DNA of 64,000 nucleotides from Nitrosomonadales bacterium. GTDB taxonomy: Bacteria; Pseudomonadota; Gammaproteobacteria; Burkholderiales; Gallionellaceae. The stretch is from positions 3,296 to 67,295 of the forward strand of contig JACRME010000015.1 in NCBI GenBank assembly GCA_016235045.1, read 5' to 3'. The notes under the pieces were generated by a model. The model did not search any database. It saw only the letters and a program-made list of their open reading frames with translations, and had not been told where the DNA came from. A program made the position numbers and the translations under genes. Each line of letters begins with the position of its first letter. The stretch's first letter is position 1. Positions 1 through 64,000 of this stretch are shown piece after piece.

Positions 1-1536
1 GATGTTCAGCGTCTGGATGCGATACGCGATCTGTCTTGGCGTCATGTCGAGCAACCGTGCGGCCTTGGCCTGCACCCAGCCCGCCTGTTCCAGCGCGGCG
101 ATGACCTTTTCGCGTTCGTCGAGGTTGGGGTCGTCGAGGTCCAGTTCCTGGATGGCGCCGCGGCTGTTCGATATCTTTTCGTCGATGCCGGTGAGCAGGA
201 TGGCGTCGCGGTCGATGGTCTCGCCTTCGGTCATCACCGAGGCGCGTTCGAGGCAGTTCTCCAGTTCGCGCACGTTGCCCGGCCAGTCGTGGTGCATGAG
301 GATGCGCAGCGCGGTATCGGTGAGGCTGAGCTGGCGGCCCTGTTGCGTGCTGATCTTCTCGACCAGGAAGCGCGCGATCTCGGGGATGTCTTCCATGCGG
401 TCGCGCAGCGGCGGCAGGTACAGCGGCATCACGTTGAGGCGGTAGTACAAGTCCTCGCGGAAGCGGCCTTTCTCCACTTCGGCTTCGAGGTCGCGGTGCG
501 TGGCGGCGACCACGCGCACATCGACCTTGATGGTCTTGGTGCCGCCGACGCGTTCCAGTTCGCCTTCCTGCAACACGCGCAGCAGCTTGGCCTGGAACGA
601 GGCGGAGATTTCGCCGATCTCGTCGAGGAACACAGTGCCGCCTTCGGCCTGCTCGAAGCGTCCCTTGCGTTGCGCCACCGCGCCGGTGAAGGCGCCTTTC
701 TCGTGGCCGAACAGTTCGCTTTCCAGCAGGGTCTCCGGCAGCGCCGCGCAGTTGAGTTTGACGAAACTGCCGCGCGCACGCGGCGAGTTGTAGTGGATGG
801 CGTTGGCGATGAGCTCCTTGCCGGTGCCGGTTTCGCCGCGAATCAGCACGGTGGTGTTCCACTTCGCCACCAGCCGCACTTGTTCGAAGATGCGGCGCAT
901 CGGCTGGGTGTGGCCGATGATGTTGTCGAAGCCGTATTGCCCGCGCACGGTGCGGCGCAGCACGTCGCGTTCTTCGGAAATCTCCTTCTTCTCCTCGGCC
1001 ACTTCCTGCGACAGGCGTACGCTCTGGCCGATCAGGTTGGCAACCATTTCCAGGAAGTGCTGGTATTCGTTGAGTTGCCTGGTGATGCTGGGGGCAGGCT
1101 GTGCCGCCAGCACGCCGACGACCTTCTGGCCGATGCGGATCGGCACGCCGACAAAAGCGCCCTGCGGATTGTAAATGCCGAGGCGCGAGAGGAAGCGCGG
1201 CTCGTCCATGATGCATTCGACCACGATGCTGTTGCCGGTCTTGAGGATGGTGCCGACCACGCCTTCGCCGGGCAGGTAGCTGACTTCCTCGGTAACGGCG
1301 TCGGATACGCCGTACACCAGCGACACTTGAAGCTCTCCGCTTGCAGTATCAAAGAGACTGACCATGCCGCGTTCCAGCGCCACGCCTTCGTGCAGCGCGT
1401 TCAGCACGCCGTCCAGCGTTTCCTTGAAGTTGAGCGAGCGCGACAGCACCTTGCTCACCTGGTACAGCGTTTCCAGTTCGGAACGCAGCAAGTCGAGTTC
1501 CATCCCGGTTTTTATTTCCGCACGATCATTGGGCAT
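1..1536 (-). CDS. nifA: NifA, sigma-54-dependent nif transcriptional activator (last few codons run off the window edge)
   Basis: Absent from the ORF track because no stop lies in the window. My minus-strand translation from ATG 1536 reads [32 protein letters not shown]... It shows a GAF-like N-terminus, AAA+ motifs [12 protein letters not shown] and [15 protein letters not shown], and a C-terminal HTH ...[12 protein letters not shown] ending exactly at base 1. The start overlaps the nifL stop. Confidence 0.9.
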
Positions 1537-3079
1537 GGTTCACCCCCGACACATAAGGAAGTTGCACGCGAACCCGGCATCCGGCGCGGAATGCCGGATC
1601 GATGTCGATGGTGCCGTTGTGGCTGGTCACGATGTCCTGCGCCATGGCCAGGCCGAGTCCCAGGTGCTGCCGCGAGGCGCCCTTGGTGGTGAAGAACGGC
1701 TGGAATACCTTGTAGCGCAGCTCTTCGGGGATGCCGGGGCCGCTGTCTTCGACGAGTATCTCGATGTGGTCGCTACGGGAGGTGCAGGCGATGCGCAGTT
1801 CGCGCTGACCGCCGCGCCGCTCGTTTACCGCCTCGATGGCATTCGCGATCAGTTGCTTGAACAGGTTGGACAGTTGCGCCGGATGCCCGGAAATCACGGC
1901 CGAGCCGCTCGCCGGTGTCCAGTCCACCACGATGCCTGCGCCGAGCAGGCTGGCGGTGGTGAGTTTGAGCACGTCGGCCAGCACCTCGTTGAGGTCGACC
2001 GATTGCATCGCTTCGTGATTGTGGTCCGGGATGCAGGCGCGCAGCGTTTCCAGCACCTCGCGGCTCTTTTGCATGGCTTCGTCCAGCGCGCTGGCGGCTG
2101 GCATGTCGCTGCCCGCATCGCGGCGGCGGCCCATCATGGTGGCGACGGCGCTCAGCATGTTGAGCGGGCCTTCCAGTTGATATACCGCGCCGGCCAGCGT
2201 CTCGCGCAGTCCCTGGATGCGTTCCTGTTCGGACAGCAGCGCATGCAGGCTGTTGATGCGCAGGGCTTCCTGTTGGCGCTTGATTTCGCTGATGTCCTGG
2301 ATGGTGAGCAGCAGGTAGTGGCGATGCGCCGGTTCGTAGAAGGCGTCCGCGCCGACATCGTGTTCTTCGAACCAGGACACGGCGCAGGAGAACCAGCGAT
2401 TCGTCTGGTTGGCCAGCCCGATACTTACTTCGCGCGCGGCGATGTTGCGGTGCTTGTCGTAGGCCCTGGTAAAGGCATCGCCCATTTGCGCACGCAACTC
2501 GGCGAGCAGTTTCACCGCCGGCTCCTTGCCCAGGTCGCCGATGAGTTTCTTGTATTCCTGATTGTCGAGCAGCACGCGCTCCTTCTCGTCCAGCAGCACG
2601 ATGGCGACCTGCGCCGAATCGACCACCGATTCGATCAGCGTCTTCTGGTTCTGCACTTGGCGTTCCAGCCGGTGCACCTCGGTCACGTCGCGATGCATGC
2701 CGAGGTAATGCGTGGTGTTGCCCTCCTCGCCCACCACCGGCGTGATGGTGACATCGGCCAGGTAGCGGCTGCCATCCTTGCGCTTGTTCACCAGCAGGCC
2801 GTTCCACGGGCGCTGGCGCTGGATCTGCGCCCACAGCGTCTCATAAACCAGTTTGGGGGTGACGCGATAGGACAGCACGGATTCGTTGTGGCCGATCACC
2901 TCGTCCCGTTCGTAGCCGGTGATGCGCTGGAATGCGCCGTTCGCATACAGGATGTTCGCGCGCGCATCGGTGATGGAGATCGCCAGCGCAGCCTGCTCCA
3001 CGGCCTTGCGGAAGAGGTGCGATGGCAGGTTGTCGCCAGCCTCGGCGGGGGCGTTCGGTGCGGCGGGTTGCTTGGACAT
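1526..3079 (-). CDS. nifL: NifL, PAS/GHKL-type anti-activator of NifA
   Basis: ORF 1526..3118 trimmed to ATG 3079 ([12 protein letters not shown] upstream). It has a PAS region ([37 protein letters not shown]) and a C-terminal ATPase-like region (VEDSGPGIP...[11 protein letters not shown]), collinear with Azotobacter-type NifL. There is an 11-nt overlap with the nifA start. Confidence 0.9.
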
Positions 3080-3170
3080 GGAAGCTCCGGTTGATCGATG
3101 ATATACACAGTTCAGCAATAACCATGCCTGGGATTTTCAATTTTTGCCCAACGACGCAACACGCACCGGT

Positions 3171-3186
3171 TGTCGTGTTTGCTACA
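3171..3186 (+). promoter_or_regulatory. NifA upstream activator sequence (TGT-N10-ACA) for the rnf operon
   Basis: TGTCGTGTTTGCTACA is an exact TGT-N10-ACA, about 107 nt upstream of the -24 element at 3293. Confidence 0.7.
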
Positions 3187-3292
3187 TCGCTGCATGACAC
3201 GGCCCGACAACGACAATGGTTTTTTGCACCTGTCTGGTGCGCTCATGCACCAAACGCCTGATTTCGTGCGTCCCGCTGCGGTGCGCCTGCAT

Positions 3293-3308
3293 TGGCACGG
3301 CGCTTGCA
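3293..3308 (+). promoter_or_regulatory. sigma-54 (-24/-12) promoter of rnfA
   Basis: TGGCACGGCGCTTGCA matches TGGCAC-N5-TTGCA exactly, about 27 nt upstream of the rnfA ATG. Confidence 0.8.
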
Positions 3309-3334
3309 AACGAGAGGGCAGGAGATCGTCTTAT

Positions 3335-3913
3335 ATGAGTGAGTATCTTTTATTGCTGCTGGGGACTGCGTTGGTGAACAACGTGGTGCTGGTGAAGTTC
3401 CTCGGGCTGTGTCCCTTCATGGGCGTATCCAAGAAGATGGACGGCGCGCTCGGCATGGGCATGGCCACCACCTTCGTGCTGACCATGACGACGGCCGCGA
3501 CCTGGATGCTGGAGCACTGGCTGCTGATGCCGCTGGGCATCCAGTACCTGCGCCTGCTCGCCTTCATCCTCACCATTGCCGCCGTGGTGCAGTTCACCGA
3601 GATGCTGATCCGCAAATTCAGTCCCGCCCTGTATCAGGTGCTGGGCATCTACCTGCCGCTGATCACCACCAACTGCGCTGTGCTCGGCATCGCGCTGCTC
3701 AATGTGCAGGAGAAGAACGGCTTTATGCACAGCCTGCTTTACGGCTTCGGCTCGGCGGTCGGCTTCACGCTGGTGATGCTCTTGTTTACCGGACTGCGCG
3801 TGCGCCTGGCATTGGCGCAGGTGCCGAACGCATTCAGCGGCGCTCCCATCGGTTTCATCACCGCCAGTTTGCTGGCGCTGGCGTTCATGGGGTTTGCGGG
3901 TTTGGCGGGGTAA
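3335..3913 (+). CDS. rnfA: Rnf electron-transport complex subunit A
   Basis: ORF 3170..3913 trimmed to ATG 3335 (RBS GGCAGGAG). [32 protein letters not shown]... is a polytopic RnfA/NqrE-type sequence and the first gene of an rnfABCDGE order. Confidence 0.9.
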
Positions 3914-3923
3914 TGAAAATGCA

Positions 3924-4022
3924 CTTATCCGCAGATTACACAGATTACGCAAGATTATTGCCTCGAAGTGTCGTTCTGGTTGCGCGGTTGAATCTGTTTA
4001 ATCTGCGTAATCTGCGGATAGA
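3924..4022. repeat. MITE-like element with tandem-octamer inverted arms (CAGATTAC variant)
   Basis: Left arm TTATCCGCAGATTACACAGATTACGCAAGATT and right arm AATCTGTTTAATCTGCGTAATCTGCGGATA are inverted, with a spacer of about 35 nt. It lies between rnfA and rnfB. Confidence 0.7.
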
Positions 4023-4042
4023 AGTTTTGAAAGGAAGTTGAA

Positions 4043-4582
4043 ATGCTGATCGCTGCCGTCGTCAGTCTGACCCTGTTGGGAACCGTCTTCGGATTGTTGC
4101 TCGGCGTTGCCGCGCGCTATCTGAAAGTGGAAGGCAACCCGCTGGTCGCCGAACTCGAACAATTGCTGCCCGGTTCGCAATGCGGGCAGTGCGGCTTCCC
4201 CGGTTGCTCCGGCGCCGCACAGGCGCTGGCCGACGGCAGTGCCTCGCTTGCCCTGTGTCCTCCCGGCGGTCGCGCGGTGATGCAGGCGTTGGCAAACAAG
4301 CTCGGTATCGAGGCCGACCTTTCCGGCGTGGAAGACAAGGGGCCGATGATCGCCGAGATCAGGGAAGAGATATGCATCGGCTGCACGCGCTGTTTCAAAG
4401 TGTGCCCCACCGACGCCATCATGGGCGCGGCACAGCAGATCCATGTGGTGTTCCGCGAGGCGTGCACCGCCTGCGGCAAATGCGAAGCAGTGTGCCCGAC
4501 CGAATCGGTGAAGCTGCAGCCTATCCCGGCCACGCTGCAATCCTGGTATTGGAACAAGCCGCAAGCAGGGGAGGCAGCATGA
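4043..4582 (+). CDS. rnfB: Rnf complex subunit B (polyferredoxin)
   Basis: N-terminal TM helix, a CGQCGFPGC motif, and ferredoxin motifs CIGCTRCFKVCP and CTACGKCEAVCP. Confidence 0.9.
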   Translation: MLIAAVVSLTLLGTVFGLLLGVAARYLKVEGNPLVAELEQLLPGSQCGQCGFPGCSGAAQALADGSASLALCPPGGRAVMQALANKLGIEADLSGVEDKGPMIAEIREEICIGCTRCFKVCPTDAIMGAAQQIHVVFREACTACGKCEAVCPTESVKLQPIPATLQSWYWNKPQAGEAA

Positions 4583-6057
4583 AGCTATTCGACCTGAAAG
4601 GCGGCGTCCATCCCGAAGGCAAGAAGGACCTGTCGGCCGAGCGCCATATCCGCGCGCTGCCGTTGCCGAAAAAACTCTACGTACCCTTGCAGCAGCACAT
4701 CGGCGCGCCCGCCACACCCGTGGTGAATGTCGGCGACAAGGTGCTGAAGGGCCAGCTCATCGCATCCGCACAGGGCGCAGTCTCATCCTCCATCCATGCG
4801 CCGACTTCCGGCACTATCGTTGCGTTGGGCGACCATGTTGCGCCGCATCCGTCCGGCCTGCCGGTGCCGACCATCACGCTGGAGAGCGACGGCGAAGACA
4901 GGTGGGGCATGACAAAAGTGGTGGACGATCCGCTCGCGCTCGCGCCGGAAGACATCGCGGCGCATGTGGCGGCGGCCGGCATCGTCGGCCTCGGCGGCGC
5001 GACCTTTCCGTCCGCGCTCAAATTGAATCTAAGCCGCGGCAGCGGCGTGCAGACGCTGATCATGAACGGCGGCGAGTGCGAACCCTACCTCACCTGCGAC
5101 GACCGCATCATGCGCGAGCGCGCCGTGGAGATCGTCGAAGGCATCCGCCTGATCGCGCATGCCGTTGCCGCCAAAGAAGTGCTGGTCGGCATCGAGGACA
5201 ACAAGCCGGAAGCCATCGCCGCCATGCAGGAGGCGGCACAAGGCACGGCGATCAAAGTCGTCGCGATGCCCAGCATGTACCCGATGGGTTCGGAGAAGCA
5301 GATCATCCAGGTGCTTACCGGCAAAGAGGTTCCCGCCGGCGGGCGTCCCGCCGACATCGGCGTGCTGGTGCACAACGTCGCCACTGCCTTTGCCGTGCAA
5401 CAGGCCATCCGCTACGGCAAGCCGCTGATCTCGCGCATCGTCACCGTCAGCGGCGGCGCGATCCTGCAACCCTGCAATCTGGAAGTGCTGATCGGCACAC
5501 CGGTGCAGGAGCTGATCGAATTCAGCGGCGGCTACAGGCAGCCTGCCGCGCGTCTGGTGCTGGGCGGTCCGATGATGGGACAACAATTTACCAATACCAA
5601 TGTGCCGGTGGTGAAGGGAACGAGCGGCGTGTTGGCACTGATGGCTTCCGAGATCGGCCAGGCGGAAGCCTCGCCGTGCATCCGTTGTTCCACCTGCGTA
5701 CGCGCCTGCCCGGTCGGCCTGCTGCCGCTGGAGATGGCGGCGCATATCCGCACCGCCGATTTGGCCGGTGCGGCCGCGCTGGGACTCAAGGATTGCATCG
5801 CCTGCGGCTCCTGTTCCTATGTCTGTCCCGCACATATTCCGCTGGTGCATTTCTTCAACTACGCCAAGGGCGACCTCGCGGCGCAGGAACGCAGCAAGCT
5901 GAAACAGGAAGCCACCAAGAAACTGGCCGACGCGCGCAATGAGCGGCTGGCGCGCATCGAGCGCGAGCGTGCGGAAGCGGCAGCGAAACGCAAGGCGGCG
6001 CGCGAAGCGAAAGCGGCGAAAGAGGCGGCGGCGAAGGCGGCGGAGGAGGCAGCATGA
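4579..6057 (+). CDS. rnfC: Rnf complex subunit C
   Basis: ORF 4180..6057 trimmed to ATG 4579, which overlaps the rnfB stop (ATGA). MKLFDLKGGVHPEGKK..., GLGGATFPS, and 4Fe-4S motifs CIRCSTCVRACP and CIACGSCSYVCP. The C-terminal tail is Lys/Ala/Glu-rich. Confidence 0.9.
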   Translation: MKLFDLKGGVHPEGKKDLSAERHIRALPLPKKLYVPLQQHIGAPATPVVNVGDKVLKGQLIASAQGAVSSSIHAPTSGTIVALGDHVAPHPSGLPVPTITLESDGEDRWGMTKVVDDPLALAPEDIAAHVAAAGIVGLGGATFPSALKLNLSRGSGVQTLIMNGGECEPYLTCDDRIMRERAVEIVEGIRLIAHAVAAKEVLVGIEDNKPEAIAAMQEAAQGTAIKVVAMPSMYPMGSEKQIIQVLTGKEVPAGGRPADIGVLVHNVATAFAVQQAIRYGKPLISRIVTVSGGAILQPCNLEVLIGTPVQELIEFSGGYRQPAARLVLGGPMMGQQFTNTNVPVVKGTSGVLALMASEIGQAEASPCIRCSTCVRACPVGLLPLEMAAHIRTADLAGAAALGLKDCIACGSCSYVCPAHIPLVHFFNYAKGDLAAQERSKLKQEATKKLADARNERLARIERERAEAAAKRKAAREAKAAKEAAAKAAEEAA

Positions 6058-6080
6058 ATTCAAATTCTCCTGCAAACCTG

Positions 6081-6242
6081 TTCCCTCCCCCTTGCAGGGG
6101 GATAACCAGCGACTTAGCTGGCGTTGTTTGCCAGCTTAGTCGAATGGCTAGTAGTTCCATCAGGGCTAGGGTGGGGGTAGAAACGTTGAGTACCCACAGA
6201 GTCAACCCCCTTCCTAACCTTCCCCCTGCAAGGGGGAAGGAA
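6081..6242. repeat. REP-B doublet (CCCTCCCCCTTGCAGGGGG... / ...CCTTCCCCCTGCAAGGGGGAAGG) carrying a nested 60-nt element
   Basis: G/C-rich palindromes of the family also seen at 8137, 18468, 22350, 25244, 44764 and 51221. It lies between rnfC and rnfD. Confidence 0.85.
6102..6161 (+). mobile_element. 60-nt hairpin element nested in a REP-B arm (copy 1)
   Basis: ATAACCAGCGACTTAGCTGGCGTTGTTTGCCAGCTTAGTCGAATGGCTAGTAGTTCCATC is inserted between ...TTGCAGGGGG and AGGGCTAGGG. Compare the uninterrupted site at 22350-22447. Confidence 0.7.
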
Positions 6243-6280
6243 CTCGCAGTGCTATGCGTTTTCGTGCAGAGAGATAACAC

Positions 6281-7330
6281 ATGACCCCCATCGCCCACTC
6301 CCCCCACGCCCACGCCCCCGTCTCCATCGGCAAGGTGATGGCCACCGTGCTGCTTGCACTCACGCCCGCCACGCTGTTCGGTTTCTGGCTGTACGGCTGG
6401 CCCGCGGTCAACCTGTGGGCAGTGGCGCTGATCGCCGCCATCCTCGGCGAAGCCTTTGTCGTGCGCATGCAGGGACGCAAGGTGCGTCCGGTGCTGATGG
6501 ACGGCTCCGGCATCCTTACCGCATGGCTGCTGGCCTTGTCGTTGCCGCCGTATGCACCCTGGTGGATCGCGGTGCTGGGCAGTCTGTTCGCGGTCATCAT
6601 CGGCAAGCAGGTGTTCGGCGGGCTGGGGCAGAACGTGTTCAATCCGGCGATGGCTGCGCGCGTGATGTTGCTGATCTCCTTTCCGCTGGAGATGACCACC
6701 TGGGTCGCGCCTTCGCAGGCACCGGGTCTGCTCGAAAGTCTGCGCATCACCTTCTTCAGTCAGCCCATCGACGGCATGGCCAGCGCCTCACTGCTCGGTC
6801 ACGTGAAGACCGAGTTCACGCGCGGCATCGGTCTCGATCAGGCACTTGCCGGTTATTACGCGCCGATGGATATGTTGTGGGGCAGTCGCACTGGCAGTCT
6901 CGGCGAGACTGCTGCCGTGTTGCTACTGATCGGCGGATTATTCCTTATCGCGCGTCGCATCATCACCTGGCATGCGCCGTTCGCCATGCTGCTCGGCGTG
7001 GCCGCACCGGCGCTGCTGTTCAACATGATCGACGGCAACCATTACGCCGGGCCGATGGTGCATCTGCTTTCCGGCGGTTTGATGCTGGGGGCGTTCTTCA
7101 TCGTCACCGATCCGGTGACGTCACCCAACACGGCGCTGGGGCAATTCATCTTCGGGCTGAGCTGCGGCCTGCTGACCTGGATTATCCGCACCTGGGGCGG
7201 TTATCCGGAAGGCGTGGCGTTCGCCGTGCTGCTGATGAATGCGGCCACACCCATCATCGACCAGTACGTCAAACCGCGCATCTACGGTCGCGACCGCAAG
7301 GGCGTGGCGCTATCCGTGAAGAAGGGATGA
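6281..7330 (+). CDS. rnfD: Rnf complex subunit D
   Basis: 349-aa polytopic protein of RnfD/NqrB type (…FFIVTDPVTSPNT…), at the expected position after rnfC. Confidence 0.9.
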   Translation: MTPIAHSPHAHAPVSIGKVMATVLLALTPATLFGFWLYGWPAVNLWAVALIAAILGEAFVVRMQGRKVRPVLMDGSGILTAWLLALSLPPYAPWWIAVLGSLFAVIIGKQVFGGLGQNVFNPAMAARVMLLISFPLEMTTWVAPSQAPGLLESLRITFFSQPIDGMASASLLGHVKTEFTRGIGLDQALAGYYAPMDMLWGSRTGSLGETAAVLLLIGGLFLIARRIITWHAPFAMLLGVAAPALLFNMIDGNHYAGPMVHLLSGGLMLGAFFIVTDPVTSPNTALGQFIFGLSCGLLTWIIRTWGGYPEGVAFAVLLMNAATPIIDQYVKPRIYGRDRKGVALSVKKG

Positions 7331-7340
7331 AGCGAAATGC

Positions 7341-7478
7341 AAAACCATTTGCCACAGAGAACACAGAGCACACAGAGAAAGACGTGTTGCCTCAACGATT
7401 CGTGGGTTAACCCACAAGGACAGATGAATACCAGCGAATATCTCTGTGATCTCTGTGTCCTCTGTGGCAAAAGTTTTT
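7341..7478. repeat. MITE-like element with CACAGAG-octamer inverted arms (copy 1)
   Basis: Left arm TTGCCACAGAGAACACAGAGCACACAGAGA and right arm TCTCTGTGATCTCTGTGTCCTCTGTGGCAA are about 30-nt inverted repeats around a spacer of about 60 nt. It lies between rnfD and rnfG. Confidence 0.8.
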
Positions 7479-7490
7479 AAAGAGGTTTAA

Positions 7491-8117
7491 ATGAAACTCG
7501 AAGAACTACGCAGCAAGCTGAGTTACCAGGGCATCCTGCTCGGCGGGGTGGCGCTGCTCACCAGTGCGGCGCTGGCTTACGCCTCGCGCGCCACCGAGGC
7601 GGACATCAAGGCGGCGGAAGCGGCCGATCTCAAACAATCGCTGGCGCAGGTGCTGCCGGGCGAATACGAGAACGATCTGCTCAAGGACACCGTCACGCTG
7701 CCCGGCAAGGACGGCGAGGTGCTGGTGTATCGCGGACGCCGTGAGGGCAAGGTGGAGGCGGTGGTGTATCGGGTGACCGGTCACGGCTATGCCGGCAACA
7801 TCGTGTGCGTGATGGGTGTGTCGCGCGAGGGCAAGGTGCTTGGTGTGCGCGTCATCAACCACAAGGAGACCCCCGGGCTGGGCGACAAGATCGAACCGGC
7901 CAAGGGCGACTGGATCCATTCCTTCGAAGGCAAATGGCTGGGCGAGCCGGCAACGGACAAATGGGCGGTGAAGAAGGACGGCGGCGTGTTCGACCAGTTC
8001 GCCGGCGCCACCATCACGCCGCGCGGCGTGGTGAAGGCGGTGAAGGGTGGGCTGGAGTTCTTTGAGAAGGAACGTACGACATTGCTCGATGAAACGGAAC
8101 TGGTAACACAGAAATGA
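7491..8117 (+). CDS. rnfG: Rnf complex subunit G (FMN-binding)
   Basis: N-terminal anchor, an FMN_bind-type domain, and the flavin-attachment-type motif FDQFAGATITPRGV. Confidence 0.9.
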   Translation: MKLEELRSKLSYQGILLGGVALLTSAALAYASRATEADIKAAEAADLKQSLAQVLPGEYENDLLKDTVTLPGKDGEVLVYRGRREGKVEAVVYRVTGHGYAGNIVCVMGVSREGKVLGVRVINHKETPGLGDKIEPAKGDWIHSFEGKWLGEPATDKWAVKKDGGVFDQFAGATITPRGVVKAVKGGLEFFEKERTTLLDETELVTQK

Positions 8118-8136
8118 TTACGCCAGCGTTCAAGTT

Positions 8137-8220
8137 TCTACCCCCACCCTACCCCTCCCCCTGCATGGGGGAGGGAACCGGCACCTTCCCCCTCTCAGGG
8201 GGAAGGCTGGGATGGGGGTG
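8137..8220. repeat. REP-B doublet
   Basis: TCTACCCCCACCCTACCCCTCCCCCTGCATGGGGGAGGG...CCTTCCCCCTCTCAGGGGGAAGG...GGGGGTG, between rnfG and rnfE. Confidence 0.8.
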
Positions 8221-8262
8221 TGATCTGAATGTATACCTCAAGGCTATGAGAGGAGGACGAGT

Positions 8263-8940
8263 ATGAACGACAAATACGCCCGCATCACCCGCGACGGCCT
8301 GTGGAACAACAACGTCGTGTTCGCGCAGATGCTCGCGCTGTGCCCGACGCTGGCGGTGACCAGCAGCGCCACCAACGGCCTCGGCATGGGGCTGGCCACC
8401 ACGGCGGTGCTGCTGCTTTCCAATATCATCATCTCCAGCGTGCGCCAGTTCGTCAGCGCCGAGGTGCGCATCCCGGTATACATCGTGCTGATCGCCACGC
8501 TGGTGACGCTGGTGGACATGAGCCTGAATGCCTGGGCGCATGAACTCTATAAAGTTTTGGGCCTGTTCATCGCGCTGATCGTGGTCAACTGCGCCATCCT
8601 CGGCCGCGCCGAAGCGTTCGCTTCCAAATCGAACATCCCCGACTCGGCGCTGGACGGCCTGATGATGGGCCTGGGCTTCACTGCTTCGCTGACGGTGATC
8701 GGCGGCATACGCGAGGTTTTCGGCAGCGGCACGTTGTTCGCCAACGCCCACCTGTTGCTGGGCCCGGCGTTCTCCTTCCTGGAGACGACCATCGTGCCGG
8801 AATACAAGGGTTTCCTGCTGATGATCCTGCCGCCCGGCGGATTCATGGTGGTGGGATTGCTGCTGGCCGCGAAGCGGGTGCTGGACCAGCGTCGCGCGGC
8901 GCGAGAAGTGGTCGCCGCGACTGAAGCGGCAGCGAGTTAA
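8263..8940 (+). CDS. rnfE: Rnf complex subunit E
   Basis: MNDKYARITRDGLWNNNVVFAQMLALCPTLAVTSSATNGLGMG... is an RnfE/NqrD-type polytopic protein. Confidence 0.9.
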   Translation: MNDKYARITRDGLWNNNVVFAQMLALCPTLAVTSSATNGLGMGLATTAVLLLSNIIISSVRQFVSAEVRIPVYIVLIATLVTLVDMSLNAWAHELYKVLGLFIALIVVNCAILGRAEAFASKSNIPDSALDGLMMGLGFTASLTVIGGIREVFGSGTLFANAHLLLGPAFSFLETTIVPEYKGFLLMILPPGGFMVVGLLLAAKRVLDQRRAAREVVAATEAAAS

Positions 8941-8951
8941 CACACAGTGCA

Positions 8952-9025
8952 GGGTGCAATAAGCGAAGCGCATTGCACCAAGATTGACGAAACATACGGC
9001 GCAATGCGCTTCGCTTATTGCGCCC
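8952..9025. repeat. REP-E inverted pair (GCAATAAGCGAAGCGCATTGC)
   Basis: GGGTGCAATAAGCGAAGCGCATTGCACC and its inverted copy GGCGCAATGCGCTTCGCTTATTGCGCCC are separated by about 18 nt. Confidence 0.7.
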
Positions 9026-9053
9026 TACGTAAAATCAGATTCAGGAGAGCATC

Positions 9054-9335
9054 ATGCAGATCGGCGTCGCCTATTCAGAACCTGCCGGCCAGACATGGCT
9101 GCGTATCGAAGTGCCGGAGGAAACCAATGTCCAGCAGGCCATCGAGCAGTCCGGCATCCTGAAGAAATTCCCTGCCATCGACCTCGAAACATACAAGATA
9201 GGAATCTTCGGCAAGACGGCCGAGCTGGATACCTTGCTCAAGCCGGGCGACCGGGTGGAGATCTACCGTGCCATCACCGCCGATCCGGCCACCGTGCCGC
9301 GCCGGGTCATCGCGGGCGAGGATGATGACGAGTAA
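9054..9335 (+). CDS. rnfH: RnfH (UPF0125) ubiquitin-fold protein
   Basis: 93 aa, MQIGVAYSEPAGQTWLRIEVPEETNVQQAIEQSGIL...GDRVEIYRAITADP. This is the typical RnfH family signature and its position after rnfE. Confidence 0.85.
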   Translation: MQIGVAYSEPAGQTWLRIEVPEETNVQQAIEQSGILKKFPAIDLETYKIGIFGKTAELDTLLKPGDRVEIYRAITADPATVPRRVIAGEDDDE

Positions 9336-9345
9336 ATGATTTAAC

Positions 9346-9425
9346 GGGAGCGCCGACGCCCCAAAGGCAGGCAATCCGATAGGGACAGAAGCCCCTTGGG
9401 AATTGATACTCACGTCGGCGCTCCC
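9346..9425. repeat. REP-3 long hairpin (GGGAGCGCCGACG ... CGTCGGCGCTCCC)
   Basis: Terminal 13-nt inverted repeats lie between the convergent rnfH and hemerythrin genes. It probably acts as a bidirectional terminator or RNA stabiliser. Confidence 0.7.
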
Positions 9426-9432
9426 GGCTTGC

Positions 9433-9834
9433 CTACGCTTGCTGTTTCTTCAAATGCAGCACCAGCGCACTATCCATCATGGCAAGGTGCGTATCGAACC
9501 ATTCCGGCAAACCCTCCTTCACATAGGCGCGCACCAGTGGCAGGTGCCCGCGCTTGAGGCTGCGGTTGAGTTGTTGCAGTTCGCCCAGCACGCGGTGGTG
9601 CTCGGCCTCATGTTCGGGCAGGCCCCGGTATTTCGTTTCGCGCATCAGTTTGCCTTCTGCGGTGAAATGCTCGCGCGTGTGATTGACCAGCGCCTGGAAC
9701 AGGGCGGGGAATTCGGCATTGCCGGACGCGATGAGCGCGGCCACCTGGTCTATGAACTCGCGGTGGGTGGTGTCCATCTCGTCCATACCGAGGGTGTGGC
9801 GCGTTTCATCCCATCTTGCCTGATGCTTGCTCAT
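9433..9834 (-). CDS. bacteriohemerythrin-like protein
   Basis: ORF 9433..9924 trimmed to MSKHQARWDETRHTLGMDEMDTTHREFIDQV... His/Glu/Asp ligand spacing (H-x3-E, HF..E, EHH) is typical of the hemerythrin cation-binding domain. Confidence 0.75.
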   Translation of the reverse strand: MSKHQARWDETRHTLGMDEMDTTHREFIDQVAALIASGNAEFPALFQALVNHTREHFTAEGKLMRETKYRGLPEHEAEHHRVLGELQQLNRSLKRGHLPLVRAYVKEGLPEWFDTHLAMMDSALVLHLKKQQA

Positions 9835-9859
9835 CGCCGACACCTTGCAGGGTGCTTGT

Positions 9860-10720
9860 TCATGCCGCCGCGAGGCTGCCGTTCCAGCTCTGCGCGGCAG
9901 TGAGGAAATCCGCCACGTCGGCATTCACGATCTCGATGTTGAGACGCTCCAGATAGCGCTTCTCCTTGTCGGTCGGGTGCGGGATCAGCGCCCATCCTGC
10001 AGGCTTGCTCGCGCCGAAGATGACGTCGGAGAACACCATGCGGTCGGTGTCGCGGTTCAGGCGCAGGCCGAGCAGCACGTAGCGCTTGTTCTGGCGCGAG
10101 CGCTTGACGAACGAGGGGATGGCGAAACCGCCCATCAACTCGGTGATGTAATCGACAAAGTCGGCATCCGAGGCGATGTAGCTGGATTCCGGCAGCGGCG
10201 TGCCCAGCGGCTTGAACAGCACCGGCAGGCTGGTATCCACCGCCTCCTGTTCGACCGGCGCATAGCTGCTGCCGTCGTAGTTGAAAATGCGGAAGCGGTA
10301 TTCCTTGCCGGACATGCGCGCGATGCCGACGATCAGCGTGTGCGGGGTGGCGGCATATTGCTTCTGGATCTGCGTGTCGCGGTTGCAGTCGATGATGCAA
10401 GGCAGCTTTTGCTGCGCCAGCCAGGCATGCAGTGCCGAGGTGCTCCATTGCGTGTCGCGATAGGTCGCATCGAGGAACTTGTTCACCGCCGAACGGCCGC
10501 GCTTCAGTTCCACGTTCATGGCCGCGCGCGGGAACTCATACATCAGCTTGGGGGCCATCGGCTGGCCGTTGTTCATCGCCAGGATCAGGCTGTCGCTGTC
10601 GGCCGGGATGGCGCGGCCCGAAGCCGGGTCGATCACGCCGTTCAGCGCGCCGGGGCCGAGGTAGGGGACGACGCTGCCGTCGGACAGTCCGGTGAAGATG
10701 GATTCGAACGCAGTGCTCAT
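9860..10720 (-). CDS. SIR2_2-like (Rossmann/SIR2-fold) protein of unknown role
   Basis: ORF 9860..10789 trimmed to ATG 10720 (RBS GAGGAG). Motifs resemble SIR2_2: PYLGPGA (GAG-type loop), IIDCNRD (TTNYD-like), SDADFVDY, LLGLRLNRDTD. The usual K-L-H-G catalytic His position reads F-K-P-L-G. Confidence 0.5.
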   Translation of the reverse strand: MSTAFESIFTGLSDGSVVPYLGPGALNGVIDPASGRAIPADSDSLILAMNNGQPMAPKLMYEFPRAAMNVELKRGRSAVNKFLDATYRDTQWSTSALHAWLAQQKLPCIIDCNRDTQIQKQYAATPHTLIVGIARMSGKEYRFRIFNYDGSSYAPVEQEAVDTSLPVLFKPLGTPLPESSYIASDADFVDYITELMGGFAIPSFVKRSRQNKRYVLLGLRLNRDTDRMVFSDVIFGASKPAGWALIPHPTDKEKRYLERLNIEIVNADVADFLTAAQSWNGSLAAA

Positions 10721-10875
10721 GGGGATGACTCCTCTTGTGATTGACAAGGAATCACTCGCAATAAGCGGGCCAGACGGCACATCCAGCATTGGCGCGGGTT
10801 ACGGACGGGCCGGGTTTGGAGGAAATGCGACAAAAGCGAAAACCCTGTCGCACAAGGGTGCGGGGGTAGGGCCTG

Positions 10876-10936
10876 GGAGCGCCGACGTCCTCGTCGGCAG
10901 TTTTTGAACTGTTGCCGACGGGTCGTCGGCGCTCCC
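10876..10936. repeat. REP-3 long hairpin
   Basis: GGGAGCGCCGACGTCCTCGTCGGCAG...CTGTTGCCGACGGTCGTCGGCGCTCCC, ending one base before the stop of the 10938..11384 gene. Confidence 0.7.
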
Positions 10937-10937
10937 A

Positions 10938-11384
10938 TTATGCGGTGCTGCTTGCGGCCTTCCCGGCCAGTCTTAGCCCATCCCGGAAATTCATGCCCAT
11001 CAGGGTCAGTTGCACCGTTCCGACAATGAGCTCCACAGCCTGTACGGAGTAGAACAATGCATCGAACTCCCCCGCAACTGCCTTGCCGTTAAGAAAGATT
11101 GCCGCCGGAATCATCACCAGCAAACCATTGGCGCCGATGACCGCCATGCGTTTCTTCTTTAGCTCGAGCAAGTCGCCGCTGCGCATCCTGGACAGCATGA
11201 AGCCGGAGCCGCCGGTGGCGGCCATGCACGGCACCAGCAGGAACAGGCCGAAAACGATTGCGTGCTTGACTGCGGCCACGGCCGCATCGTCCAGGAATAT
11301 TTCCGAGACCAGCGTCGATACCCAGAAGAGGGCAATGATCAGCATGGCGGTTGCGCCGGCGGCGGCATGGATAACGGGTTTCAT
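10938..11384 (-). CDS. small integral membrane protein (4 predicted TM helices)
   Basis: 148-aa hydrophobic ORF. Its start overlaps the stop of the upstream MarR gene by 4 nt. Confidence 0.6.
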   Translation of the reverse strand: MKPVIHAAAGATAMLIIALFWVSTLVSEIFLDDAAVAAVKHAIVFGLFLLVPCMAATGGSGFMLSRMRSGDLLELKKKRMAVIGANGLLVMIPAAIFLNGKAVAGEFDALFYSVQAVELIVGTVQLTLMGMNFRDGLRLAGKAASSTA

Positions 11385-11857
11385 GTTTTCGCTCCTTTGG
11401 TTGGAACAGGCGAATCAAGCTGTTCGTATATGCCGTTCAGTGTCTGCAGCGTGCTCTTGAGGTCTTGCAGGGGAAGTTGGGCAGCAAGGGCGTTGGCCCA
11501 GGCATTCTGCAGAGACATCGTCGCGGAGATGGTCTGGTCGCCCTGCGCGGTCAATGCGTAAAGCGGAGAGCGTTCGTGGCGCGGGTTCTGGAGCATTTCC
11601 AGGAAGCCTTCTTCTTCCAGCTTGTTGAGTTGTTTCTGGGCTCCCTGGCGGGTGATGCCCATTGCTTCGGCCACCTGCGGCGCAGAGAGCGCCTTGCCGG
11701 CGAGCGCCACAGCTCCCAGCACTTGCCAGCGGGAGCTGGTGAGGTTGAGGGGGGCAACCAAGAGGTCGCCTTTCTCGAGCAGGCGGCCGTTCACGCGAAA
11801 GACCGCAAGCATGATGTCGGTCAGCACGGACGCCTTGGTGATGGGGTTGGTTGCCAC
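11381..11857 (-). CDS. MarR-family transcriptional regulator
   Basis: Winged-helix region LTSSRWQVLGAVALAGKALSAPQVAEAMGITRQGAQKQLNKLEEEGFL...RHERSPLYALT is typical of MarR. Confidence 0.8.
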   Translation of the reverse strand: MATNPITKASVLTDIMLAVFRVNGRLLEKGDLLVAPLNLTSSRWQVLGAVALAGKALSAPQVAEAMGITRQGAQKQLNKLEEEGFLEMLQNPRHERSPLYALTAQGDQTISATMSLQNAWANALAAQLPLQDLKSTLQTLNGIYEQLDSPVPTKGAKT

Positions 11858-11921
11858 GATGGATTCCCTGATGTTGGCTGTTGGGTACTACAAACCGGGC
11901 GGGGGTTGTAGTGCTATATGG

Positions 11922-11951
11922 CAACCAGTTTCCGCTAGTGGAAACTGGTTG
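11922..11951. promoter_or_regulatory. perfect 12-bp-arm palindrome, candidate MarR operator (or terminator of the upstream convergent-side gene)
   Basis: CAACCAGTTTCC-GCTAGT-GGAAACTGGTTG lies about 65 nt upstream of the MarR start. Confidence 0.4.
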
Positions 11952-12037
11952 TCAATATGTGTTGTGCGCAGACAGCAGCATCGGCCAGCCAAGGGATCGT
12001 AGATAGGGCAAAACGCCACAACTGGCGCGCCCATTTG

Positions 12038-12802
12038 CTAAAGCTCGAACACGTGCCTGCGCTGCAACACCTGCGGTTTGAATTTTCCCGCTGCTTCGAG
12101 CACTTCCTGCAGGGTTGCATCTTCGTACCCGGCTTCCATGTGCACGATATACAAGTCCATCGGACGTTCCAGCAGGCGCAATCCCCGGGCCAGCAGTTCC
12201 GCCGTGGTGTGGCCGGAGCGCTCCGCCCCTGCGGCGTTGTCGTTGCGGAACGTGGTCTCGACCAACAGGTACTTCAGATTGTCGATGCGGTTCAGTGTCC
12301 GCCAGAAATCCTCGCAGAACGTAGTGTCGCCGCTGTACACCCAACTGGCCCGCCCGCTGTCCACCCGGTAGGCCACACAGGGCACGGAATGGCGCGCAGG
12401 CAGTGCCGTGATGCGCCTGCCGCCCAACTCCACGGTCTCGCCAAGGCGTATCGGTCGGAAACGGAGGAACGGGCGCTCGGGCGTGGGCTGCACCGTGTAA
12501 TCCGGCCACAGCCTGTTGTTGAGCATGTGTTCCTTGAGCGTGGCGATGGTCTCCGGCAGCGCATATACGGTTAGCGGCGATTCGCGGAAACTGCCGACGG
12601 CATCGGCCAGCAGGGGCAGGAAGGCGCAGTGATCGAGGTGCGAGTGGGTGAGGAAAACGGTGTCGATCGCAATGGATTGCGCCAGGCTCAACTCGCCCGC
12701 GCCGGAGCCGGCATCGACCAGGATGTCATGATCCACCTGGTAACAGGTGGTGCGCAGATTGCTGGTGATGCTGCCGTTACAACCGAGGGTGGTGATGCGC
12801 AT
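12038..12802 (-). CDS. cpdP: class II 3',5'-cyclic-nucleotide phosphodiesterase (metallo-beta-lactamase fold)
   Basis: ORF 12038..12937 trimmed to ATG 12802 (RBS GGAGGA). MRITTLGCNGSI...VDAGSGAG...VFLTHSHLDHC matches the class II cAMP PDE signature (HxHLDH). Confidence 0.75.
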   Translation of the reverse strand: MRITTLGCNGSITSNLRTTCYQVDHDILVDAGSGAGELSLAQSIAIDTVFLTHSHLDHCAFLPLLADAVGSFRESPLTVYALPETIATLKEHMLNNRLWPDYTVQPTPERPFLRFRPIRLGETVELGGRRITALPARHSVPCVAYRVDSGRASWVYSGDTTFCEDFWRTLNRIDNLKYLLVETTFRNDNAAGAERSGHTTAELLARGLRLLERPMDLYIVHMEAGYEDATLQEVLEAAGKFKPQVLQRRHVFEL

Positions 12803-12863
12803 GGTGTCCTCCCTGTCTGTTGACTGGTGGGTGGCGGCGGTCATTTCTTGCCTCAATCGCGGA

Positions 12864-13343
12864 TCAGGGGCGGCGAAAATGCACGACAAACCCTCCCAGC
12901 CAGACGACGAGGCCGACCAGGAAAGCAGCCATGCCACTGAAGAGCAGGGGCTCGGGAAGCAGCGGCGGGTTTTGTTCGTTCGCCTTGACTACCAGCCAAT
13001 GGACGAAGCAAATAAACACGGCGAGGAAGAAACTGAAGCGGCTGCTGTGCTTGCGAAGATAGGCGAGGGTGTCGGCCTGACGTTCCGGTGCCAGCCAGTA
13101 CTCGCGGTTGGGAAGATTGATGAAACGTGCAGGCAGCATACTGCCGATGCTCGTGAGCAGGGAGATCAGGAGCGGCAAGGCCACCAGCAATGCGACAGTG
13201 AGGTGCATATAGGTGTCGCGCGGCACAAAGCCGTTGGCCGCGCCGCCTGCGATGAAGTGCGAAGCGACCACCGGCGGCAACGAACGGCCGGTAACGAGGA
13301 CGAAGGCGACGGCGAACACCAGAGTCAGTAGCAGCGGGCGCAT
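12864..13343 (-). CDS. membrane protein (DUF1648-like)
   Basis: 159 aa with four hydrophobic segments. No catalytic motif recognised. Confidence 0.55.
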   Translation of the reverse strand: MRPLLLTLVFAVAFVLVTGRSLPPVVASHFIAGGAANGFVPRDTYMHLTVALLVALPLLISLLTSIGSMLPARFINLPNREYWLAPERQADTLAYLRKHSSRFSFFLAVFICFVHWLVVKANEQNPPLLPEPLLFSGMAAFLVGLVVWLGGFVVHFRRP

Positions 13344-13412
13344 GGTCTGAAATTCCTTGGCATCAAAGCCGCCGGCGACCCGGCGGGCGCATCATCATGG
13401 TTGAAGGAGGCC

Positions 13413-13823
13413 TCATTTTGCGTCAAAGCCGATCTCGATGCCATACGTCAGCCTGGCCAGAGTACGCGGCGCTTTCTCGCCTTCGGCGAGCTCGCAACTG
13501 ACGACAACTTTATCGTTGCTTAGCCACGCGTAGGACACAGGCGTCTTGCAGTAGCCGGCGAAGAAGACGTAGCCATCATCCGGCTGCGCAAGCGTTTTTC
13601 CGAAGGACAGGGAAAGCGTCGTTCCATAAGGTGCGTGCCCCACCCCATCCTGATTGGATCTGAACTCGTGGATTGTTTTTTTTCCATCCGGGGATGGCAG
13701 CTGCGATCCTTTCGAGTAATTCAGGTTGTCCATCACAAAGCCCAGTGCCTGCAGCAGGATAAACAGTCCAATGACGAACCAAGGCAGCCTTGATGCGATC
13801 ATGGATGGGGAAATGCGCGACAT
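13413..13823 (-). CDS. hypothetical membrane-anchored protein
   Basis: 136 aa with one N-terminal TM helix (LPWFVIGLFILLQALGFV). No family recognised. Confidence 0.5.
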   Translation of the reverse strand: MSRISPSMIASRLPWFVIGLFILLQALGFVMDNLNYSKGSQLPSPDGKKTIHEFRSNQDGVGHAPYGTTLSLSFGKTLAQPDDGYVFFAGYCKTPVSYAWLSNDKVVVSCELAEGEKAPRTLARLTYGIEIGFDAK

Positions 13824-13848
13824 GTGGTTTTGAGCCTTATAGAGGTTA

Positions 13849-13873
13849 GAAAGCCCAGCGATGCTGGGCTTTC
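13849..13873. terminator. 11-bp GC-rich hairpin downstream of the kinase-HD gene
   Basis: GAAAGCCCAGC-gat-GCTGGGCTTTC. There is no clear U-tract on either strand, so its function as a terminator is uncertain. Confidence 0.35.
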
Positions 13874-14023
13874 TATTGTGAGAGGTATTTCGATGCTGAC
13901 CATATCACCGGACGTATTGCGATGCCCATATCGCTTCATGGTGCTTCATTTCTAGACCTGACCCATGTTCCACGAACACGGCCCCTTTAATGCCCCTTTA
14001 ATGCCCTCAGGGTACGTCCCCTA

Positions 14024-16366
14024 CTATTCGTCAAAATCAATTTTACCCCTGCCATCAAACATTTCTTCGGCAGACAAAATTATGCTTGGTATAAATGGCG
14101 CAGCTCTATTATGAATTTCAGGCCTAAGATAAACTCTAACTGGTGCGATATGTGCGGTAGGGAGAGTGAATATTGATTCAGCGAGATGCGAAACATCGGT
14201 AATCTGAACTTCGGTTCGTTCATCACCACGCAACACCTTAACCATTCTATTCGAGGGTTTGCCCCATGGCACATCAATTAATACGTCATTGGAAGAAACC
14301 TCAATATTTTTTTGCTGTAGTGCATTAATATATGCACCGCGTAAACGCCTAACCTGATCCCAATCAATAGGCATTGAATTACCATTCCCGTACGCAATCG
14401 ATGAGAGATTTTGCTTTACTATTCTTGAATAGATATTCTCGACTGACCGCTGCGTTGCATGTGTCGCATCAACCCAAGCATATCGCTTTATTGGAATATA
14501 TATTTCCTTGAAGTTGTAGTCCTTGTGCAAATTAACTAAACGTAGCGCATCCACACGATGTTTCTTTAATGCATCAGCCCTTGGCAGTAGAATGCGCTGC
14601 ATGGCGTCGTACTCACTGGAACAGTTCTTAAGCTGACCAACAATATTTCGCAAAATTGACAAATCACGACCAACAACAATATCTAAAAACCTGTGAAACA
14701 TAGCAAATAAGGCGCGAGTAGTTTCGTGCCAATATACTGAGGCCAGCATCTGGTCCTGGGCAAGAACCATACCCTCCACTGGTGCCACCCCATCTTCATG
14801 TATGACAAGGCGGCCAGTGGTAGGCGAACAGCGAAAGCTATTGAATATTTGCTCAACATTCAACCCATTGCCATAAGGGACGCCGCAGTGGTGAGCATCT
14901 CTGCGCAAATAGTCGATTTTGTCACAATCAATTGGCCCATCGAGAATATCTGACAAGAGTCCTGAACCGCCCTGCAAGTTTTTGTGTACTTCATCATTGC
15001 CATCTTCGCCCCAGTGATTCTCAATTGCTGACTTAAGGTCATTATCATTCTTTATTAGATGCAAAGAATGCTCAAAATGATGTATGTCAGATTTCAATTC
15101 TTTATCTTCAGGATACCTAGCCGCAACGTAGTGCTCTATGACATGCGCGAATGGATAATGCCCAACATCATGAAGAAGAGCCGCCAGTAATAGACCATCT
15201 ACATTTCGCTGATTGTGGTTTACCTTGAAGACTGGGTCGCGAATCAAGTGTTGCAGTGCTGAATATGCTGCACCATAAACGCCGATTGAATGCTCAAATC
15301 TAGTATGTGTACCACCGGGGAAAAACCACTCACAAAATGAAAGTTGTTTAATACCCCTTAGCCTTTGAAAACACTTGGTGTTAATGATATCCAGGATTGG
15401 TTCACCAACAGATATGCGCCCAGTAGCAGGCATAGGAATATATGATCTGTTACCGTCCCCCCCTAGCAATAGTCGCTCAGTTCTTGTGAGCAGCAAATTT
15501 GGGTCTATAACTTGCTCAAAGCGCTCACGAACAACACGCCAGTTATTTAGCTTTCCATAGTGCAGGTTAGCCGCAAAGTCCATGTAAGCTAACCGTTGTT
15601 CAGTATTTGCTTTACCAAAAAAAACATTTTTCATTAGGGCTAGCAGCCTGCCTAAAGCCCTAAAGTCGTTTTCTTGAAAGACCTGATTGTGTAATTGCCG
15701 ATCAACAGAATATCTGAAACCAGGTATATCAAATATATCCTTGTGACCAAGATGACCACGGTCATCTGTTGTTGGTGCCTCAGCAGACTCACGATGACCG
15801 GAACCGTAATCAATAATCATTATCCCGTCGGCGAGAATTCTGGGGCCGATTAGAATATTTTCTTCATGCAAATCGCAATGAGTTCTTCCCTCCCCATGCA
15901 AGTATTCCAATGCATCAATTAGTGATGTAACCACAAATGTTGCTTCACTTAACTCAATCATTTCCCCCGACGAACGAAATTGCGCCCAAGTTTGGCCTGG
16001 GTGAAATGTACAAACATAGTAGGGTAAGGGCGCGTTGGTATCCTCCTCATAGACTCTTGGGAGACACCTATGATTTAGTGGCTTCAATATTTCAACTTCT
16101 TTTTTGAGCGTTTCCCGAACGCGCTCACGATCACGATCAGCCACAGATTCCTTGACTGTTTTCAAGCAATATATACCTCGCTCACCACGCCAACGAATTT
16201 GAAAAGTTTGGCCAGTTTTTCCGCTAAGGTGTTCCTTATGAAAGTCATATCGAGAAAGAAGCTTCATTCCGATACTATCAATATAAGAAGGAAATGCTGC
16301 GGAGTCTGCACCTGCCAACAAGTTTCCGGTTTTACCTTGTTTTTTCATATCGACCACCAAAACCAT
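14024..16366 (-). CDS. fusion protein: N-terminal Ser/Thr-protein-kinase-like domain + SAMHD1/dGTPase-like HD phosphohydrolase domain + about 250-aa C-terminal region
   Basis: Kinase-like motifs: CLK (VAIK-type Lys), HCDLHEENILIG (catalytic loop, Asp and Asn kept), IIDYGSG (DFG-like). HD motifs: RFEHSIGV, LLHDVGHYPFAH, DCDKIDYLRRD, the spacing typical of SAMHD1-type dNTP triphosphohydrolases. Coding sequence is about 40% GC against more than 60% in the flanks. An alternative start is ATG 16348. Confidence 0.8.
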   Translation of the reverse strand: MVLVVDMKKQGKTGNLLAGADSAAFPSYIDSIGMKLLSRYDFHKEHLSGKTGQTFQIRWRGERGIYCLKTVKESVADRDRERVRETLKKEVEILKPLNHRCLPRVYEEDTNAPLPYYVCTFHPGQTWAQFRSSGEMIELSEATFVVTSLIDALEYLHGEGRTHCDLHEENILIGPRILADGIMIIDYGSGHRESAEAPTTDDRGHLGHKDIFDIPGFRYSVDRQLHNQVFQENDFRALGRLLALMKNVFFGKANTEQRLAYMDFAANLHYGKLNNWRVVRERFEQVIDPNLLLTRTERLLLGGDGNRSYIPMPATGRISVGEPILDIINTKCFQRLRGIKQLSFCEWFFPGGTHTRFEHSIGVYGAAYSALQHLIRDPVFKVNHNQRNVDGLLLAALLHDVGHYPFAHVIEHYVAARYPEDKELKSDIHHFEHSLHLIKNDNDLKSAIENHWGEDGNDEVHKNLQGGSGLLSDILDGPIDCDKIDYLRRDAHHCGVPYGNGLNVEQIFNSFRCSPTTGRLVIHEDGVAPVEGMVLAQDQMLASVYWHETTRALFAMFHRFLDIVVGRDLSILRNIVGQLKNCSSEYDAMQRILLPRADALKKHRVDALRLVNLHKDYNFKEIYIPIKRYAWVDATHATQRSVENIYSRIVKQNLSSIAYGNGNSMPIDWDQVRRLRGAYINALQQKNIEVSSNDVLIDVPWGKPSNRMVKVLRGDERTEVQITDVSHLAESIFTLPTAHIAPVRVYLRPEIHNRAAPFIPSIILSAEEMFDGRGKIDFDE

Positions 16367-16503
16367 ACATCACGTGTCATGCAATTAAGCTTCTTTGAAA
16401 AAACACCCCGCTGTGCACGTGCACACACCAACCGCGCAGCATGACTGTGCGGCACAGTCTTTCTGTGGTGGTGTACCACACGACAATATCTGCCCACACT
16501 CAC

Positions 16504-17253
16504 TTATCTGCAATCCAATGTAGGCATTTCATCCCAAGTCTTCCCATCAAAGATTCGGCCATTGTTTCTTTTCGGTCGTTTCTTACCATCCGCACCCCAT
16601 CCGCCCCATTGCTTGAAGAAAAACGCTACACCATCTTTCTCACATTGCTCTTTTATTGTTTCCACCCACGCTGCTTTCATTGGCCTAGCCTTGGGGCCGG
16701 ATTCGCCACCTACGATCACCCAGTGTATGCCGCGCAAATCCATTACGCCAACATCATCCAGCAATGGTTCGACTGATAAGAATCGAATACCCGCATTAAT
16801 TTCCCGCAAGTCATCAATTCGCTGAAGACCATATTGTCTATTCTCCACAGATACGCCTAGCCAGACATTGTCAGGCACTAGACGCCCTCGCGTCGAAAAA
16901 TACTTGCGCATCCTTGCTGACCGTTTGGTCAATATCTGATACGTGTGTTGTGGTGTGCGTTTGATCACATCAAATACCTGATCGAGAAACTCAAAAGGTA
17001 TGTCGTTATGAAATAGATCGCTCATTGAGTTAACAAAGTACGTCGTCTTTTTACGCCGCATCAGCGGTTGCTCAAGACGCTCGGGCAGGATGCTGAGATT
17101 GAAGCCGTTCTCGTACCCCCTCGCACCCATTGCCTTAAGCCGCTTCGCCATGACCTCTGCGTAGCAATGTTTGCAGCCGGGCGATATCTTTGTGCATCCC
17201 GTTGTCGGGTTCCACGTTTGCTCTGTCCATTCTATTGTTGTTGTGCTTGTCAT
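16504..17253 (-). CDS. DUF5131 / phage Gp37-Gp68 family three-Cys-motif protein
   Basis: ORF 16504..17274 trimmed to ATG 17253 (RBS AAGGAGG 5 nt upstream). TIEWTEQTWNPTTGCTKISPGCKHCYA is the family's N-terminal signature. ...VIVGGESGP...FFFKQWGG also fits. Confidence 0.8.
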   Translation of the reverse strand: MTSTTTIEWTEQTWNPTTGCTKISPGCKHCYAEVMAKRLKAMGARGYENGFNLSILPERLEQPLMRRKKTTYFVNSMSDLFHNDIPFEFLDQVFDVIKRTPQHTYQILTKRSARMRKYFSTRGRLVPDNVWLGVSVENRQYGLQRIDDLREINAGIRFLSVEPLLDDVGVMDLRGIHWVIVGGESGPKARPMKAAWVETIKEQCEKDGVAFFFKQWGGWGADGKKRPKRNNGRIFDGKTWDEMPTLDCR

Positions 17254-17322
17254 ATGTACCTCCTTAGCTCGCAACTAATTCTAAAGCATTTCGACCTTGG
17301 TCTCTTCGCACGCAGGCATCAA

Positions 17323-18144
17323 TCAAAACAAATCACCTTGTCCCTCTGGGTTTGCGGCTGTTTTCCAGAACTTATGTGCCAATTCATGGCGTGCGGCAAG
17401 CAATAGCCAGTAAAGCGGCTGATTCTTCTCACCTGTGATGAGCCGCTGATCAATTGACGGCCATACACCAAGACTCGTTACTTTCTCACGCCAATACTCA
17501 ACCACACGCATGCGGATTTCTTGCTGTGCACCAGTCGTTGCCACGCGTGCGCGCCAACCAGGAGCAAAAGCATCAAAGGCTGAATCATCGGCGGCCAGAT
17601 TTACTGATAAATTGCGGTTCAAATCCATAGCGCTGAGGTGTATCAGTAGGTCAATTCGTTTGAGCGCGGCAAGAGTGCTGATCACTTTGAAGTCCAATGC
17701 CTCTAAGCTGTAAGGATCGACGAAAGCGAAATGAAGCGCATAACCACTGACCGCTGATACCATTTTATCGACAGCATCCGCTGCACAAGCGTGGATTGGA
17801 TGTACAGGTGCATTGAGCTTGCGTAGCCTCTCAGCACATGCATTTAGCTTTATCTCGTCGTTGTCGGAAATGTAGATATCTGTAAACGGAGCTCCGCCTT
17901 CAAGACTGGTTTTCCATGCGCCAACAACACCGCCATCAATCCACTCATTAGTACCTCTGATACGTGAACGTCCGGTTCCGCAAAATAAATCGAAATAAAC
18001 AGCGCCACCCTTTCGCTCACCGATATATTTCTTTCGCGTGCCGCGTGAGATATCTAGATATCGCTTGAGATAGGAGTGCTTCTCTTTTGCCCATGCGCCT
18101 ACTTCATCAGCAGGCAGACCATCATCGCCGTCAATTAGCGCCAC
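17323..18144 (-). CDS. tcmP: three-Cys-motif partner protein TcmP-like (methyltransferase-like fold)
   Basis: ORF 17323..18240 trimmed to GTG 18144 (RBS AGAGGAAG). DGLPADEVGAWAKEKHSYLKRYL...YFDLFCGTG... resembles the TcmP family, which is regularly encoded next to DUF5131 proteins. Confidence 0.65.
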   Translation of the reverse strand: MALIDGDDGLPADEVGAWAKEKHSYLKRYLDISRGTRKKYIGERKGGAVYFDLFCGTGRSRIRGTNEWIDGGVVGAWKTSLEGGAPFTDIYISDNDEIKLNACAERLRKLNAPVHPIHACAADAVDKMVSAVSGYALHFAFVDPYSLEALDFKVISTLAALKRIDLLIHLSAMDLNRNLSVNLAADDSAFDAFAPGWRARVATTGAQQEIRMRVVEYWREKVTSLGVWPSIDQRLITGEKNQPLYWLLLAARHELAHKFWKTAANPEGQGDLF

Positions 18145-18199
18145 AGCACTTCCTCTTAATGTGTGATATGACGAAGCGCGGGCGTACAAAGTGTGGCCA

Positions 18200-18280
18200 T
18201 ACAATCGGCCTGAGTGAAGAATGTTCGGTGAGTCTCGCAATCAAGTGCTTCCCCTTTGCTGAACAAGTGTGCCGCTGGCG
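18200..18280 (-). repeat. 81-nt conserved leader/promoter module (copy A), upstream of the tcmP-like gene
   Basis: About 87% identical to 20411-20492 and nearly identical over the central 50 nt or so (GATCAAGTGCTTCCCCTTTGCTGAACAAGTGTGCCGCTGGCGATGC). Confidence 0.75.
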
Positions 18281-18467
18281 ATGCTTCCCGTCGGTGCGGG
18301 AATCTATCCTTGCGCCAGCTCCTATCCTGGGGAGTCCGCTGTGAGCCTTGCACCGTGCGTGCGGTGCGATGTGCGTGGGGCGGAGTTGCAAGTGGGATGA
18401 ACTGTAGGGGTATGGGGCGGGTTGTGTCAATTGTACTGAGGGGGCGAAGTTGTGAAGCAGCACAGAG

Positions 18468-18506
18468 TCTACCCCCACCCTAGCCCTCCCCCTGGGAGGG
18501 GGAGGG
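18468..18506. repeat. REP-B unit
   Basis: TCTACCCCCACCCTAGCCCTCCCCCTGGGAGGGGGAGGG. Confidence 0.8.
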
Positions 18507-18537
18507 AATGCTGGTCCATGTTTAGGACACAGTAAGA

Positions 18538-20505
18538 CTAACGGAAATTAATCGCACCGATGTCATACCCGTCGGCGCTTGGTCGCGGTGTGCGATAGAA
18601 ATCTTCAAAGACTGCGACCGGCGTGCCCGCGCCGATGGCCGGGCTGGATGCGCCGAGGCGGAAAAAGTCGGCGCTGGCCGGGTTCGCCGAAACCAGTTGC
18701 GGGTCGGCCAGCAGCGAATGGCTGTCGAGGCCCAACGCTTGCCAGCCGCTCAGATCGTACCTTGCCGTGGGCAGGCCGGAGGGGCCGACGGCGAACGGAT
18801 TTGCCTTGCTCGGTTTGTAGTAGAGGTTGTTGCTCAGGGCGATGCCGGTGGTCGCACCGAGGTTGATGAGTTCGCCCAAGCCGTTGATCCCCGGATTCTC
18901 CGACCACATCAGGTTGTTGCGCACTTCCCAGTTGCTCACCGCGGGCAGCTCGATATTCAGAAAATCGCCGTTGCCGATGTTGAGTCCGGTGGTGTTCGGC
19001 GTCATGTAGACTGAGTTGTTGAGTACATGCACGTTGCTCGCCCCGCAGGCGCCGCGGAATGCAAGGTTCATGTCGTAGATCAGGTTGTTGCGGACCATCG
19101 CGTCGTTTTCGGTCAGGTCGATGCCGGTGGAGATGTAGTCATCATTGGCGGGGTTGCCGTCGGGCTTGAGGATATTGCGTTCGATGAGCAGCATGCCGAG
19201 GTTGCGGTCGACAGCCAGCGAGAAATCGCACTCCACGTCGCTCGCGCTGGTGGCGATGCGCGAGGTGCCGGCGGTGATGATGTTGTCGGTGATGACGCCG
19301 CGCCGGGAATGCCACTTGATGCCGGTGGTCGGCGCGGCGCGGCTGGCATCGATCAGGTTGTCGGTGATGTAGACGTTGCGGCTCTCGCTCGGCCGGATAA
19401 AGCTGACCGCGATGCGCATCTGGTCGACGCTGCTGCCCATCAGCGCGCTGTCGACGCCGTCGACGTAGACGGAGAAATAGGCGTTGTTCTGCACCTGCGA
19501 GTTGTAGAGATAGCTTCTGTCGCCGCCTACTCCCCAGCCGACTTCGTTGCCGTTGTGGATCGAAAGGTTCATGCCGAGGAATTCGGTGCCGGTGCTCCCC
19601 ACGACGGTCGCGCCTTCGGTATTGGCTGGCGGCAGGTTGGTGCCGTCGAGGTCGAGGTCCATCACCCGCCAGTCCGTGCCGCTGACCAGCAGGCCTGCAC
19701 TCTGCCCCGGGTTTGCGCCCAGTTGCAGGATAGGCCGCGCGCCGGGGCCGAACGCGCCCAGCGTGTTGGGACCGCTGCCGCTCAGCGCGAGGGAGACCCC
19801 GGGCCAGGTCTCGCCGCTGCGCAGCAACAGGCGGCGATTGGCCGCAGCGTTCAGCCAGCTCAACTGTGCCGCCAGATCGGTAGAGGTAAGCGTCGCGCAG
19901 TTCGCCGGTGCATCGGTGAAGTCGCCCGTGCGCGAAACGCAGCGGGTTGCGTTCCCGGCGTAAACGGCTGCCGGATCGCTCACGGTGATGCTGACCGTAC
20001 CCACCGGACCAAGCCGCCCGGCACGATCCCGCACGCTGACGCTGACAACGTAAGTGCCGGGGGTTTCAAAAACATGCGCCGCCAGAAATCCGGTCGCCCG
20101 GTTGCGGCTCTTGCCGGTGGTCTGCCACACGCCGGCGCTGGCATCGTCGAAGTCCCAACTGAAATTCGCCGAGAGAAAGTCGTCACCGGTTAGCCCCGTA
20201 GTAGCGCTGGCATCAAAGAAGACTGCGAGCGGCGCAACGCCCGCCGTGCGACTCGGCGTTAGCGTAACCAGGATGTCGGTCAAAACGGGGGTAGATGGGG
20301 ATGGAGCCGACGAGCCCCCGCAAGCCGTCAGGCCCAGGCAGACCAGCAGGAGGAAGATCAGACCACGCCGGGGGTGGAAAATGGCGATAGGGACAGACCG
20401 TTTACTTGGGCTGAATATTGAATATTTGGTGAGACTTGCGATCAAGTGCTTCCCCTTTGCTGAACAAAGTGTGCCGCTGGCGATGCATCCCGACTGATGG
20501 AACAA
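18538..20505 (-). CDS. secreted lipoprotein with PKD domain and right-handed parallel beta-helix region
   Basis: Lipobox LLLVCLGLTAC. PKD-like segment (APLAVFFDAS...FSWDFDD...HVFETPGTYVVSVSVRD). Repeated NN-I/L beta-helix turns (ITDNLI, VRNNLIY, VLNNSVY, VRNNLMW). The start is uncertain: the ORF's first 50 codons or so read through the conserved leader repeat, and no ATG, GTG or TTG lies just before the signal peptide. Confidence 0.7.
   Translation of the reverse strand: MFHQSGCIASGTLCSAKGKHLIASLTKYSIFSPSKRSVPIAIFHPRRGLIFLLLVCLGLTACGGSSAPSPSTPVLTDILVTLTPSRTAGVAPLAVFFDASATTGLTGDDFLSANFSWDFDDASAGVWQTTGKSRNRATGFLAAHVFETPGTYVVSVSVRDRAGRLGPVGTVSITVSDPAAVYAGNATRCVSRTGDFTDAPANCATLTSTDLAAQLSWLNAAANRRLLLRSGETWPGVSLALSGSGPNTLGAFGPGARPILQLGANPGQSAGLLVSGTDWRVMDLDLDGTNLPPANTEGATVVGSTGTEFLGMNLSIHNGNEVGWGVGGDRSYLYNSQVQNNAYFSVYVDGVDSALMGSSVDQMRIAVSFIRPSESRNVYITDNLIDASRAAPTTGIKWHSRRGVITDNIITAGTSRIATSASDVECDFSLAVDRNLGMLLIERNILKPDGNPANDDYISTGIDLTENDAMVRNNLIYDMNLAFRGACGASNVHVLNNSVYMTPNTTGLNIGNGDFLNIELPAVSNWEVRNNLMWSENPGINGLGELINLGATTGIALSNNLYYKPSKANPFAVGPSGLPTARYDLSGWQALGLDSHSLLADPQLVSANPASADFFRLGASSPAIGAGTPVAVFEDFYRTPRPSADGYDIGAINFR
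20411..20492 (-). repeat. 81-nt conserved leader/promoter module (copy B), upstream of the PKD/beta-helix gene
   Basis: See 18200-18280. It is immediately followed (20496-20520) by a 25-nt fragment of the 60-nt nested element. Confidence 0.75.
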
Positions 20506-20581
20506 CTAGCCATTCGACTATTGATCCGGCACGGTGATGTCTTGACTCAGTCGTGCTAAACGGATGTCGCGGGTCTCAAAA

Positions 20582-20631
20582 GTAGGGTGCGCCTGCGCAC
20601 CATTTGGATCTGGTGCGTGAGCGCACCCTAC
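20582..20631. repeat. REP-D palindrome (GTAGGGTGCGC...GCGCACCCTAC)
   Basis: GTAGGGTGCGCCTGCGCACC-atttggatc-TGGTGCGTGAGCGCACCCTAC, the same family as 28751-28812. Confidence 0.75.
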
Positions 20632-20675
20632 AAACTTGACCCCGGTGCCGCGTGCCCACCCTACCCGGCTGAAAG

Positions 20676-21347
20676 CTAGACTGTAAGTGCTGTACATAAG
20701 CGCTCGACCTGACGATTGAATGCAGATTCCTCGTTGTGTCCTCTAAAGTCAGCCGCCACACGTGACTGCAACTGTCGCGCAAGATCTTTCCGTTCTGGCT
20801 CCCAACGGGACAAGACGAAATCATCTAACAGAACTGGAATCAAGAGTTCTGTACCTCCTTCGCGTGCCTCACGCGTAAGGGTTTGCTCGAGTTCATTCAG
20901 CCAACCTGGACGAGTAACTGCAGCCTCCGAGCAAATGGAGACTACGACGTCGTATTCATAAACAGCATCTGCCATCGTTCGATGTAGGCGCCGACCTGGA
21001 ATTGAGGACTCTGGGAAGTAATAGGTATGAACGCCTTTGCTCAGAAGCGCCTCATAGAGTTTTCGCGCAAAAACTTCATCTGGCCCGCCGTAGCTTATGA
21101 ACGCCGTCTTGAACTTTGCCGGCTTAACAACCGGATTTGCGGCTCTGTCTAGTCTTCCGACTGTCTGTGCGGATAGATCGCCCGAGCGTGCAATTTCAGC
21201 TATTGACGGACCATTCGGTAAGTTTCGCAGTGCAAGCATTTGCTGCACGAATTGCGACGTCTCTGGCGCGAGACCGAGGTCATCCAGGAACGGCTTAAGC
21301 CGTTCATAGTTCTCGGGCGTGAGTTTTACGGCGGCGGCTACGAACAT
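20676..21347 (-). CDS. TIR-domain protein with about 75-aa N-terminal helical domain
   Basis: KTAFISYGGPDEVFARKLYEALLSKGVHTYYF (TIR box 1-like) and RPGWLNELEQTL (the W-x-x-E-L motif carrying the NADase Glu in catalytic TIRs). It has its own RBS (AAGGGGAA) and lower GC than draT. Confidence 0.75.
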   Translation of the reverse strand: MFVAAAVKLTPENYERLKPFLDDLGLAPETSQFVQQMLALRNLPNGPSIAEIARSGDLSAQTVGRLDRAANPVVKPAKFKTAFISYGGPDEVFARKLYEALLSKGVHTYYFPESSIPGRRLHRTMADAVYEYDVVVSICSEAAVTRPGWLNELEQTLTREAREGGTELLIPVLLDDFVLSRWEPERKDLARQLQSRVAADFRGHNEESAFNRQVERLCTALTV

Positions 21348-21500
21348 GATTTGGATTCCCCTTAGCTATCAAATCTTGTATTGAGAGTTCGTTTTCCTTG
21401 CTGTTCTTTTTGCCTATGAAACGGCGATGTAGCCACGGCGCGGCGACGGGGTCAAGTCCTGCATTACGATATTTCAATACGCACAGGGTGAACGGCTCAT

Positions 21501-22574
21501 TCAATACGCCGCGATACTCACCTCATACAACCCGCCAATCACAGTGTACTCGTCCTCCCCCTGCAACATCCCCGGCAGCAATCTCGTGTAGCAGAACACT
21601 TTGGCCAGCGGCACTTGCGCGGTGAGCAGGTAGTCGCCGAACTCGTCGGCGCGTTCGCGGTTGGCGGTGAAGGAGCTCAGGCTGTTGAAGAGGACGACGC
21701 GGTGTTTGTTGTCCAGGAGGGCGAGTGTTTCGTGATCGTCAACGCGGTTAACGCCGCGGTAGAGGGTGAGGTGGGTTTCGCCGGGATACAGTCTGGCGAG
21801 TTCGTACTGGCAAAAGGTGTAGAGCAGGTCGAACTGCGATTCCAGCGCGTTGGTTCCGTATAGCGCGGTGGCGCGCATCTCCAGGTAGTGGCGGTAGGCT
21901 TCGCCCGACAAGTTGCGTATCTGCCCGCCGTGATGTCTTGGCAACAAGCCGAAGCGCGATTCCACCCAGCCTTTCAATGCCGCGCCTTCGCGGCCGTCTG
22001 CATCGAAACTCCAGCCGCGCACCATGCGCAGATAGTCGGCTTTCTGCCGCTTGTGTGTCGCTTGTGCGGTGTAGCCCGCCTGTTCCGGTTCGTCCAGATA
22101 GAACGAGGCGTTCATGTGCATGGTGAAGGCGTCGGCGCGTTCCTTTGGACTGTCGATGCGATCCAGCAGTTGGAACAGGCCGCGATGAAACTGGGCCACG
22201 CCGTCGAGTTCAAGGGCGACGGGCGAACGCTGGAAGGTGAGTCCGCCGAGGATGTCGGCGGGGAGGTTGCAGCGGTTGATCGGTAGCCGCGCGCTGCGTG
22301 GCAGAACGATGGACTTGCTTTCAGATAATCCATTAGCTGCAACAACATGCCCTCCCCCTTGCAGGGGGAGGGGTAGGGTGGGGGTAGAGTCGATGGGCTC
22401 CAGCGCTTCTACCCCCATCCTGGCCTTCCCCCTGCAAGGGGGAAGGGACTGGTGCTGCCCTGGTGAACTATCCGGGGTGACTTCGGGGGTTGTAGGCACT
22501 GCTACAAAGGCATCGGCTTTGTTGTGTTCCACATCCGCCATTGCTTGTGGGGTTGTTTTATTTTTCTTATGCAT
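21501..22574 (-). CDS. draT: NAD(+)-dinitrogen-reductase ADP-D-ribosyltransferase DraT (with atypical about 85-aa N-terminal extension)
   Basis: From INRCNLPADILGGLTFQRSPVALELDGV... through ADYLRMVRGWSFDADGREGAALKGWVESRFGL...LTLYRGVN...FNSLSSFTANRERADEFG...GEDEYTVIGGLYEV it is collinear with Rhodospirillum/Azospirillum DraT. It is divergent from nifH. The start is uncertain (see findings). Confidence 0.85.
   Translation of the reverse strand: MHKKNKTTPQAMADVEHNKADAFVAVPTTPEVTPDSSPGQHQSLPPCRGKARMGVEALEPIDSTPTLPLPLQGGGHVVAANGLSESKSIVLPRSARLPINRCNLPADILGGLTFQRSPVALELDGVAQFHRGLFQLLDRIDSPKERADAFTMHMNASFYLDEPEQAGYTAQATHKRQKADYLRMVRGWSFDADGREGAALKGWVESRFGLLPRHHGGQIRNLSGEAYRHYLEMRATALYGTNALESQFDLLYTFCQYELARLYPGETHLTLYRGVNRVDDHETLALLDNKHRVVLFNSLSSFTANRERADEFGDYLLTAQVPLAKVFCYTRLLPGMLQGEDEYTVIGGLYEVSIAAY
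22350..22447. repeat. REP-B doublet, uninterrupted (empty-site reference for the 60-nt nested element)
   Basis: CCTCCCCCTTGCAGGGGGAGGGGTAGGGTGGGGGTAGAG...TCTACCCCCATCCTGGCCTTCCCCCTGCAAGGGGGAAGG. It lies in frame inside the long draT ORF. Confidence 0.8.
22491..22506 (+). promoter_or_regulatory. NifA UAS for nifH
   Basis: TGTAGGCACTGCTACA is an exact TGT-N10-ACA, about 100 nt upstream of the nifH -24 element. Confidence 0.7.
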
Positions 22575-22603
22575 TTCAGGCGGTTGGGTGTTTGTTGGGC
22601 GGG

Positions 22604-22619
22604 TGGCACGGAGCTTGCG
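22604..22619 (+). promoter_or_regulatory. sigma-54 promoter of nifHDK
   Basis: TGGCACGGAGCTTGCG (TGGCAC-N5-TTGC), 66 nt upstream of the nifH ATG. Confidence 0.85.
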
Positions 22620-22666
22620 ATGTACTGGGTGCGAGCGACAGTTTTCAATCGCACATTAAATTCTGA

Positions 22667-23563
<897 letters not shown>

Positions 23564-23569
23564 GAATAA

Positions 23570-23716
23570 AGACCATTTAGCCACAGAGCTCACAGAGCAC
23601 ACAGAGAGAAACGGAAGTTGATAACGCAAGCGGAGTCACGAAGGAAAAGGCTGTCAGGTTTCAGGTTTGGCCTTCCTCTGTGATCTCTGTGTCCTCTGTG
23701 GCAAAAATGTTTTTGA
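23570..23716. repeat. MITE-like CACAGAG-arm element (copy 2)
   Basis: TTAGCCACAGAGCTCACAGAGCACACAGAGAG ... CCTCTGTGATCTCTGTGTCCTCTGTGGCAAA, between nifH and nifD. Confidence 0.8.
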
Positions 23717-23761
23717 ACCTGACAGACTCCACAGATTAGTGGGTCATTAAAGGAGAATGAA

Positions 23762-25237
23762 ATGTCTGCATTAACACGCGAAGAAACCCAGGCCCTGATT
23801 CAAGAGGTGCTTGAGGTTTATCCCGAGAAAGCAAAGAAAGACCGCGAGAAGCACCTGGCGGTCAACGACCAATCGATCGAACAGTCCAAGAAGTGCATCA
23901 CCTCCAACCGCAAATCGTTGCCGGGCGTGATGACCATTCGCGGTTGCGCCTACGCCGGTTCCAAGGGTGTGGTGTGGGGCCCGATCAAGGACATGATCCA
24001 CATTTCCCACGGCCCGGTCGGCTGCGGCCAGTATTCCCGCGCCGGTCGCCGTAACTACTACGTCGGCACCACCGGCGTGAACACTTTCGGCACGATGAAC
24101 TTCACTTCCGACTTCCAGGAAAAGGACATCGTGTTCGGCGGCGACAAGAAGCTCGCCAAAGTAATGACTGAAATCGATGCCCTGTTCCCGTTGAACAAAG
24201 GCATCTCGATTCAATCCGAGTGCCCGATCGGCCTGATCGGCGACGACATCGAAGCGGTCGCGAAAAAGACTGCGGCAGAAACCGGCAAGGTGGTAGTACC
24301 GGTGCGCTGCGAAGGTTTCCGCGGCGTGTCGCAATCGCTCGGTCACCACATCGCCAACGACGCGATCCGCGACTGGGTGCTGCCCCGCCGCGACGGCAAG
24401 GCGCATGAAAGCACGCCTTACGACGTGGCCGTGATCGGCGACTACAACATCGGCGGCGACGCCTGGTCTTCGCGCATCCTGCTGGAAGAAATGGGTCTGC
24501 GCGTGGTTGCGCAATGGTCCGGCGACGGCACCATCGCCGAGATGGAAAAGACGCCCTACGTCAAGATGAACCTCATCCACTGCTACCGTTCGATGAACTA
24601 CATCGCGCGTCACATGGAAGAGAAGTACAGCATCCCCTGGATGGAATACAACTTCTTCGGCCCGACCAAGGTTGCCGAGTCGCTGCGTGCCATCGCCGCG
24701 CACTTCGACGACAAGATCAAGGAAGGCGCAGAACGCGTCATCGCCAAGTACAAGGCAATGATGGACGAGATCATCGCCAAGTACAAACCGCGTCTCGAAG
24801 GCAAGCGCGTCATGTTGTACGTCGGCGGTCTGCGTCCGCGTCACGTGATCGGTGCCTATGAAGATCTGGGCATGGAAGTGGTCGGTACCGGTTACGAGTT
24901 CGGTCACAACGACGACTACGACCGCACCATCAAGGATATGGGCAACGCGACGCTGATCTATGACGACGTCACCGGCTTCGAGTTCGAAGAGTTCGTGAAG
25001 CGCGTCAAGCCAGACCTGGTCGGTTCCGGCATCAAGGAAAAGTTCATCTTCCAGAAGATGGGCGTTCCCTTCCGCCAGATGCATAGCTGGGACTACTCCG
25101 GCCCGTATCACGGCTACGACGGCTTCGCCATCTTCGCCCGCGACATGGACATGACTTTGAACAACCCGTGCTGGGGCAAGATGCAGGCGCCGTGGTTGAA
25201 GAAGGATGAGCCGGTCGCGGAGAAGGCGGCAGCGTAA
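23762..25237 (+). CDS. nifD: nitrogenase molybdenum-iron protein alpha chain
   Basis: 491 aa. ...[35 protein letters not shown]...HCYRSMNY... are canonical NifD motifs. Confidence 0.97.
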
Positions 25238-25243
25238 GTACCA

Positions 25244-25351
25244 CCCCTCTACTCCCTCCCCCTTGCAGGGGGAGGGCGGGGGAGAGGGTAGAAGTAGTCA
25301 GGTTCCACGACTCTACCCTCTCCCTAACCCTCTCCCTGCAAGGGAGAGGGG
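25244..25351. repeat. REP-B / REP-B' cluster (…CCCTCCCCCTTGCAGGGGGAGGG… and …CCCTCTCCCTGCAAGGGAGAGGG…)
   Basis: Two palindromic units lie between nifD and nifK. The second (CTCTCCC type) is the family also found inside nifN. Confidence 0.8.
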
Positions 25352-25365
25352 ACGGAGGAAGAAAT

Positions 25366-25400
25366 GTAGGGTGGGTTAGGCCGCAAGGACGTAACCCACC
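25366..25400. repeat. REP-D-like hairpin
   Basis: GTAGGGTGGGTTAGGCCGCAAGGACGTAACCCACC. Confidence 0.6.
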
Positions 25401-25463
25401 AGCATCACCACCTTAACTGATGCTCGTGTCCGCAGATTGGCGGCTCGGGCCAAGGAGATAAAC

Positions 25464-27032
25464 ATGCAACAAGCTGATGACATCAAACCTTGTTATCCAT
25501 TGTTCCGTCAGGACGAGTACAAGGAATCGCTGAGTAACAAACAGGACAACTTTGAAGAGCGTCACGACGCTGCAAAAGTTCAGGAAACCTTCAAGTGGAC
25601 AACCACGATGGAGTACCGCGAACTCAACTTCAAGCGCGAAGCATTGACCGTTAACCCGGCCAAGGCCTGCCAACCTCTGGGCGCGGTGCTGTGCGCGCTG
25701 GGCTTCGAAAAGACCATGCCGTACGTGCACGGTTCGCAAGGTTGCGTGGCTTACTTCCGCACCTATTTCAACCGTCACTTCCGCGAGCCGGTGTCTTGCG
25801 TATCCGATTCCATGACTGAAGACGCAGCCGTGTTCGGCGGTCAGAAGAACATGATCGACGGCCTGGAAAACGCCAAGGCGCTGTACAAGCCGGAAATGAT
25901 CGCGGTATCCACCACCTGCATGGCGGAAGTGATCGGCGACGACTTGAACGCCTTCATTCTCAACACCAAGAAGGCCGGGAATATTCCCGACGACTTCCCG
26001 GTACCGTTCGCGCACACCCCGTCGTTCGTGGGTTCGCACGTGACAGGATGGGACGGCATGCTCGAAGGCGTGTTGCGTTGCTTCACCGTGAACAGCATGG
26101 AAGGCAAAGTGATCGGCTCCAACGGCAAGATCAACATCGTTCCCGGTTTCGAGACTTACCTCGGCAACTACCGCGTGATCCATCGCATGCTGGACGAGAT
26201 GGGCGTTGCGCACACCATGCTGAGCGATCCTTCCGAAGTGCTGGATACACCGGCCGACGGCCAGTTCCGCATGTACTCGGGCGGCACCACGCAGGCTGAA
26301 GTGAAAGACGCGCCGAACGCGATCAACACTTTCCTGCTGCAACCGCTGTCGATCGACAAGTCCAGGAAATATATCGAGGCAACGTGGAAGCACGAGACAC
26401 CGAAGTTGAACATCCCGATGGGCCTGGAGTGGACCGACGAATGGCTGATGAAGGTTTCCGAAGTCACCGGCAAGGCGATCCCCGCTTCGTTGTTGAAGGA
26501 GCGCGGCCGCTTCGTGGACATGATGACCGATAGCCACACCTGGCTGCACGGCAAAAAGATCAGCCTGTACGGCGATCCCGACTTCGTCATGGGCATGACC
26601 AAGTTCCTCACCGAACTGGGCATCGAACCGCTGCACGTGCTGTGCAACAACGGCAGCAAGAAGTGGGAAAAAGCCATGCGCAAGATGCTGGACGAGACTC
26701 CCTACGGCAAGAACACCCAGTTGTTCGCGGGTGCCGACCTGTGGCACTTCCGTTCGCTGGTGCTGACCGAGAAGCCCGACTTCATGATCGGCAACTCCTA
26801 CGCCAAGTTCATCCAGCGCGACACGCTGGCCCTGGGTAAAGAGTTCGAGGTTCCGCTGATCCGTATCGGCTTCCCGATCTTCGATCGTCATCACCTGCAT
26901 CGCTCGACAACACTGGGCTATGAAGGCGCGATGCAGATGCTTACCACACTGACCAATGCAGTGCTGGAGAAGCTGGATGAAGATACGCGCGGTATGGGAA
27001 CCACCGACTACAACCACGATCTGGTACGTTAA
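25464..27032 (+). CDS. nifK: nitrogenase molybdenum-iron protein beta chain
   Basis: ORF 25437..27032 trimmed to ATG 25464 (RBS AAGGAG). ...ALTVNPAKACQPLGAVLCALGFEKTMPYVHGSQGCVAYFR... is canonical NifK. Confidence 0.97.
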   Translation: MQQADDIKPCYPLFRQDEYKESLSNKQDNFEERHDAAKVQETFKWTTTMEYRELNFKREALTVNPAKACQPLGAVLCALGFEKTMPYVHGSQGCVAYFRTYFNRHFREPVSCVSDSMTEDAAVFGGQKNMIDGLENAKALYKPEMIAVSTTCMAEVIGDDLNAFILNTKKAGNIPDDFPVPFAHTPSFVGSHVTGWDGMLEGVLRCFTVNSMEGKVIGSNGKINIVPGFETYLGNYRVIHRMLDEMGVAHTMLSDPSEVLDTPADGQFRMYSGGTTQAEVKDAPNAINTFLLQPLSIDKSRKYIEATWKHETPKLNIPMGLEWTDEWLMKVSEVTGKAIPASLLKERGRFVDMMTDSHTWLHGKKISLYGDPDFVMGMTKFLTELGIEPLHVLCNNGSKKWEKAMRKMLDETPYGKNTQLFAGADLWHFRSLVLTEKPDFMIGNSYAKFIQRDTLALGKEFEVPLIRIGFPIFDRHHLHRSTTLGYEGAMQMLTTLTNAVLEKLDEDTRGMGTTDYNHDLVR

Positions 27033-27040
27033 GGGCAGGC

Positions 27041-27118
27041 GTAGGGTGGGCACGCTTTTGTGCCCACGCGGTTTTCGTATCTCGCTCCGCGTGGGCACAT
27101 GAAACGTACCCACCCTAC
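27041..27118. repeat. REP-D pair (GTAGGGTGGGCAC...GTGCCCAC...GTGGGCAC...CCCACCCTAC)
   Basis: Nested inverted repeats between nifK and nifT. Confidence 0.75.
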
Positions 27119-27141
27119 ATCCTGCAACTCAAGGAGTTGCA

Positions 27142-27363
27142 ATGGCAAACATCATGATCCAAGGCAGCAAAGGCGCGTACGTGTTCTATTTGCCCAAGCG
27201 CGACCTCGAGGACAACATCGTTTCGATGGAGTTCGACACCCCGGAGAAGTGGGGCGGCGAGATCAAGCTGAACAATGGCGGCACGTACTACATCGAGCCG
27301 CAGCCGGCTCCGGCGCGGTTGCCGATCTCGTTGCGCGCCAAGCGTCTGGATGCTGCTGAATAA
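27142..27363 (+). CDS. nifT: NifT/FixU
   Basis: 73 aa, MANIMIQGSKGAYVFYLPKRDLEDNIVSMEFDTPEKWGGEIKLNNG. This is the NifT signature, at the expected position after nifK. Confidence 0.85.
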   Translation: MANIMIQGSKGAYVFYLPKRDLEDNIVSMEFDTPEKWGGEIKLNNGGTYYIEPQPAPARLPISLRAKRLDAAE

Positions 27364-27381
27364 ACAATCAGGAGAATTATC

Positions 27382-27582
27382 ATGGCAATGAAAATCGACA
27401 TGAATCTGTGTACCGCCTGCGGTGACTGCGAACCGGAGTGCCCGACGGCTTCCATCAGCGGCAAGAAGGGCGTGTTCAAGATCAACGCAAGCGAATGTAC
27501 CGAGTGCGACGGCGAGTACGACAAGCCGCAGTGCGTGAAGATTTGCCCGATCAAGGGTTGCATCACACAAATCGCAGCATAA
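27382..27582 (+). CDS. small 2x[4Fe-4S] ferredoxin (FdxN-like)
   Basis: 66 aa with CTACGDCEPECP and CTECDGEYDKPQCVKICP motifs. RBS CAGGAG. Confidence 0.85.
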   Translation: MAMKIDMNLCTACGDCEPECPTASISGKKGVFKINASECTECDGEYDKPQCVKICPIKGCITQIAA

Positions 27583-27692
27583 GCAACTCCGTCCGTGGTG
27601 CGCCAATCGAGCCATGGACGGACCTATTGAGTAGCACGATTCCATCCGGGCTACGTACTGAAGCAGACAAACGAATACGACGAGGTGACCGT

Positions 27693-28400
27693 ATGAGTAA
27701 CGGAATCATCACAAAGACCGCCGCCCTGCGTATCGCAATGGCAACACGAGTCCTCTCCGAGGTGAATACGGCTGCGCTGGTGGCGAAGCTGGGCGAACAT
27801 CTTGGCCTGCCTGTCACCGAGGAGAAGCTCTCCAAGGTGACCGTGGCCGACCTCAAGCTGATCCTGTCCGGCGAAGAGACTGTCGAACCGGATGTGGACA
27901 GCGCTACCATCAAGCTGGCGGTGCGTCATCTGTGGGGCGAAACCGGCGATGCCGACAACTTGCCGCCCATGGATGCGTACGCCGAAGGCGATATGCCAGG
28001 CAGCCTGCGCGTGGCCGTCGCCTCCAATACCGAAGAAAACCTCGACGGCCATTTTGGCTCGTGCCCGCGCTTCCTGATCTATCAGGTCGGGCGTGACAGC
28101 ATCCGCCTGATCGATGCGCGCTCCACGCTCATCACCGACGATGCCGAAGACAAGAATGTTGCGCGCGCCAAACTGATCGACGATTGCCAGATCGTTTATG
28201 TGCAATCCATCGGCGGTCCGGCCGCAGCCAAGGCTGTGCGCGCCGACATTCATCCGGTGAAGGTGCCGGAAGGCGGCAAGGCCCGCGCCACGCTGCAGCG
28301 CCTGCAAGCCGTGCTCGATGCGCCGCCGCCCTGGCTTGCCAAGATACTCGGCGTGGAAGCGAAATCGCTGAACAAATTCAGCGAGGCGCACGAGGAGTGA
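27693..28400 (+). CDS. nafY: NifY/NafY-type FeMo-cofactor carrier
   Basis: ORF 27438..28400 trimmed to ATG 27693. The C-terminal NifX/NifB-like domain reads LRVAVASNTEENLDGHFGSCPRFLIYQV...CQIVYVQSIGGPAAAKAVRADIHPVKV, preceded by an N-terminal NafY-like helical domain. Confidence 0.75.
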   Translation: MSNGIITKTAALRIAMATRVLSEVNTAALVAKLGEHLGLPVTEEKLSKVTVADLKLILSGEETVEPDVDSATIKLAVRHLWGETGDADNLPPMDAYAEGDMPGSLRVAVASNTEENLDGHFGSCPRFLIYQVGRDSIRLIDARSTLITDDAEDKNVARAKLIDDCQIVYVQSIGGPAAAKAVRADIHPVKVPEGGKARATLQRLQAVLDAPPPWLAKILGVEAKSLNKFSEAHEE

Positions 28401-28404
28401 TCGG

Positions 28405-28677
28405 ATGATCGTCCCCGCAACATTGGAACAAATTGCCAGCGCTGCAACCTCGCTGGGGGATTTGAACGAGCACGCGCTGGAATCGCTCAAACAGAAGTGG
28501 CCGGATTTGCGCTTCACCTTATGCAATGACGACGACATGCCTGCGCGGCTGCCGCCAACGCTGAAGCAGGAAAAATTCAATTTGTATCTGGTGGGGGGCG
28601 GAGAACACTGTCTCAGCCTCACGACGGATCCCGAGCAGGCCATCGGCGTGGTGCTGGCAAGCGTGGACGACTATTGA
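28405..28677 (+). CDS. small nif-linked hypothetical protein
   Basis: 90-aa ORF starting 4 nt after the nafY-like stop. No motif recognised. Confidence 0.5.
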   Translation: MIVPATLEQIASAATSLGDLNEHALESLKQKWPDLRFTLCNDDDMPARLPPTLKQEKFNLYLVGGGEHCLSLTTDPEQAIGVVLASVDDY

Positions 28678-28750
28678 TCCGGCCAGGTAAAGATTGAAGG
28701 CCCGGCTATTGGGCGGCTTGGTGGGATAGGTTCAAACATAATCTGGCGGG

Positions 28751-28812
28751 TTAAAGGTAGGGTGCGCTTGCGCACCAGCTAGCTCTGGTGCGCAAGCGCA
28801 CCCTACCTTTAA
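28751..28812. repeat. REP-D perfect 28-bp-arm palindrome, likely bidirectional terminator
   Basis: TTAAAGGTAGGGTGCGCTTGCGCACCAG-CTAGCT-CTGGTGCGCAAGCGCACCCTACCTTTAA, between convergent genes. Confidence 0.8.
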
Positions 28813-28843
28813 ATGCGAACCTGTCCGCCCGGGACAGCCGCAA

Positions 28844-29308
28844 TTAACTGATCGTCCTGGATACGATACGCGCCGCGATCTCGGCAGCCTTGCCGGTGAA
28901 TTTGGCGCATTGCGCACTTAGTCCTTCCTCGCGAAACATTTCCTGGCCTTCCTGGGTGTTGAGGTCGCACCCCAGCAGCACATGGCATTCGCGCGCGCCG
29001 AATTCCTGTTCGAATTCCTTGATCAGGTTCTGGCTCGCCGTGTAGGAGGCCTGCACGGAATCGCCGGCTTTGGTTCGCCCGAAGGTGAGCCCCATGCCCA
29101 TGATCGCGCCGGAGATTGCGCCGCAAGTTCCGCAAGTGCGGGACATGCCGCCGCAAAATGCGGTTGCGGCCCTGGTCAGGAGGTCGGACTCGACGCCTTG
29201 TGCCTTGGCCAGCGCAAGCACCACGCTCTCTGCGCAATACAGGCCGGAGGCGAAAGACTCTTCGGCCGACTTGCGGACATTCGCTACAAACTCATCAGAA
29301 TTCATCAT
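28844..29308 (-). CDS. C_GCAxxG_C_C family redox-active protein
   Basis: LYCAESVVLAL...FCGGMSRTCGTCGAISGAIMGMG carries the family-defining C-GCAxxG motif and flanking cysteines. Confidence 0.75.
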   Translation of the reverse strand: MMNSDEFVANVRKSAEESFASGLYCAESVVLALAKAQGVESDLLTRAATAFCGGMSRTCGTCGAISGAIMGMGLTFGRTKAGDSVQASYTASQNLIKEFEQEFGARECHVLLGCDLNTQEGQEMFREEGLSAQCAKFTGKAAEIAARIVSRTIS

Positions 29309-29443
29309 TTGAAACTCCTTTGGGGAGTGCGATCAATCGGACTGCATCGCAACCTGGGCGCCAATCTATATCGGCAGAAGGGTATAGGCAAGCAACAAGG
29401 TCTACCTGCTGGCGCAACGGAGCCGACACCCGACAAGCGGTAC

Positions 29444-30091
29444 CTAATTGCTCAGTCCCGGTGTGCTCAAAGCGTCAGGTTCCGTCGCCCTGAATTCGCT
29501 GGTTTCGATGAGGTCGCAAAACAGATCCATGATATTCGGGTCGTACTTGCGGCCGGTTTCACCCTGCATGATGCCCATGACCTCCTCGTGCGTTCTCGAA
29601 CGGTGATAAGCCCTGGTCACGGCCATTGCATCGTAGCTGTCGGCGATGGAGATGATGCGTGCACAGATCGGAATGCCTTCACCCGCGAGTCCGTCCGGAT
29701 ATCCCGACCCGTCGTAATTCTCGTGGTGGTGGCGGATGACCGTGGAAGCTTGTTGCGCTCCCTCCAGTTCCGTCGCGGCAATGATCTTCTCGCCGATTTC
29801 GGCATGTTGCTTCATCTTCTGCCATTCGTATTCATCGAACTGCGCGGGTTTCAACAGAATATGGTCGGGTATGCCGATCTTGCCGATGTCATGGAATGTT
29901 GCCGCGATCTTGAGGGCTTCGAGTTGGCGTTCGGTGAGTCCGCATCGCGCGCCGACCGCCTCGGCAATATCCCGCACCCGGTCTGAATGCAGCCGGGTCA
30001 TTTGATCGCGGTAGCCCAGCGCGACCGACAAAGCCTTGGTGTAGGTATAGAGGGCATTGTATCTGCGGTCTTTCAATTCCATGACGAGCAC
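29444..30091 (-). CDS. stand-alone HD-GYP domain protein (putative c-di-GMP phosphodiesterase)
   Basis: HSDRV...ATFHDIGKIGIPD...HHENYDGSGYPDGL are the HD and GYP signatures. Confidence 0.85.
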   Translation of the reverse strand: MLVMELKDRRYNALYTYTKALSVALGYRDQMTRLHSDRVRDIAEAVGARCGLTERQLEALKIAATFHDIGKIGIPDHILLKPAQFDEYEWQKMKQHAEIGEKIIAATELEGAQQASTVIRHHHENYDGSGYPDGLAGEGIPICARIISIADSYDAMAVTRAYHRSRTHEEVMGIMQGETGRKYDPNIMDLFCDLIETSEFRATEPDALSTPGLSN

Positions 30092-30526
30092 CCCGGAGCA
30101 AAAATTGGCGCGTTTCGGAAAATTGAAACAGGTGATTTGTCGTTTGAATTTTCTTCCTGCATCATGGAATTATCAAGCTCAATGCGAATATGGGATTGGT
30201 TACCCGAGCGCCCGCCCGAGCAAGCTCGGCACAATGCGCTGGTGGAGCGGAACCACAAGCAGCATGTACACCCGACCCAGGAGCGAATATCAGTTTCCGA
30301 AAAGTGAAATTGAATGGGATGGATCGAGTTCAGTGCCGCAGGTCGGGATGGTATAGCCGATTGCCATAGTGCCTGCAGTGTTTTTGGATGGTTTGTCGCG
30401 TCAGACCGCATACAAAACCATCTTGCTCGCGGTTGGTATTCCGGACTTTTCCGCGCGCGGCGCTTTGCGTTTTGCTCCGGGCATGGCAACATGCCCCGGC
30501 TTGATTACAGACAAAAGGTTTTGCAG

Positions 30527-30751
30527 ATGTTAGATACGGAAACAATGGAAGCGCTCGGTGAACTGAAAACGATGGCGGCAAAGAACGGCCTGGACATCGA
30601 TGTGGACCGGATGCTCAAAGACATGGGATATGCCAACCGGATATTGACCGAAATGAGCAACACGCTGGATCAGAAACAGGGCCTGATCGTGCTTTACGTG
30701 ATGAAGCAACTCTGCCTGTACGACGCGTCGGAAGGCATGTCGGAAGGCTAG
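30527..30751 (+). CDS. hypothetical small protein
   Basis: 74 codons from ATG 30527 within ORF 30314..30751. The RBS is weak and there are no motifs. Confidence 0.3.
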   Translation: MLDTETMEALGELKTMAAKNGLDIDVDRMLKDMGYANRILTEMSNTLDQKQGLIVLYVMKQLCLYDASEGMSEG

Positions 30752-30832
30752 AACCCGTACTCCCTCTCCACGCGGCACACGCGCACACGGAACGACTTGT
30801 ACCAATCCTTCCCCGGCCCTGTGTCCGGGATG
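30750..30832 (-). pseudogene. 3'-terminal fragment of an ABM-monooxygenase paralogue
   Basis: About 80% identical at nucleotide level to 31599-31681 (the end of the intact ABM gene). No intact upstream reading frame. Confidence 0.6.
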
Positions 30833-30875
30833 ATTGGAGATTATTCCGCTCCGTTTGACTCGAGAAAATGGCGGA

Positions 30876-31307
30876 TCACCAATTTTCATGGCGCTCTCGG
30901 CGTTCCTGCCGATAGTTGGTCACTTCAAGGCGTATGCCGTCCGGATCGGAAAAATACGTTGCCCAGTAATCGGGCGCATACTCAGGGCAGTTCTTCGCTT
31001 CGGAAGCATCAATGCCGGCATCGCGCAGTTGCGCGTATACAGCAACCACATCTTCAATTGAATTCACTCGCAGGCAGAAATGATGCAGGCCGGGTGAATA
31101 GGGATCATGTGCAGAAGTTGTTCGCGCCGGACGCAGGACATAGCCGAAATGGCGGTTGAAATACTGCACATGCGCATCACCATCCAGCGTGAACCTGTTC
31201 TTCCGGAATCCCAGCGTCCTCAACAAGACCTTGTCATAGAACGCTTCCGATCGCTCCAGATCGGAGACGGCGATGTAGATGTGGTCGATTCCGGTGACTT
31301 CAGGCAT
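30876..31307 (-). CDS. VOC/glyoxalase-bleomycin-resistance family protein
   Basis: IDHIYIAVSDLERSEAFY...GLHHFCLRV...FSDPDGIRLEV is the typical paired beta-alpha-beta-beta-beta VOC signature. Confidence 0.8.
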   Translation of the reverse strand: MPEVTGIDHIYIAVSDLERSEAFYDKVLLRTLGFRKNRFTLDGDAHVQYFNRHFGYVLRPARTTSAHDPYSPGLHHFCLRVNSIEDVVAVYAQLRDAGIDASEAKNCPEYAPDYWATYFSDPDGIRLEVTNYRQERRERHENW

Positions 31308-31329
31308 GGTGCGGCTTGCGAAGGGGCAA

Positions 31330-31479
31330 CTAGAATCCCAAAAGAATCAGCACACCGGCCGCTATGGAGAGGATAGCCATAATCGTGCCCATTCCCGAGA
31401 AACTCAAATGCAGCAGAGGAGCCAGCCCCGTGATGATGAGCCAGATAGCCAATAACAGTACGCCGATGCTTTTTTTCAT
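31330..31479 (-). CDS. 49-aa hydrophobic peptide (two TM segments)
   Basis: Below the ORF-track cutoff. My translation is MKKSIGVLLLAIWLIITGLAPLLHLSFSGMGTIMAILSIAAGVLILLGF, with an AAGGAA RBS. Confidence 0.4.
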   Translation of the reverse strand: MKKSIGVLLLAIWLIITGLAPLLHLSFSGMGTIMAILSIAAGVLILLGF

Positions 31480-31600
31480 GTCAGGATTATTCCTTAAGGT
31501 TGGAGATTGGGAATGATTGAATTCGAGCCGTGACGAAGTGTAGCCAAATCGGCAGAAAATTGTGAGCGGTGCGGCAGAAGGCGTCTCTTCCAGCGCAATG

Positions 31601-31915
31601 CTAAAACCCGTACTCCCTCTCTATGCGGCACACGCGTGCGCGGAAAGACTTGTACCAGTCCTTCGCCCGGCCCTGCGCATGGCGATGCTCGAGATTCTCC
31701 TTCCATGCCTTGATCGCCTCCAGACTTTCCCAGTACGAGACCGTGATGCCCAGTTCCTGCCGTGCGCTTTCCATGCCGAGAAAACCGGGCTGCTTCGCAG
31801 CCAACTCGGCGATGTGCTTCGCCATCACGGCATAGCCGTTGTCGTCCTCGGTGCGGATCGAGGTGAAGATGACAGCGTAGTAGGGTGGTTGTGGAGTTGT
31901 GGCGGCTACAGGCAT
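31601..31915 (-). CDS. antibiotic-biosynthesis-monooxygenase (ABM) domain protein
   Basis: YYAVIFTSIRTE...GFLGMESAR...ITVSYWESLEAIKAWKENLEH is a ferredoxin-like ABM fold signature. Confidence 0.75.
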   Translation of the reverse strand: MPVAATTPQPPYYAVIFTSIRTEDDNGYAVMAKHIAELAAKQPGFLGMESARQELGITVSYWESLEAIKAWKENLEHRHAQGRAKDWYKSFRARVCRIEREYGF

Positions 31916-31939
31916 TTGCGCTCCTTATTTCTGGCAGTG

Positions 31940-32296
31940 TCAGTTCGAACCCGAGTCATTCAATTCGGTTTTCGCAGCGGTCGGCAGTCGTATCTCCATT
32001 TCCAGTGCGGCTATCCCGATATTCACCGTGGCCTTGAGCGAAGCCGGTTGTGCAGACAGTGGCCGGGATTTGAGCTCATCCAGAGCGATTTCAAGGATGG
32101 TGCACATCTGGGCAGTCGAAGCGCGCACGGCTTTTTCATTCAGAGCCTCAGTCATGCTGGATGCTGAATGCGCCAACGACTCCACTCCTCCTTTGACGGA
32201 AGCGGTGACTCCCTCGACCGCATCGTTCGCCTTGGTTGCGACCTGCGTTCCGATCCCTTTGATTTTTTCCAGCATGGTTGTAGCTCCCGTGTCCAT
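31940..32296 (-). CDS. hypothetical protein (Ala/Thr/Ser-rich helical)
   Basis: 118-aa ORF. No motif recognised. Confidence 0.4.
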   Translation of the reverse strand: MDTGATTMLEKIKGIGTQVATKANDAVEGVTASVKGGVESLAHSASSMTEALNEKAVRASTAQMCTILEIALDELKSRPLSAQPASLKATVNIGIAALEMEIRLPTAAKTELNDSGSN

Positions 32297-32479
32297 TTTG
32301 TCAAATATATGTCAGGAAAGTCAGTTTTTAATTTCATCGCTGCCTTTCCCGCCAAATGGTCCCAAGCCGCACCGTACCTGCCCGGACTGGTACGGTCAAT
32401 ATGCCAATCGGCCTATATAGTTTCCTCTGGCCTTTATATTGCTTGTTATCATGGCGACTATTCTTGTGAGGAGTTGGCG

Positions 32480-33244
32480 ATGGGTATTTCCTTGCGCGGC
32501 GCTATCGCCGCAGTCCTGGTGTCTTTCGTTCTGGCGGCTGCTCCAGCGCGCGCCGGAGAGGTGCGCGTGGCGGTCGCTTCGAACTTTTCCACACCGATGG
32601 AGCGCATCGCGGCGCTGTTCCAGAAGGAGCACGGTCATGTGCTGACGGTGAGCCTGGGGTCCAGCGGCAAGTTTTATTCGCAGATCAAGGGCGGGGCGCC
32701 GTTCGATGTGTTGCTGGCCGCGGACGAGGCGATTCCCAAAAAACTGGTGCAGGAAGGGCTGGCGGACGGAGCCTCCCGTTTCACCTATGCGGTGGGCAGG
32801 CTGGTGTTGTGGAGCGTGCAGCCGGGTTTTGTCGATGACAAAGGGTTGGTGCTGAACCGGGGCAATTTCGAGAAACTGGCGATCGCCGATCCCAAGCTCG
32901 CGCCCTACGGCGTGGCGGCGAAAGAGACACTGGAAAAGCTGGTCATGTGGAATGCCATGCAGCGCAAGCTGGTGAAGGGCGAGAACATCACCCAGACTTA
33001 CCAGTTTGTGGCGACCGAGAATGCCGAGCTGGGTTTTATCGCACTGTCGCAGATCATGCACGACGGCAAGGTGAGCGAGGGTTCGTGGTGGCTGGTGCCC
33101 TCCGAGATGCACAAACCGATCAAGCAGGGTGCGGTGCTGTTGACGGCGGCGAAAGACAAAGCGGCATCGCAGGCTTTCCTGACATTCCTGAAGAGCAAGC
33201 AGGCGGCAGCGGTGATGCGCGGGTTCGGTTATGAGTTGCCTTGA
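32480..33244 (+). CDS. modA: molybdate ABC transporter periplasmic binding protein
   Basis: ORF 32168..33244 trimmed to ATG 32480. Signal peptide, then VRVAVASNFSTPMERIAALFQKEHGHVLTVSLGSSGKFYSQIKGGAPFDVLLAAD. Confidence 0.9.
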   Translation: MGISLRGAIAAVLVSFVLAAAPARAGEVRVAVASNFSTPMERIAALFQKEHGHVLTVSLGSSGKFYSQIKGGAPFDVLLAADEAIPKKLVQEGLADGASRFTYAVGRLVLWSVQPGFVDDKGLVLNRGNFEKLAIADPKLAPYGVAAKETLEKLVMWNAMQRKLVKGENITQTYQFVATENAELGFIALSQIMHDGKVSEGSWWLVPSEMHKPIKQGAVLLTAAKDKAASQAFLTFLKSKQAAAVMRGFGYELP

Positions 33245-33254
33245 TAAATCAATC

Positions 33255-33279
33255 CGTCATTCCGGCGCAGGCCGGAATC
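33255..33279. repeat. REP-C palindrome, intact (CGTCATTCCGGCGCAGGCCGGAATC)
   Basis: This is the uninterrupted reference for the disrupted copy at 33350-33435. A related unit lies at 55521-55589. Confidence 0.75.
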
Positions 33280-33361
33280 TAGTTGCAATGAAAATCCGGT
33301 GCAGCAGACGAAACATGTTGTCCCGCTACGCGGTGATGTTTAACCAACTGGATTCCGGCCT

Positions 33362-33421
33362 GATGGAACTACTAGCCATTCGACTAAGCTGGCACACAAC
33401 GCCAGCAAAGTCGCTGGTTAT
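33362..33421 (-). mobile_element. 60-nt hairpin element nested in a REP-C palindrome (copy 2, reverse orientation)
   Basis: GGATTCCGGCC-[60 nt]-GCGCCGGAATGACG. Removing the 60 nt restores the REP-C palindrome. Confidence 0.7.
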
Positions 33422-33457
33422 GCGCCGGAATGACGATGTTTTGGAAATGGTGAAATA

Positions 33458-34147
33458 ATGGAAAGCGGATTGGATCCCGCCGACCTGCAAGCCGTCTGGC
33501 TCACGCTCAAACTCGCGAGCGTGACCACCTTCCTGCTGCTGCTCATCGCCACGCCCCTGGCCTGGTGGCTGGCGCACAGCCGACGCTGGTACAAGGGGTT
33601 CGTCTCCGCGTTGGTGGCGCTGCCGCTGGTGCTGCCGCCCACGGTGCTGGGTTTCTATCTGCTGCTGCTGATGGGGCCGCAGGGTGCGGTGGGTGCGCTG
33701 ACCAAGTCACTGAACCTCGGCACCCTGCCGTTCACCTTCGCCGGACTGGTCATCGGCTCGGTGTTGTTCTCGTTGCCCTTCGCGGTGCAGCCGATCCAGA
33801 ATGCGTTCGAGTCTCTTGGCAAGCGTCCGCTGGAAGTCGCGGCGACTTTGCGCGCGAATGCGTGGGATCGGTTCGTCAGCGTGGCCTTGCCGCTGGCGCG
33901 TCCGGGTTTCCTCACCGCGACCATCCTGGCTTTTGCGCACACGGTCGGCGAGTTCGGCGTGGTGCTGATGCTGGGCGGCAATATCGACGGCGAAACGCGC
34001 GTGCTTTCCGTCGCCATCTATAGTCATGTTGAGGCGATGGAATACGCCCCGGCACATCTGCTGGCGGGTGGCATGGTGCTGTTCTCGTTCATCGTGCTGC
34101 TGGGGCTTTATCTGGCGAGCGGCAAATCGTGGCAGGTGCGCAAATGA
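33458..34147 (+). CDS. modB: molybdate ABC transporter permease
   Basis: 229-aa polytopic protein with an EAA-type loop (...[22 protein letters not shown]...). Confidence 0.9.
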
Positions 34148-35217
34148 GCTGGATACGCGTGCACTTCAAGATGCAACTGGACAGCTTCGAGCTGGATGCC
34201 GCGTTCAGCGCGCCGCCGCTCGGCGTCACGGCGCTGTTCGGCCCGTCCGGCTCCGGCAAGACCACGCTGCTGCGCTGCATCGCCGGTCTGGAGCGCACCA
34301 CCGGCTGGCTGCGCGTGAACGGCGAACCGTGGCAGGACGAGAAGACATTCATGCCGGTGCATCAGCGCCCGCTGGGCTATGTGTTCCAGGAAGCCAGCCT
34401 GTTCCCGCACCTGTCGGTGCGCGCCAATCTGGAATACGGCTACAAACGCATCGCACCGTCCGAACGCAAAGTGAAACCGGAACAGGTGGTCGAGTGGCTG
34501 GGGCTGGGCCGCCTCATCGAACGCAAGGACCCCGCGCGACTCTCCGGCGGCGAACGCCAGCGCGTCGCCATTGGCCGCGCACTGCTCACCAGCCCGCGCA
34601 TCCTGCTGATGGACGAACCGCTGTCCGCGCTCGACAGCAACAGCAAGCGGGAGATATTGCCCTACCTGGAGCGCCTGCACCGCGAACTGCAGATTCCGGT
34701 ACTCTACGTCAGCCATGCGATGGACGAGGTGGCGCGGCTGGCCGACCACCTGGTGCTGCTGGAGCAGGGCAAAGTCATCGCCAGCGGCGCATTGCAGGAG
34801 ACGTTGGCGCGGCTCGACCTGCCTACCGCGCATTTCGACGATGCGGGAACGGTGATCGAGGCGGAAGTGGCGCAGCACGACGAGAAGTATCATCTGAGCC
34901 GGCTGGATTTTTCCGGCGGCCATTTGTGGGTGAGCAAGGTGGCCCAACCCTTCGGCACCCGGGTGCGCGCCCGCGTGCTGGCGCGCGACGTGAGCATCGC
35001 CACGCAGGCGCCGCAGGGTTCCAGCATCAACAACATCCTGAATGCACGTATCGAGGAGATACGCGACGAGGGGCCGGACAAGGTGATCGTGCGCATGAAG
35101 GTGGGCGATACGCACAGGCTGCTGTCGCGCATCACGCGCCGCTCGCGCGACAACCTTGGGCTGGTCGCGGGGATGTATGTGTGTGCGCAGGTGAAAAGCA
35201 TCGCGCTGATGGCGTGA
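34144..35217 (+). CDS. modC: molybdate ABC transporter ATPase with C-terminal Mop/TOBE domain
   Basis: Start ATG 34144 overlaps the modB stop (ATGA). Walker [10 protein letters not shown], signature LSGGERQRV, Walker B LLMDEP. The C-terminal TOBE-like region reads ...[13 protein letters not shown]. Confidence 0.9.
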
Positions 35218-35221
35218 CAGT

Positions 35222-35283
35222 GGGAGCGCCGACGTCTCGTCGGCAGTTTTCAAGCATCAGCCGACGGGGACGCCGGCGCTGCC
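35222..35283. repeat. REP-3 long hairpin (degenerate copy)
   Basis: GGGAGCGCCGACGTCTCGTCGGCAG...CCGACGGGGACGCCGGCGCTGCC, directly after the modC stop. Confidence 0.65.
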
Positions 35284-35303
35284 ACGAGTTCAAAGAGTGA
35301 GAA

Positions 35304-35756
35304 TTGAATATGATCGAAATTGATTTCGCCACCGCAGACGACGTTCCGCTTCTCGCCGACCTGCTGGCCGAGTTGTTCACGCTGGAGCGGGACTTCAAGC
35401 CGGAACGCGAAAAGCAATTGCGCGGCCTGCAGTGGATATTGGACGAACCGGCGTTGGGCAGGCTGTTCGTGCTGCGCGTCGACGGCAAGGTGGCAGGCAT
35501 GGCCAATGCGCTGATCACGGTCAGCACGGCGGAAGGCGGCCGCGTACTTTTGCTGGAAGACGTGATCGTGGGGCGGGCGCATCGCGGCGGCGGTCTGGGC
35601 AGGCAGTTGATCGAGCATGTGCTGGGCTGGGCCAAGGCGCAGGGCATGACGCGCGTTACCCTGCTGGCCGACCGCAATAACCAGCTCGCCCTCGATTTTT
35701 ACCGCAAGCTCGGTTTCGAGACTTCTCATATGTCGGTGCTGCGTAAAAAACTGTAG
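35304..35756 (+). CDS. GNAT-family N-acetyltransferase
   Basis: ...LEDVIVGRAHRGGGLGRQLIEHVLGWAKAQG...FYRKLGF is the acetyl-CoA binding motif A (R-x-x-G-x-G). Confidence 0.85.
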   Translation: MNMIEIDFATADDVPLLADLLAELFTLERDFKPEREKQLRGLQWILDEPALGRLFVLRVDGKVAGMANALITVSTAEGGRVLLLEDVIVGRAHRGGGLGRQLIEHVLGWAKAQGMTRVTLLADRNNQLALDFYRKLGFETSHMSVLRKKL

Positions 35757-36024
35757 CGCAGATACAACAGCACCGAATTCCGCCTGTTCTGCCCGGTTTT
35801 TCCCGCCTCGTGCCTGTCGCGCGCATTGTCTTGTTTACGTTGGCGATTGCGGGTGGCATGAAAGTGCAGGCCGCGCCTGAGAGGCCGGCTTGGCGCCGGT
35901 TGCCAGGGGGTGCGACAAAATGTCGCATTCCAATTGCGGGTAAATAGAACAACAATCGATGCATGAGTCGTCCGGAATAGATATGCACGCATGGAGCGCT
36001 AGTCAGGGTTCCAGTGCGCTTCAC

Positions 36025-36360
36025 ATGCCATCGAGAAAATCACACCGCGTTTTTGCCTTCCTCGCCATTTGCCTGGCGCTGTTCCTGCTCACCTTCGCCG
36101 ATGCCGCCATGCGGCGCGGGGGCAGTGCCGACGTGTTGGCGACCAGCGAGCGGCTGGTGGCGCAACTGGGCCTGACCGACCTGTGCCTGTTCACCGAAGC
36201 GCGCTATACCCGCCATCCGTCGCAGGCCGACTTGCACAGCGCCTTCCAGGATCACCCCCTGGGTCTCGAACACTTCCCGAGCGGTTCCTTGTTGCCGCCG
36301 CCGAACAACCTTGCCGCCTCTTATGAAAACCTGGATCGGAAAACAACAAGCCCTGATTGA
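36025..36360 (+). CDS. hypothetical exported/anchored protein
   Basis: ORF 35959..36360 trimmed to MPSRKSHRVFAFLAICLALFLLTFADA (signal-like). Its end overlaps the next gene's start. Confidence 0.4.
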   Translation: MPSRKSHRVFAFLAICLALFLLTFADAAMRRGGSADVLATSERLVAQLGLTDLCLFTEARYTRHPSQADLHSAFQDHPLGLEHFPSGSLLPPPNNLAASYENLDRKTTSPD

Positions 36361-37474
36361 TTTCACGTTGTCGTCGTTGTCGCGGCGCAAGCTGAAGAAT
36401 TTCGGCCTGCTGCTGGTATACGCGCTGATTGTGTTTCTGCTGGCCTCGGTGATGCTGTTCACCCATGCGTTGCGCCGCGAGGCCGCGCTGGTGCTGAAGA
36501 ACACGCCCGAGGTCATCGTGCAGCGCATGGTCGCCGGACGCCACGATCTGATCCCGCCCGGTTACATCGAGAAGCTGGGCCGCATCCGTGGCGTGCAGCA
36601 CATCGAAGGGCGGCTGTGGGGTTACTTCTACGATCCCGTGGTCAGGGCCAACTACACCTTCATGGCGCCGACGGCGGGAACCATCAACGAGATTCAGATC
36701 GCAGACAGCGAGATCGTGATCGGTGCCGCCGTGGCGCGCGAACGCGGTCTGGAACATGGCAACCTGATCTCGTTCCGTTCCTACACCGGCAAGCTGTTCG
36801 TGTTCACGGTGGCGTCGGTGCTGCCGCACGATGCCGAACTGGTCAGCGCCGACCTGGTCTTGCTGAACCCCGCCGATTACCGCGCCTTCTTCGGCATTCC
36901 CGCCGACCACTACACCGACATCGCCCTGTCCGTCGCCAATCCGCAGGAAGTGCGCAACATCGCCGCCAAACTTTCCGAGACACTGCCCGACGCGCGCCTG
37001 ATTCTGCGCGAGGAAGTGCTGCGCACCTACGAATCCATTTTCAACTGGCGCGAAGGCATTGTGCTGGTGCTGCTCTCCGGCAGCATTCTCGCCTTCGCCA
37101 TCTTCGCCTGGGAAAAAGCCTCCGGACTGTCTGCCGAAGAGAAACGCGAGATCGGCATACTGAAAGCGATAGGTTGGGAGACCGGCGATGTGCTCAAGAT
37201 GAAATTCTGGGAAGGCGCGCTGGTGTCGCTCACCGCATTCCTGCTCGGTTATGTCGCTGCGTATTGGCACGTGTTCCATTTCTCCACGGCGCTGTTCGAG
37301 CCGGTGCTGAAGGGCTGGTCGGTGCTGTATCCGCGTTTCGAACTGGTGCCGGTGGTGGACGGCTTCCAGGTCGCCACGCTGTTCTTCTTCACCGTCTTCC
37401 CCTACACGGTGGCGACCATCGTGCCGATATGGCGCGCGGCCATCACCGATCCGGATGCGGTGATGCGGGGCTGA
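36323..37474 (+). CDS. FtsX-like ABC transporter permease
   Basis: ATG 36323 (MKTWIGKQQALIDFTLSSLSRRKLKNF...). It has an N-terminal TM helix, a large periplasmic loop and three C-terminal TM helices, typical of the MacB/FtsX family. Confidence 0.8.
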   Translation: MKTWIGKQQALIDFTLSSLSRRKLKNFGLLLVYALIVFLLASVMLFTHALRREAALVLKNTPEVIVQRMVAGRHDLIPPGYIEKLGRIRGVQHIEGRLWGYFYDPVVRANYTFMAPTAGTINEIQIADSEIVIGAAVARERGLEHGNLISFRSYTGKLFVFTVASVLPHDAELVSADLVLLNPADYRAFFGIPADHYTDIALSVANPQEVRNIAAKLSETLPDARLILREEVLRTYESIFNWREGIVLVLLSGSILAFAIFAWEKASGLSAEEKREIGILKAIGWETGDVLKMKFWEGALVSLTAFLLGYVAAYWHVFHFSTALFEPVLKGWSVLYPRFELVPVVDGFQVATLFFFTVFPYTVATIVPIWRAAITDPDAVMRG

Positions 37475-37493
37475 TATGAAGCTGAAAAAACAA

Positions 37494-37634
37494 ATTAGCC
37501 ACAGAGAACACAGAGACCACAGAGAAAAGCAAAACGGCATTTGCGTGAGCGCGAAGCACCTTTTGGTTGAAGCCGCGAAATGTGGGGAGGCTAATTCGTT
37601 CTCTGTGTGCTCTGTGTTCTCTGTGGCTTAATTA
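37494..37634. repeat. MITE-like CACAGAG-arm element (copy 3)
   Basis: ATTAGCCACAGAGAACACAGAGACCACAGAGAA ... TTCTCTGTGTGCTCTGTGTTCTCTGTGGCTTAAT, between the permease and ATPase genes. Confidence 0.8.
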
Positions 37635-37645
37635 GGTTTGAATTT

Positions 37646-38326
37646 ATGATCAAACTGACCAACATCCGCAAAGCCTACAACCAGGGACAGCACAACGAGT
37701 TCTGGGCGCTCAACGGCATCGACCTCGATATCGAGGCGAACAAGGTGACCGCCCTGAGCGGCCCCAGCGGTTCGGGCAAGAGCACGCTGCTGAGCATCGT
37801 CGGCTGCATGGCGCGTCCTACCAGCGGGCGCGTGCAACTGGCCGGACGCGACATCTCGGGTTTGCCGGAACGCTTCCTCACCGACATCCGGCGCAGCACC
37901 TTCGGTTTCATTTTCCAGCAGTACAACCTGATCAAGGGGCTCAGCGCACGCGACAATGTGATGCTGCCCGCCTATCCGCTCGGCGGCGACTGGCGCGCGC
38001 TGCACGAGCGCGCCGATATGCTGCTCGATACTTTCAAGCTCGGCCATCGCTGCCACGCACCGGTCGAGTGGCTGTCCGGCGGTGAGCAGCAGCGCGTCGC
38101 CATCGCGCGTGCGCTGATCAACGATCCGCTAGTGGTGATCGCCGACGAGCCGACCGCCAATCTCGATACCGTGCTGTCGCGCGAATTCTTGTCGATCCTG
38201 GAAAGTCTCAAGCAGCAGGGCAAGACCATCCTGCTGAGCAGCCACGACTCGCTGGTGGTCGAATCGTCCGTGGTCGATCGCGTGGTCAGGCTGCGCGACG
38301 GGCATCTGCCGGAGGCGGCGGAATAA
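37646..38326 (+). CDS. ABC transporter ATP-binding protein (MacB/LolD-like)
   Basis: ORF 37607..38326 trimmed to ATG 37646. Walker A GPSGSGKST, signature LSGGEQQRV, Walker B VIADEP. Confidence 0.9.
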   Translation: MIKLTNIRKAYNQGQHNEFWALNGIDLDIEANKVTALSGPSGSGKSTLLSIVGCMARPTSGRVQLAGRDISGLPERFLTDIRRSTFGFIFQQYNLIKGLSARDNVMLPAYPLGGDWRALHERADMLLDTFKLGHRCHAPVEWLSGGEQQRVAIARALINDPLVVIADEPTANLDTVLSREFLSILESLKQQGKTILLSSHDSLVVESSVVDRVVRLRDGHLPEAAE

Positions 38327-39327
38327 TGTTGTTCCAACCGGCCATCATCGCGCTGTTGCTGGCATCCGCCGTCAGCGTGCTGATGCTTGCCGCCGCAGCG
38401 CCGTACGCCTGGCAGTTGGCGCGCCACTGGGACATCGCCAGCGGATCGGAACTGCAGTTGCGCCTGGAACGGCGCACCTATCTGCTGTCCACCTTGCTCA
38501 CCTTCGTCTTTGCCACGCAACTGGCGAGCCTGCTGCTGTTCATTTTCAACGCCGACAAGATGGCGGTGATGTTCGTCGGCGCCATGTGCGCGGTGGGTAC
38601 GCTCAACGCCAATGCCTGGGGCTTCCCCGCGCTGTTCGCGCAGATCGCGGTGTTCTTCATGGCGGCGGTGTGGCTGGTGCTCAATCACGTCGATACCCGC
38701 GCTTACGACTATCCGCTGGTGCGCACGAAATACATTTTGCTCATGGGCATCCTGCCGTTTGTCGTGCTTTCGTTTGCTTTGCAGCTCGCGTATTTCCTTA
38801 ACCTCAAGGCCGACATCATTACTTCCTGCTGCGGCAGCCTGTTTTCCGGCGACGCGCAGACGCTCGCCGCCGACGCCTCGGCGTTGCCGCCGCAACCGGC
38901 AATGCTGTTGTTTTATGGCGCGTTGCTGCTGGCTGTTGCTGCCGCCATCTTCCATGCGCGCAAACTGCGCGCGGCCTATCTCGTCGCCGCGTCTTCCGCC
39001 GCCGCCTTCGTCGTCGCGCTGACCGGCATCCTGTCGTTCGTCTCGCTGTATGTGTACGAACACCCGCACCACCATTGCCCGTTCTGCCTGCTCAAGCCGG
39101 AGTACGACTATCAGGGCTACTGGCTGTATCTGCCGCTGTTCGCCGCGACCGCCGCCGGATTGAGTGTCGGTACCATTCAACCTTTTGCGCGCGTGCCCAG
39201 CCTTGCCGCTATCGTGCCGCAAATCGCACGCCGCCTGGCTTGGGTGGCGGCGCTGGGCTTTGCTTTGTTTGCTGCGGTGGCGACGTTCATGGTCGCCCAT
39301 TCCAATTTGATTTTGTTGAAAGACTGA
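38326..39327 (+). CDS. polytopic membrane protein with cysteine motifs (unknown family)
   Basis: 333 aa with about 9 TM segments. Notable SCCGSLFSG and HPHHHCPFCLL motifs. The start overlaps the ATPase stop (TAATG). Confidence 0.7.
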   Translation: MLFQPAIIALLLASAVSVLMLAAAAPYAWQLARHWDIASGSELQLRLERRTYLLSTLLTFVFATQLASLLLFIFNADKMAVMFVGAMCAVGTLNANAWGFPALFAQIAVFFMAAVWLVLNHVDTRAYDYPLVRTKYILLMGILPFVVLSFALQLAYFLNLKADIITSCCGSLFSGDAQTLAADASALPPQPAMLLFYGALLLAVAAAIFHARKLRAAYLVAASSAAAFVVALTGILSFVSLYVYEHPHHHCPFCLLKPEYDYQGYWLYLPLFAATAAGLSVGTIQPFARVPSLAAIVPQIARRLAWVAALGFALFAAVATFMVAHSNLILLKD

Positions 39328-39328
39328 G

Positions 39329-39829
39329 ATGCTGCGTTTCCTGTTGCCGGTGCTGTTCGTTTCCCTGCTCGCCGCCTGCGAGCGCGGGGCGCCCAAATAC
39401 AATGTCGGCAGCATTGCTCCGGCTTTTTCCACTATCTATATGGATGGCAAGGCCGTGCATTTCCCCGGGGATTTTCGCGGCAAGCCGGTGGTCATCCGCT
39501 TCTGGGCGGACTGGTGCCACACCTGCGAAGGCGAAATGAAAACCATCGAAACGGTTTATCAGAACCGGCACGCCCAAGGGTTGCAACTACTGGCCGTCAA
39601 TACCGGACAAGACAAGGACACGGTCACTGCATTCATCCGCAAGATCGGCATCAGCTACCCGTCGCTGCTGGACGAGAAAGCAGATATCGCACGCCAGTAC
39701 GGCGTGGTCGGGTTGCCGACCACCTTCTTCATCGGTGCCGACGGCATCATCAAATCCAAGGTGGTGGGTGAAGCCGATGTGGCGATTTTCGACAAACTTG
39801 CCGGGGAATTGATCGATGGAACACGCTAA
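39329..39829 (+). CDS. TlpA/ResA-like periplasmic thiol:disulfide oxidoreductase lipoprotein
   Basis: Lipobox SLLAAC and the thioredoxin motif FWADWCHTCEGE. Confidence 0.85.
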   Translation: MLRFLLPVLFVSLLAACERGAPKYNVGSIAPAFSTIYMDGKAVHFPGDFRGKPVVIRFWADWCHTCEGEMKTIETVYQNRHAQGLQLLAVNTGQDKDTVTAFIRKIGISYPSLLDEKADIARQYGVVGLPTTFFIGADGIIKSKVVGEADVAIFDKLAGELIDGTR

Positions 39830-40505
39830 CCAAATTTCTTACGGCCTCGCCTTCATGACCGGCATCCTCGGCACCGGTCATTGCCTCGGCATGTGCGGCG
39901 GTCTGGTGTCCGGCTTCTTCATGCGCCAGGGCGCAAAGAGCATCGCACCCTATCTGGCCTACCACGCGGCGCGCGTTTCGGTGTATGTGCTGATTGGCCT
40001 GATTGCGGCGAGTCTGGGTGCGGTGCTGGCGCAGACCGGCCTGTTCGGCAAGCTGCAGGGGATATTGCAGATCGTCGCCGGACTGGTGGTCATCCTGCTT
40101 GGCTTCGACATCCTGGGCGTGCTGCCGATCAGCAACACACTGCATTTTGCGCCGATGAAATGGATCTTCCGGCAATTCGCCACTGCCACGCGGCAAGGCC
40201 CGGTGGCCGGGTCGTTCATCGGCGGTGCGGTCAACGGACTCATGCCCTGTTCGATGGTGATGGCGATGGCGGTGCAGGCCACCACCGCTCCCGGCCCGCT
40301 GGAAGGCGGCTTGTTGTTGCTGGCTTTCGGCCTGGGCACGTTGCCGGCCATGTTCGCCGCCGGTTATCTGTTCGGCAAACTGGGGATCAAGGCGCGCGGC
40401 TGGCTGATCCGCAGTGCGGCGCTGTTCGTCATCGCGCTCGGGATTTCCACCTTGTGGCAGGGGCTGACTTATTACAGCGTGATGCGCAACCTGGCGAACT
40501 GGTGA
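39816..40505 (+). CDS. DsbD_2-type transmembrane thiol-redox/metal-handling protein
   Basis: Six TM segments with GTGHCLGMCGG near the N-terminus, typical of the DsbD_2 (cytochrome c biogenesis-like) family. Confidence 0.7.
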   Translation: MEHANQISYGLAFMTGILGTGHCLGMCGGLVSGFFMRQGAKSIAPYLAYHAARVSVYVLIGLIAASLGAVLAQTGLFGKLQGILQIVAGLVVILLGFDILGVLPISNTLHFAPMKWIFRQFATATRQGPVAGSFIGGAVNGLMPCSMVMAMAVQATTAPGPLEGGLLLLAFGLGTLPAMFAAGYLFGKLGIKARGWLIRSAALFVIALGISTLWQGLTYYSVMRNLANW

Positions 40506-40603
40506 GGCTGCTTTCGAATAAGTACTTAAGAGGAGCGAGCAGGGAGAGCAGTACCGGTATTTTATGAATCGCTTTGTATTTTTAACTTGAAAAGGAGTAT
40601 CAA

Positions 40604-41203
40604 ATGAAACGACGCGACATGCTGAAACTTTCCGTTTCCGCCCTCGGTCTTGCGGCGTTGCCGGCGCAGGCTGCCGAATCCTGCACGGGCGACGGCACGC
40701 CGGCGCAGTTCGTGCCCAAGAAGGCGCCCGATGCCAAGGCATCCGAAAACGACATCGAGAAATATGCCAAGTGCCCGTACTGCGGCATGGATCGCAAGCA
40801 ATACCATCATTCGCGCATGCTCGTGCATTACAGCGACGACCTGGCCGACGGCACCTGTTCCCTGCACTGTGCGGCAATCAGCCTGTCGCTCAACGTCGAC
40901 CGCGAGCCGAAGGCGATCTACGTCGCGGATAACGCCTCCGCCGCAGAGATCAAACCGCTGGTCGAAGTCGGCAATGCCACCTTCCTGATCGGCAGCCAGC
41001 TCAAGGGTGTGATGACCAAGCGCAGCAAGGTCGCCTACGGCAATGCCGATGCGCTCAAGGCATCGCAGGCGACCAACGGCGGCGAGCCGGGCAACTTCGA
41101 CGCGGCACTGCTGGCTGCGTACACCGATATGGCGCAGGACGTGTCGATGATCCGCAAGAACCGCGAAGAGCGGCGCAAGAAAATGATGATGAAGCCAAGC
41201 TGA
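40604..41203 (+). CDS. Tat-exported NosL/TRASH-like metal-binding protein
   Basis: Twin-arginine signal MKRRDMLKLSVSALGLAALPAQA. CPYCGM metal-binding motif plus a CSLHC motif. Confidence 0.55.
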   Translation: MKRRDMLKLSVSALGLAALPAQAAESCTGDGTPAQFVPKKAPDAKASENDIEKYAKCPYCGMDRKQYHHSRMLVHYSDDLADGTCSLHCAAISLSLNVDREPKAIYVADNASAAEIKPLVEVGNATFLIGSQLKGVMTKRSKVAYGNADALKASQATNGGEPGNFDAALLAAYTDMAQDVSMIRKNREERRKKMMMKPS

Positions 41204-41204
41204 C

Positions 41205-41699
41205 ATGATGCTGTTTAAACGACTCGTCATGCTGTCGTTCCTCACTCTCTGGGCTGCATTTGCTGCCGCCCAGGAGGGGGTTGTCGTGCCCAAGCCGGGG
41301 GCGAAGGAACTGTGTCCGGTGTGCGGCATGCTGGTATCGAAATATCCCAACTGGGTCGCCGTGGTGCGCTACCGCGACGGTCACGCGCATTTCTTCGACG
41401 GCGCCAAGGATATGTTCAAGTATTTGCATGATTACGCCAGATACGCACCCGGCCATCGCAAGGAAGACATCGCGGGCATCCACGTCACCGAATTCTACGG
41501 CCTGGGCAAAATGGATGCGCACCAGGCTTTTTACGTCATCGGCTCCGATGTGCCCGGCCCGATGGGACATGAGTTCGTACCGCTGGCAACGCGCGCCGAT
41601 GCCGAAGAATTCTTCAAGGACCACAAAGGCAAGCAAATACTGACTTTCGAGCAGGTCAGCGCCGCCCTCATCGAGCGGGTCGACGACGGCAAGTTCTGA
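41205..41699 (+). CDS. nosL: NosL-family copper chaperone-like protein
   Basis: Signal peptide, then CPVCGMLVSKYPNWVAVVRY.DGHAHFFDGAKDMFKY...GSDVPGPMGHEFVPLATRADAEEFFKDHKG is the typical NosL family pattern. Confidence 0.75.
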   Translation: MMLFKRLVMLSFLTLWAAFAAAQEGVVVPKPGAKELCPVCGMLVSKYPNWVAVVRYRDGHAHFFDGAKDMFKYLHDYARYAPGHRKEDIAGIHVTEFYGLGKMDAHQAFYVIGSDVPGPMGHEFVPLATRADAEEFFKDHKGKQILTFEQVSAALIERVDDGKF

Positions 41700-41764
41700 A
41701 CGTCGGCCGGTCGGCTGGCTCCGTGCCGCGACCGCAAAAACCGACAGCCCGGGTTACATTGCTT

Positions 41765-41780
41765 TGTCACAATCGCTACA
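41765..41780 (+). promoter_or_regulatory. NifA UAS upstream of the LRV operon
   Basis: TGTCACAATCGCTACA is an exact TGT-N10-ACA, 75 nt upstream of the -24 element. Confidence 0.65.
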
Positions 41781-41854
41781 AAATTGCCAGTTCCCGCGTC
41801 CTGCTGGAGCATAACCCCCGCGTCATTATTGGCTTTGCGCCAGCTTTGCCGTTT

Positions 41855-41870
41855 TGGCACGGTGGTTGCT
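41855..41870 (+). promoter_or_regulatory. sigma-54 promoter of the LRV operon
   Basis: TGGCACGGTGGTTGCT (TGGCAC-N5-TTGC), 49 nt upstream of ATG 41919. Confidence 0.8.
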
Positions 41871-41918
41871 CATATCCTCCCCAACTGGATTGCGGAGCAA
41901 CAATTGAAGGTTTTCAAC

Positions 41919-42686
41919 ATGCCCGAACGTCATGCTGGTGCGTCGCCGTTGGCTGAAGTCGTGCGCGTCGATTGCGCGGCGTGCCCGCATCGCGCGTTAT
42001 TGGCTGAAGGAAAATGCGTGCCGGGCGACGTGTGCCTGATCGCACCAAGCGGGCGCCAGATCGACCGCTTTCTGCGACGCAATCCGCAATATGCCCAGGA
42101 ATACCTGACCGATTCGTTCTGGGAACGGCGCGCAATCGCGATGCGCTACGCGCCGCTGGAAATGGTGCGGCATCTGCCGCACGATGCGGACGAGGTGGTG
42201 CGCCGTGTGGTGGCAAGCCGCTTGCCCATTGACGATCTGGGCGATTACCTGCGCGATCCGGATCGCGAGGTGCGCATGACGGTGGCCGCGCGCATCGCGC
42301 CGGAGCGGTTGACCGCCCTGTTGGGCGATGACGATTATCTGGTGCGCCTGCAGGTGGCAAAACGCCTGCCGCACGGCCAGTTGCCGCGCATGGCGAACGA
42401 TGAAGATCGCGAAGTGCGCAAGGAGATCGCGCGGCGCTTGCCGACATTCGCCTTGCGCCTGTTGGCGAAAGACGAGGACGTGGAAGTGCGCCGCATCGTC
42501 GCGTCGCGCGTGCTGTCCGACGATGCAATGCAGATGCTGGGTGACGCCGACTGGGTGGTGCGGCTTGAGGCAGTGCAGCGCGCTCCGCTTGAGGACATCA
42601 CCGAACTGGTGGACGACGATGAGCCGGAAGTGCGCGCCGCAGTACGGCAACGATTGAATGATTTTTTGCAGGGAGACGACAAATGA
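41919..42686 (+). CDS. leucine-rich-variant (LRV) repeat 4Fe-4S protein
   Basis: ORF 41784..42686 trimmed to ATG 41919. The N-terminal Cys cluster is VDCAACPHRALLAEGKCVPGDVC. It is followed by about 8 tandem 24-residue repeats of the form D-x-D-x-x-VR-x-x-VA-x-RLP, as in the Azotobacter nif-cluster LRV protein. Confidence 0.8.
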   Translation: MPERHAGASPLAEVVRVDCAACPHRALLAEGKCVPGDVCLIAPSGRQIDRFLRRNPQYAQEYLTDSFWERRAIAMRYAPLEMVRHLPHDADEVVRRVVASRLPIDDLGDYLRDPDREVRMTVAARIAPERLTALLGDDDYLVRLQVAKRLPHGQLPRMANDEDREVRKEIARRLPTFALRLLAKDEDVEVRRIVASRVLSDDAMQMLGDADWVVRLEAVQRAPLEDITELVDDDEPEVRAAVRQRLNDFLQGDDK

Positions 42687-43648
42687 GCATCTATACGCCC
42701 GATGAAACCACGCTGCACAATCTGGAAAGCGAGATCGAAGCAACTTCGCCGCGCCCGCATCACAGCGCAATGCTGGAAATCGCCAACCGCATTTGCACCG
42801 GCTGCACTTTTCACTATGCGCTGAACCGCGGCGGCTGGTATCGCTCCGGCGGCGTCGTTGCGGCGGACGGAACGCGTATTGCCGAGGACCTGGGGACATG
42901 GGCGAAAGCGGAACTGAAAGCGTGCGGCGACGACATGCACGAACTGGTCGAGCGTTATGACGACAGCGGTTTGCTGGTGACGCGCCATTCCGGGCGCACC
43001 CACTACCTGGTCGCGTCCTACGGCCCATCCCCCGCGGATTTCCTGCAACTGGAAGTCGAAGAATTGCAGGAAGTGCTGGATCGCGAGCTGATCAATCCGG
43101 ATGCCCCGCCGGACGACGTGCAGGAGCTGATCGAACCGTTGCAGCCCAGCCAGCTTGAGGCGCAGCCGGTTGCCGCGCCGCGCTACCGTTTCCGCCGTCT
43201 GCTCGACATGCGCCAGACCGTTGCCAGGGTATCCACCGCCGATGGCCGCAACGCCGGATTCGCGCGTCTGCTTTCCGAGTGGGCGCACAGCAGCGCGGCG
43301 TCGCGCGGCCATTTCAGCGATCACTGGATTGTCGCGTTGCGCGAACACCAGGATCGTTACCGCAACCCGGTGATTTCCGCATCGCTGGTTTCGCGCCAGG
43401 CGCGCACGCTCAAGCCGTTCCAGTGGAACCTCGAACTGTCCGGAGTGGACATGCTGAAGCAGTTGCAGGCCTTCGACCGCGCCGCCGGTTATCCGTCGGC
43501 GTGGTATTTCCACCTCGTCGGCGGCACCTTCACTCCGCCCGGGATTGCCTACGCAGTCGCGCGCGACCTGGAGTCGGGTTTCAGTTACCTGCCGGATACC
43601 GAGGCTGTGTTGGTGAAGGGCTGGGCGGCGGCGCCGTACTCTGTCTAG
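42683..43648 (+). CDS. conserved hypothetical protein co-transcribed with LRV
   Basis: 321-aa ORF overlapping the LRV stop by 4 nt. No motif recognised. Confidence 0.6.
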   Translation: MSIYTPDETTLHNLESEIEATSPRPHHSAMLEIANRICTGCTFHYALNRGGWYRSGGVVAADGTRIAEDLGTWAKAELKACGDDMHELVERYDDSGLLVTRHSGRTHYLVASYGPSPADFLQLEVEELQEVLDRELINPDAPPDDVQELIEPLQPSQLEAQPVAAPRYRFRRLLDMRQTVARVSTADGRNAGFARLLSEWAHSSAASRGHFSDHWIVALREHQDRYRNPVISASLVSRQARTLKPFQWNLELSGVDMLKQLQAFDRAAGYPSAWYFHLVGGTFTPPGIAYAVARDLESGFSYLPDTEAVLVKGWAAAPYSV

Positions 43649-43672
43649 GACAGCGCCGACTGGTCGTTTTCC

Positions 43673-44224
43673 CTAAGTGCGAAGGAACCCGAGAAACTCG
43701 CGGCGCGACACTTCCCGTTGCCAGCCGCATTCCCGTTTCTTTTCCTCCATCACCCGGTCGCGGACTTTGATGACCTCATCCCAGGCGGCAAACACCGCAC
43801 CGGCGGAATCATATTGCCCCATCGACTGCACCAGCGGCTGCAGCAGGAAATGCCCGAGTGCGGGCAGGTAGTTGAGGTGCGCCTTCAATGTCTCGCCCAG
43901 CAGGGTGAATTCAAGCTGTGGGCCGATCACTAGAAAAGGTGCCGCCGCACATTCGCTTGCGCTCCAGCCGGACGGAATGAGCAGGCCGGGATCGCGTTCG
44001 GGCAGGAACACTCGCGCCATCATCCACGGCGTCAGCAACAGGAATATGCACCAGCCGTCGGTGCGGCGGTAGGCACGGATCTCGATCGGCAAGTCGTGGT
44101 TGACCTGAAACTCGTGGCTGAAATACCTGCGGTAGATTTCGCCGAAGCTTTTACTCACCGCAGCGACCACCGCCCGGTCATCGCTTGCGGGCGCTGCACC
44201 GAGTTTCCACGCGCTGTCAGTCAA
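43673..44224 (-). CDS. HybE-like ([NiFe]-hydrogenase assembly chaperone family) protein
   Basis: IEIRAYRRTDGWCIFLLLTPWMMARVFLP resembles the HybE core (…W.G.LITPW.M..V.LP). It overlaps the TorD-like gene by 8 nt. Confidence 0.5.
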   Translation of the reverse strand: MTDSAWKLGAAPASDDRAVVAAVSKSFGEIYRRYFSHEFQVNHDLPIEIRAYRRTDGWCIFLLLTPWMMARVFLPERDPGLLIPSGWSASECAAAPFLVIGPQLEFTLLGETLKAHLNYLPALGHFLLQPLVQSMGQYDSAGAVFAAWDEVIKVRDRVMEEKKRECGWQREVSRREFLGFLRT

Positions 44225-44729
44225 GAGACAACTCCGCCAGTTGCCGGCCGAACAGCCGGTACAGAAGCAACCGGCTTTCCTGCTGCAATGCCGAACCGAA
44301 CTTGGGCAGCCAGGCGGAAAGATGTTCCCGCCATAATTCCAGCAACAGCTCGCTGCTGTGATTGCAGGGTTGCTCGCTCAGATAAGCGGCGCACTCCAGC
44401 TGGGTGCCGAGATAGTCCGGCGGCAAGCTTTCAGCCTGCAGACCGGCGCGGCGGTACAGGTCGCCGAGCTGGTCGGAGGCCGTGCTGAACATGGTTCCTC
44501 TGAGGAAAGCCGATTCGAACGGCGGGCAGACGGTTTTCGGATGGCCGGAGATGAACAGGCGCGTGTGTTCGGCCTGCCATTCCTCCAGCGGCGTTTGCTC
44601 CAGTTCCGCGACCGGCTTGACCAGCCAGGCGTGCTGCGCAGTCAATTCGCGCAGCACGTCCAGCGATTCGTTGCCGGGACTGGCCAGCAGGCCGGAAAGC
44701 AGCCGCAGGATTTCGGGAGAGGCGTTCAC
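44217..44729 (-). CDS. TorD/DmsD-family redox-enzyme maturation chaperone
   Basis: ...EWQAEHTRLFISGHPKTVCPPFESAF...LPPDYLGTQLECAAYL is the TorD-like signature. Confidence 0.7.
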   Translation of the reverse strand: MNASPEILRLLSGLLASPGNESLDVLRELTAQHAWLVKPVAELEQTPLEEWQAEHTRLFISGHPKTVCPPFESAFLRGTMFSTASDQLGDLYRRAGLQAESLPPDYLGTQLECAAYLSEQPCNHSSELLLELWREHLSAWLPKFGSALQQESRLLLYRLFGRQLAELSLD

Positions 44730-44763
44730 AGTCTAACTCCAGAAAATCCATTAGCCGTTTTAT

Positions 44764-44925
44764 CCCCTCCCCCTTGCAGGGGGATAACCAGCGACTTGGC
44801 TGGCGTCGTTTGCCAGCCTAGACGAATGGCTAGTAGTTCCATCAGGGTTAGGGAGGGGGTAGAAACGGTATTGCTGCACAACTCTACCCCCATCCTAACC
44901 TTCCCCCTGCAAGGGGGAAGGAACG
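44764..44925. repeat. REP-B doublet carrying a nested 60-nt element
   Basis: Same architecture as 6081-6242 and 51221-51385. It lies between the NrfD-like and TorD-like genes. Confidence 0.85.
44784..44843 (+). mobile_element. 60-nt hairpin element nested in a REP-B arm (copy 3)
   Basis: ATAACCAGCGACTTGGCTGGCGTCGTTTGCCAGCCTAGACGAATGGCTAGTAGTTCCATC, at the same insertion point (GCAGGGGG^ ... ^AGGG). Confidence 0.7.
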
Positions 44926-44952
44926 AGTTTGGCTCTAATGTATTAATTGGTT

Positions 44953-45909
44953 TTACCACGGATAGGAGTACGTGCCCGCATACATGAAATAGTGCCGCAG
45001 CATGTAACCGCCCATCAGCACCAGCAATCCCGCCGCCACGCTGGGGTAACGCCCGCTCCACCCCTTGATCACGCCTTTCAATTCGAGCAGGAACGGCACC
45101 AGCAGACCGAAGCCGATGAAACCGATCAGCCAGCCCATGTCGTGCCACAGCAGTTGCGCCGAGCGGTAGCCGGATTCCGAGCCGGACAGGGTGTAGTTGA
45201 AGAACGAAAACAGGATCACCAGTTCGGCGGCGATGAGGATCACATCGAACAACTCAAAGCGGTGGCGCAGATCCTGGTCGAATTCGTCGCGGATGAAGGT
45301 GTTCATGATCACCAGCAAATAGGCGAACGCGGTCGAGAAGGCGGACACCGTGAACAGCAGCGGCACGCCGGGGTTATGCCACAGGGCCACTGCCGGGAAC
45401 GACTGCAGCAGGAGGCCGGTATAGACGGCGGTGCCGATGCCGTTGATGGTGGCGAACCAGCCAACGATGCGGCGGTACTTCATGCAGGTATCGGACAGCC
45501 ACACCACGATCTTCGACCGCAGCATTGCTCCGACCAGCGGCATGTTCATGAACACCGGCGTTTCACGCATGTAGGGGAACGCGTAAATCGTGCCCCATAC
45601 CATCATCCACAGGATGAACTGGGTGCCCCAGGCGATCCAGGCGCTCGGTTGTTGAATCAGCACCAGCGGATTGAGCACGTGGATCACCGCCGTGTGATGC
45701 AGCAGGTGGCCGAACAGCACGGCCGAACTGATGCCGAGCATGGCCACGCCGGACAGCGCGCCCCACATCACCAGCTTGGGATGCGGTCGGCAATACATGT
45801 CGGTGAGGAAGCTGATCGAAAGCGTTGCCGCCCCCAGCCCGCCGAAGAACAGGTACATGGCGATCCACCAGGTCCACAGGCTTTGCGTCGTATAGGTCAT
45901 AGTGTCCAT
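44953..45909 (-). CDS. NrfD/PsrC-type membrane quinol-interacting subunit
   Basis: 318 aa with about 8 TM segments. It follows the Fe-S subunit gene. Confidence 0.8.
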   Translation of the reverse strand: MDTMTYTTQSLWTWWIAMYLFFGGLGAATLSISFLTDMYCRPHPKLVMWGALSGVAMLGISSAVLFGHLLHHTAVIHVLNPLVLIQQPSAWIAWGTQFILWMMVWGTIYAFPYMRETPVFMNMPLVGAMLRSKIVVWLSDTCMKYRRIVGWFATINGIGTAVYTGLLLQSFPAVALWHNPGVPLLFTVSAFSTAFAYLLVIMNTFIRDEFDQDLRHRFELFDVILIAAELVILFSFFNYTLSGSESGYRSAQLLWHDMGWLIGFIGFGLLVPFLLELKGVIKGWSGRYPSVAAGLLVLMGGYMLRHYFMYAGTYSYPW

Positions 45910-45912
45910 GAT

Positions 45913-46524
45913 TTAACCTTTCCGCTTCATGTCTTCGATGTAATACACATTCGGCCGGGTGCCGAAGTGCGCCATCAGCGGCTGTGCCGCGCCGCTCATC
46001 ACGATCTGCGCCACCGGATCGGACGGGTTGTCCAGATCGCCGAACAGCCGCGCCGAACCGACGCAGGTCTCGACACAGGCGGGCTTCATTCCCTTGTCGA
46101 CGCGATGCGCGCAGAACGAGCACTTGTCCATGCCCGAACTGGTGCGCTGCAGTTCGCCGTAGAATTCCTTGCCTTCGCGGATGTCGCTATAGGTGACTTC
46201 GTAGCGCGCATCGTACGGACAGGCCATGGCGCAGGCGCGGCAGCCCATGCAGTAATCGGGATTGATCATCACGATGCCGTCGGCACGTTTGGATGTGGCG
46301 CCGGTCGGGCACACGGTCAGGCAGGGCGGGTTGTCGCAGTGGTTGCACAGGTGCGGAAAGAAGCGCCGCCGCACCATTTCGTTGGTGCCGATTTCCTTCT
46401 CCGGCACATAGGTGCGCCACTTGTTTTTCCATACCGGCGTCTGGTTTTCCATTGCGCAGGCAGCCATGCAGGCGTTGCAGCCGACACAAGTATTCAGGTC
46501 AATGACCATGGCGTAGTGAGTCAT
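45913..46524 (-). CDS. 4x[4Fe-4S] ferredoxin subunit (PsrB/DmsB-like)
   Basis: CVGCNACMAAC, CNHCDNPPCLTVCP, CMGCRACAMACP and CSFCAHRV...CVETC cluster motifs. Confidence 0.9.
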   Translation of the reverse strand: MTHYAMVIDLNTCVGCNACMAACAMENQTPVWKNKWRTYVPEKEIGTNEMVRRRFFPHLCNHCDNPPCLTVCPTGATSKRADGIVMINPDYCMGCRACAMACPYDARYEVTYSDIREGKEFYGELQRTSSGMDKCSFCAHRVDKGMKPACVETCVGSARLFGDLDNPSDPVAQIVMSGAAQPLMAHFGTRPNVYYIEDMKRKG

Positions 46525-49313
46525 GCCGTGGCTCCTTTCTCGGCGATTTTCTTGATGCGGACGGTGAACTCCTGGGTACGGAAACCTCCTGTTACCGGTT
46601 CGACCGCATAAGGAATCAGCTTGTTGGTGGCGGTGCCCATGCCCTTGGCACGCGAAAGCATCGGGTTCTCAGCGCCGAAGCTGGAGTAGAAGAACACCGC
46701 CTCACGGTGGATCAGCCGCGTCACATGGGCATGGCCGTTCGCGGTTTGTCCGCTCTGCGAATTGGTGATGCTGATCGCATCGCCATCCGCGATGCCGAGG
46801 AAGGCCGCGCGTGCCGGATGTATCCAGACGTTGGTGTAGATGTCCTTCTTGAACTGGTTGATGGCCGCCAGCACCGGATTGTTGTTGTTGGTGGAGGCAT
46901 ACGACACGGTGGGCGCCTTGCCATAGGTGAAGTAGAACTCGTCGTCGGCCAGGCTGCCGGAGGCGGTGCAGCGGCATTCCGTCGGAATATGCGTGGCGAG
47001 AACGTTGAATTGCGGCGCCGTTCCGCCCATGCCGCGCAGGCCGTCGAACAGGCTGGAGTAGAACTCCACCCGTCCGCTGCCGCTGGGCATCGGCAGCTTC
47101 CACGGCATGGCATGCTTCTCCAGCAGCCTGTCCTTGGTTTCCAGCATGTACACGCCCTTTTCCTGCAACGCGGTATCGAGCTGCTTCACGGTGATGCCCG
47201 CCTCTTTGGCGGCTTCCTCGAAAGCAACATCGCGGTAGGCGGCGGAGAACGGACTCTTTACGCCTTCCTTGATCTTCTGCGCCAGCTTCTTCTTGACCGA
47301 GGCAGCGCTCAGCCCGGTCAGCTTGTCGATGGTGTCCATGAAGGCTTCGGGCTTGCCGCTGATGATCTCTGTCATCTTCAACAGGATGTCGGGCGTCTCG
47401 TGCGTGTCGTACAGCGGATCGATGGCCGCATAACGCGTGGTCATGGCGAGGTCGTGGTTGACGCCGTTGGCATAGATGTTGGGTTCGCCACGCTCCAGGT
47501 AAGTGGAGTTGGGCAGGATCACGTCCGCGTACGCCGTGCTGTCGCAAGGCAACACGTCGATGGCGATCACCAGTTCCACATTCTTGTGGGACAGGATTTC
47601 CTTCCAGCGCGAATCGGGATAGTAGTGGCGCACCGGATTGGCTGCGTTCAGCAACACCGCGCGGGTGTTGTAAGGCTCACCCTTGTAGTTGAGGGTGCCC
47701 TCCACCGATTCCTTGAAGCCCACGTCCGCCAGCACCGGCAGCATGACGTAAGGACGACCCGCCGCGCGTTCCTGTTCGGAGAATGCCCAGGACCAGCCGG
47801 GTTTGCCGTGGCCGAAATTCTTGCCGTTCGAGAACACGTCGATGACCAGTTTGGCGAAGGGCAGGCCGACGATGTTGGTAAGCGGTGCTCCGATACTCTT
47901 GCCTTCTTTCTTCGCCTGGATGGTGTGCGCCTGCTTCTTGTGCACCTCGCCGCTCATGATCCAGCCGCCGGGCTTGTCGATGCCGCCGGTCAGCGCCTGG
48001 ATCATGGCCTGCACGCGGCGCATCATGATGATGTTGCCGTAGCGGCCCCCGTGCCAACCGGGGTCGATGATGGCGGGACGCGCGCCGCCGAATTCGCGCG
48101 CAATGCGGCGGATGGTGACGGCAGAAATGCCGGTGCTGTTCTCCGCCCATTCCGGCGTGCAGGCGCGAATCTCCTCCAGTTGCGCCTGCAGCACCGTTAT
48201 TACCGTATGTCCGTCCAGTTTCAACCCGGCCGGCGCATGCAGCGCCGGGAAGCAACTATGCCCGTTCACGTCCTGGCCATTGTCGTTGGTATAGGCCGGC
48301 AAGGTGCGGATGTCCGAACTGTGTTCCTGTACTACGCGCGGACGGCCCTTGGCGTCGAGCGCCAGTTGCCATTGGCCCTTGCTGTCGCGGTAGGTCAGGA
48401 ACGGCATGTTGGAATGCTGGCGCAGGAATTCGGCGTCGTAGAGTTCTTCCTCCAGCATGGTCTTGAGCATGGCCAGCAGGAAATCCAGATCGGTGCCGGG
48501 GCGGATGGAAATCCATTCGTCCGCTTTGGAGGCGGTCTCCGAAAGGCGCGGATCGACAGCGACCACCTTCGCGCCATTCTTGCGGCCGGCGGCGAAACGC
48601 ACCATGCGGCAGGTCGACACGCTGCCGATGGAAGCATTGTTGGCGATGAACAGGATGTATTTGGCGTTATCGAAATCCGGCAAGACTTCATCGTGAATGT
48701 TGAAGTTGCCGGTCACCGCGTCGGTGCCGAGGTGGCCGTTGGTGACGCAGGCCTGCATGGGCGAGGCGATGATGTTGGGGATGCCGTTGGTCAGCGCAAA
48801 CGGCACCGCCCAGTTCATGTAGAAGACACAGGAGGTCCAGCCGCCGACCATGGTCCATTCCCAGGGCTGGAAGTTGGCGTCCTTCTGTTTCTTGGCGATG
48901 TAGGCGTAGGCCTCTTCCCAGGACGCGGAGCGGAACTTCATTTCGCCGCGCTTGCTGCCTTCCACCCTGATCAGCGGCGTTTTCAGTCGGTCGGTGTCGT
49001 AGGTCTGGCGCAACCCGGCCTGCCCGCGCGCACAAAGCTTGCCGCGGTTCAGCGTGGAATTGGGGTTGCCGTCGATTTTGACGATGCGCTTGACGCCATT
49101 CCTGGTTTGCGTGGTGACGCGCAGATTGCACAGAGAAGAGCAGAAATTGCAGATGCTGTAAGTGCAACCTTCACCATCCGGAACACTGCCACTGTCTGCC
49201 GAAGCAGAATTGATCAACATGCTGGCTGGTTTCAGCAAGGTTAAACCAGCTACACCCAACCCGGTCGCTTTCAACAACGTGCGACGGGTCAGGCAAGGAA
49301 AGTTCCAAGCCAT
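46521..49313 (-). CDS. Tat-exported molybdopterin oxidoreductase catalytic subunit (Psr/Phs/Ttr-like; substrate unknown)
   Basis: Twin-arginine signal LTRRTLLKATGLGVAGL. N-terminal 4Fe-4S motif CNFCSSLC...CARG. 930 aa of the DMSO-reductase superfamily type. Confidence 0.85.
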   Translation of the reverse strand: MAWNFPCLTRRTLLKATGLGVAGLTLLKPASMLINSASADSGSVPDGEGCTYSICNFCSSLCNLRVTTQTRNGVKRIVKIDGNPNSTLNRGKLCARGQAGLRQTYDTDRLKTPLIRVEGSKRGEMKFRSASWEEAYAYIAKKQKDANFQPWEWTMVGGWTSCVFYMNWAVPFALTNGIPNIIASPMQACVTNGHLGTDAVTGNFNIHDEVLPDFDNAKYILFIANNASIGSVSTCRMVRFAAGRKNGAKVVAVDPRLSETASKADEWISIRPGTDLDFLLAMLKTMLEEELYDAEFLRQHSNMPFLTYRDSKGQWQLALDAKGRPRVVQEHSSDIRTLPAYTNDNGQDVNGHSCFPALHAPAGLKLDGHTVITVLQAQLEEIRACTPEWAENSTGISAVTIRRIAREFGGARPAIIDPGWHGGRYGNIIMMRRVQAMIQALTGGIDKPGGWIMSGEVHKKQAHTIQAKKEGKSIGAPLTNIVGLPFAKLVIDVFSNGKNFGHGKPGWSWAFSEQERAAGRPYVMLPVLADVGFKESVEGTLNYKGEPYNTRAVLLNAANPVRHYYPDSRWKEILSHKNVELVIAIDVLPCDSTAYADVILPNSTYLERGEPNIYANGVNHDLAMTTRYAAIDPLYDTHETPDILLKMTEIISGKPEAFMDTIDKLTGLSAASVKKKLAQKIKEGVKSPFSAAYRDVAFEEAAKEAGITVKQLDTALQEKGVYMLETKDRLLEKHAMPWKLPMPSGSGRVEFYSSLFDGLRGMGGTAPQFNVLATHIPTECRCTASGSLADDEFYFTYGKAPTVSYASTNNNNPVLAAINQFKKDIYTNVWIHPARAAFLGIADGDAISITNSQSGQTANGHAHVTRLIHREAVFFYSSFGAENPMLSRAKGMGTATNKLIPYAVEPVTGGFRTQEFTVRIKKIAEKGATA

Positions 49314-49662
49314 AGACGCTCCCTAAGAAAAATTGTCAGTAGAAAACCAATACTTCTTCTTATTGTTGTCCCACTGGGTGTAATCACCCTTCTCTCGGGA
49401 TAGCGTCGAACTGCCATTGCTGGCGAGTCGCAGTCTCTAGCTCCATAAAGACTGCATTGCACTTCTGGTTATATGCTAGCAGAGCGAGTAAGGTTTCTGC
49501 AATTTTTGCCAGCCGCAATGCCGACTTTTATACTCTACATTATCAATCAGTTGCCGAAGAAGCGAGGCTTTGCGCGTCACTGGAGGTAAATTTGCTGGTT
49601 GCATCTTCGCGAAGAAAATTCTCGTGATGCAACAGCCCGGAATTTGTTGTGTCCGGGCGTCT

Positions 49663-49678
49663 TGTCGGCTTTGCTACA
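49663..49678 (+). promoter_or_regulatory. NifA UAS upstream of nifE
   Basis: TGTCGGCTTTGCTACA is an exact TGT-N10-ACA, only about 44 nt upstream of the -24 element. Confidence 0.6.
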
Positions 49679-49721
49679 AATTCCTGCTGCATAAATTCCA
49701 TTAAAATCAATCCGCTGACTC

Positions 49722-49737
49722 TGGCACGGCACTTGCG
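49722..49737 (+). promoter_or_regulatory. sigma-54 promoter of nifENX
   Basis: TGGCACGGCACTTGCG (TGGCAC-N5-TTGC), 36 nt upstream of the nifE ATG. Confidence 0.8.
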
Positions 49738-49772
49738 AATAGGAGGGCGTCATCCATTGTTGAGTCAAAGCC

Positions 49773-51179
49773 ATGCAAGCCAAGGACATCGCCGCACTGC
49801 TGAACGAACCGGCCTGTGCGCATAACGAAAAGTCGAAATCGGGCTGTGCACGTCCCAAACCGGGCGCGACCGCCGGCGGCTGTTCGTTCGACGGGGCGCA
49901 GATCGCCTTGCTGCCCATCGCCGATGTCGCTCACATCGTGCATGGCCCGATCGCCTGCGCGGGCAGTTCCTGGGAAAGCCGCGGCACGCGCTCGTCCGGC
50001 CCCAAGCTGTATCGCATCGGCATGACCACCGACCTCACCGAGCAGGACGTCATCATGGGACGCGGCGAGAAGCGCCTGTTCCACGCCATCAAGCAGGCGG
50101 TGGACAGCTACGCGCCGAAAGCCGTGTTCGTCTACAACACCTGCGTGCCCGCGCTGATCGGCGACGACATCGGCGCGGTGTGCAAAGCCGCCGCCGAAAA
50201 ATGCGGCGTGCCCTGTATTCCGGTGGATTGCGCCGGTTTCTACGGCACCAAGAATCTCGGCAACCGCATCGCGGGCGATGCGATGTTCAAATACGTGGTG
50301 GGCACGGCGGAGCCGTTGCCGGTGCCGCCCGAGGCGCAACGCCCCGGCATTACCGTGCATGACGTGAACCTGATCGGCGAATACAACATCGCGGGCGAAT
50401 TCTGGAATGTGGCGCCGCTGTTCGACGAACTCGGCCTGCGCATCCTGTGCACGCTGTCCGGCGACGGGCGCTTCCGCGAAGTGCAGACCATGCACCGCGC
50501 CGAAGCCAACATGGTGGTGTGCGCCAAGGCGCTGCTCAACGTGGCGCGCAAACTGCAAACCAATTACAAGACGCCTTATTTCGAGGGCAGCTTCTACGGC
50601 GTGACCGACACCTCGATGGCGTTCCGCGAATTCGCCAAATTGCTCAATGATCCGTCGCTGACCGAACGCACCGAAGCGATGATTGCGCGCGAGGAGGCGA
50701 AGATCAATGCCGCACTCGAACCCTGGCGCGAAAAACTGCGCGGCAAGCGCGTGCTGCTCTACACCGGCGGCGTGAAGTCGTGGTCGATTGTTTCCGCACT
50801 GCAGGACCTCGGCATGGAAGTCGTCGCCACCGGCACCAACAAATCCACCGAGGAAGACAAGGCGCGCATCCGCGAAATCATGGGCGACAAGACGCGCATG
50901 ATTACCGACGGCAGTCCCAAGGCGCTGCTCGGCGCGGTGAAGGAATACCAGGCCGACATCCTCATCGCGGGCGGCCGCAACATGTACACCGCGCTCAAGG
51001 CGCGCATCCCCTTCCTCGACATCAACCAGGAACGCGAATTCGGTTACGAGGGTTACAGCGGCATGATCGAACTGGCGCGCCAGCTTGCGCTGACGATACA
51101 GAGCCCGGTGTGGCCGGCGGTACGCAAGGCTTCGCCGTGGGCGAAAACATCGGTGCCCGGCATCGAGTTGGGGGCGTGA
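49773..51179 (+). CDS. nifE: FeMo-cofactor biosynthesis scaffold NifE
   Basis: ...[32 protein letters not shown]...[15 protein letters not shown]... is NifD-like and lies at the head of the nifEN pair. Confidence 0.95.
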
Positions 51180-51220
51180 GATGAGAATATCGCCACATCT
51201 ATTTATATCCAGCGAATCAT

Positions 51221-51385
51221 TCCCTCCCCCTTGCAGGGGGATAACCAGCGACTTGGCTGGCGTTGTTTGCCAGCCTAGTCGAATGGCTAGTAGTTCCATC
51301 AGGGCTAGGGAGGGGGTAGAAGCCGGGATGTCCGTAGCCCAACTTTTCTACCCCCATCCCAACCTTCCCCCTGCAAGGGGGAAGG
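51221..51385. repeat. REP-B doublet carrying a nested 60-nt element
   Basis: Between nifE and nifN, with the same architecture as 6081-6242 and 44764-44925. Confidence 0.85.
51241..51300 (+). mobile_element. 60-nt hairpin element nested in a REP-B arm (copy 4)
   Basis: ATAACCAGCGACTTGGCTGGCGTTGTTTGCCAGCCTAGTCGAATGGCTAGTAGTTCCATC. Confidence 0.7.
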
Positions 51386-51406
51386 AGTCAATGGTGGGAG
51401 CACAAC

Positions 51407-52828
51407 ATGGCTGAGATCCTGAAACGCAACAAAGCCCTCGCGGTGAATCCGCTCAAGGCCAGCCAGCCGGTCGGTGCGTCGCTCGCCTTCCTCGGCATCA
51501 ACCGCGCCATCCCGATGCTGCACGGCTCGCAGGGCTGCACCGCATTCGGCAAGGTGTATTTCGTGCGCCACTTCCGTGAGCCGATCCCGTTGCAGACTAC
51601 TGCGATGGACCAGGTGTCCACGGTGATGAGCGCGGACGAGAACGTGATCATCGGCCTGAAAACCATCTGCGAAAAAAGCAAACCCGCGCTGATCGGGCTG
51701 GCCACCACGAGTCTCTCGGAGACGCAGGGCACCGACATCAAGCGGCTGGTGAAAGAGTTCTACGCGGCAAACCCCGAGTTCGCGCATATCCCCGTGGTGC
51801 CGGTGAACTCGCCGGACTTCTCCGGCTGTCTGGAAAGCGGTTATGCGCTGGCGGTGAAGGCAGTACTTGAAACATTGCTTCCCACGATCGCCCCCTCGCC
51901 CGCGAGCGGGAGAGGGTTGGGGAGAGGGTTGGTCGGCAAGCGCAAAAAGCAAATCAACGTGCTGGCCGGATCGTTCCTCACGCCCGGCGATGTCGAACAC
52001 ATCAAGGAGCTCATCGAGGCATTCGGCCTGCGCCCGCTGGTGTTGCCGGACATCGGCGATTCGCTCGACGGTCATCTCACCGAAATGGATACCAGTCCGG
52101 TGACGCTGGGCGGTACGCCGGTGTCGGACATTTCCAGCATGGGCGAATCCATCGCCACGCTGGTGCTGGGCAATTCGCTTTATGAAGCGGCAGATTTCCT
52201 CAAACAACAAACCGGCGTGCCGGATTACCGCTTCGATTGCCTGATGGGCCTGGATGCGGTAGATGCCTTCGTCGCGACACTGGCCGAGATCAGCGGCAAA
52301 CCGGTGCCGGAGAAGATAGAGCGCCAGCGCGCGCAGTTGCAGGACGCGATGGTGGACGCCCATTTCATGCTGGGTTTCGCGCGCGTCGCCATCGCCGCCG
52401 ATCCCGACCTGCTCTATGGCATGTCGCGGCTGGTGACTGGCATGGGTTGCGAAGTGGTGGCCGCAGTCGCGCCCGCGCGCGCCACCATCCTCAGCGATGT
52501 CGTCGCCAGCCAGGTCGGCATCGGCGACCTCGAAGACCTGGAGATCGCCGCCAGGCGCAACGGTGCGCAACTCGTCATCTGCAATTCTCACGGCGTCGAG
52601 ACCGCGCGCCGCCTCGGCGTGCCGCTGCTGCGCGCCGGGTTCCCGCAGTACGACTTTGTCGGCGGCTACCAGCGCCTGTGGGTCGGCTATCGCGGCACGC
52701 GCCAGGCCTTGTTCGATCTGGCCAACCTGATGCTGGAGCATGCGCATCATCATGAGCCGGAAGCTTTCGTTTCCATTTACCACCAGGGAGTCAAGCATGC
52801 GGCATCTGCGGCTGGTGGAAAACACTGA
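51407..52828 (+). CDS. nifN: FeMo-cofactor biosynthesis scaffold NifN (with an in-frame REP-derived insert)
   Basis: [57 protein letters not shown] is canonical NifN. The insert ...[12 protein letters not shown]... is encoded at 51891-51929. Confidence 0.93.
51891..51929. repeat. REP-B' (CTCTCCC-type) unit embedded in frame in nifN
   Basis: CCCCCTCGCCCGCGAGCGGGAGAGGGTTGGGGAGAGGGT aligns with the reverse complement of the intergenic unit at about 25308-25351 (CCCCTCTCCCTTGCAGGGAGAGGGTTAGGGAGAGGGT). Confidence 0.7.
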
Positions 52829-52838
52829 GGAGCTCGCG

Positions 52839-53252
52839 ATGAAAGTAAAGATCGCTTTTGCGACCAGCGACCGGCGCGCGGTCAACCAGCACTTCGGCGC
52901 GGCGGAATCGTTCGCCATCTACGAGGTGGGCGAAAGCGAGACGCGCCTGATCGAAGTGGCCGAGTTCATCGAGACCGCGATGGACGGGCACGAGGGCAAG
53001 CTCGCCGCCAAGGTCGAGCTGCTGGGCGATTGCGCGGCAGTGTATTGCAACGCGGTGGGCGCATCGGCGATCCAGCAGTTGCTGGCCGCGAGCATCCAGC
53101 CCATGCGCGTGGACGAAGGCACGCTCATCGACGAACTGCTGTGCGGCCTGCAGAAGAACCTGGTCAACGAACCGCCGGTATGGCTGGCGAAGCACCTGAA
53201 GAAGCAGGCCGGCGGCAAGGACTTCGCCGCGGACGAGGAGTGGCAGGAATGA
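52839..53252 (+). CDS. nifX: NifX, FeMo-co precursor carrier
   Basis: ORF 52740..53252 trimmed to ATG 52839 (RBS GAGGAG). MKVKIAFATSDRRAVNQHFGAAESFAIYEV... Confidence 0.9.
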   Translation: MKVKIAFATSDRRAVNQHFGAAESFAIYEVGESETRLIEVAEFIETAMDGHEGKLAAKVELLGDCAAVYCNAVGASAIQQLLAASIQPMRVDEGTLIDELLCGLQKNLVNEPPVWLAKHLKKQAGGKDFAADEEWQE

Positions 53253-53659
53253 TCTCGGCTCCTGTGCGCGTGATCTCCGCCGACAACGGAACGGCACAGG
53301 TCGAATCCACCGGCCAGTCCGGCTGCGGTGTCTGTCAGTCGCGCGAAAGCTGCGGCGTGTCGGGGTTGGGGAAATATTTTTCCGGCAAGCGCAAGGCTAT
53401 CGAAGTGCGGTGCAGTGTGAATGTTCGCGCCGGCGACGAGTTGCAGTTGAGTCTGAGCGAGGGCGATTTGCTCAAGGCGGGTTTGCTGGCCTACCTGTTG
53501 CCTACCGTGCTGGCGCTGGTCGGCGCGGGAATTGCTGCGGCGTTCGGCCTGGGCGATGTCGGGGCTGCGCTGGGGGCGGCGAACGGGATGGCTGCGGGAT
53601 TTTTACTGGGACGATTGTCGGGCTGGGCGCCGCGTATGGTTGCGCAACGTAAAGAGTAA
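53249..53659 (+). CDS. RseC/MucC-family membrane protein (nif-cluster type)
   Basis: ATG 53249 overlaps the nifX stop (ATGA). ...AQVESTGQSGCGVCQSRESCG... is followed by two TM helices. Confidence 0.7.
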   Translation: MISAPVRVISADNGTAQVESTGQSGCGVCQSRESCGVSGLGKYFSGKRKAIEVRCSVNVRAGDELQLSLSEGDLLKAGLLAYLLPTVLALVGAGIAAAFGLGDVGAALGAANGMAAGFLLGRLSGWAPRMVAQRKE

Positions 53660-53683
53660 TCAATTAACCGAAGGAGACAGAGC

Positions 53684-54145
53684 ATGAATCAAGCAGTCGC
53701 AGCAGACCCGTTGTTGTCCACCGATTTCATCCAGGAGATGGTCAAGCAGATGCGTGCCATCGACAGCTACGGCACTTACGACGGCTGGCCGGCAGACCGC
53801 ATCCTGGCACCCTATGTGGTGACCAAGGAACAGCGCCGCGCGATCCCGGTGATCGGCGATCCGGACGAGATCATGCTGGCCCGTATCAAGGCGTTCTACA
53901 ACGCGATCTCTTCGCTGATCGAAAAAGAGTGCGGCCTGATGGCGGTGCCCAGCATCAACATCACCCATGAAGGTTTCGGCCGCGCGCTGATCACCGTGGG
54001 CAAGCTGGTGGTGATGGATCGCACGTTGCGCGATGTGCATCGCTACGGTTACGAGAGCCTGTCCAAGATGAAGGATGAGGGCGACAAGCTGCTGTCCGTT
54101 GCGCTGGAGATCATCGGCAAGTATCCGGAAGTGGCAGGCTTATAA
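53684..54145 (+). CDS. NifX-associated nitrogen fixation protein (DUF269)
   Basis: 153 aa. ...ITHEGFGRALITVGKLVVMDRTLRDVHRYGYESL... gives the typical DUF269 position and motif. Confidence 0.8.
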   Translation: MNQAVAADPLLSTDFIQEMVKQMRAIDSYGTYDGWPADRILAPYVVTKEQRRAIPVIGDPDEIMLARIKAFYNAISSLIEKECGLMAVPSINITHEGFGRALITVGKLVVMDRTLRDVHRYGYESLSKMKDEGDKLLSVALEIIGKYPEVAGL

Positions 54146-54149
54146 ATGG

Positions 54150-54217
54150 AAAGTGGTAAGTAGGAAGTGGTAAGTAGTAGATGCAGCGTCACTCACCACT
54201 TGCCACTTACTATTCAC
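54150..54217. repeat. MITE-like short element with AGTGGTAAGT-type inverted arms
   Basis: AAGTGGTAAGTAGGAAGTGGTAAGTAGTAG ... CACCACTTGCCACTTACTATTCACC. Confidence 0.65.
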
Positions 54218-54229
54218 CAGGAGTTAATA

Positions 54230-54448
54230 ATGTCCGAAGAAGAACTGAAGAACCTCGACAAGGAAGTGAAGAAGCTCAAGCGCATCTCCAGCGAGTGGGC
54301 GGCGCAGTTGCATGACCTGGTCGAGGAGCGCTTGCCGGCCGGATACCAGGAGATCCCCGGTATCGCGCAATCCACATACGACGCGTGCCAGGCATGGGCC
54401 GAGGCGAACGCAAAACTGGTCGCAGCACAGAAAGAAATTCAAGTTTAA
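54230..54448 (+). CDS. DUF683 / CCE_0567-family nif-associated small protein
   Basis: ORF trimmed to ATG 54230. MSEEELKNLDKEVKKLKRISSEWAAQLHDLVEERLP... Confidence 0.7.
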   Translation: MSEEELKNLDKEVKKLKRISSEWAAQLHDLVEERLPAGYQEIPGIAQSTYDACQAWAEANAKLVAAQKEIQV

Positions 54449-54462
54449 ACAGAGGAAGAGAT

Positions 54463-54753
54463 ATGACTAACATTACCGAAATCACCCGAGGCGGCACGCC
54501 TTATGAACCCACCTTCATCACAGCCCTGAATGCGGCGAATTGCCTGGGCTGCGGGCGCTGCTTCAAGGTCTGCCCGCGCAAGGTGTTCGAACTGGTCGAG
54601 CGCAGCGAGGACGACGAGAACTACGATGAGGACGAAGACAACTGCATGGTGATGACGCTCGCCAACGCGCTGGATTGCATCGGTTGCGGCTCCTGCGCGC
54701 GCGTTTGTCCCAAGCAGTGCCAGACACATCAAGCCATGCCGGTTGGAGCCTGA
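54463..54753 (+). CDS. fdxB: ferredoxin III, nif-specific (FdxB-type)
   Basis: ATG 54463 (RBS GAGGAAGAG). CLGCGRCFKVCP ... acidic insert ... CIGCGSCARVCP. Confidence 0.8.
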   Translation: MTNITEITRGGTPYEPTFITALNAANCLGCGRCFKVCPRKVFELVERSEDDENYDEDEDNCMVMTLANALDCIGCGSCARVCPKQCQTHQAMPVGA

Positions 54754-54755
54754 TC

Positions 54756-55079
54756 ATGGCAAGACCGGTCAAGCACGTGTTCGTCTGTTCCCAGCATCGT
54801 CCGCCCGGCCACCCGCGCGGTTCATGCGGCGACAAGGGCTGCCGCGAGGTGGTGGATGAGATCATGCAGCAATGGCAGCAACGCCAATGCTTCTCGCAGG
54901 TGCTGGTCACGCCGAGCAGTTGCTTCGGTCCCTGCAGCATGGGGCCGAACATCCTGGTCTACCCGGAAGGCATCCTGTACAACAATGTCACCAAAGAGGA
55001 TGTGAGCACGATATTCGACGAGCATCTATTGGGCGACAAGCCGGTAGAACGGCTAAAAGCACCTGCCGACATATGGTAG
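54756..55079 (+). CDS. thioredoxin-like [2Fe-2S] ferredoxin
   Basis: MARPVKHVFVCSQHRPPGHPRGSCGDKGC...CFGPCSMGPNILVYPEG. Confidence 0.8.
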   Translation: MARPVKHVFVCSQHRPPGHPRGSCGDKGCREVVDEIMQQWQQRQCFSQVLVTPSSCFGPCSMGPNILVYPEGILYNNVTKEDVSTIFDEHLLGDKPVERLKAPADIW

Positions 55080-55444
55080 TGCTTGCTTCGCGCCGGTTGC
55101 CTGCAGAACTTGAGGCGCTGGCCGGGCGCATTGTGTCTGCGATGCAGCAAACGGCCGCTAACTGCACCGCAAACGGCGCCACGCCGAAGATCGAACTGGA
55201 TGCCGTGCAGTTTACCCGGGTCGTCGACCCCGGCAATCAATTGCCCGGCTATGAAGGGGTGTGGCGCAACGCCCGCAATGAGCGCTGCGGCATGCTGACC
55301 ATCAACACCGACAACAGTTTTTACGCCGAGTACGACCTGTTCTGCCCGCATCCGCGCGACCCGCGCTGGTTCGTCGAAATGGTCACCGCATGGGGCAGGG
55401 ATGCGTCGCTGCGCTGCGAAGCGAAAATGACCCCAAGCCTGTGA
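55073..55444 (+). CDS. hypothetical protein, translationally coupled to the 2Fe-2S ferredoxin gene
   Basis: ATG 55073 overlaps the preceding stop (ATGGTAG). 123 aa with no motif recognised. Confidence 0.45.
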   Translation: MVVLASRRLPAELEALAGRIVSAMQQTAANCTANGATPKIELDAVQFTRVVDPGNQLPGYEGVWRNARNERCGMLTINTDNSFYAEYDLFCPHPRDPRWFVEMVTAWGRDASLRCEAKMTPSL

Positions 55445-55520
55445 AGATACCCGAGTAAACCGATTCCAACCGGCCAGCCCGGATATTTCACCAACTTCCT
55501 CCGGGAATCGCCGAATAATT

Positions 55521-55589
55521 CGTCATACCGGCGAAGGCCGGTATCCAGTGCCTTTAATTAACTGGGTTCCGGCCTTCGCCGGAACGACG
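55521..55589. repeat. REP-C-like inverted pair
   Basis: CGTCATACCGGCGAAGGCCGGTATCC ... GGTTCCGGCCTTCGCCGGAACGACG. Confidence 0.7.
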
Positions 55590-55732
55590 AAACCGAATAA
55601 ATCAGCGCTTTCTAAGGTCTTCATGGTCACCAGCCTGCCGTAGAAGGTACCCTGCTTGACCTAAATCAGGTTTCCTCCTCGGCGTCGAATGTTACAATCC
55701 GCCAGTTGCGTGCCGAAAATTGGAAATTACCC

Positions 55733-57151
55733 GTGATTAAAAAAATACTCGTCGCCAACCGAGGGGAGATAGCGGTTCGCATTGTGCGTGCGTGTTCCGA
55801 GATGGGGATCAAGTCGGTTGCGATTTATACCGATGCCGATCGCCATGCCTTGCACGTCAAAAAAGCGGACGAAGCTTACAACCTCGGGGCGGAGCCGGTT
55901 ACCGGCTATTTGAACGCGCATAATATCGTCAATATTGCCGTGATTTCGGGATGCGATGCCTTGCATCCCGGCTACGGCTTCCTGTCGGAAAACCCCGAAC
56001 TGGCCGAAATCTGCGCCCGTCGCGACATCAAGTTCATCGGCCCGAACGCGGACGTGATTCAGCAAATGGGCGACAAGATACAGGCGCGCAATGCCATGAT
56101 CGCCGCCGGTATTCCCTGCGTGCCGGGCAGCGACGGCAACCTGGCCGATGTCGAGGAAGCGCGCGTACTGGCGAAGAAAATCGGCTACCCCGTTATGCTC
56201 AAGGCCACCAATGGCGGCGGCGGACGCGGCATTCGCCGTTGCGACAATGAAAAAGACCTGCTCGGCAACTATGATCGGGTGATTTCGGAAGCCAGCAAGG
56301 CGTTCGGCAAACCCGAAGTGTTCCTGGAAAAATGCGTGGTCAATCCGCGCCACATCGAAGTGCAGGTGCTGGGCGACAGCCACGGCAACGCCATCCACCT
56401 GTTCGAGCGCGACTGTTCCATCCAGCGCCGCAACCAGAAGTTGATCGAGATCGCCCCCTCGCCGCAAATCACCCCGGAACAGCGCGAATACATCGGCAAT
56501 CTGGCCGTGAAGGCCTGCAAGGCCGTGGGGTACGAGAATGCGGGTACGGTCGAGTTCCTGCTAGATCAGGACAGCAACTTCTTTTTCATGGAAATGAACA
56601 CCCGTATCCAGGTCGAGCATACCGTGACGGAATCCATCACCGGTATCGACATCGTGCAGGAGCAGATACGCATCGCCGAAGGCCTGCCCTTGCAATACAA
56701 GCAGGAAGACGTGAGGTTTCGCGGCTACGCCATGGAGTTCCGCATCAATGCGGAAGATCCCAAGAACAGTTTCCTGCCCAGCTTCGGCCGGATCACCCGT
56801 TACTATGCGCCGGGCGGTCCCGGCGTGCGTATCGATGCCGCCATGTACAGCGGCTATGTCATCCCGCCGTATTTCGACTCGATGTGCGCCAAGCTCACCG
56901 TGTGGGCGCTGACCTGGGAAGGCGTCGTCGAGCGCGGCCGCCGGGCGCTCAGCGACATGGTGGTGTACGGCGTCAAAACCACCATCCCGTATTACCAGGA
57001 AATCCTGAAGCACCCCGATTTCAGGGGCGCGGATTTCAACACCGGTTTCGTGGAGTCCCACCCGGAGCTGATCGATTACGTCACCAAAATCCCGCCGGAG
57101 TTGCGGTCGGCAGCCATTGCGGCGGCCATCGCGGCGCACGAAGGCATTTAA
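55733..57151 (+). CDS. pycA: biotin carboxylase subunit (pyruvate carboxylase subunit A type)
   Basis: Probable GTG start at 55733 (VIKKILVANRGEIAVRIVRA). ATP-grasp motifs ...MLKATNGGGGRGIR..., ...EMNTRIQVEH.... Confidence 0.9.
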   Translation: MIKKILVANRGEIAVRIVRACSEMGIKSVAIYTDADRHALHVKKADEAYNLGAEPVTGYLNAHNIVNIAVISGCDALHPGYGFLSENPELAEICARRDIKFIGPNADVIQQMGDKIQARNAMIAAGIPCVPGSDGNLADVEEARVLAKKIGYPVMLKATNGGGGRGIRRCDNEKDLLGNYDRVISEASKAFGKPEVFLEKCVVNPRHIEVQVLGDSHGNAIHLFERDCSIQRRNQKLIEIAPSPQITPEQREYIGNLAVKACKAVGYENAGTVEFLLDQDSNFFFMEMNTRIQVEHTVTESITGIDIVQEQIRIAEGLPLQYKQEDVRFRGYAMEFRINAEDPKNSFLPSFGRITRYYAPGGPGVRIDAAMYSGYVIPPYFDSMCAKLTVWALTWEGVVERGRRALSDMVVYGVKTTIPYYQEILKHPDFRGADFNTGFVESHPELIDYVTKIPPELRSAAIAAAIAAHEGI

Positions 57152-57324
57152 TGGGTACCTCCAAAAATCCAGATTTCATCCCAACTGCTGCGTTGCGGAA
57201 AAAATTTCTTGCTTACATATTTCACATATGCGGCGCTGCGAAATTTTTCCCGCGCCTTGCATTTGGGCGAACTCTGAATTTTTTGAGGCACCCACCTTTT
57301 CAACCTTACTTTTAAGTTAACACC

Positions 57325-59166
57325 ATGGCAAAAACCCTTATTTCCGAGTTAGTCCTGCGCGACGGCCATCAATCCACGATCGCAACGCGCATGCGTACCG
57401 ACGACATGCTGCCCATGTGCGCCAAGCTGGACAGTATCGGGTTCTGGTCGCTGGAAGCCTGGGGCGGCGCCACGTTCGACTCCTGCGTCCGTTTCCTGAA
57501 GGAAGATCCTTGGGAGCGCCTGAAGCGCTTGCGCAAGGCATTGCCCAACAGCCGCATCCAGATGCTGCTGCGCGGGCAGAACCTGCTCGGCTATCGCCAC
57601 TATTCCGACGACGTGGTGCGCGAGTTCGTCAAGAAATCCGCCAGCAACGGCATCGACGTGTTCCGTATCTTTGACGCGATGAACGACATGCGCAACCTGC
57701 GCGTTTCCATCGAGGCGGTGAAGAAGGCGGGCAAGCATGCCGAAGGCTGCATCAGCTACACCACCAGCCCGGTGCACGACATTCCCCAATTCGTGCTGCT
57801 GGCAGCGGAACTGGAAGCCCTGGGCTGCGACACCATCTGCATCAAGGACATGGCCGGCCTGCTTACTCCCTACGCCACCTTCGAACTGGTCAAGGCTTTG
57901 CGCGCTGCCATCAGCGTGCCCATCCACCTGCACAGCCATTCCACTTCCGGCTTGTCCGGCATGTGCTTCCTCAAGGCGGTGGAAGCGGGCGCCACCATAC
58001 TGGATACCTGCAATTCCTCTTTCGGCGAAGGCGCCAGCCATTCCTCGACCGAGAGCATCGTCGCCGCGTTGCAGGGCACGCCTTACGACACCGGACTCGA
58101 CCTGGCCGCGATACAGGAAGTCACCGCCTATTTCACCGAGGTGCGCAAGAAATACTGGCAATTCGAAAGCGAGTTCACCGGCGTGGACACGCGCGTGCTG
58201 GTCAACCATGTTCCCGGCGGGATGATCTCCAACCTGTCCAACCAGCTCAAGGAACTGGATGCGCTCAACCGCATGGATGAAGTGCTGGCCGAAATCCCGC
58301 GCGTGCGCGAAGACATGGGCTATCCACCGCTGGTCACGCCGACCTCGCAGATCGTCGGCACCCAGGCGGTGCTGAATGTGCTGACCGGAGTGCGCTACAA
58401 GTCCGTCACCAACGAAGTCAAAAACTACCTGCTCGGACACTACGGCAAGGCGCCGGGCACCATCAACGAAAAAGTCAGAAAAATGGCCGTCGGCGATGAG
58501 GAAGTGACGACCTGCCGTCCGGCCGATTTGCTGGAAGACGAAATGAACCGGCTCAAGGCCGACAGCGAAACCTTCGCGCAAAGCGAGGAAGATGTTCTCA
58601 CCTACGCCATGTTCCCGGACATCGGCAAAACCTTCCTGCAGGAGCGCAACGCCAAGACCCTCAGGCCCGAACCGCTGCTGCCCAAGGAAGCGGCCACCAC
58701 TTCCACCGAGCGTTATGCGCCGAACGAGTTCAAGGTTACGCTGCACGGCGAGACCTTCCACATCAAGCTCACCGGCAGCGGCCACCACGGCGAAGCCCAG
58801 CGTCCGTTCTACGTTTCCGTGGACGGCATCTCGGAAGAAGTCATCGTCGAAACCCTGAGCGAGATCGAAGTGTCCGGCGGCAGCGGCGGCAAGAAAAAAG
58901 CCGTGGAAAAAGCCGCAACTTCCAGCCGCCCGCGCCCCTCGCACCAGGGCTGCGTAGCGACCGCCATGCCCGGCACCATCGTCGAAGTCAAAACCAAGGT
59001 CGGGGACACCGTGGAAGCGGGTGACGGGCTGCTCGTGATCGAAGCCATGAAGATGGAAAACGAAATCCAGGCGCCGGTGAGCGGCGTCGTCATCAGCGTG
59101 CATGTCAAGAAGGGCGACAGCGTGGCACCGGACGAGACGCTGGTGGAGATTCAGTGCACTGAGTAA
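57325..59166 (+). CDS. pycB: pyruvate carboxylase subunit B / oxaloacetate-decarboxylase-alpha-like carboxyltransferase with biotinyl domain
   Basis: LRDGHQS..., ...IKDMAGLL..., and the C-terminal biotin attachment motif EAMKMENEI. Confidence 0.9.
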   Translation: MAKTLISELVLRDGHQSTIATRMRTDDMLPMCAKLDSIGFWSLEAWGGATFDSCVRFLKEDPWERLKRLRKALPNSRIQMLLRGQNLLGYRHYSDDVVREFVKKSASNGIDVFRIFDAMNDMRNLRVSIEAVKKAGKHAEGCISYTTSPVHDIPQFVLLAAELEALGCDTICIKDMAGLLTPYATFELVKALRAAISVPIHLHSHSTSGLSGMCFLKAVEAGATILDTCNSSFGEGASHSSTESIVAALQGTPYDTGLDLAAIQEVTAYFTEVRKKYWQFESEFTGVDTRVLVNHVPGGMISNLSNQLKELDALNRMDEVLAEIPRVREDMGYPPLVTPTSQIVGTQAVLNVLTGVRYKSVTNEVKNYLLGHYGKAPGTINEKVRKMAVGDEEVTTCRPADLLEDEMNRLKADSETFAQSEEDVLTYAMFPDIGKTFLQERNAKTLRPEPLLPKEAATTSTERYAPNEFKVTLHGETFHIKLTGSGHHGEAQRPFYVSVDGISEEVIVETLSEIEVSGGSGGKKKAVEKAATSSRPRPSHQGCVATAMPGTIVEVKTKVGDTVEAGDGLLVIEAMKMENEIQAPVSGVVISVHVKKGDSVAPDETLVEIQCTE

Positions 59167-59191
59167 AACCGGAAAGGAAGTATCAAACAAA

Positions 59192-59224
59192 GAGGGGTGC
59201 GGTCACGCACCCCTTTTTGTTTTG
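59192..59224 (+). terminator. rho-independent terminator after pycB
   Basis: AGGGGTGCG-gtca-CGCACCCCT followed by TTTTGTTTT. Confidence 0.8.
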
Positions 59225-59251
59225 GTGTTTGGACGACAAGCGTTCAAACTG

Positions 59252-60256
59252 CTACAACGAACCCAATTGAAGTTTTTCCCATAAAAACGGCTTTAAAGTT
59301 GACCACCAGGGGCCGCCGAGGCTGAGATCAACGACGTGCGTCATGTCGGCTTGCGCAATCAATGTGCAGGTGTTTCCGGAAGCGTTGATGCGATCCCTGG
59401 TAGGGATGGCGTTACCGATCCAAGTGGCGCCGGTCACGCTATCGGTTGGATTGGCATGGAACAGCATAACCGGGCTGTCGCTTGCTTGAAAGTTCAGATA
59501 TGGATCCAAATTGGCGTAGGCGTCGATTGTGGTCGCCCCTGTTGCGATTGAGGCGGCCACTTTGGACGAGACGGCTGGGAAATCAGACGTTGTATTTTGC
59601 AGACTGTCATATTCGATGGCGTTGATCAATGAGATGCCGCCACCCGCGGAACTGCCTATGGTTGCGATTCGATTCGTGTCGATATGATAAAGAGCAGCAT
59701 TGGCTTTCAAGTAGCGAATCGCATTCATGGCGTCTTCGCTGGCTTGGATGAAAGCCGCGAGTCTGGCGGTGGAACTGACCGTGTTGTCTGGAGTGAGGCG
59801 GTAATTGATGCTGGCTGCGACATATCCGGCCCTGGCATACGAGAGTGCATCGAATCGAGTATTCTCCTTGCCGCCAGCGCTGAAGCCGCCACCATGGATC
59901 AAGACGATCAGCGGTTGCGGGTGTGTGGAAGTGGCGTTGGGTGGAACCGCGATGTCGAGTCTGAGGTCGAGTGTGGTTCCGTTCAGCTCAGTCGCCTTGG
60001 TGACATCGGAGGTGTACTGTGCTCCTCCGGCATTCGGACGGGACGAATAAATGATATCGGTGTACGCGGTCAACTGGCTATCGCTGTACTGGGTGCTGAT
60101 ATAAAGGCCGACTTCTGCATCAGTCTGGCTGCCGGTGCTGCCACCGCATGCACACAATATCAGCCCGAGACCCGCACATATCCATCGAGCGTATTTTGAA
60201 ATAATCACGGACGACGGCAGGAGGCGGGCGAAAGCTTCGGCAATGCCCGCCTCCAT
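59252..60256 (-). CDS. alpha/beta-hydrolase (carboxylesterase-like) lipoprotein
   Basis: ORF 59252..60850 trimmed to ATG 60256, because the upstream part is antisense read-through into ppdK. Lipobox LILCACGG, oxyanion HGGGF and nucleophile elbow GSSAGG. Confidence 0.75.
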   Translation of the reverse strand: MEAGIAEAFARLLPSSVIISKYARWICAGLGLILCACGGSTGSQTDAEVGLYISTQYSDSQLTAYTDIIYSSRPNAGGAQYTSDVTKATELNGTTLDLRLDIAVPPNATSTHPQPLIVLIHGGGFSAGGKENTRFDALSYARAGYVAASINYRLTPDNTVSSTARLAAFIQASEDAMNAIRYLKANAALYHIDTNRIATIGSSAGGGISLINAIEYDSLQNTTSDFPAVSSKVAASIATGATTIDAYANLDPYLNFQASDSPVMLFHANPTDSVTGATWIGNAIPTRDRINASGNTCTLIAQADMTHVVDLSLGGPWWSTLKPFLWEKLQLGSL

Positions 60257-60276
60257 TTTGTTGTCTTCCGGAGTAC

Positions 60277-63072
60277 TCAGTTCGGTTCCTGATACTTGTC
60301 TTCCGTCAACTTGGCCTGTGCCGCCGCCAGGCGTGCGATGGGCACGCGCGGGCCGGAGCAGGAGACGTAGTTGAGGCCGATGTGGTGGCAGAAGCGGATG
60401 GAGCCGGGGTGGCCGCCGTGTTCGCCGCAGATGCCGACTTTCAGGTCCGGGTTGGTTGCGCGTCCCTTGCCTACCGCCATCTTCATCAGTTGACCCACGC
60501 CCTTGATGTCCAGCACTTCGAACGGGTTGTCTTCCAGGATGCCGGTTTCGTTGTAGGCGGGCAGGAACTTGTTCTCCGCATCCTCGCGGCTGAAGGAGAA
60601 GGTGGCCTGGGTCAGGTCGTTGGTGCCGAACGAGAAGAACTGCGCGGTCTCCGCCATGCGTCCGGCGCGCATGCAGGCGCGCACCACCTCCAGCATGGAG
60701 CCGAACTTGAATTGCACGTCGATGCCGTGGGTGGCGTTCACTTCGGCATGGATGCGCTGCACATAGCTGTGGATGCGCTTGAGTTCTTCCACCGTCGCCA
60801 CTTGCGGCACCATGATCTCGGGGTAGATCTCGATTCCTTCCTTGGCACACAGCGCAGCGGCTTCGAGCACGGCGCGGATCTGCATGGAATAGATTTCGGG
60901 ATAGGTGATGCCCAGACGCACGCCGCGGTGACCCAGCATCGGGTTGACTTCGGACAGTGCGCGCACCTTCTTCAGCACGACTTCCTTCTTGTGGATCACG
61001 TCGTCTTCCAGGTGCGATTCCTTGAAGTCGCCCAGTCCGCCCATGAGTTTGGTCAGGCCGTCGGCATATTGCTGGTACAGCTTGGGGTTGAGCATCTTGA
61101 GCGTATCCGGCAACTCTTCCAGACCCTTGATGGTGTCGCTCAACTGGTGCAGGTGGGCGATTTCCAGTTCGAGTTGTGCGGCGGTGGGCAGGAACTCGTG
61201 CATCGGCGGGTCGAGCAGGCGCACGGTGACGGGCAGGCCCTTCATCGCCTTGAAGATGCCCTTGAAGTCGGCGCGCTGTATCGGCAACAGGCGATCCAGC
61301 GCGGATTGGCGTTCTTCCACCGTCTCGGCCAGGATCATTTCCTGCACGATGGGCAGGCGGTCAGTGCTGTTGAACATGCGCTCGGTGCGGCACAGGCCGA
61401 TGCCCATGGCGCCGAACTCGCGCGCGCGCAGGGCGTCGTTGGGAGTGTCGGCATTCGCCATCACCTTGAGGCGGGAAACTTCATCCGCCCAGGACAACAG
61501 CGTGACCAGTTCTTCGGAGAATTCCGGCTCCACCGTCGGCACCTCGCCCGCATACACATGGCCGGTGCCGCCGTCGATGGTGACGACGTCGCCTTCATGC
61601 AAAGTGGTGTCGCCGATCTGTGCGCTGCGCAGCACGTCGTTGATGACGATCGCTTCGCAGCCGGAGACGCAGGGCTTGCCCATGCCGCGCGCCACCACGG
61701 CGGCGTGCGAGGTCTTGCCGCCGCGGCTGGTCAGGATGCCCTGTGCCTGGAAGAAGCCGTGGATGTCCTCGGGCTTGGTCTCTTCACGCACCAGGATGAT
61801 CTTCTCGCCGGCGCGACCGCGCGCTTCGGCGGTGTCGGCATCGAACACGATCTTGCCGGAGGCGGCGCCGGGCGAAGCCGGCAGTCCCTGTGCCAGCGAT
61901 TTGCCGTGGAAGTTCGGCGCCAGTTGCGGCACCAGCAGTTGTTCCAGGATCGCCGGTTCGACGCGCAGCAGCGCGCGTTCCTTGGTGATCAGCCCTTCGT
62001 TGAACATCTCCACCGAGGTGCGCACCATGCCGCGCGCGTTCATCTTGCCGTTGCGCGTCTGCAGGCAATACAGGATGCCCTTCTCGATGGTGAACTCGAA
62101 ATCCTGCACCTCGTGGTAATGCGATTCCAGCCGGTTGTGCAGCGTCATCAACTGGCGGTAGATTTCCGGCATTTCCTTTTCCATCTCGGCGATGGCTTTG
62201 GGGGTGCGGATGCCCGCCACCACGTCCTCGCCCTGCGCGTTGACCAGGTATTCGCCATAGATCAGGTTCTCGCCGGTGCCGGGGTTGCGGGTGAAGCCCA
62301 CGCCGGTGCCGGAGTCGTTGCCCATGTTGCCGAACACCATGGTGCAGATATTGACTGCGGTGCCGCTGGCCTGGTCCTTGGTGATCTTGAATTGCCGGCG
62401 GTAATCCACCGCGCGCTTGCCCATCCAGGAACGGAACACCGCGCCCACCGCGATTTCCAGTTGTTCGTAGGGATCCTGCGGGAACGGCTTGCCGCTGTGG
62501 TTCTGCACGATCGCCAGGAATTCTTCTGCCAGCTCCCTGAGGTGCTCGGTCTTGAGGTCGACGTCCTGCGGCGCGCCGTACTTGCGCTTGATCGCGGCCA
62601 TGTGTTCGTCGAAATGTTCGTCGCTGATGTTGAGCGCGATTTTGCCGAATAGCTGGATGAAGCGGCGATAAGCGTCATAGGCGAAACGCTCGTTGGAAGT
62701 CTGCTTGATCAGTCCCTTCAGCGAAGTCTCGTTGAGGCCGAGGTTGAGGATGGTGTCCATCATGCCCGGCATGGACATGGACGAGCCGGAACGCACCGAG
62801 ACCAGCAGCGGATTGCTGCTGCTGCCGAAGCCTTTGCCGGTCTTCTTCTCCAGCGCCTTCATGTGATCCTTGATCGAATCCATCAAGCCGGCGGGCAGTT
62901 GGTTCTTTTCCAGATAAGCGTTGCAAGCATCAGTGGTGATGGTAAAACCCGGGGGGACATTCAGGCCGATCTGCGTCATTTCGCACAGGTTCGCGCCCTT
63001 GCCGCCCAACAGCATCTTGTCCTTGCCGTCACCCTTTTCGAATTCATAGATGTATTGCTTGCCGCTGACCAT
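60277..63072 (-). CDS. ppdK: pyruvate, phosphate dikinase
   Basis: 931 aa. GGKGANLCEM...VPPGFTITT..., phospho-His region TSRGGKTSHAAVVARGMG, and C-terminal PEP-utilising TIM barrel ...FFSFGTNDLTQ... Confidence 0.93.
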   Translation of the reverse strand: MVSGKQYIYEFEKGDGKDKMLLGGKGANLCEMTQIGLNVPPGFTITTDACNAYLEKNQLPAGLMDSIKDHMKALEKKTGKGFGSSSNPLLVSVRSGSSMSMPGMMDTILNLGLNETSLKGLIKQTSNERFAYDAYRRFIQLFGKIALNISDEHFDEHMAAIKRKYGAPQDVDLKTEHLRELAEEFLAIVQNHSGKPFPQDPYEQLEIAVGAVFRSWMGKRAVDYRRQFKITKDQASGTAVNICTMVFGNMGNDSGTGVGFTRNPGTGENLIYGEYLVNAQGEDVVAGIRTPKAIAEMEKEMPEIYRQLMTLHNRLESHYHEVQDFEFTIEKGILYCLQTRNGKMNARGMVRTSVEMFNEGLITKERALLRVEPAILEQLLVPQLAPNFHGKSLAQGLPASPGAASGKIVFDADTAEARGRAGEKIILVREETKPEDIHGFFQAQGILTSRGGKTSHAAVVARGMGKPCVSGCEAIVINDVLRSAQIGDTTLHEGDVVTIDGGTGHVYAGEVPTVEPEFSEELVTLLSWADEVSRLKVMANADTPNDALRAREFGAMGIGLCRTERMFNSTDRLPIVQEMILAETVEERQSALDRLLPIQRADFKGIFKAMKGLPVTVRLLDPPMHEFLPTAAQLELEIAHLHQLSDTIKGLEELPDTLKMLNPKLYQQYADGLTKLMGGLGDFKESHLEDDVIHKKEVVLKKVRALSEVNPMLGHRGVRLGITYPEIYSMQIRAVLEAAALCAKEGIEIYPEIMVPQVATVEELKRIHSYVQRIHAEVNATHGIDVQFKFGSMLEVVRACMRAGRMAETAQFFSFGTNDLTQATFSFSREDAENKFLPAYNETGILEDNPFEVLDIKGVGQLMKMAVGKGRATNPDLKVGICGEHGGHPGSIRFCHHIGLNYVSCSGPRVPIARLAAAQAKLTEDKYQEPN

Positions 63073-63474
63073 TGTGCTTCTCCCTTACTTAGGTTGCTGA
63101 ATAGAAACTACAGAACTTCGTTTGAATAACTTATGTCGATCTGCATTCCGGGTGGGGGCCACTTTACCCAGAAATACCCCTTTATTCTTGATCCATCTCA
63201 ATGGAGGGGCTCCATTGTGCCATCAAGTGCAGTATTTAGACGAGTAGACGAAAGTCGGTGCTTCTGCCGCGGGTCGGGCGAAATTGTTGCCGACAGCCCG
63301 GTATTTGGCCTGCCGCGGACGCGCCCGGCCCGCCGCCAGGCCATGAAAATGGCGGCGTTGCCGGTATGGCAGCAAGAACGGGCCCCCAAACGGAGAATTG
63401 CCTTCGTTGGCTGCTGCCTTATTCCGGCAGAACCACTACAATTCGGCAGTTTTGAAATTTCGCCAAGGATGCGC

Positions 63475-64000
63475 ATGAGATTCCAATTGTTTCTGGCATT
63501 GTCGCTGTCTTGCGTTTGTGCCGCGGCGGCGGCGGCCGAAGAAAAGGTTCAACTTCCCGCCCCCTCGTCTTCAGCGCAACGCCTTTATTCGCATGCCAAG
63601 GCCGACATCGTGCAATTGCGTTCCCTGCTCAGGAACGGGCGCACCCAGTCGTCCGTCGGGTCGGGATTCCTGATCGGAACCGGCAACCTGGCGGTGACCA
63701 ATTACCACGTCATGTCGCAGATTGCGCTGGATCCGGACACCTATGTCGGCGAGTATGTCGATACCAACGGCAAGCGCGGGGAAGTGAAGCTGCTGGCTGT
63801 CGACGTGCTGCACGATCTGGCGGTGGTGAGCATCGATCGCAAGGGTGGCGGCTTTTTCAACGTGCCGGACCAGTTGCCGCAACTGGTGCAAGGACAATAC
63901 CTGTACTCGCTGGGCAATCCGCTCGATCTGGGATTTGCCATCTCCGAAGGCGCCTACAACGGCATCGTCAACCGCAGTTTCTACGATCAACTGATGTTTA
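63475..64000 (+). CDS. trypsin-like (S1C/DegP-type) serine protease, N-terminal part (runs off window)
   Basis: Not in the ORF track (no stop). MRFQLFLALSLSCVCAAAAAA signal, then ...GSGFLIGTGNLAVTNYHV...HDLAVVSI...LYSLGNPLDLG.... Confidence 0.65.
   Translation, partial: MRFQLFLALSLSCVCAAAAAAEEKVQLPAPSSSAQRLYSHAKADIVQLRSLLRNGRTQSSVGSGFLIGTGNLAVTNYHVMSQIALDPDTYVGEYVDTNGKRGEVKLLAVDVLHDLAVVSIDRKGGGFFNVPDQLPQLVQGQYLYSLGNPLDLGFAISEGAYNGIVNRSFYDQLMF

Follow-up and report, generated by a model that had tools for sequence, protein, structure and literature searches.

A foreign, low-GC block beside the nif genes of a Gallionellaceae bacterium, probably composed of two independent modules: a TcmP/DUF5131 cassette and a predicted kinase-dNTPase fusion

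Three co-oriented genes of low GC content stand side by side next to the nif genes of a Gallionellaceae bacterium, and the question they raise is whether they form one system or separate ones. A sequence-only reading of the 64-kb stretch of DNA analysed here (hereafter the window) had proposed a horizontally acquired island of three minus-strand genes, encoding a TcmP-like protein, a DUF5131 protein and a kinase-HD fusion, which together might form a single defence or nucleotide-depletion module. The genes were found where that reading had placed them (17323-18144, 16504-17253 and 14024-16366, respectively), with draT (21501-22574) and nifHDK (22685-27032) just to the right of the block.

Composition, edges and setting of the block

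The block is foreign DNA by composition, and the abrupt drop described earlier was borne out by GC and GC3. Between 13.85 and 18.45 kb, GC fell from about 0.60 to 0.43-0.50 and GC3 from 0.80 to 0.38-0.51. In 400-nt windows, GC was 0.61-0.65 at 12.2-13.4 kb as compared to 0.41-0.46 at 14.0-16.4 kb; it was 0.46-0.50 over 16.4-18.2 kb and back at 0.63 by 18.4 kb. The GC minimum of the whole window lay in this block: a sliding, gene-sized window of 2,343 nt reached 0.432 at position 14001, about 7.6 SD under a background of 0.599 +/- 0.022, defined by 2,343-nt windows starting outside roughly 11.5-18.3 kb. GC3 was 0.375 in the kinase-HD gene, 0.438 in TcmP and 0.512 in DUF5131, as compared to 0.797 in cpdP and 0.799 in the PKD gene.

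The small elements noted at the edges were all present. The left edge is marked by a perfect inverted repeat of 13 bp with a loop of 3 nt (13847-13859/13863-13875, unstranded; 100% complementary in an inverted-repeat search), which lies about 150 nt 3' of the kinase-HD stop codon and could be a terminator-like hairpin. Just 3' of the same stop codon, an 11-nt tandem duplication (GCCCCTTTAAT twice, then a partial GCCCT; 13981-14002, plus strand) was read off the sequence. On the right, sequence comparison located a leader element of about 73 nt 5' of TcmP (18219-18290, minus strand), with a second copy at 20420-20492 (90% identity) and no match in Rfam, and a REP-like palindromic unit of the host lineage (18457-18513, unstranded), which has at least seven more copies in the window. 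As first stated, no tRNA was found in the whole 64-kb window and no integrase or transposase domain was found in the three block proteins; a search for direct repeats flanking the block gave none that was convincing.

Gene content at this position varies between relatives, as the island proposal had implied. Sideroxydans lithotrophicus ES-1, the one distant relative available for an empty-site comparison (cpdP 78% identical), carries nifKDH-draT-PAS sensor-cpdP and none of the block's genes; in two other relatives cpdP has no nif linkage. The kinase-HD fusion was absent at this locus in related Gallionellaceae, and a TIR gene also lies within the draT-cpdP gap of the window. The gap acts as a small site of variable cargo.

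The TcmP/DUF5131 cassette

TcmP, a three-Cys-motif partner protein (273 aa; 17323-18144, minus strand), is read from a GTG start, which is supported by the length of the closest homologues listed (to about 73% identity), almost all of them 273 aa. It scored 168 bits against TIGR04474 (cut-off 53) and carries a motif-I-like FDLFCGxG (residues 51-58, invariant) and a motif-IV-like D143-P144-Y. A class-I SAM-methyltransferase fold with N6/N4-methyltransferase-like motifs is predicted: the top 50 structural matches to the model, in which the C-terminal 45 residues are unreliable, were all SAM methyltransferases, with weak TM scores of 0.26-0.42. The DUF5131/Gp37-Gp68 protein (249 aa; 16504-17253, minus strand) matched Pfam DUF5131 (PF07505) at 1e-110 and 369 bits (cut-off 28.9), showed homology to TIGR04471 (3e-28), and contains the Cys motif C20-x6-C27-x2-C30. 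DUF5131 has been assigned to the radical-SAM superfamily (RadicalSAM.org Megacluster-5-2; PMC9477430).

The pairing of these families has already been described: NCBIfam TIGR04474 includes it in its definition, and PADLOC carries it as defence candidates PDC-M41 and PDC-M30. Both window proteins are adjacent and above the curated TIGR04474 and PF07505 cut-offs. In PADLOC the DUF5131 protein matched PDC-M30B (8e-114) and PDC-M41B (4e-112) nearly full length, whereas the match of the A component is weak, TcmP giving 1e-9 for PDC-M41A and 1e-3 for PDC-M30A. The link of PDC-M30 to phage resistance is correlative only (PMC10855318); no functional study of the pair was found in the literature.

The limits of the cassette were given by two metagenomic contigs, L098 and L099. 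By blastn, these share with the window only positions 16497-18443 (minus strand; 1,949 bp, 91.8% identity), comprising leader, TcmP and DUF5131; the leader element is itself kept in L098, and the REP-like unit of the window lies directly outside the cassette's right end. There a 98%-identical TcmP lies in flanks unlike those of the window, and an IS110 transposase follows DUF5131. The shared block stops 7 nt past the DUF5131 stop codon, short of the kinase-HD gene. The spacer at 16367-16496 (minus strand), taken as the acquisition junction and containing a palindromic hairpin with a 7-bp stem (16443-16459), is absent from the L098/L099 cassette. The leader includes a sigma-70-like promoter match, TTGACA-18-TACAGT (18401-18430, minus strand; 10/12 consensus positions).

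Outside the window, 32 TcmP loci were available (27 viral, 3 plasmid, 2 metagenomic), one viral locus ending inside TcmP. DUF5131 adjoined TcmP in all 31 informative loci (26/26 viral, 3/3 plasmid, 2/2 metagenomic). The two genes are convergent in 25 of the 26 viral loci, in contrast to their tandem arrangement in the window, and the plasmid loci differ in holding a second, longer TcmP paralogue. The two genes are effectively always inherited together, and temperate phages and plasmids commonly carry them.

The kinase-HD fusion

The fusion gene (14024-16366, minus strand) is an open reading frame of 780 aa; the NCBI model is 774 aa (100% identity), implying a start at 16348. Pfam searches gave Pkinase (5e-16, residues 48-197), HD (7e-7) and HD_assoc_2 (3e-7), so the family calls made earlier for this protein hold, as they do for DUF5131 and TIGR04474. 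A kinase domain and helical linker (about residues 25-300; 15467-16294, minus strand) were delimited from the Pkinase match, invariant columns and secondary structure. Across 28 homologues of the fusion (32-74% identity), K69, E90, H163-C164-D165, N170, D186 and, in the activation segment, T200 were invariant, as were H359, H399-D400 and D482 of the HD half. The N-terminal 300 residues are thus predicted to be a catalytically competent Hanks-type Ser/Thr kinase.

The suggestion that the HD half is SAMHD1-like was confirmed by sequence, structure and residue-level alignment. Residues 301-780, approximately (14027-15466, minus strand), aligned by phmmer with EF1143 (2o6i), 2hek, 2q14 and SAMHD1 at 1e-20 to 1e-27, and the AF2 model of the fusion (pLDDT 89, pTM 0.82) aligned by Foldseek over the whole SAMHD1 catalytic core (about 500 columns; target-normalised TM 0.65-0.73). 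The metal ligands H359, H399, D400 and D482 correspond to SAMHD1 H167, H206, D207 and D311, and the catalytic H403 and H408 to H210 and H215. The motif of allosteric site 1 is preserved (N329...Q334...R337), and an Asn at the SAMHD1 D137 position is an EF1143-like feature. From alignment and model, the C-terminal 480 residues are predicted to be a complete SAMHD1/EF1143-type dNTP triphosphohydrolase. Unlike SAMHD1, the fusion has no SAM domain, its N-terminus being the kinase. SAMHD1 is subject to phospho-control at T592, and phosphomimetic T592E structures (e.g. 4zwg) were among the Foldseek matches. With the kinase covalently attached, any phospho-control in the fusion would operate in cis and not by way of a separate CDK.

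Known bacterial depletion defences include dGTPase and dCTP deaminase, the latter needing a fused nucleotide-kinase domain (10.1101/2021.04.26.441389), and Clover, a regulated dNTPase defence in which CloB restrains CloA (PMC12265719). The fusion resembles these systems and the octameric dGTPases in its predicted effector chemistry, an HD triphosphohydrolase depleting dNTPs, and dCTP deaminase and Clover in coupling a depletion enzyme to a regulatory module. However, it scored 23.9 bits against TIGR01353 (cut-off 152) with a marginal PADLOC dGTPase match (1.8e-4), and its putative regulator is a protein kinase instead of a P-loop nucleotide kinase or an NTase. A 2026 survey of dGTPase fusions (PMC13519002) names SAM, TIR, NLR, SIR2, CARD and death domains as partners and nowhere uses the word 'kinase'. 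No published description of a kinase-SAMHD1-type fusion was found; the kinase-dNTPase fusion is apparently undescribed.

The family is extremely patchy and rare. Among billions of proteins it numbers about 94 clusters at the 90% identity level and, at 50%, about 30 full-length representatives, scattered over unrelated phyla; the nearest relative of the window's fusion is 77% identical. Nine neighbourhoods from eight different homologues were inspected, defence-type neighbours being judged by eye. One homologue has an integrase on one side and a PrimPol/D5_N primase on the other; others lie beside IS elements with RelE/HTH, beside DUF4062 (twice), or near TIR, RNase_T, AAA_15/21 with an Eco57I-type methyltransferase, or ORC/CDC6-like, PRTase-CE and N6_N4 methyltransferase genes. 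The L095 neighbourhood holds only DUF4747 and unannotated genes, and that of L086 is mostly metabolic and not obviously defence-rich. The fusion's GC is under that of its flanks in six of eight other hosts. No copy of the fusion was found on plasmid, phage or viral contigs, and none of the neighbourhoods revealed a conserved downstream partner. The fusion is inherited solitarily and recurs in mobile or defence-type neighbourhoods.

One system or two modules

A single three-gene defence or nucleotide-depletion system, acquired and working together as first proposed, now seems very improbable, and the co-occurrence data already largely refute it. All three genes point the same way inside one low-GC block, their spacers are short (69 and 137 nt) and no strong terminator separates them, so co-transcription and some local functional coupling are possible; PADLOC also recovers defence-type affinities in all three, as had been anticipated (PDC-M30B and PDC-M41B for DUF5131, PDC-M41A for TcmP, PD-T4-6 and mad6 for the kinase). 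Against this, although the sample is small, the kinase-HD gene occurs in 0/32 TcmP loci, and TcmP or DUF5131 in 0/9 fusion neighbourhoods within the DNA recovered. These counts, the constant adjacency of DUF5131 to TcmP and the lack of a conserved partner downstream of the fusion argue for independence of the modules; a composite origin is indicated by the homology to L098/L099, which covers the cassette only and gives way to IS110, by GC (0.438 in the fusion module, at about 13.85-16.49 kb, vs 0.500 in the cassette, with GC3 also unlike) and by closest relatives (98, 89 and 88% identical for TcmP vs 77% for the fusion). We therefore consider the block to be, more probably than not, two independently acquired and independently functioning modules, a putative SAM-using pair and a putative kinase-switched dNTPase.

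What each module does is a separate matter. The pair may be a phage-derived nucleic-acid modification cassette for anti-restriction or epigenetic marking, left over and of no immune meaning to the host, a possibility we take seriously while giving it rather less than even weight. Of the TcmP loci, 27 are on viral or prophage contigs, many of them at the extreme ends; in L114 the pair lies between the repressor and Gam/RecT/NinB genes, about 4.8 kb from a DNA methyltransferase, and L111 is Mu-like. The predicted methyltransferase fold of TcmP, the DUF5131 match to phrog_2045 and the naming of that family for phage Gp37/Gp68 fit as well. The place of the pair in temperate phages is the early or lysogeny region, however, and superinfection-exclusion and defence genes likewise occupy prophage early-region cargo; plasmid copies of the pair adjoin restriction-modification, PIN and DUF262 genes, the S. 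meliloti pair adjoins the defence gene Hna (PMC12445080), and PADLOC lists the pair as a defence candidate.

For the fusion, a non-immune role in dNTP pools, the cell cycle or signalling, like that of housekeeping Dgt/EF1143-type dNTPases, is unlikely, though the chromosomes of Chlorobi, Planctomycetes and other groups commonly carry stand-alone HD paralogues belonging to the same clade, a Caulobacter Dgt is reported to promote cell-cycle progression (PMC12186491), the L086 setting is mostly metabolic, and no whole-protein PADLOC model matched the fusion. The patchiness of the family, its absence at this locus in relatives, its foreign composition here and in most other hosts, and its recurrence beside integrase/primase, IS, toxin-antitoxin, DUF4062, TIR and restriction-modification-like genes all speak against such a role. 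PD-T4-6 and Stk2 are single-gene Ser/Thr kinase defences that phosphorylate host or phage proteins and abort infection. With these and the MADS kinase MAD6 the fusion shares a Hanks-type core with an intact, invariant catalytic set, and its best PADLOC matches are PD-T4-6 models (1e-12 to 1.6e-17) and mad6 (1.6e-13); the kept allosteric-site motif makes nucleotide sensing plausible. It is even less probable, nevertheless, that the kinase is the effector and the SAMHD1-like part a nucleotide sensor, oligomerisation scaffold or parallel second effector. These PADLOC matches are confined to the generic kinase core (residues 43-207), stop short of the dNTPase half and do not outscore Pfam Pkinase, and NF047741 (MAD6) reached 33 bits where the cut-off is 460. 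Invariance extends to the complete SAMHD1 catalytic set, H403 and H408 as well as the metal ligands, and speaks for a working hydrolase over a scaffold.

On the two-module reading, TcmP and DUF5131 would form a self-promoted cassette (its putative promoter being the consensus match in the leader) and might, by weak inference, act as two SAM-using enzymes that modify a nucleic acid or nucleotide, either to mark self or to interfere with invading elements. The fusion is best read as a self-contained, kinase-switched nucleotide-depletion defence, its defence role, dNTP substrate, trigger and direction of phospho-control all being inferred. The gene would act alone, with the kinase as a built-in switch that autophosphorylates (invariant T200 being the candidate site) and/or phosphorylates the dNTPase core upon infection; phosphorylation would alter dNTPase activity at the allosteric or oligomeric level, and hydrolysis of dNTPs would starve phage DNA replication.

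Composition and setting of the island

The sequence-only reading had described an abrupt fall in base composition beside the nif genes, and the computed values bear it out. In 400-nt windows, GC was 0.61-0.65 at 12.2-13.4 kb, 0.41-0.46 across 14.0-16.4 kb, 0.46-0.50 across 16.4-18.2 kb, and 0.63 again by 18.4 kb; at 1-kb resolution the island was the lowest-GC stretch in the 64-kb window. A sliding window of the length of the kinase-HD gene reached its minimum (0.432) at position 14001, compared with 0.599 +/- 0.022 for windows of that length starting outside approximately 11.5-18.3 kb. GC3 was 0.375 in the kinase-HD gene, 0.438 in TcmP, 0.512 in DUF5131, and 0.80 in both flanking genes.

Three minus-strand genes were confirmed within the island and their domain calls hold: TcmP (17323-18144; TIGR04474, 168.1 bits against a cut-off of 53), DUF5131 (16504-17253; PF07505, 369.3 bits against 28.9), and the kinase-HD fusion (14024-16366; a 780-aa ORF with Pkinase, HD, and HD_assoc_2 domains). 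The small features noticed at the edges are likewise present, namely a perfect 13-bp hairpin (13847-13875), an 11-nt duplication (GCCCCTTTAAT, 13981-14002), a leader element (18219-18290) with a second copy within the window, and, at the right edge, a REP-like unit (18457-18513). There is no tRNA anywhere in the window; no convincing flanking direct repeats or att sites were found around the island.

NCBI labels the contig a Nitrosomonadales MAG. The identity of cpdP (12038-12802, minus strand; cAMP phosphodiesterase) to its counterparts in Ferrigenium kumadai (81%) and Sideroxydans lithotrophicus (78%) points to a Gallionellaceae-like iron oxidiser as the host. To the right of the island are a PKD/choice-of-anchor-Q gene, a TIR_2-domain gene, draT (21501-22574), and nifHDK. 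Synteny with relatives had been proposed earlier as a check. S. lithotrophicus ES-1 has the genes as nifKDH-draT-PAS sensor-cpdP and lacks those of the island; cpdP is not linked to nif in F. kumadai and one other relative. Because the closest relatives of cpdP reach only 78-83% identity, and S. lithotrophicus alone among them has cpdP beside nif, the evidence for an empty site is thin. Gene order does differ, so the draT-cpdP interval varies between relatives, the comparison genomes being distant ones.

The TIR_2 protein (20676-21347, minus strand; 223 aa; domain match 2.4e-17) is encoded with a GC3 of 0.49, against 0.80 in the flanks; as a foreign gene of defence type it is the third in the draT-cpdP gap, and the host-like PKD gene lies between it and the island. 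Between cpdP and the island, a 136-aa ORF (13413-13823, minus strand) of intermediate composition (GC 0.545, GC3 0.66) encodes an N-terminal hydrophobic helix and had no match in Pfam, NCBIfam, PADLOC, or PHROGs, and the ORFs at 12864-13343, 8149-8973, and 10938-11384 had none in Pfam and PADLOC scans. A 309-aa ORF of normal GC (9860-10789, minus strand) had no PADLOC match and a sub-threshold match to SIR2_2 (E 8.5e-4; 19.9 bits, cut-off 24.5) that is probably not significant. The core Gallionellaceae gene cpdP and its homologues at three comparison loci (L093, L094, and L097) carry precomputed matches to PF23023 (Anti-Pycsar_Apyc1), which are explained by the fold common to MBL-fold class-II cAMP phosphodiesterases and phage anti-Pycsar enzymes. 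The draT-cpdP gap, beside nif in Gallionellaceae, may be a good place to seek more accessory genes.

Distribution of the three genes

The three genes had been read as one candidate defence or nucleotide-depletion system, with co-occurrence across genomes named as the criterion, and we applied that criterion from both sides. On the fusion side, nine neighbourhoods of eight homologues (43-74% identity) were searched by precomputed Pfam annotation and tblastn; TcmP and DUF5131 were absent from all nine. The TcmP side comprised 3 plasmid, 27 viral or prophage, and 2 metagenomic loci. DUF5131 directly adjoined TcmP wherever the contig was long enough (26/26 viral, 3/3 plasmid, 2/2 metagenomic), and the kinase-HD gene was found at none of the 32 loci. 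A profile-pattern scan of genome contigs for the fusion returned only stand-alone HD paralogues (residues ~300-560, 28-39% identity) because its patterns were drawn from the HD motifs, and it is of no use for co-occurrence.

A TcmP 98% identical to that of the window (P0241) was located on two JGI contigs (L098 and L099) with unrelated flanks, consisting of POR, AMP-binding, ACT, and hemerythrin genes; the order there is TcmP, then DUF5131, then an IS110 transposase. The DNA common to these contigs and the window (blastn; 16497-18443, 1,949 bp, 91.8% identity) runs from a point about 300 nt upstream of the start of TcmP to 7 nt past the DUF5131 stop codon; the kinase-HD gene and the spacer of 130 nt lie outside it. 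The two parts of the island also contrast in overall GC (0.500 for the TcmP/DUF5131 cassette versus 0.438 for the fusion gene) and in relatedness: many relatives of TcmP are 80-98% identical to it, whereas for the fusion the nearest is at 77%. From the separate co-occurrence, the end of the cassette before the kinase-HD gene, and these two contrasts, we conclude that the island is composite, made of two modules that were acquired separately. That TcmP, DUF5131, and the kinase-HD gene form a single three-gene system is very improbable, and cloning all three together would mean testing two unrelated things at once. What stands of the original interpretation is that the block is foreign and carries cargo of defence type at a site that varies.

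The leader element is 73 nt long, lies upstream of TcmP (18219-18290), and is 90% identical to the copy at 20420-20492, which is located either at the PKD gene's 5' end or upstream of that gene; L098 also keeps the element in its TcmP leader (9854-9925). It had no Rfam match, and one possibility is a portable promoter or 5'-UTR; a sigma-54 reading was dropped, the spacing being off by one when judged by eye. The copy at 20420-20492 overlaps the first ~30 codons of ORF 18538-20505, the TTG start of which is therefore probably over-called. Copies of the REP-like family occur at 18457-18513, 6195-6242, 8137-8177, 22343-22454, 25253-25292, 44873-44923, and 51347-51386, and several times in L098 and L099, which suggests that those contigs come from a related lineage. 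A search of Rfam over 13-23 kb gave only spurious miRNA-type matches on the REP palindrome, owing to the inverted REP pair at 22.35-22.45 kb.

The TcmP/DUF5131 cassette

The TcmP/DUF5131 pair is not new. DUF5131 matched the PADLOC models PDC-M30B (8e-114) and PDC-M41B (3.8e-112, nearly full length), and TcmP matched PDC-M41A (1e-9, positions 8-169 of 275); by the component models, both members of PDC-M41 (A, TcmP-like; B, DUF5131) are present and adjacent, and with these matches the pair is an already catalogued candidate. The product name of TIGR04474, 'three-Cys-motif partner protein', itself mirrors the pairing. The two genes are 69 nt apart in the window and adjacent too in all 31 other informative loci. 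Adjacency is conserved and orientation is not: of the 26 viral loci (L100-L125), 25 have the genes tail to tail (convergent), and a tandem arrangement is seen in L123, L098/L099, and the window.

A C-x6-C-x2-C motif can be read from the sequence of DUF5131, a family that RadicalSAM.org places in the radical-SAM superfamily (PMC9477430). Membership of TIGR04471 ('radical SAM mobile pair protein A') was rejected, the protein being homologous but scoring 98.8 bits, below the equivalog cut-off of 355. TcmP had no Pfam match even at E = 10. An alignment-based AF2 model (pLDDT 77.6, with the C-terminal 45 residues unreliable) had only class-I SAM methyltransferases, including Trm1, RlmJ, and MnmM, among its top 50 PDB matches, which were modest (TM 0.26-0.42, E ~1e-4), and a BFVD search gave the same fold class. 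TcmP also has two invariant motifs, FDLFCGxG and D-P-Y, that are similar to motifs I and IV of methyltransferases.

In phage genomes, the pair was located in early or lysogeny regions, for example between a repressor and Gam/RecT/NinB genes (L114) or in a Mu-like genome (L111). On plasmids it lay beside restriction-modification, PIN, DUF262, and integrase genes. The plasmid versions feature a second, longer TcmP paralogue, as on a Burkholderia plasmid (L090 3693-4964, minus strand; 423 aa); a weak, below-cut-off match of this protein to a GMT-like wHTH (3.6e-5) suggests that some TcmP proteins may carry a DNA-binding module. Published associations are a TcmP gene close to a Hna defence gene in S. 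meliloti (SMa2243 and SMa2245; PMC12445080) and the occurrence of PDC-M30 in 32 P. aeruginosa strains, 68.8% of them phage-resistant, a link that is correlative only (PMC10855318). No functional study of the pair (as DUF5131, TcmP, PDC-M41, or PDC-M30) was found in a literature mostly without subscription journals. We would propose, weakly, a two-enzyme, SAM-dependent modification of nucleic acid or nucleotide; host defence and phage anti-restriction are both compatible with the data, which cannot decide between them. The cassette does show the tight linkage and phage association of TcmP and DUF5131, and it offers the pair a biochemical frame that can be tested, a radical-SAM-like enzyme with a methyltransferase-fold partner.

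The kinase-dNTPase fusion

The fusion family comprises about 94 clusters at 90% identity, about 80 of them near full length; among 1.84 billion clusters at 50% identity, its full-length representatives number about 30. A distant clade (P0095-P0120, with the second tier of the search) has the same Pkinase, HD, and HD_assoc_2 domains (26-31% identity, 725-791 aa) and includes Promethearchaeota (Asgard) and other archaeal proteins. Residue conservation was scored across 28 homologues of 32-74% identity. In the N-terminal half, K69 (beta-3 Lys), E90 (alpha-C Glu), H163-C164-D165, N170, and D186 (DFG-type Asp) are invariant, and so is the activation-segment residue T200; Pfam Pkinase scored 59 bits against a cut-off of 31.7, and no APE motif was evident in the kinase. 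Judged by sequence, this half qualifies as a Hanks-type (eukaryote-like) Ser/Thr protein kinase.

The HD half is close enough to SAMHD1 for direct sequence alignment (1e-20 to 1e-27 to 2hek, EF1143 (2o6i), 2q14, and SAMHD1). Its tetrad H359, H399-D400, and D482 corresponds to SAMHD1 H167, H206-D207, and D311, and R356, H403, H408, K483, Y486, and D490 to SAMHD1 R164, H210, H215, K312, Y315, and D319, all invariant; the putative allosteric-site-1 motif reads N329, Q334, and R337 against SAMHD1 D137, Q142, and R145, with Asn as in EF1143. An AF2 model (pLDDT 89.1, pTM 0.82) had only SAMHD1-containing entries as its top Foldseek matches, superposing on the SAMHD1 catalytic core, C-terminal lobe included, over ~500 columns (target-normalised TM 0.65-0.73). 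The dNTPase core is complete and both active sites are conserved, from which dNTP triphosphohydrolase activity is predicted.

Two known classes were tried for the fusion and rejected. As a Dgt-type defensive dGTPase it scored 23.9 bits on TIGR01353 (cut-off 152.35), and the PADLOC dGTPase model PDLC02374 matched at 1.8e-4 over 73 profile positions; the closeness of its HD core to SAMHD1 in sequence also sets the fusion apart from the Dgt-type enzymes. As a PD-T4-6 or MAD6 kinase it matched only through the generic kinase core, residues 43-207 (MAD6 NF047741, 33 bits against a cut-off of 460), and within the aligned stretches no PD-T4-6 or MAD6 model reached the dNTPase half.

The neighbourhoods of fusion homologues are mobile or defence-like: one homologue lies between an integrase and a PrimPol/D5_N primase, and others lie near IS elements and RelE/HTH, near DUF4062 (twice), TIR, and RNase_T, near AAA_15/21 and an Eco57I-type methyltransferase, or near ORC/CDC6-like, PRTase-CE, and N6_N4 methyltransferase genes. 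Metabolic genes make up most of one neighbourhood, and that of the closest homologue, on a short contig, holds only DUF4747 and unannotated genes. In 6 of 8 other hosts the flanks of the fusion gene were richer in GC than the gene itself, and no conserved partner gene was found, the 235-aa and 210-aa ORFs that follow two homologues being unrelated. The gene is inherited on its own and in most hosts is foreign. Searches of plasmids, phages, and IMG/VR, the last with patterns for close relatives, gave only HD-only relatives or nothing. In one host, P0019 (L083 6805-13257; L084 185-6637) sits directly between the tyrosine integrase and the PrimPol/D5_N primase, with an HTH_17 gene in between in L084, and looks like the cargo of a small integrative, satellite-like element.

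The favoured reading is that the fusion, as a single protein, would defend by nucleotide depletion, with its kinase serving as a switch for the dNTPase, by autophosphorylating (candidate site T200), by phosphorylating the dNTPase core, or both; the effect could be in either direction, on or off. Human SAMHD1 is phospho-regulated at T592, and T592E structures were among the structural matches of the fusion model. The dCTP-deaminase defence requires a fused nucleotide-kinase domain (10.1101/2021.04.26.441389), where the fusion has a protein kinase, and Clover pairs a dNTPase with a separate regulator that restrains it (PMC12265719), where the fusion would rely on its own fused kinase. These precedents make kinase-switched depletion plausible.

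A bolder reading, possible though doubtful, is a self-contained immune protein whose eukaryote-like kinase phospho-switches the dNTPase in cis, as a prokaryotic counterpart of CDK control of human SAMHD1; since a distant clade including Asgard archaea shares the architecture, kinase-gated nucleotide depletion could then be an ancient module. It is unlikely that the protein, defence-like as most of its neighbourhoods are and metabolic as one is, serves instead as a non-immune regulator of the dNTP pool. An arrangement with the kinase itself as effector, as for Stk2 or PD-T4-6, is less probable again; the kinase residues are invariant, and so are those of the dNTPase.

Immunity by nucleotide depletion is already known, and the new part would be a fused, putatively regulatory kinase domain. 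The dGTPase fusion domains listed in a 2026 survey are SAM, NLR, TIR, CARD, death, and SIR2, and kinases are mentioned nowhere in the paper (PMC13519002). We found no description of a kinase::SAMHD1-like fusion in phage defence in full-text searches of a literature mostly without subscription journals. The interest of the island rests almost entirely on this gene, which is worth testing alone. How a toxic dNTPase is kept inactive until infection is an active question, as with Clover and with T592 of SAMHD1, and the fusion would provide a single-polypeptide model of phospho-controlled nucleotide depletion and a clean, testable single-gene candidate.

Follow-up and report, generated by a model that had tools for sequence, protein, structure and literature searches.

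Depletion of dNTPs is an antiviral strategy common to humans, through SAMHD1, and bacteria. SAMHD1 depletes dNTPs against viruses and has its activity tuned by a Ser/Thr kinase (CDK, T592), and enzymes of the SAMHD1 type are activated by oligomerisation. In IRE1 and RNase L, the effector is activated via nucleotide binding, dimerisation or trans-autophosphorylation of the kinase domain. What needs explaining in dNTP-depleting enzymes is how healthy cells keep them inactive and how infection turns them on. The ‘kinase’ of the dCTP deaminase defence is a P-loop nucleotide kinase and not a eukaryotic-type protein kinase (ePK). The study of Tal et al. found this N-terminal kinase-like domain to be essential. 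CloA of the Clover system is a regulated dNTPase and shows the need for tight regulation. Regulation of SAMHD1 by phosphorylation is described in PMC8426622. Residue R366 of SAMHD1 binds the γ-phosphate of the substrate, and R366C/H variants lose dNTPase activity with other functions retained. The partners listed in a 2026 survey of dGTPase fusions are SAM, NLR, TIR, CARD, death and SIR2, and no kinase is among them.

The window, a stretch of 64,000 nucleotides of bacterial DNA, contains an ORF that fuses an ePK-type domain to a SAMHD1-like domain (Table 1). The ORF, delimited in an earlier note made from the sequence alone, is real and lies on the minus strand, which that note did not give; all the motifs quoted there are present at fixed residue positions in the translation. 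The product has the same sequence as NCBI MBI5890886.1, a protein of a Nitrosomonadales MAG for which the start is placed at Met7 (16346-16348) to give 774 aa. A GGTGG lies upstream of the Met7 ATG, and this is the probable true start of the protein. A promoter scan returned nothing exceeding shuffled expectation, and the terminator-like hairpin in Table 1 was not reported by a consensus scan.

Table 1. Features of the fusion gene and its neighbours (positions in the window; residues numbered for the 780-aa ORF)
Feature	Position	Strand	Details and basis
Kinase/SAMHD1-like fusion ORF, whole	14024..16366	-	780 aa, ATG to stop
Terminator-like hairpin AGCCCAGC-ATC-GCTGGGCT then TTTCT	13848..13870	-	~155 nt past the fusion stop codon; direct sequence reading
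Hanks-type (ePK) Ser/Thr kinase domain, residues 25-300	15467..16294	-	Pfam, PDB profile, AF2 and Foldseek
Glycine-rich loop remnant LSGKTGQTF, residues 47-55	16202..16228	-	Family consensus GxGKTG
β3 motif YCLKTV, residues 66-71, with invariant ATP-anchoring Lys K69	16154..16171	-	Alignment
αC Glu E90	16085-16108	-	Alignment
Catalytic loop HCDLHEENIL, residues 163-172; D165 and N170 invariant	15851..15880	-	Alignment
Mg-binding loop IIDYGSGHR (D186) and activation segment with clade-invariant T200-x-x-R-G204	15740..15817	-	Alignment
SAMHD1/EF1143-type HD catalytic core, residues 301-570	14657..15466	-	Pfam, PDB profile, alignment
Helix QDQMLASVYWHETTR, residues 537-551	14714..14758	-	Q537 at the SAMHD1 R366 position; Y545 at the deoxyribose gate Y374
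C-terminal lobe, SAMHD1 fold, residues 571-780	14027..14656	-	Foldseek and conservation
DUF5131/Gp37-Gp68	16504-17274	-	PF07505, E = 1e-110
TcmP	17323-18240	-	TIGR04474, E = 3.6e-49

Pfam assigns Pkinase (E = 5e-16), HD (E = 7e-7) and HD_assoc_2 (E = 3e-7) to the protein. A profile of the family searched against the PDB retrieved 2hek (1e-57), EF1143 (4e-51) and SAMHD1 (1e-38), together with DAPK3, CDPK1 and PknB (~1e-28). The AF2 model of the entire protein has a pLDDT of 93 and a pTM of 0.89, values which imply a fixed arrangement of the kinase and HD parts in the model.

The N-terminal part scores 59 bits against a Pkinase cutoff of 31.7, and the isolated domain was modelled with a pLDDT of 87. 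The best Foldseek matches of this domain are Aurora A and DAPK1 (~270 columns, E ~1e-12), so that the earlier reading of a kinase is borne out by a modelled ePK fold. A glycine-rich loop, which had not been obvious at first sight, is present; it reads L-S-G-K-T-G against the family consensus G-x-G-K-T-G, the first Gly alone being lost. The Mg loop IIDYGSG occupies residues 184-190. Across 69-82 homologs, K69, E90, D165, N170 and D186 are invariant or at least 90% conserved, and D234 of αF is invariant or nearly so. As the five catalytic residues are kept family-wide, the pseudokinase alternative is not supported, and the domain is predicted from its sequence to be a catalytically competent, dedicated Hanks-type Ser/Thr kinase with T200 as a candidate phospho-acceptor. 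The His reported in place of the catalytic-loop Lys is a fixed feature: H167 is found in 56/56 members of the near clade, and Lys in 13/13 of a distant clade. The latter includes Asgard archaea and has canonical motifs (HKDIKPEN, GxGxxG, DFG). The query itself has neither the full GxGxxG loop nor the catalytic-loop Lys (HRD-x-K-x-x-N). Small-molecule kinases of the APH type also have His in place of this Lys, and the kinase may possibly act on a non-protein substrate. No obvious separate sensor domain is seen in the fusion protein.

Sequence and modelling together assign residues 301-780 to an entire SAMHD1/EF1143-type dNTP triphosphohydrolase core. The elements of the catalytic part are the allosteric-site helix FQRLR (residues 333-337), RFEHSIGV (356-363, with H359), LLHDVGHYPFAH (397-408), H399-D400, H403, H408-x-x-E411, H430, DCDKIDYLRRD (480-490; D480-x-D482-K483-x-D485-Y486-x-x-R489-D490) and Q537...Y545-W546. 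Foldseek aligned residues ~300-780 to SAMHD1 cores over ~500 columns (TMt 0.65-0.72, E ~1e-15) and to 2hek with a TMt of 0.79. The same catalytic-core fold with its C-lobe is thus shared with SAMHD1, EF1143 of Enterococcus faecalis, Aquifex 2hek and Bacteroides 2q14 (TMt 0.65-0.79). The ~250 C-terminal residues, previously described as lacking any motif, are the C-lobe of this fold, in which D698, G702 and K703 are invariant, H727 is found at 96% and R744 is conserved.

The HD quartet had been recognised correctly, as none of the 69 aligned homologs departs from H359, H399, D400 or D482. Counterparts of the SAMHD1 metal ligands H167, H206, D207 and D311 are invariant in both clades, as are the deoxyribose-selecting residues Q341, L342, Y486, D490 and Y545 (SAMHD1 Q149, L150, Y315, D319 and Y374). 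Residues H403, H408, E411, H430, R356 and K483, equivalent to H210, H215, the HE-dyad Glu, H233, R164 and K312 of SAMHD1, are invariant in the query clade and kept in at least 12/14 of the distant clade. The metal, catalytic and deoxyribose-selecting residues are identical to those of SAMHD1. The Q-R-L-R allosteric helix is conserved, with Q142 and R145 of SAMHD1 represented by the invariant Q334 and R337. Among signalling HD families, no HD-GYP or RelA/SpoT match was obtained, and HDOD appeared only below threshold (E = 0.13); every significant match was with a SAMHD1-type enzyme, and the grouping with the SAMHD1/EF1143/2hek dNTPases stands.

The fusion differs from SAMHD1 in that its N-terminal kinase is covalently attached and replaces the SAM domain, and in three pocket positions of the query clade. 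At the position of the γ-phosphate Arg R366, Gln (Q537) is found in 55/55 near-clade members (alignment A1) and Arg in 11/14 of the distant clade; Arg is also found in 2hek, EF1143 and 2q14. H370 is replaced by Leu in 54/55 near-clade members. D137, the guanine-specifying residue of the allosteric site, is Asn in 51/55 and Asp in the distant clade. Owing to these three changes, the substrate, basal activity or activation may differ from those of SAMHD1.

Stand-alone dGTPases had been invoked as an anti-phage precedent. The dNTPase kinship holds, but the established examples belong to the Dgt branch, whose models the fusion fails. Compared with the Dgt-type models (PADLOC dGTPase, NCBIfam NF041026/NF003701), it gave a partial match below threshold to PADLOC dGTPase (E = 1.8e-4, 19 bits) and 11.3 bits against a cutoff of 400 for NF041026; TIGR01353 gave 23.9 against 152. 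It lies instead in the SAMHD1/EF1143 branch, defined as HD + HD_assoc_2 (COG1078). A logic of dNTP depletion upon infection is presumably still shared with the Dgt-type dGTPase and dCTP deaminase of Tal et al., Clover CloA/CloB and the octameric Vdg dGTPases. Regulation in the fusion would come in cis from a protein-kinase fold and not from a partner nucleotidyltransferase. The Hanks-type kinase core is common to Stk2, PD-T4-6, MAD6 of MADS and CARF-STK-AAA. The fusion differs from these in that its kinase is followed by a dNTPase instead of a sensor or another domain, and in its catalytic loop, which reads HCDLHxxN instead of HRDxKxxN. The best PADLOC matches of the kinase are PD-T4-6 models (E = 1.6e-17) and mad6, the best PD-T4-6 match covering profile positions 18-183 of 427, which is the kinase core alone (~165 residues). 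IRE1 and RNase L have the same domain order, a kinase or pseudokinase followed by an effector hydrolase, and may serve as a mechanistic template by analogy; their effector is an unrelated KEN RNase, and homology is limited to the kinase fold.

The fusion family is rare yet conserved, with ~95 near-full-length members distributed sporadically across distant phyla. When the kinase domain by itself was searched exhaustively with HMMER against 1.84 billion representatives, it returned 35 clusters at E <= 1e-30, all of fusion length or fragments, after which scores drop to generic kinases at ~1e-18. The idea of a modular sensor, in which this kinase subtype would be joined to other effectors, found no example in the kinase searches. 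The kinase and HD halves diverge together (r = 0.79, 0.97 and 0.93), and they do so at the same rate (mean identity 42% vs 42%). A crude NJ tree did not separate one fusion event from several. One locus (L092) encodes a 205-aa kinase fragment and a 526-aa HD protein; it looks like a disrupted copy and was rejected as a genuine two-gene version. No model for the family exists in PADLOC 2.0 or NCBIfam, and the searchable literature yielded no description of a kinase-dNTPase fusion, with the dCTP deaminase as the only precedent.

Genomic contexts were gathered by exact-protein look-ups and a kinase-pattern metagenome scan. The survey of architecture and neighbourhoods that the earlier note had proposed gave no conserved neighbour gene across 19 distinct loci, with only two small shared-neighbour pairs, and the fusion is therefore taken to act as a single-gene module. 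Its ORF has a GC content of 43.0% and a GC3 of 37.5%, against ~61% and ~78% in host genes (GC3 of the window island 0.375 against ~0.78), and in 12/13 other loci the gene is lower in GC than its flanks. The gene is horizontally acquired. Among the genes nearby are an integrase with Prim-Pol, RelE/HTH, transposases and methyltransferases, as well as defence-type genes: TIR-APAZ with short pAgo, SoFic/Fic, Pycsar-type TIR, CARF-STK-AAA and a GajB-like helicase. The contexts are thus defence-rich or mobile and low in GC, the defence part being a qualitative assessment. Within the window, no tRNA was found as an integration-site marker and no direct repeats flank the island. The sole long repeat (86 nt) brackets a neighbouring PKD gene. 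Stretches of 10-20 kb had no megablast match in E. coli genomes. A contig scan with the full alignment relied on HD-domain patterns, and the matches listed were all HD-only relatives. Viral contigs held no relative of the fusion, only HD-only SAMHD1-like genes, several of them on giant-virus (GVMAG) contigs, which lends no support to a phage-borne origin.

The fusion has roughly even odds (about 0.5) of being an immune module that consists of one protein, is self-contained and horizontally mobile, acts against phages or mobile elements, and has a kinase in control of a dNTPase. Its folds, catalytic residues, exclusive co-diverging fusion, single-gene mobility and defence-island contexts form the basis of this reading; that the substrate is dNTP, that the phenotype is defence, and how and in which direction the kinase exerts control are inferred. 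The C-terminal 480 residues would degrade dNTPs when active and so starve the replication of invading DNA. The N-terminal 300 residues, co-evolved with this effector, would control it. Nucleotide binding, dimerisation or trans-autophosphorylation of the kinase domain (candidate T200), and/or phosphorylation of the HD moiety, would set the oligomeric and active state of the dNTPase. Control of the oligomeric state appears the most likely route because SAMHD1-family enzymes switch on by oligomerising. The coupling of kinase and HD, first proposed from the fusion itself, is better founded now that the subtype is known to be exclusive to the fusion, the halves to co-diverge and the contexts to be defence-rich; the output would be phosphorylation-gated dNTP depletion. 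A bolder form, and an improbable one, is a prokaryotic kinase-gated SAMHD1. Here the ePK would turn the dNTPase on or off in cis, as in IRE1 and RNase L, through trans-autophosphorylation or a dimerisation driven by nucleotides, and the Arg-less pocket of the query clade would stay inert until a kinase-dependent rearrangement supplied a substitute.

The kinase could instead be an independent effector on host or phage proteins, like Stk2 and PD-T4-6, with the HD domain sensing nucleotide pools, and responding to them, by means of allosteric sites of its own. PADLOC models of PD-T4-6 and MAD6 do match the kinase region (E = 1e-17 to 1e-13), the allosteric-helix residues Q142 and R145 are retained, and CloA is a dNTPase triggered by nucleotide levels alone. 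However, the kinase subtype never occurs alone or with other partners, fragments aside, and the tight co-divergence and packed two-domain model (pTM 0.89) argue for intramolecular coupling, which leaves such a dual effector doubtful.

Rather less probable is a kinase domain that serves as an ATP/dNTP-binding dimerisation switch with dispensable phosphotransfer. The layout is that of IRE1 and the RNase L pseudokinase, SAMHD1-type enzymes are activated by oligomerisation, and the query clade has the derived HCDLH and GSGHR together with a weakened glycine loop; yet D165, N170 and D186 are invariant over ~20-77% sequence divergence, and a domain that did no more than bind could dispense with them. 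A similarly low chance is given to a query-clade HD domain that acts on a modified or signalling nucleotide, or mainly binds nucleic acid. The missing γ-phosphate Arg and the near-fixation of all three pocket changes are in line with this, as is the loss of dNTPase activity alone in R366C/H SAMHD1. The metal ligands, the catalytic His/Glu set and the 2′-deoxy-selecting residues are nonetheless all invariant, the distant clade keeps R366, and compensation could come from R744, H727 and H558, whose invariance is specific to the query clade.

A housekeeping role, as a kinase-controlled regulator of dNTP pools or the cell cycle rather than an immune gene, has a slim chance. Neighbours at three loci (L087, L089 and L092) are largely housekeeping, with metabolic genes, and stand-alone dNTPases with housekeeping roles have a precedent in Caulobacter Dgt (PMC12186491). 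Against this, the family is sporadic across distant phyla, with few clusters in the whole search, its GC is strongly atypical in the window and nearly all other loci, and its neighbours are often integrase, transposase, toxin-antitoxin or defence genes.

The adjacent TcmP/DUF5131 pair (16504..18240), which shares the strand and low-GC island of the fusion, matches PADLOC PDC-M41A/B and PDC-M30B and probably forms a candidate defence module of its own rather than partnering the fusion. The literature search found DUF5131 in only one paper. A three-gene operon of TcmP, DUF5131 and kinase-HD is suggested by the gaps of 48 nt and 137 nt and the matches to candidate systems PDC-M41 and PDC-M30, but is very improbable given that TcmP or DUF5131 homologs occur at 0/18 other loci (all-against-all BLASTP), that GC3 is 0.375 vs 0.44-0.51, and that a hairpin lies within the 137-nt gap.

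A kinase-controlled dNTPase of this kind would be a new single-gene entry in defence-system catalogues and would lengthen the list of SAMHD1-type immune partners given by the 2026 survey. Since kinase and effector are welded into one 780-aa polypeptide, point mutants could dissect their coupling directly, with K69, D165, T200, H399/D400 and Q537 as the obvious targets. If the kinase-gated reading is true, the fusion would be, by analogy, a built-in version of the CDK-SAMHD1 relationship. The presence of Asgard archaea in the canonical-motif clade means that the family bears on the deep roots of SAMHD1 phosphoregulation; kinase control of SAMHD1-family restriction would then, on the same reading, be an ancient immune principle and no metazoan add-on.

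The reading frame proposed in the earlier note was borne out exactly and lies on the minus strand. The same protein is recorded from a Met7 start as MBI5890886.1 (774 aa, 'HD domain-containing protein'; Nitrosomonadales MAG contig, 80 kb). All motifs quoted for it were recovered, namely YCLKTV (residues 66-71), HCDLHEENIL (163-172) and IIDYGSG (184-190) in the kinase half, and RFEHSIGV (356-363), LLHDVGHYPFAH (397-408) and DCDKIDYLRRD (480-490) in the HD half. Pfam families match at residues 48-197 (Pkinase, E = 5e-16), 356-452 (HD, E = 7e-7) and 517-564 (HD_assoc_2, E = 3e-7). Public records name family members in general terms ('HD domain-containing protein', 'protein kinase', 'putative dNTP triphosphohydrolase'). 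The kinase plus SAMHD1-type HD architecture proved right in folds and motifs, and an architecture of this kind with intact active sites is regarded as nearly certain.

AlphaFold2 modelled the whole protein from 69 homologs with very high confidence (mean pLDDT 93, pTM 0.89). In a Foldseek search of the PDB, ~500 columns, roughly residues 300-780, align with entire SAMHD1 catalytic cores (TMt 0.65-0.72), and Aquifex 2hek reaches TMt 0.79. The family profile matches 2hek (1e-57), EF1143 (4e-51) and SAMHD1 (~1e-38) in the PDB. The C-terminal 250 residues, previously described as unrecognised, thus form the C-lobe of the SAMHD1 fold and no extra domain. A signalling-type HD was also checked for, and the sole match to a signalling family was a sub-threshold HDOD. 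SAMHD1 residues were transferred onto the family via HMM alignments. One set is invariant in the clade of the query (the fusion protein of the window) and conserved in at least 12 of 14, up to invariance, in a distant clade. It comprises the metal ligands H167, H206, D207 and D311 (SAMHD1 numbering), the catalytic H210, H215, HE-dyad Glu and H233, the phosphate ligands R164 and K312, and the deoxyribose-selecting Q149, L150, Y315, D319 and Y374. The HD half is a member of the SAMHD1/EF1143 branch in its fold and its catalytic residues, with one defining residue, R366, absent from the query's clade.

The distant clade has an identical ~770-aa architecture at 21-24% identity to the query, and takes in Lokiarchaeota/Promethearchaeota MAG proteins (TFF94819.1). 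It retains the textbook Hanks motifs GxGxxG, H-K/R-D-I-K-P-E-N and DFG, as well as SAMHD1 D137 and R366. The query's clade, monophyletic in a crude NJ tree, instead carries HCDLHxxN, with the catalytic-loop Lys replaced by His in 56/56, and D[FY]GSGHR; within its activation segment T200-x-x-R-G is conserved. Its HD domain has the fixed derived states D137→N, R366→Q (Q537) and H370→L. In SAMHD1, R366 contacts the substrate γ-phosphate, and R366C/H mutants have no dNTPase activity (PMC8497992). That Q537 stands in place of this arginine is the main caveat on naming the query a straightforward dNTPase. The clade-specific invariant R744, H727 and H558 might make up for the missing arginine. An altered substrate of the HD domain is a rival reading that builds on this replacement; the unchanged deoxyribose-selecting residues speak against it.

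Modelled alone, the N-terminal domain reaches pLDDT 87, and in structure it most resembles Aurora A and DAPK1, with both lobes covered. DAPK, CDPK and PknB are hit by the family profile at ~1e-28. When checked for a non-kinase fold, the N-terminus thus models as a kinase. In alignments of 82 and 69 homologs, little or no variation is seen at K69, E90, D165, N170, D186 and the αF D234. As this conservation holds at 21-77% identity, the pseudokinase alternative raised in the earlier note is unlikely. A kinase serving as a nucleotide-sensing scaffold is a further rival, to be weighed against the retained D165, N170 and D186. In the query's clade the kinase active site has a lining of clade-specific invariant His and Cys, possibly with a metal-binding or redox-sensitive role.

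HMMER was run exhaustively over 1.84 billion representatives with only the kinase domain as input and gave 35 clusters at E ≤ 1e-30, all of them fusion-length (737-824 aa) or fragments. Beyond these came generic kinases at ~1e-18 and 24-30% identity. Among the representatives searched, the kinase subtype is therefore found in the fusion only. Pairwise identities of the two halves are strongly correlated, with r = 0.79 (near clade), 0.97 (far clade) and 0.93 (overall), and average 42% in each, and the halves evolve as a single unit under similar constraint. The correlation speaks against a rival in which the kinase acts as an independent second effector. In L092 the fusion is split, probably through disruption of the gene, and further fragments with the kinase alone or the HD domain alone share contigs (P0122/P0090).

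No neighbour gene is conserved across 19 distinct fusion loci, and neither TcmP nor DUF5131 was found near the fusion in the other loci of this survey. Since the neighbours are not conserved, the fusion is a stand-alone module. In 12 of the 13 other loci compared, the fusion has a lower GC content than its flanks, with a difference of as much as 23 points. Neighbours include an integrase with Prim-Pol (L003), RelE/HTH with transposases (L001), a Pycsar-type TIR, DUF4062 and WD40 (L005), a GajB-like helicase (L127), Fic/SoFic (L130 and L090), and CARF-STK-AAA and methyltransferases (L090). In these surroundings an immune or accessory role is given a probability of about 0.65, with a housekeeping role as the rival. 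The downstream protein shared by L090 and L130 (2/19 loci) may be an occasional accessory gene. No fusion relatives were found on viral contigs. Metagenome-assembled giant-virus contigs (GVMAG) of IMG/VR (L100, L104-L106, L109, L112, L121) carry stand-alone SAMHD1-like HD genes with 24-33% identity to the HD core of the query.

Within the window, the fusion gene lies inside a low-GC island at ~13.8-18.3 kb together with a TcmP/DUF5131 pair. Its PADLOC matches are PDC-M41 and PDC-M30, both untested candidates; there is almost no literature on the pair, with DUF5131 named in a single paper. A three-gene system of fusion, TcmP and DUF5131, which their shared island would allow, is the weakest rival: the pair is missing from the other fusion loci surveyed, and two adjacent modules are the simplest account of the island. 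The 136-aa ORF at its left edge has no family in Pfam, NCBIfam, PADLOC or PHROGs. One copy of a ~86-nt direct repeat falls exactly on the right edge, with no further copies within the window beyond the two tabulated; it may reflect duplication of a 5' region, or be the scar of a recombination event. The TIR_2 gene may be another small defence gene. Divergent draT and nifH are also present; the host is a diazotroph whose nitrogenase is controlled by ADP-ribosylation.

Features of the fusion locus (window) and of homologous loci on other contigs
Feature	Position	Strand	Composition	Details
Fusion gene	14024-16366	minus	GC 43%, GC3 0.375	ATG to stop, 780 aa
His/Cys lining of kinase site	15791-16171	minus		C67, C164, H167, H191, H122
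TcmP (three-Cys-motif partner)	within pair 16504-18240	minus	pair GC 48-49%, GC3 0.44-0.51	upstream of fusion; TIGR04474, E = 3.6e-49
DUF5131/phage Gp37-Gp68, radical-SAM-like	within pair 16504-18240	minus	pair GC 48-49%, GC3 0.44-0.51	upstream of fusion; PF07505, E = 1e-110; phrog_2045
Host genes			GC ~61%, GC3 ~0.78	
136-aa ORF	13413-13823	minus	GC 54.5% (intermediate)	N-terminal hydrophobic segment
~86-nt direct repeat	18207-18290 and 20408-20492	plus		83-96% identical; brackets PKD-domain gene
PKD-domain protein gene	18538-20505			
TIR_2 gene	20676-21347	minus	GC3 0.49 (atypical)	223 aa; C-terminal TIR_2, E = 2e-17; 80-aa N-terminus without assignment; between PKD-domain gene and draT
draT and nifH	21501-23563	divergent		DRAT, E = 4e-103, ~100-aa N-terminal extension; nifH, E = 1.6e-141
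Complete short-pAgo system	L124:5219-8154			375 bp downstream of fusion homolog; TIR-APAZ-like, E = 3e-132; short pAgo, E = 2e-196
pAgo-like ORF	L003:16967-18244			near fusion; related to L124 pAgo
Mutually homologous ~220-235-aa proteins	L090:10150-10854 and L130:2939-3601			directly downstream of fusion; no family match
Similar-sized unassigned gene	L001:10548-11255			equivalent position downstream of fusion
Split fusion copy	L092:8001-10329			205-aa kinase fragment, 130-nt gap, 526-aa HD protein

Membership of the Dgt-type anti-phage dGTPases was rejected (PADLOC dGTPase E = 2e-4; NF041026 score 11 bits, cutoff 400). The PD-T4-6 and MAD6 models match the fusion over the kinase core only. 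Precedents for regulated nucleotide depletion are found in dCTP deaminase, the N-terminal kinase-like domain of which is essential, in CloA/CloB and in the octameric dGTPases. The domain-fusion survey in the octameric-dGTPase paper lists SAM, NLR, TIR, CARD, death and SIR2 partners, never a kinase. No description of a kinase-dNTPase fusion was found in the literature searched. The query's departures from the known kind are real and clade-specific, and its function is predicted.

Oligomerisation is the switch of SAMHD1-family enzymes, and dimerisation with trans-autophosphorylation that of Hanks kinases. These two switches make kinase-governed assembly of the dNTPase the most economical model. 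The fusion would be a single-protein immune module, the effector being a SAMHD1-type triphosphohydrolase with its activity set by a dedicated kinase. Assembly of the active dNTPase would be governed by the kinase binding nucleotide or phosphorylating itself (candidate site T200), by its phosphorylating the HD moiety, or by both. Infection would tip this switch, and the resulting dNTP depletion would block phage DNA synthesis. Regulation of the HD domain in cis by the kinase is evenly balanced, and the specific phosphorylation-gated oligomerisation is a more tentative proposal. The proposed arrangement mirrors the layout of IRE1/RNase L. It would also mirror the CDK control of SAMHD1 (PMC8426622).

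The fusion is of interest because it makes the question of how SAMHD1-type immune enzymes are regulated directly testable within one polypeptide.
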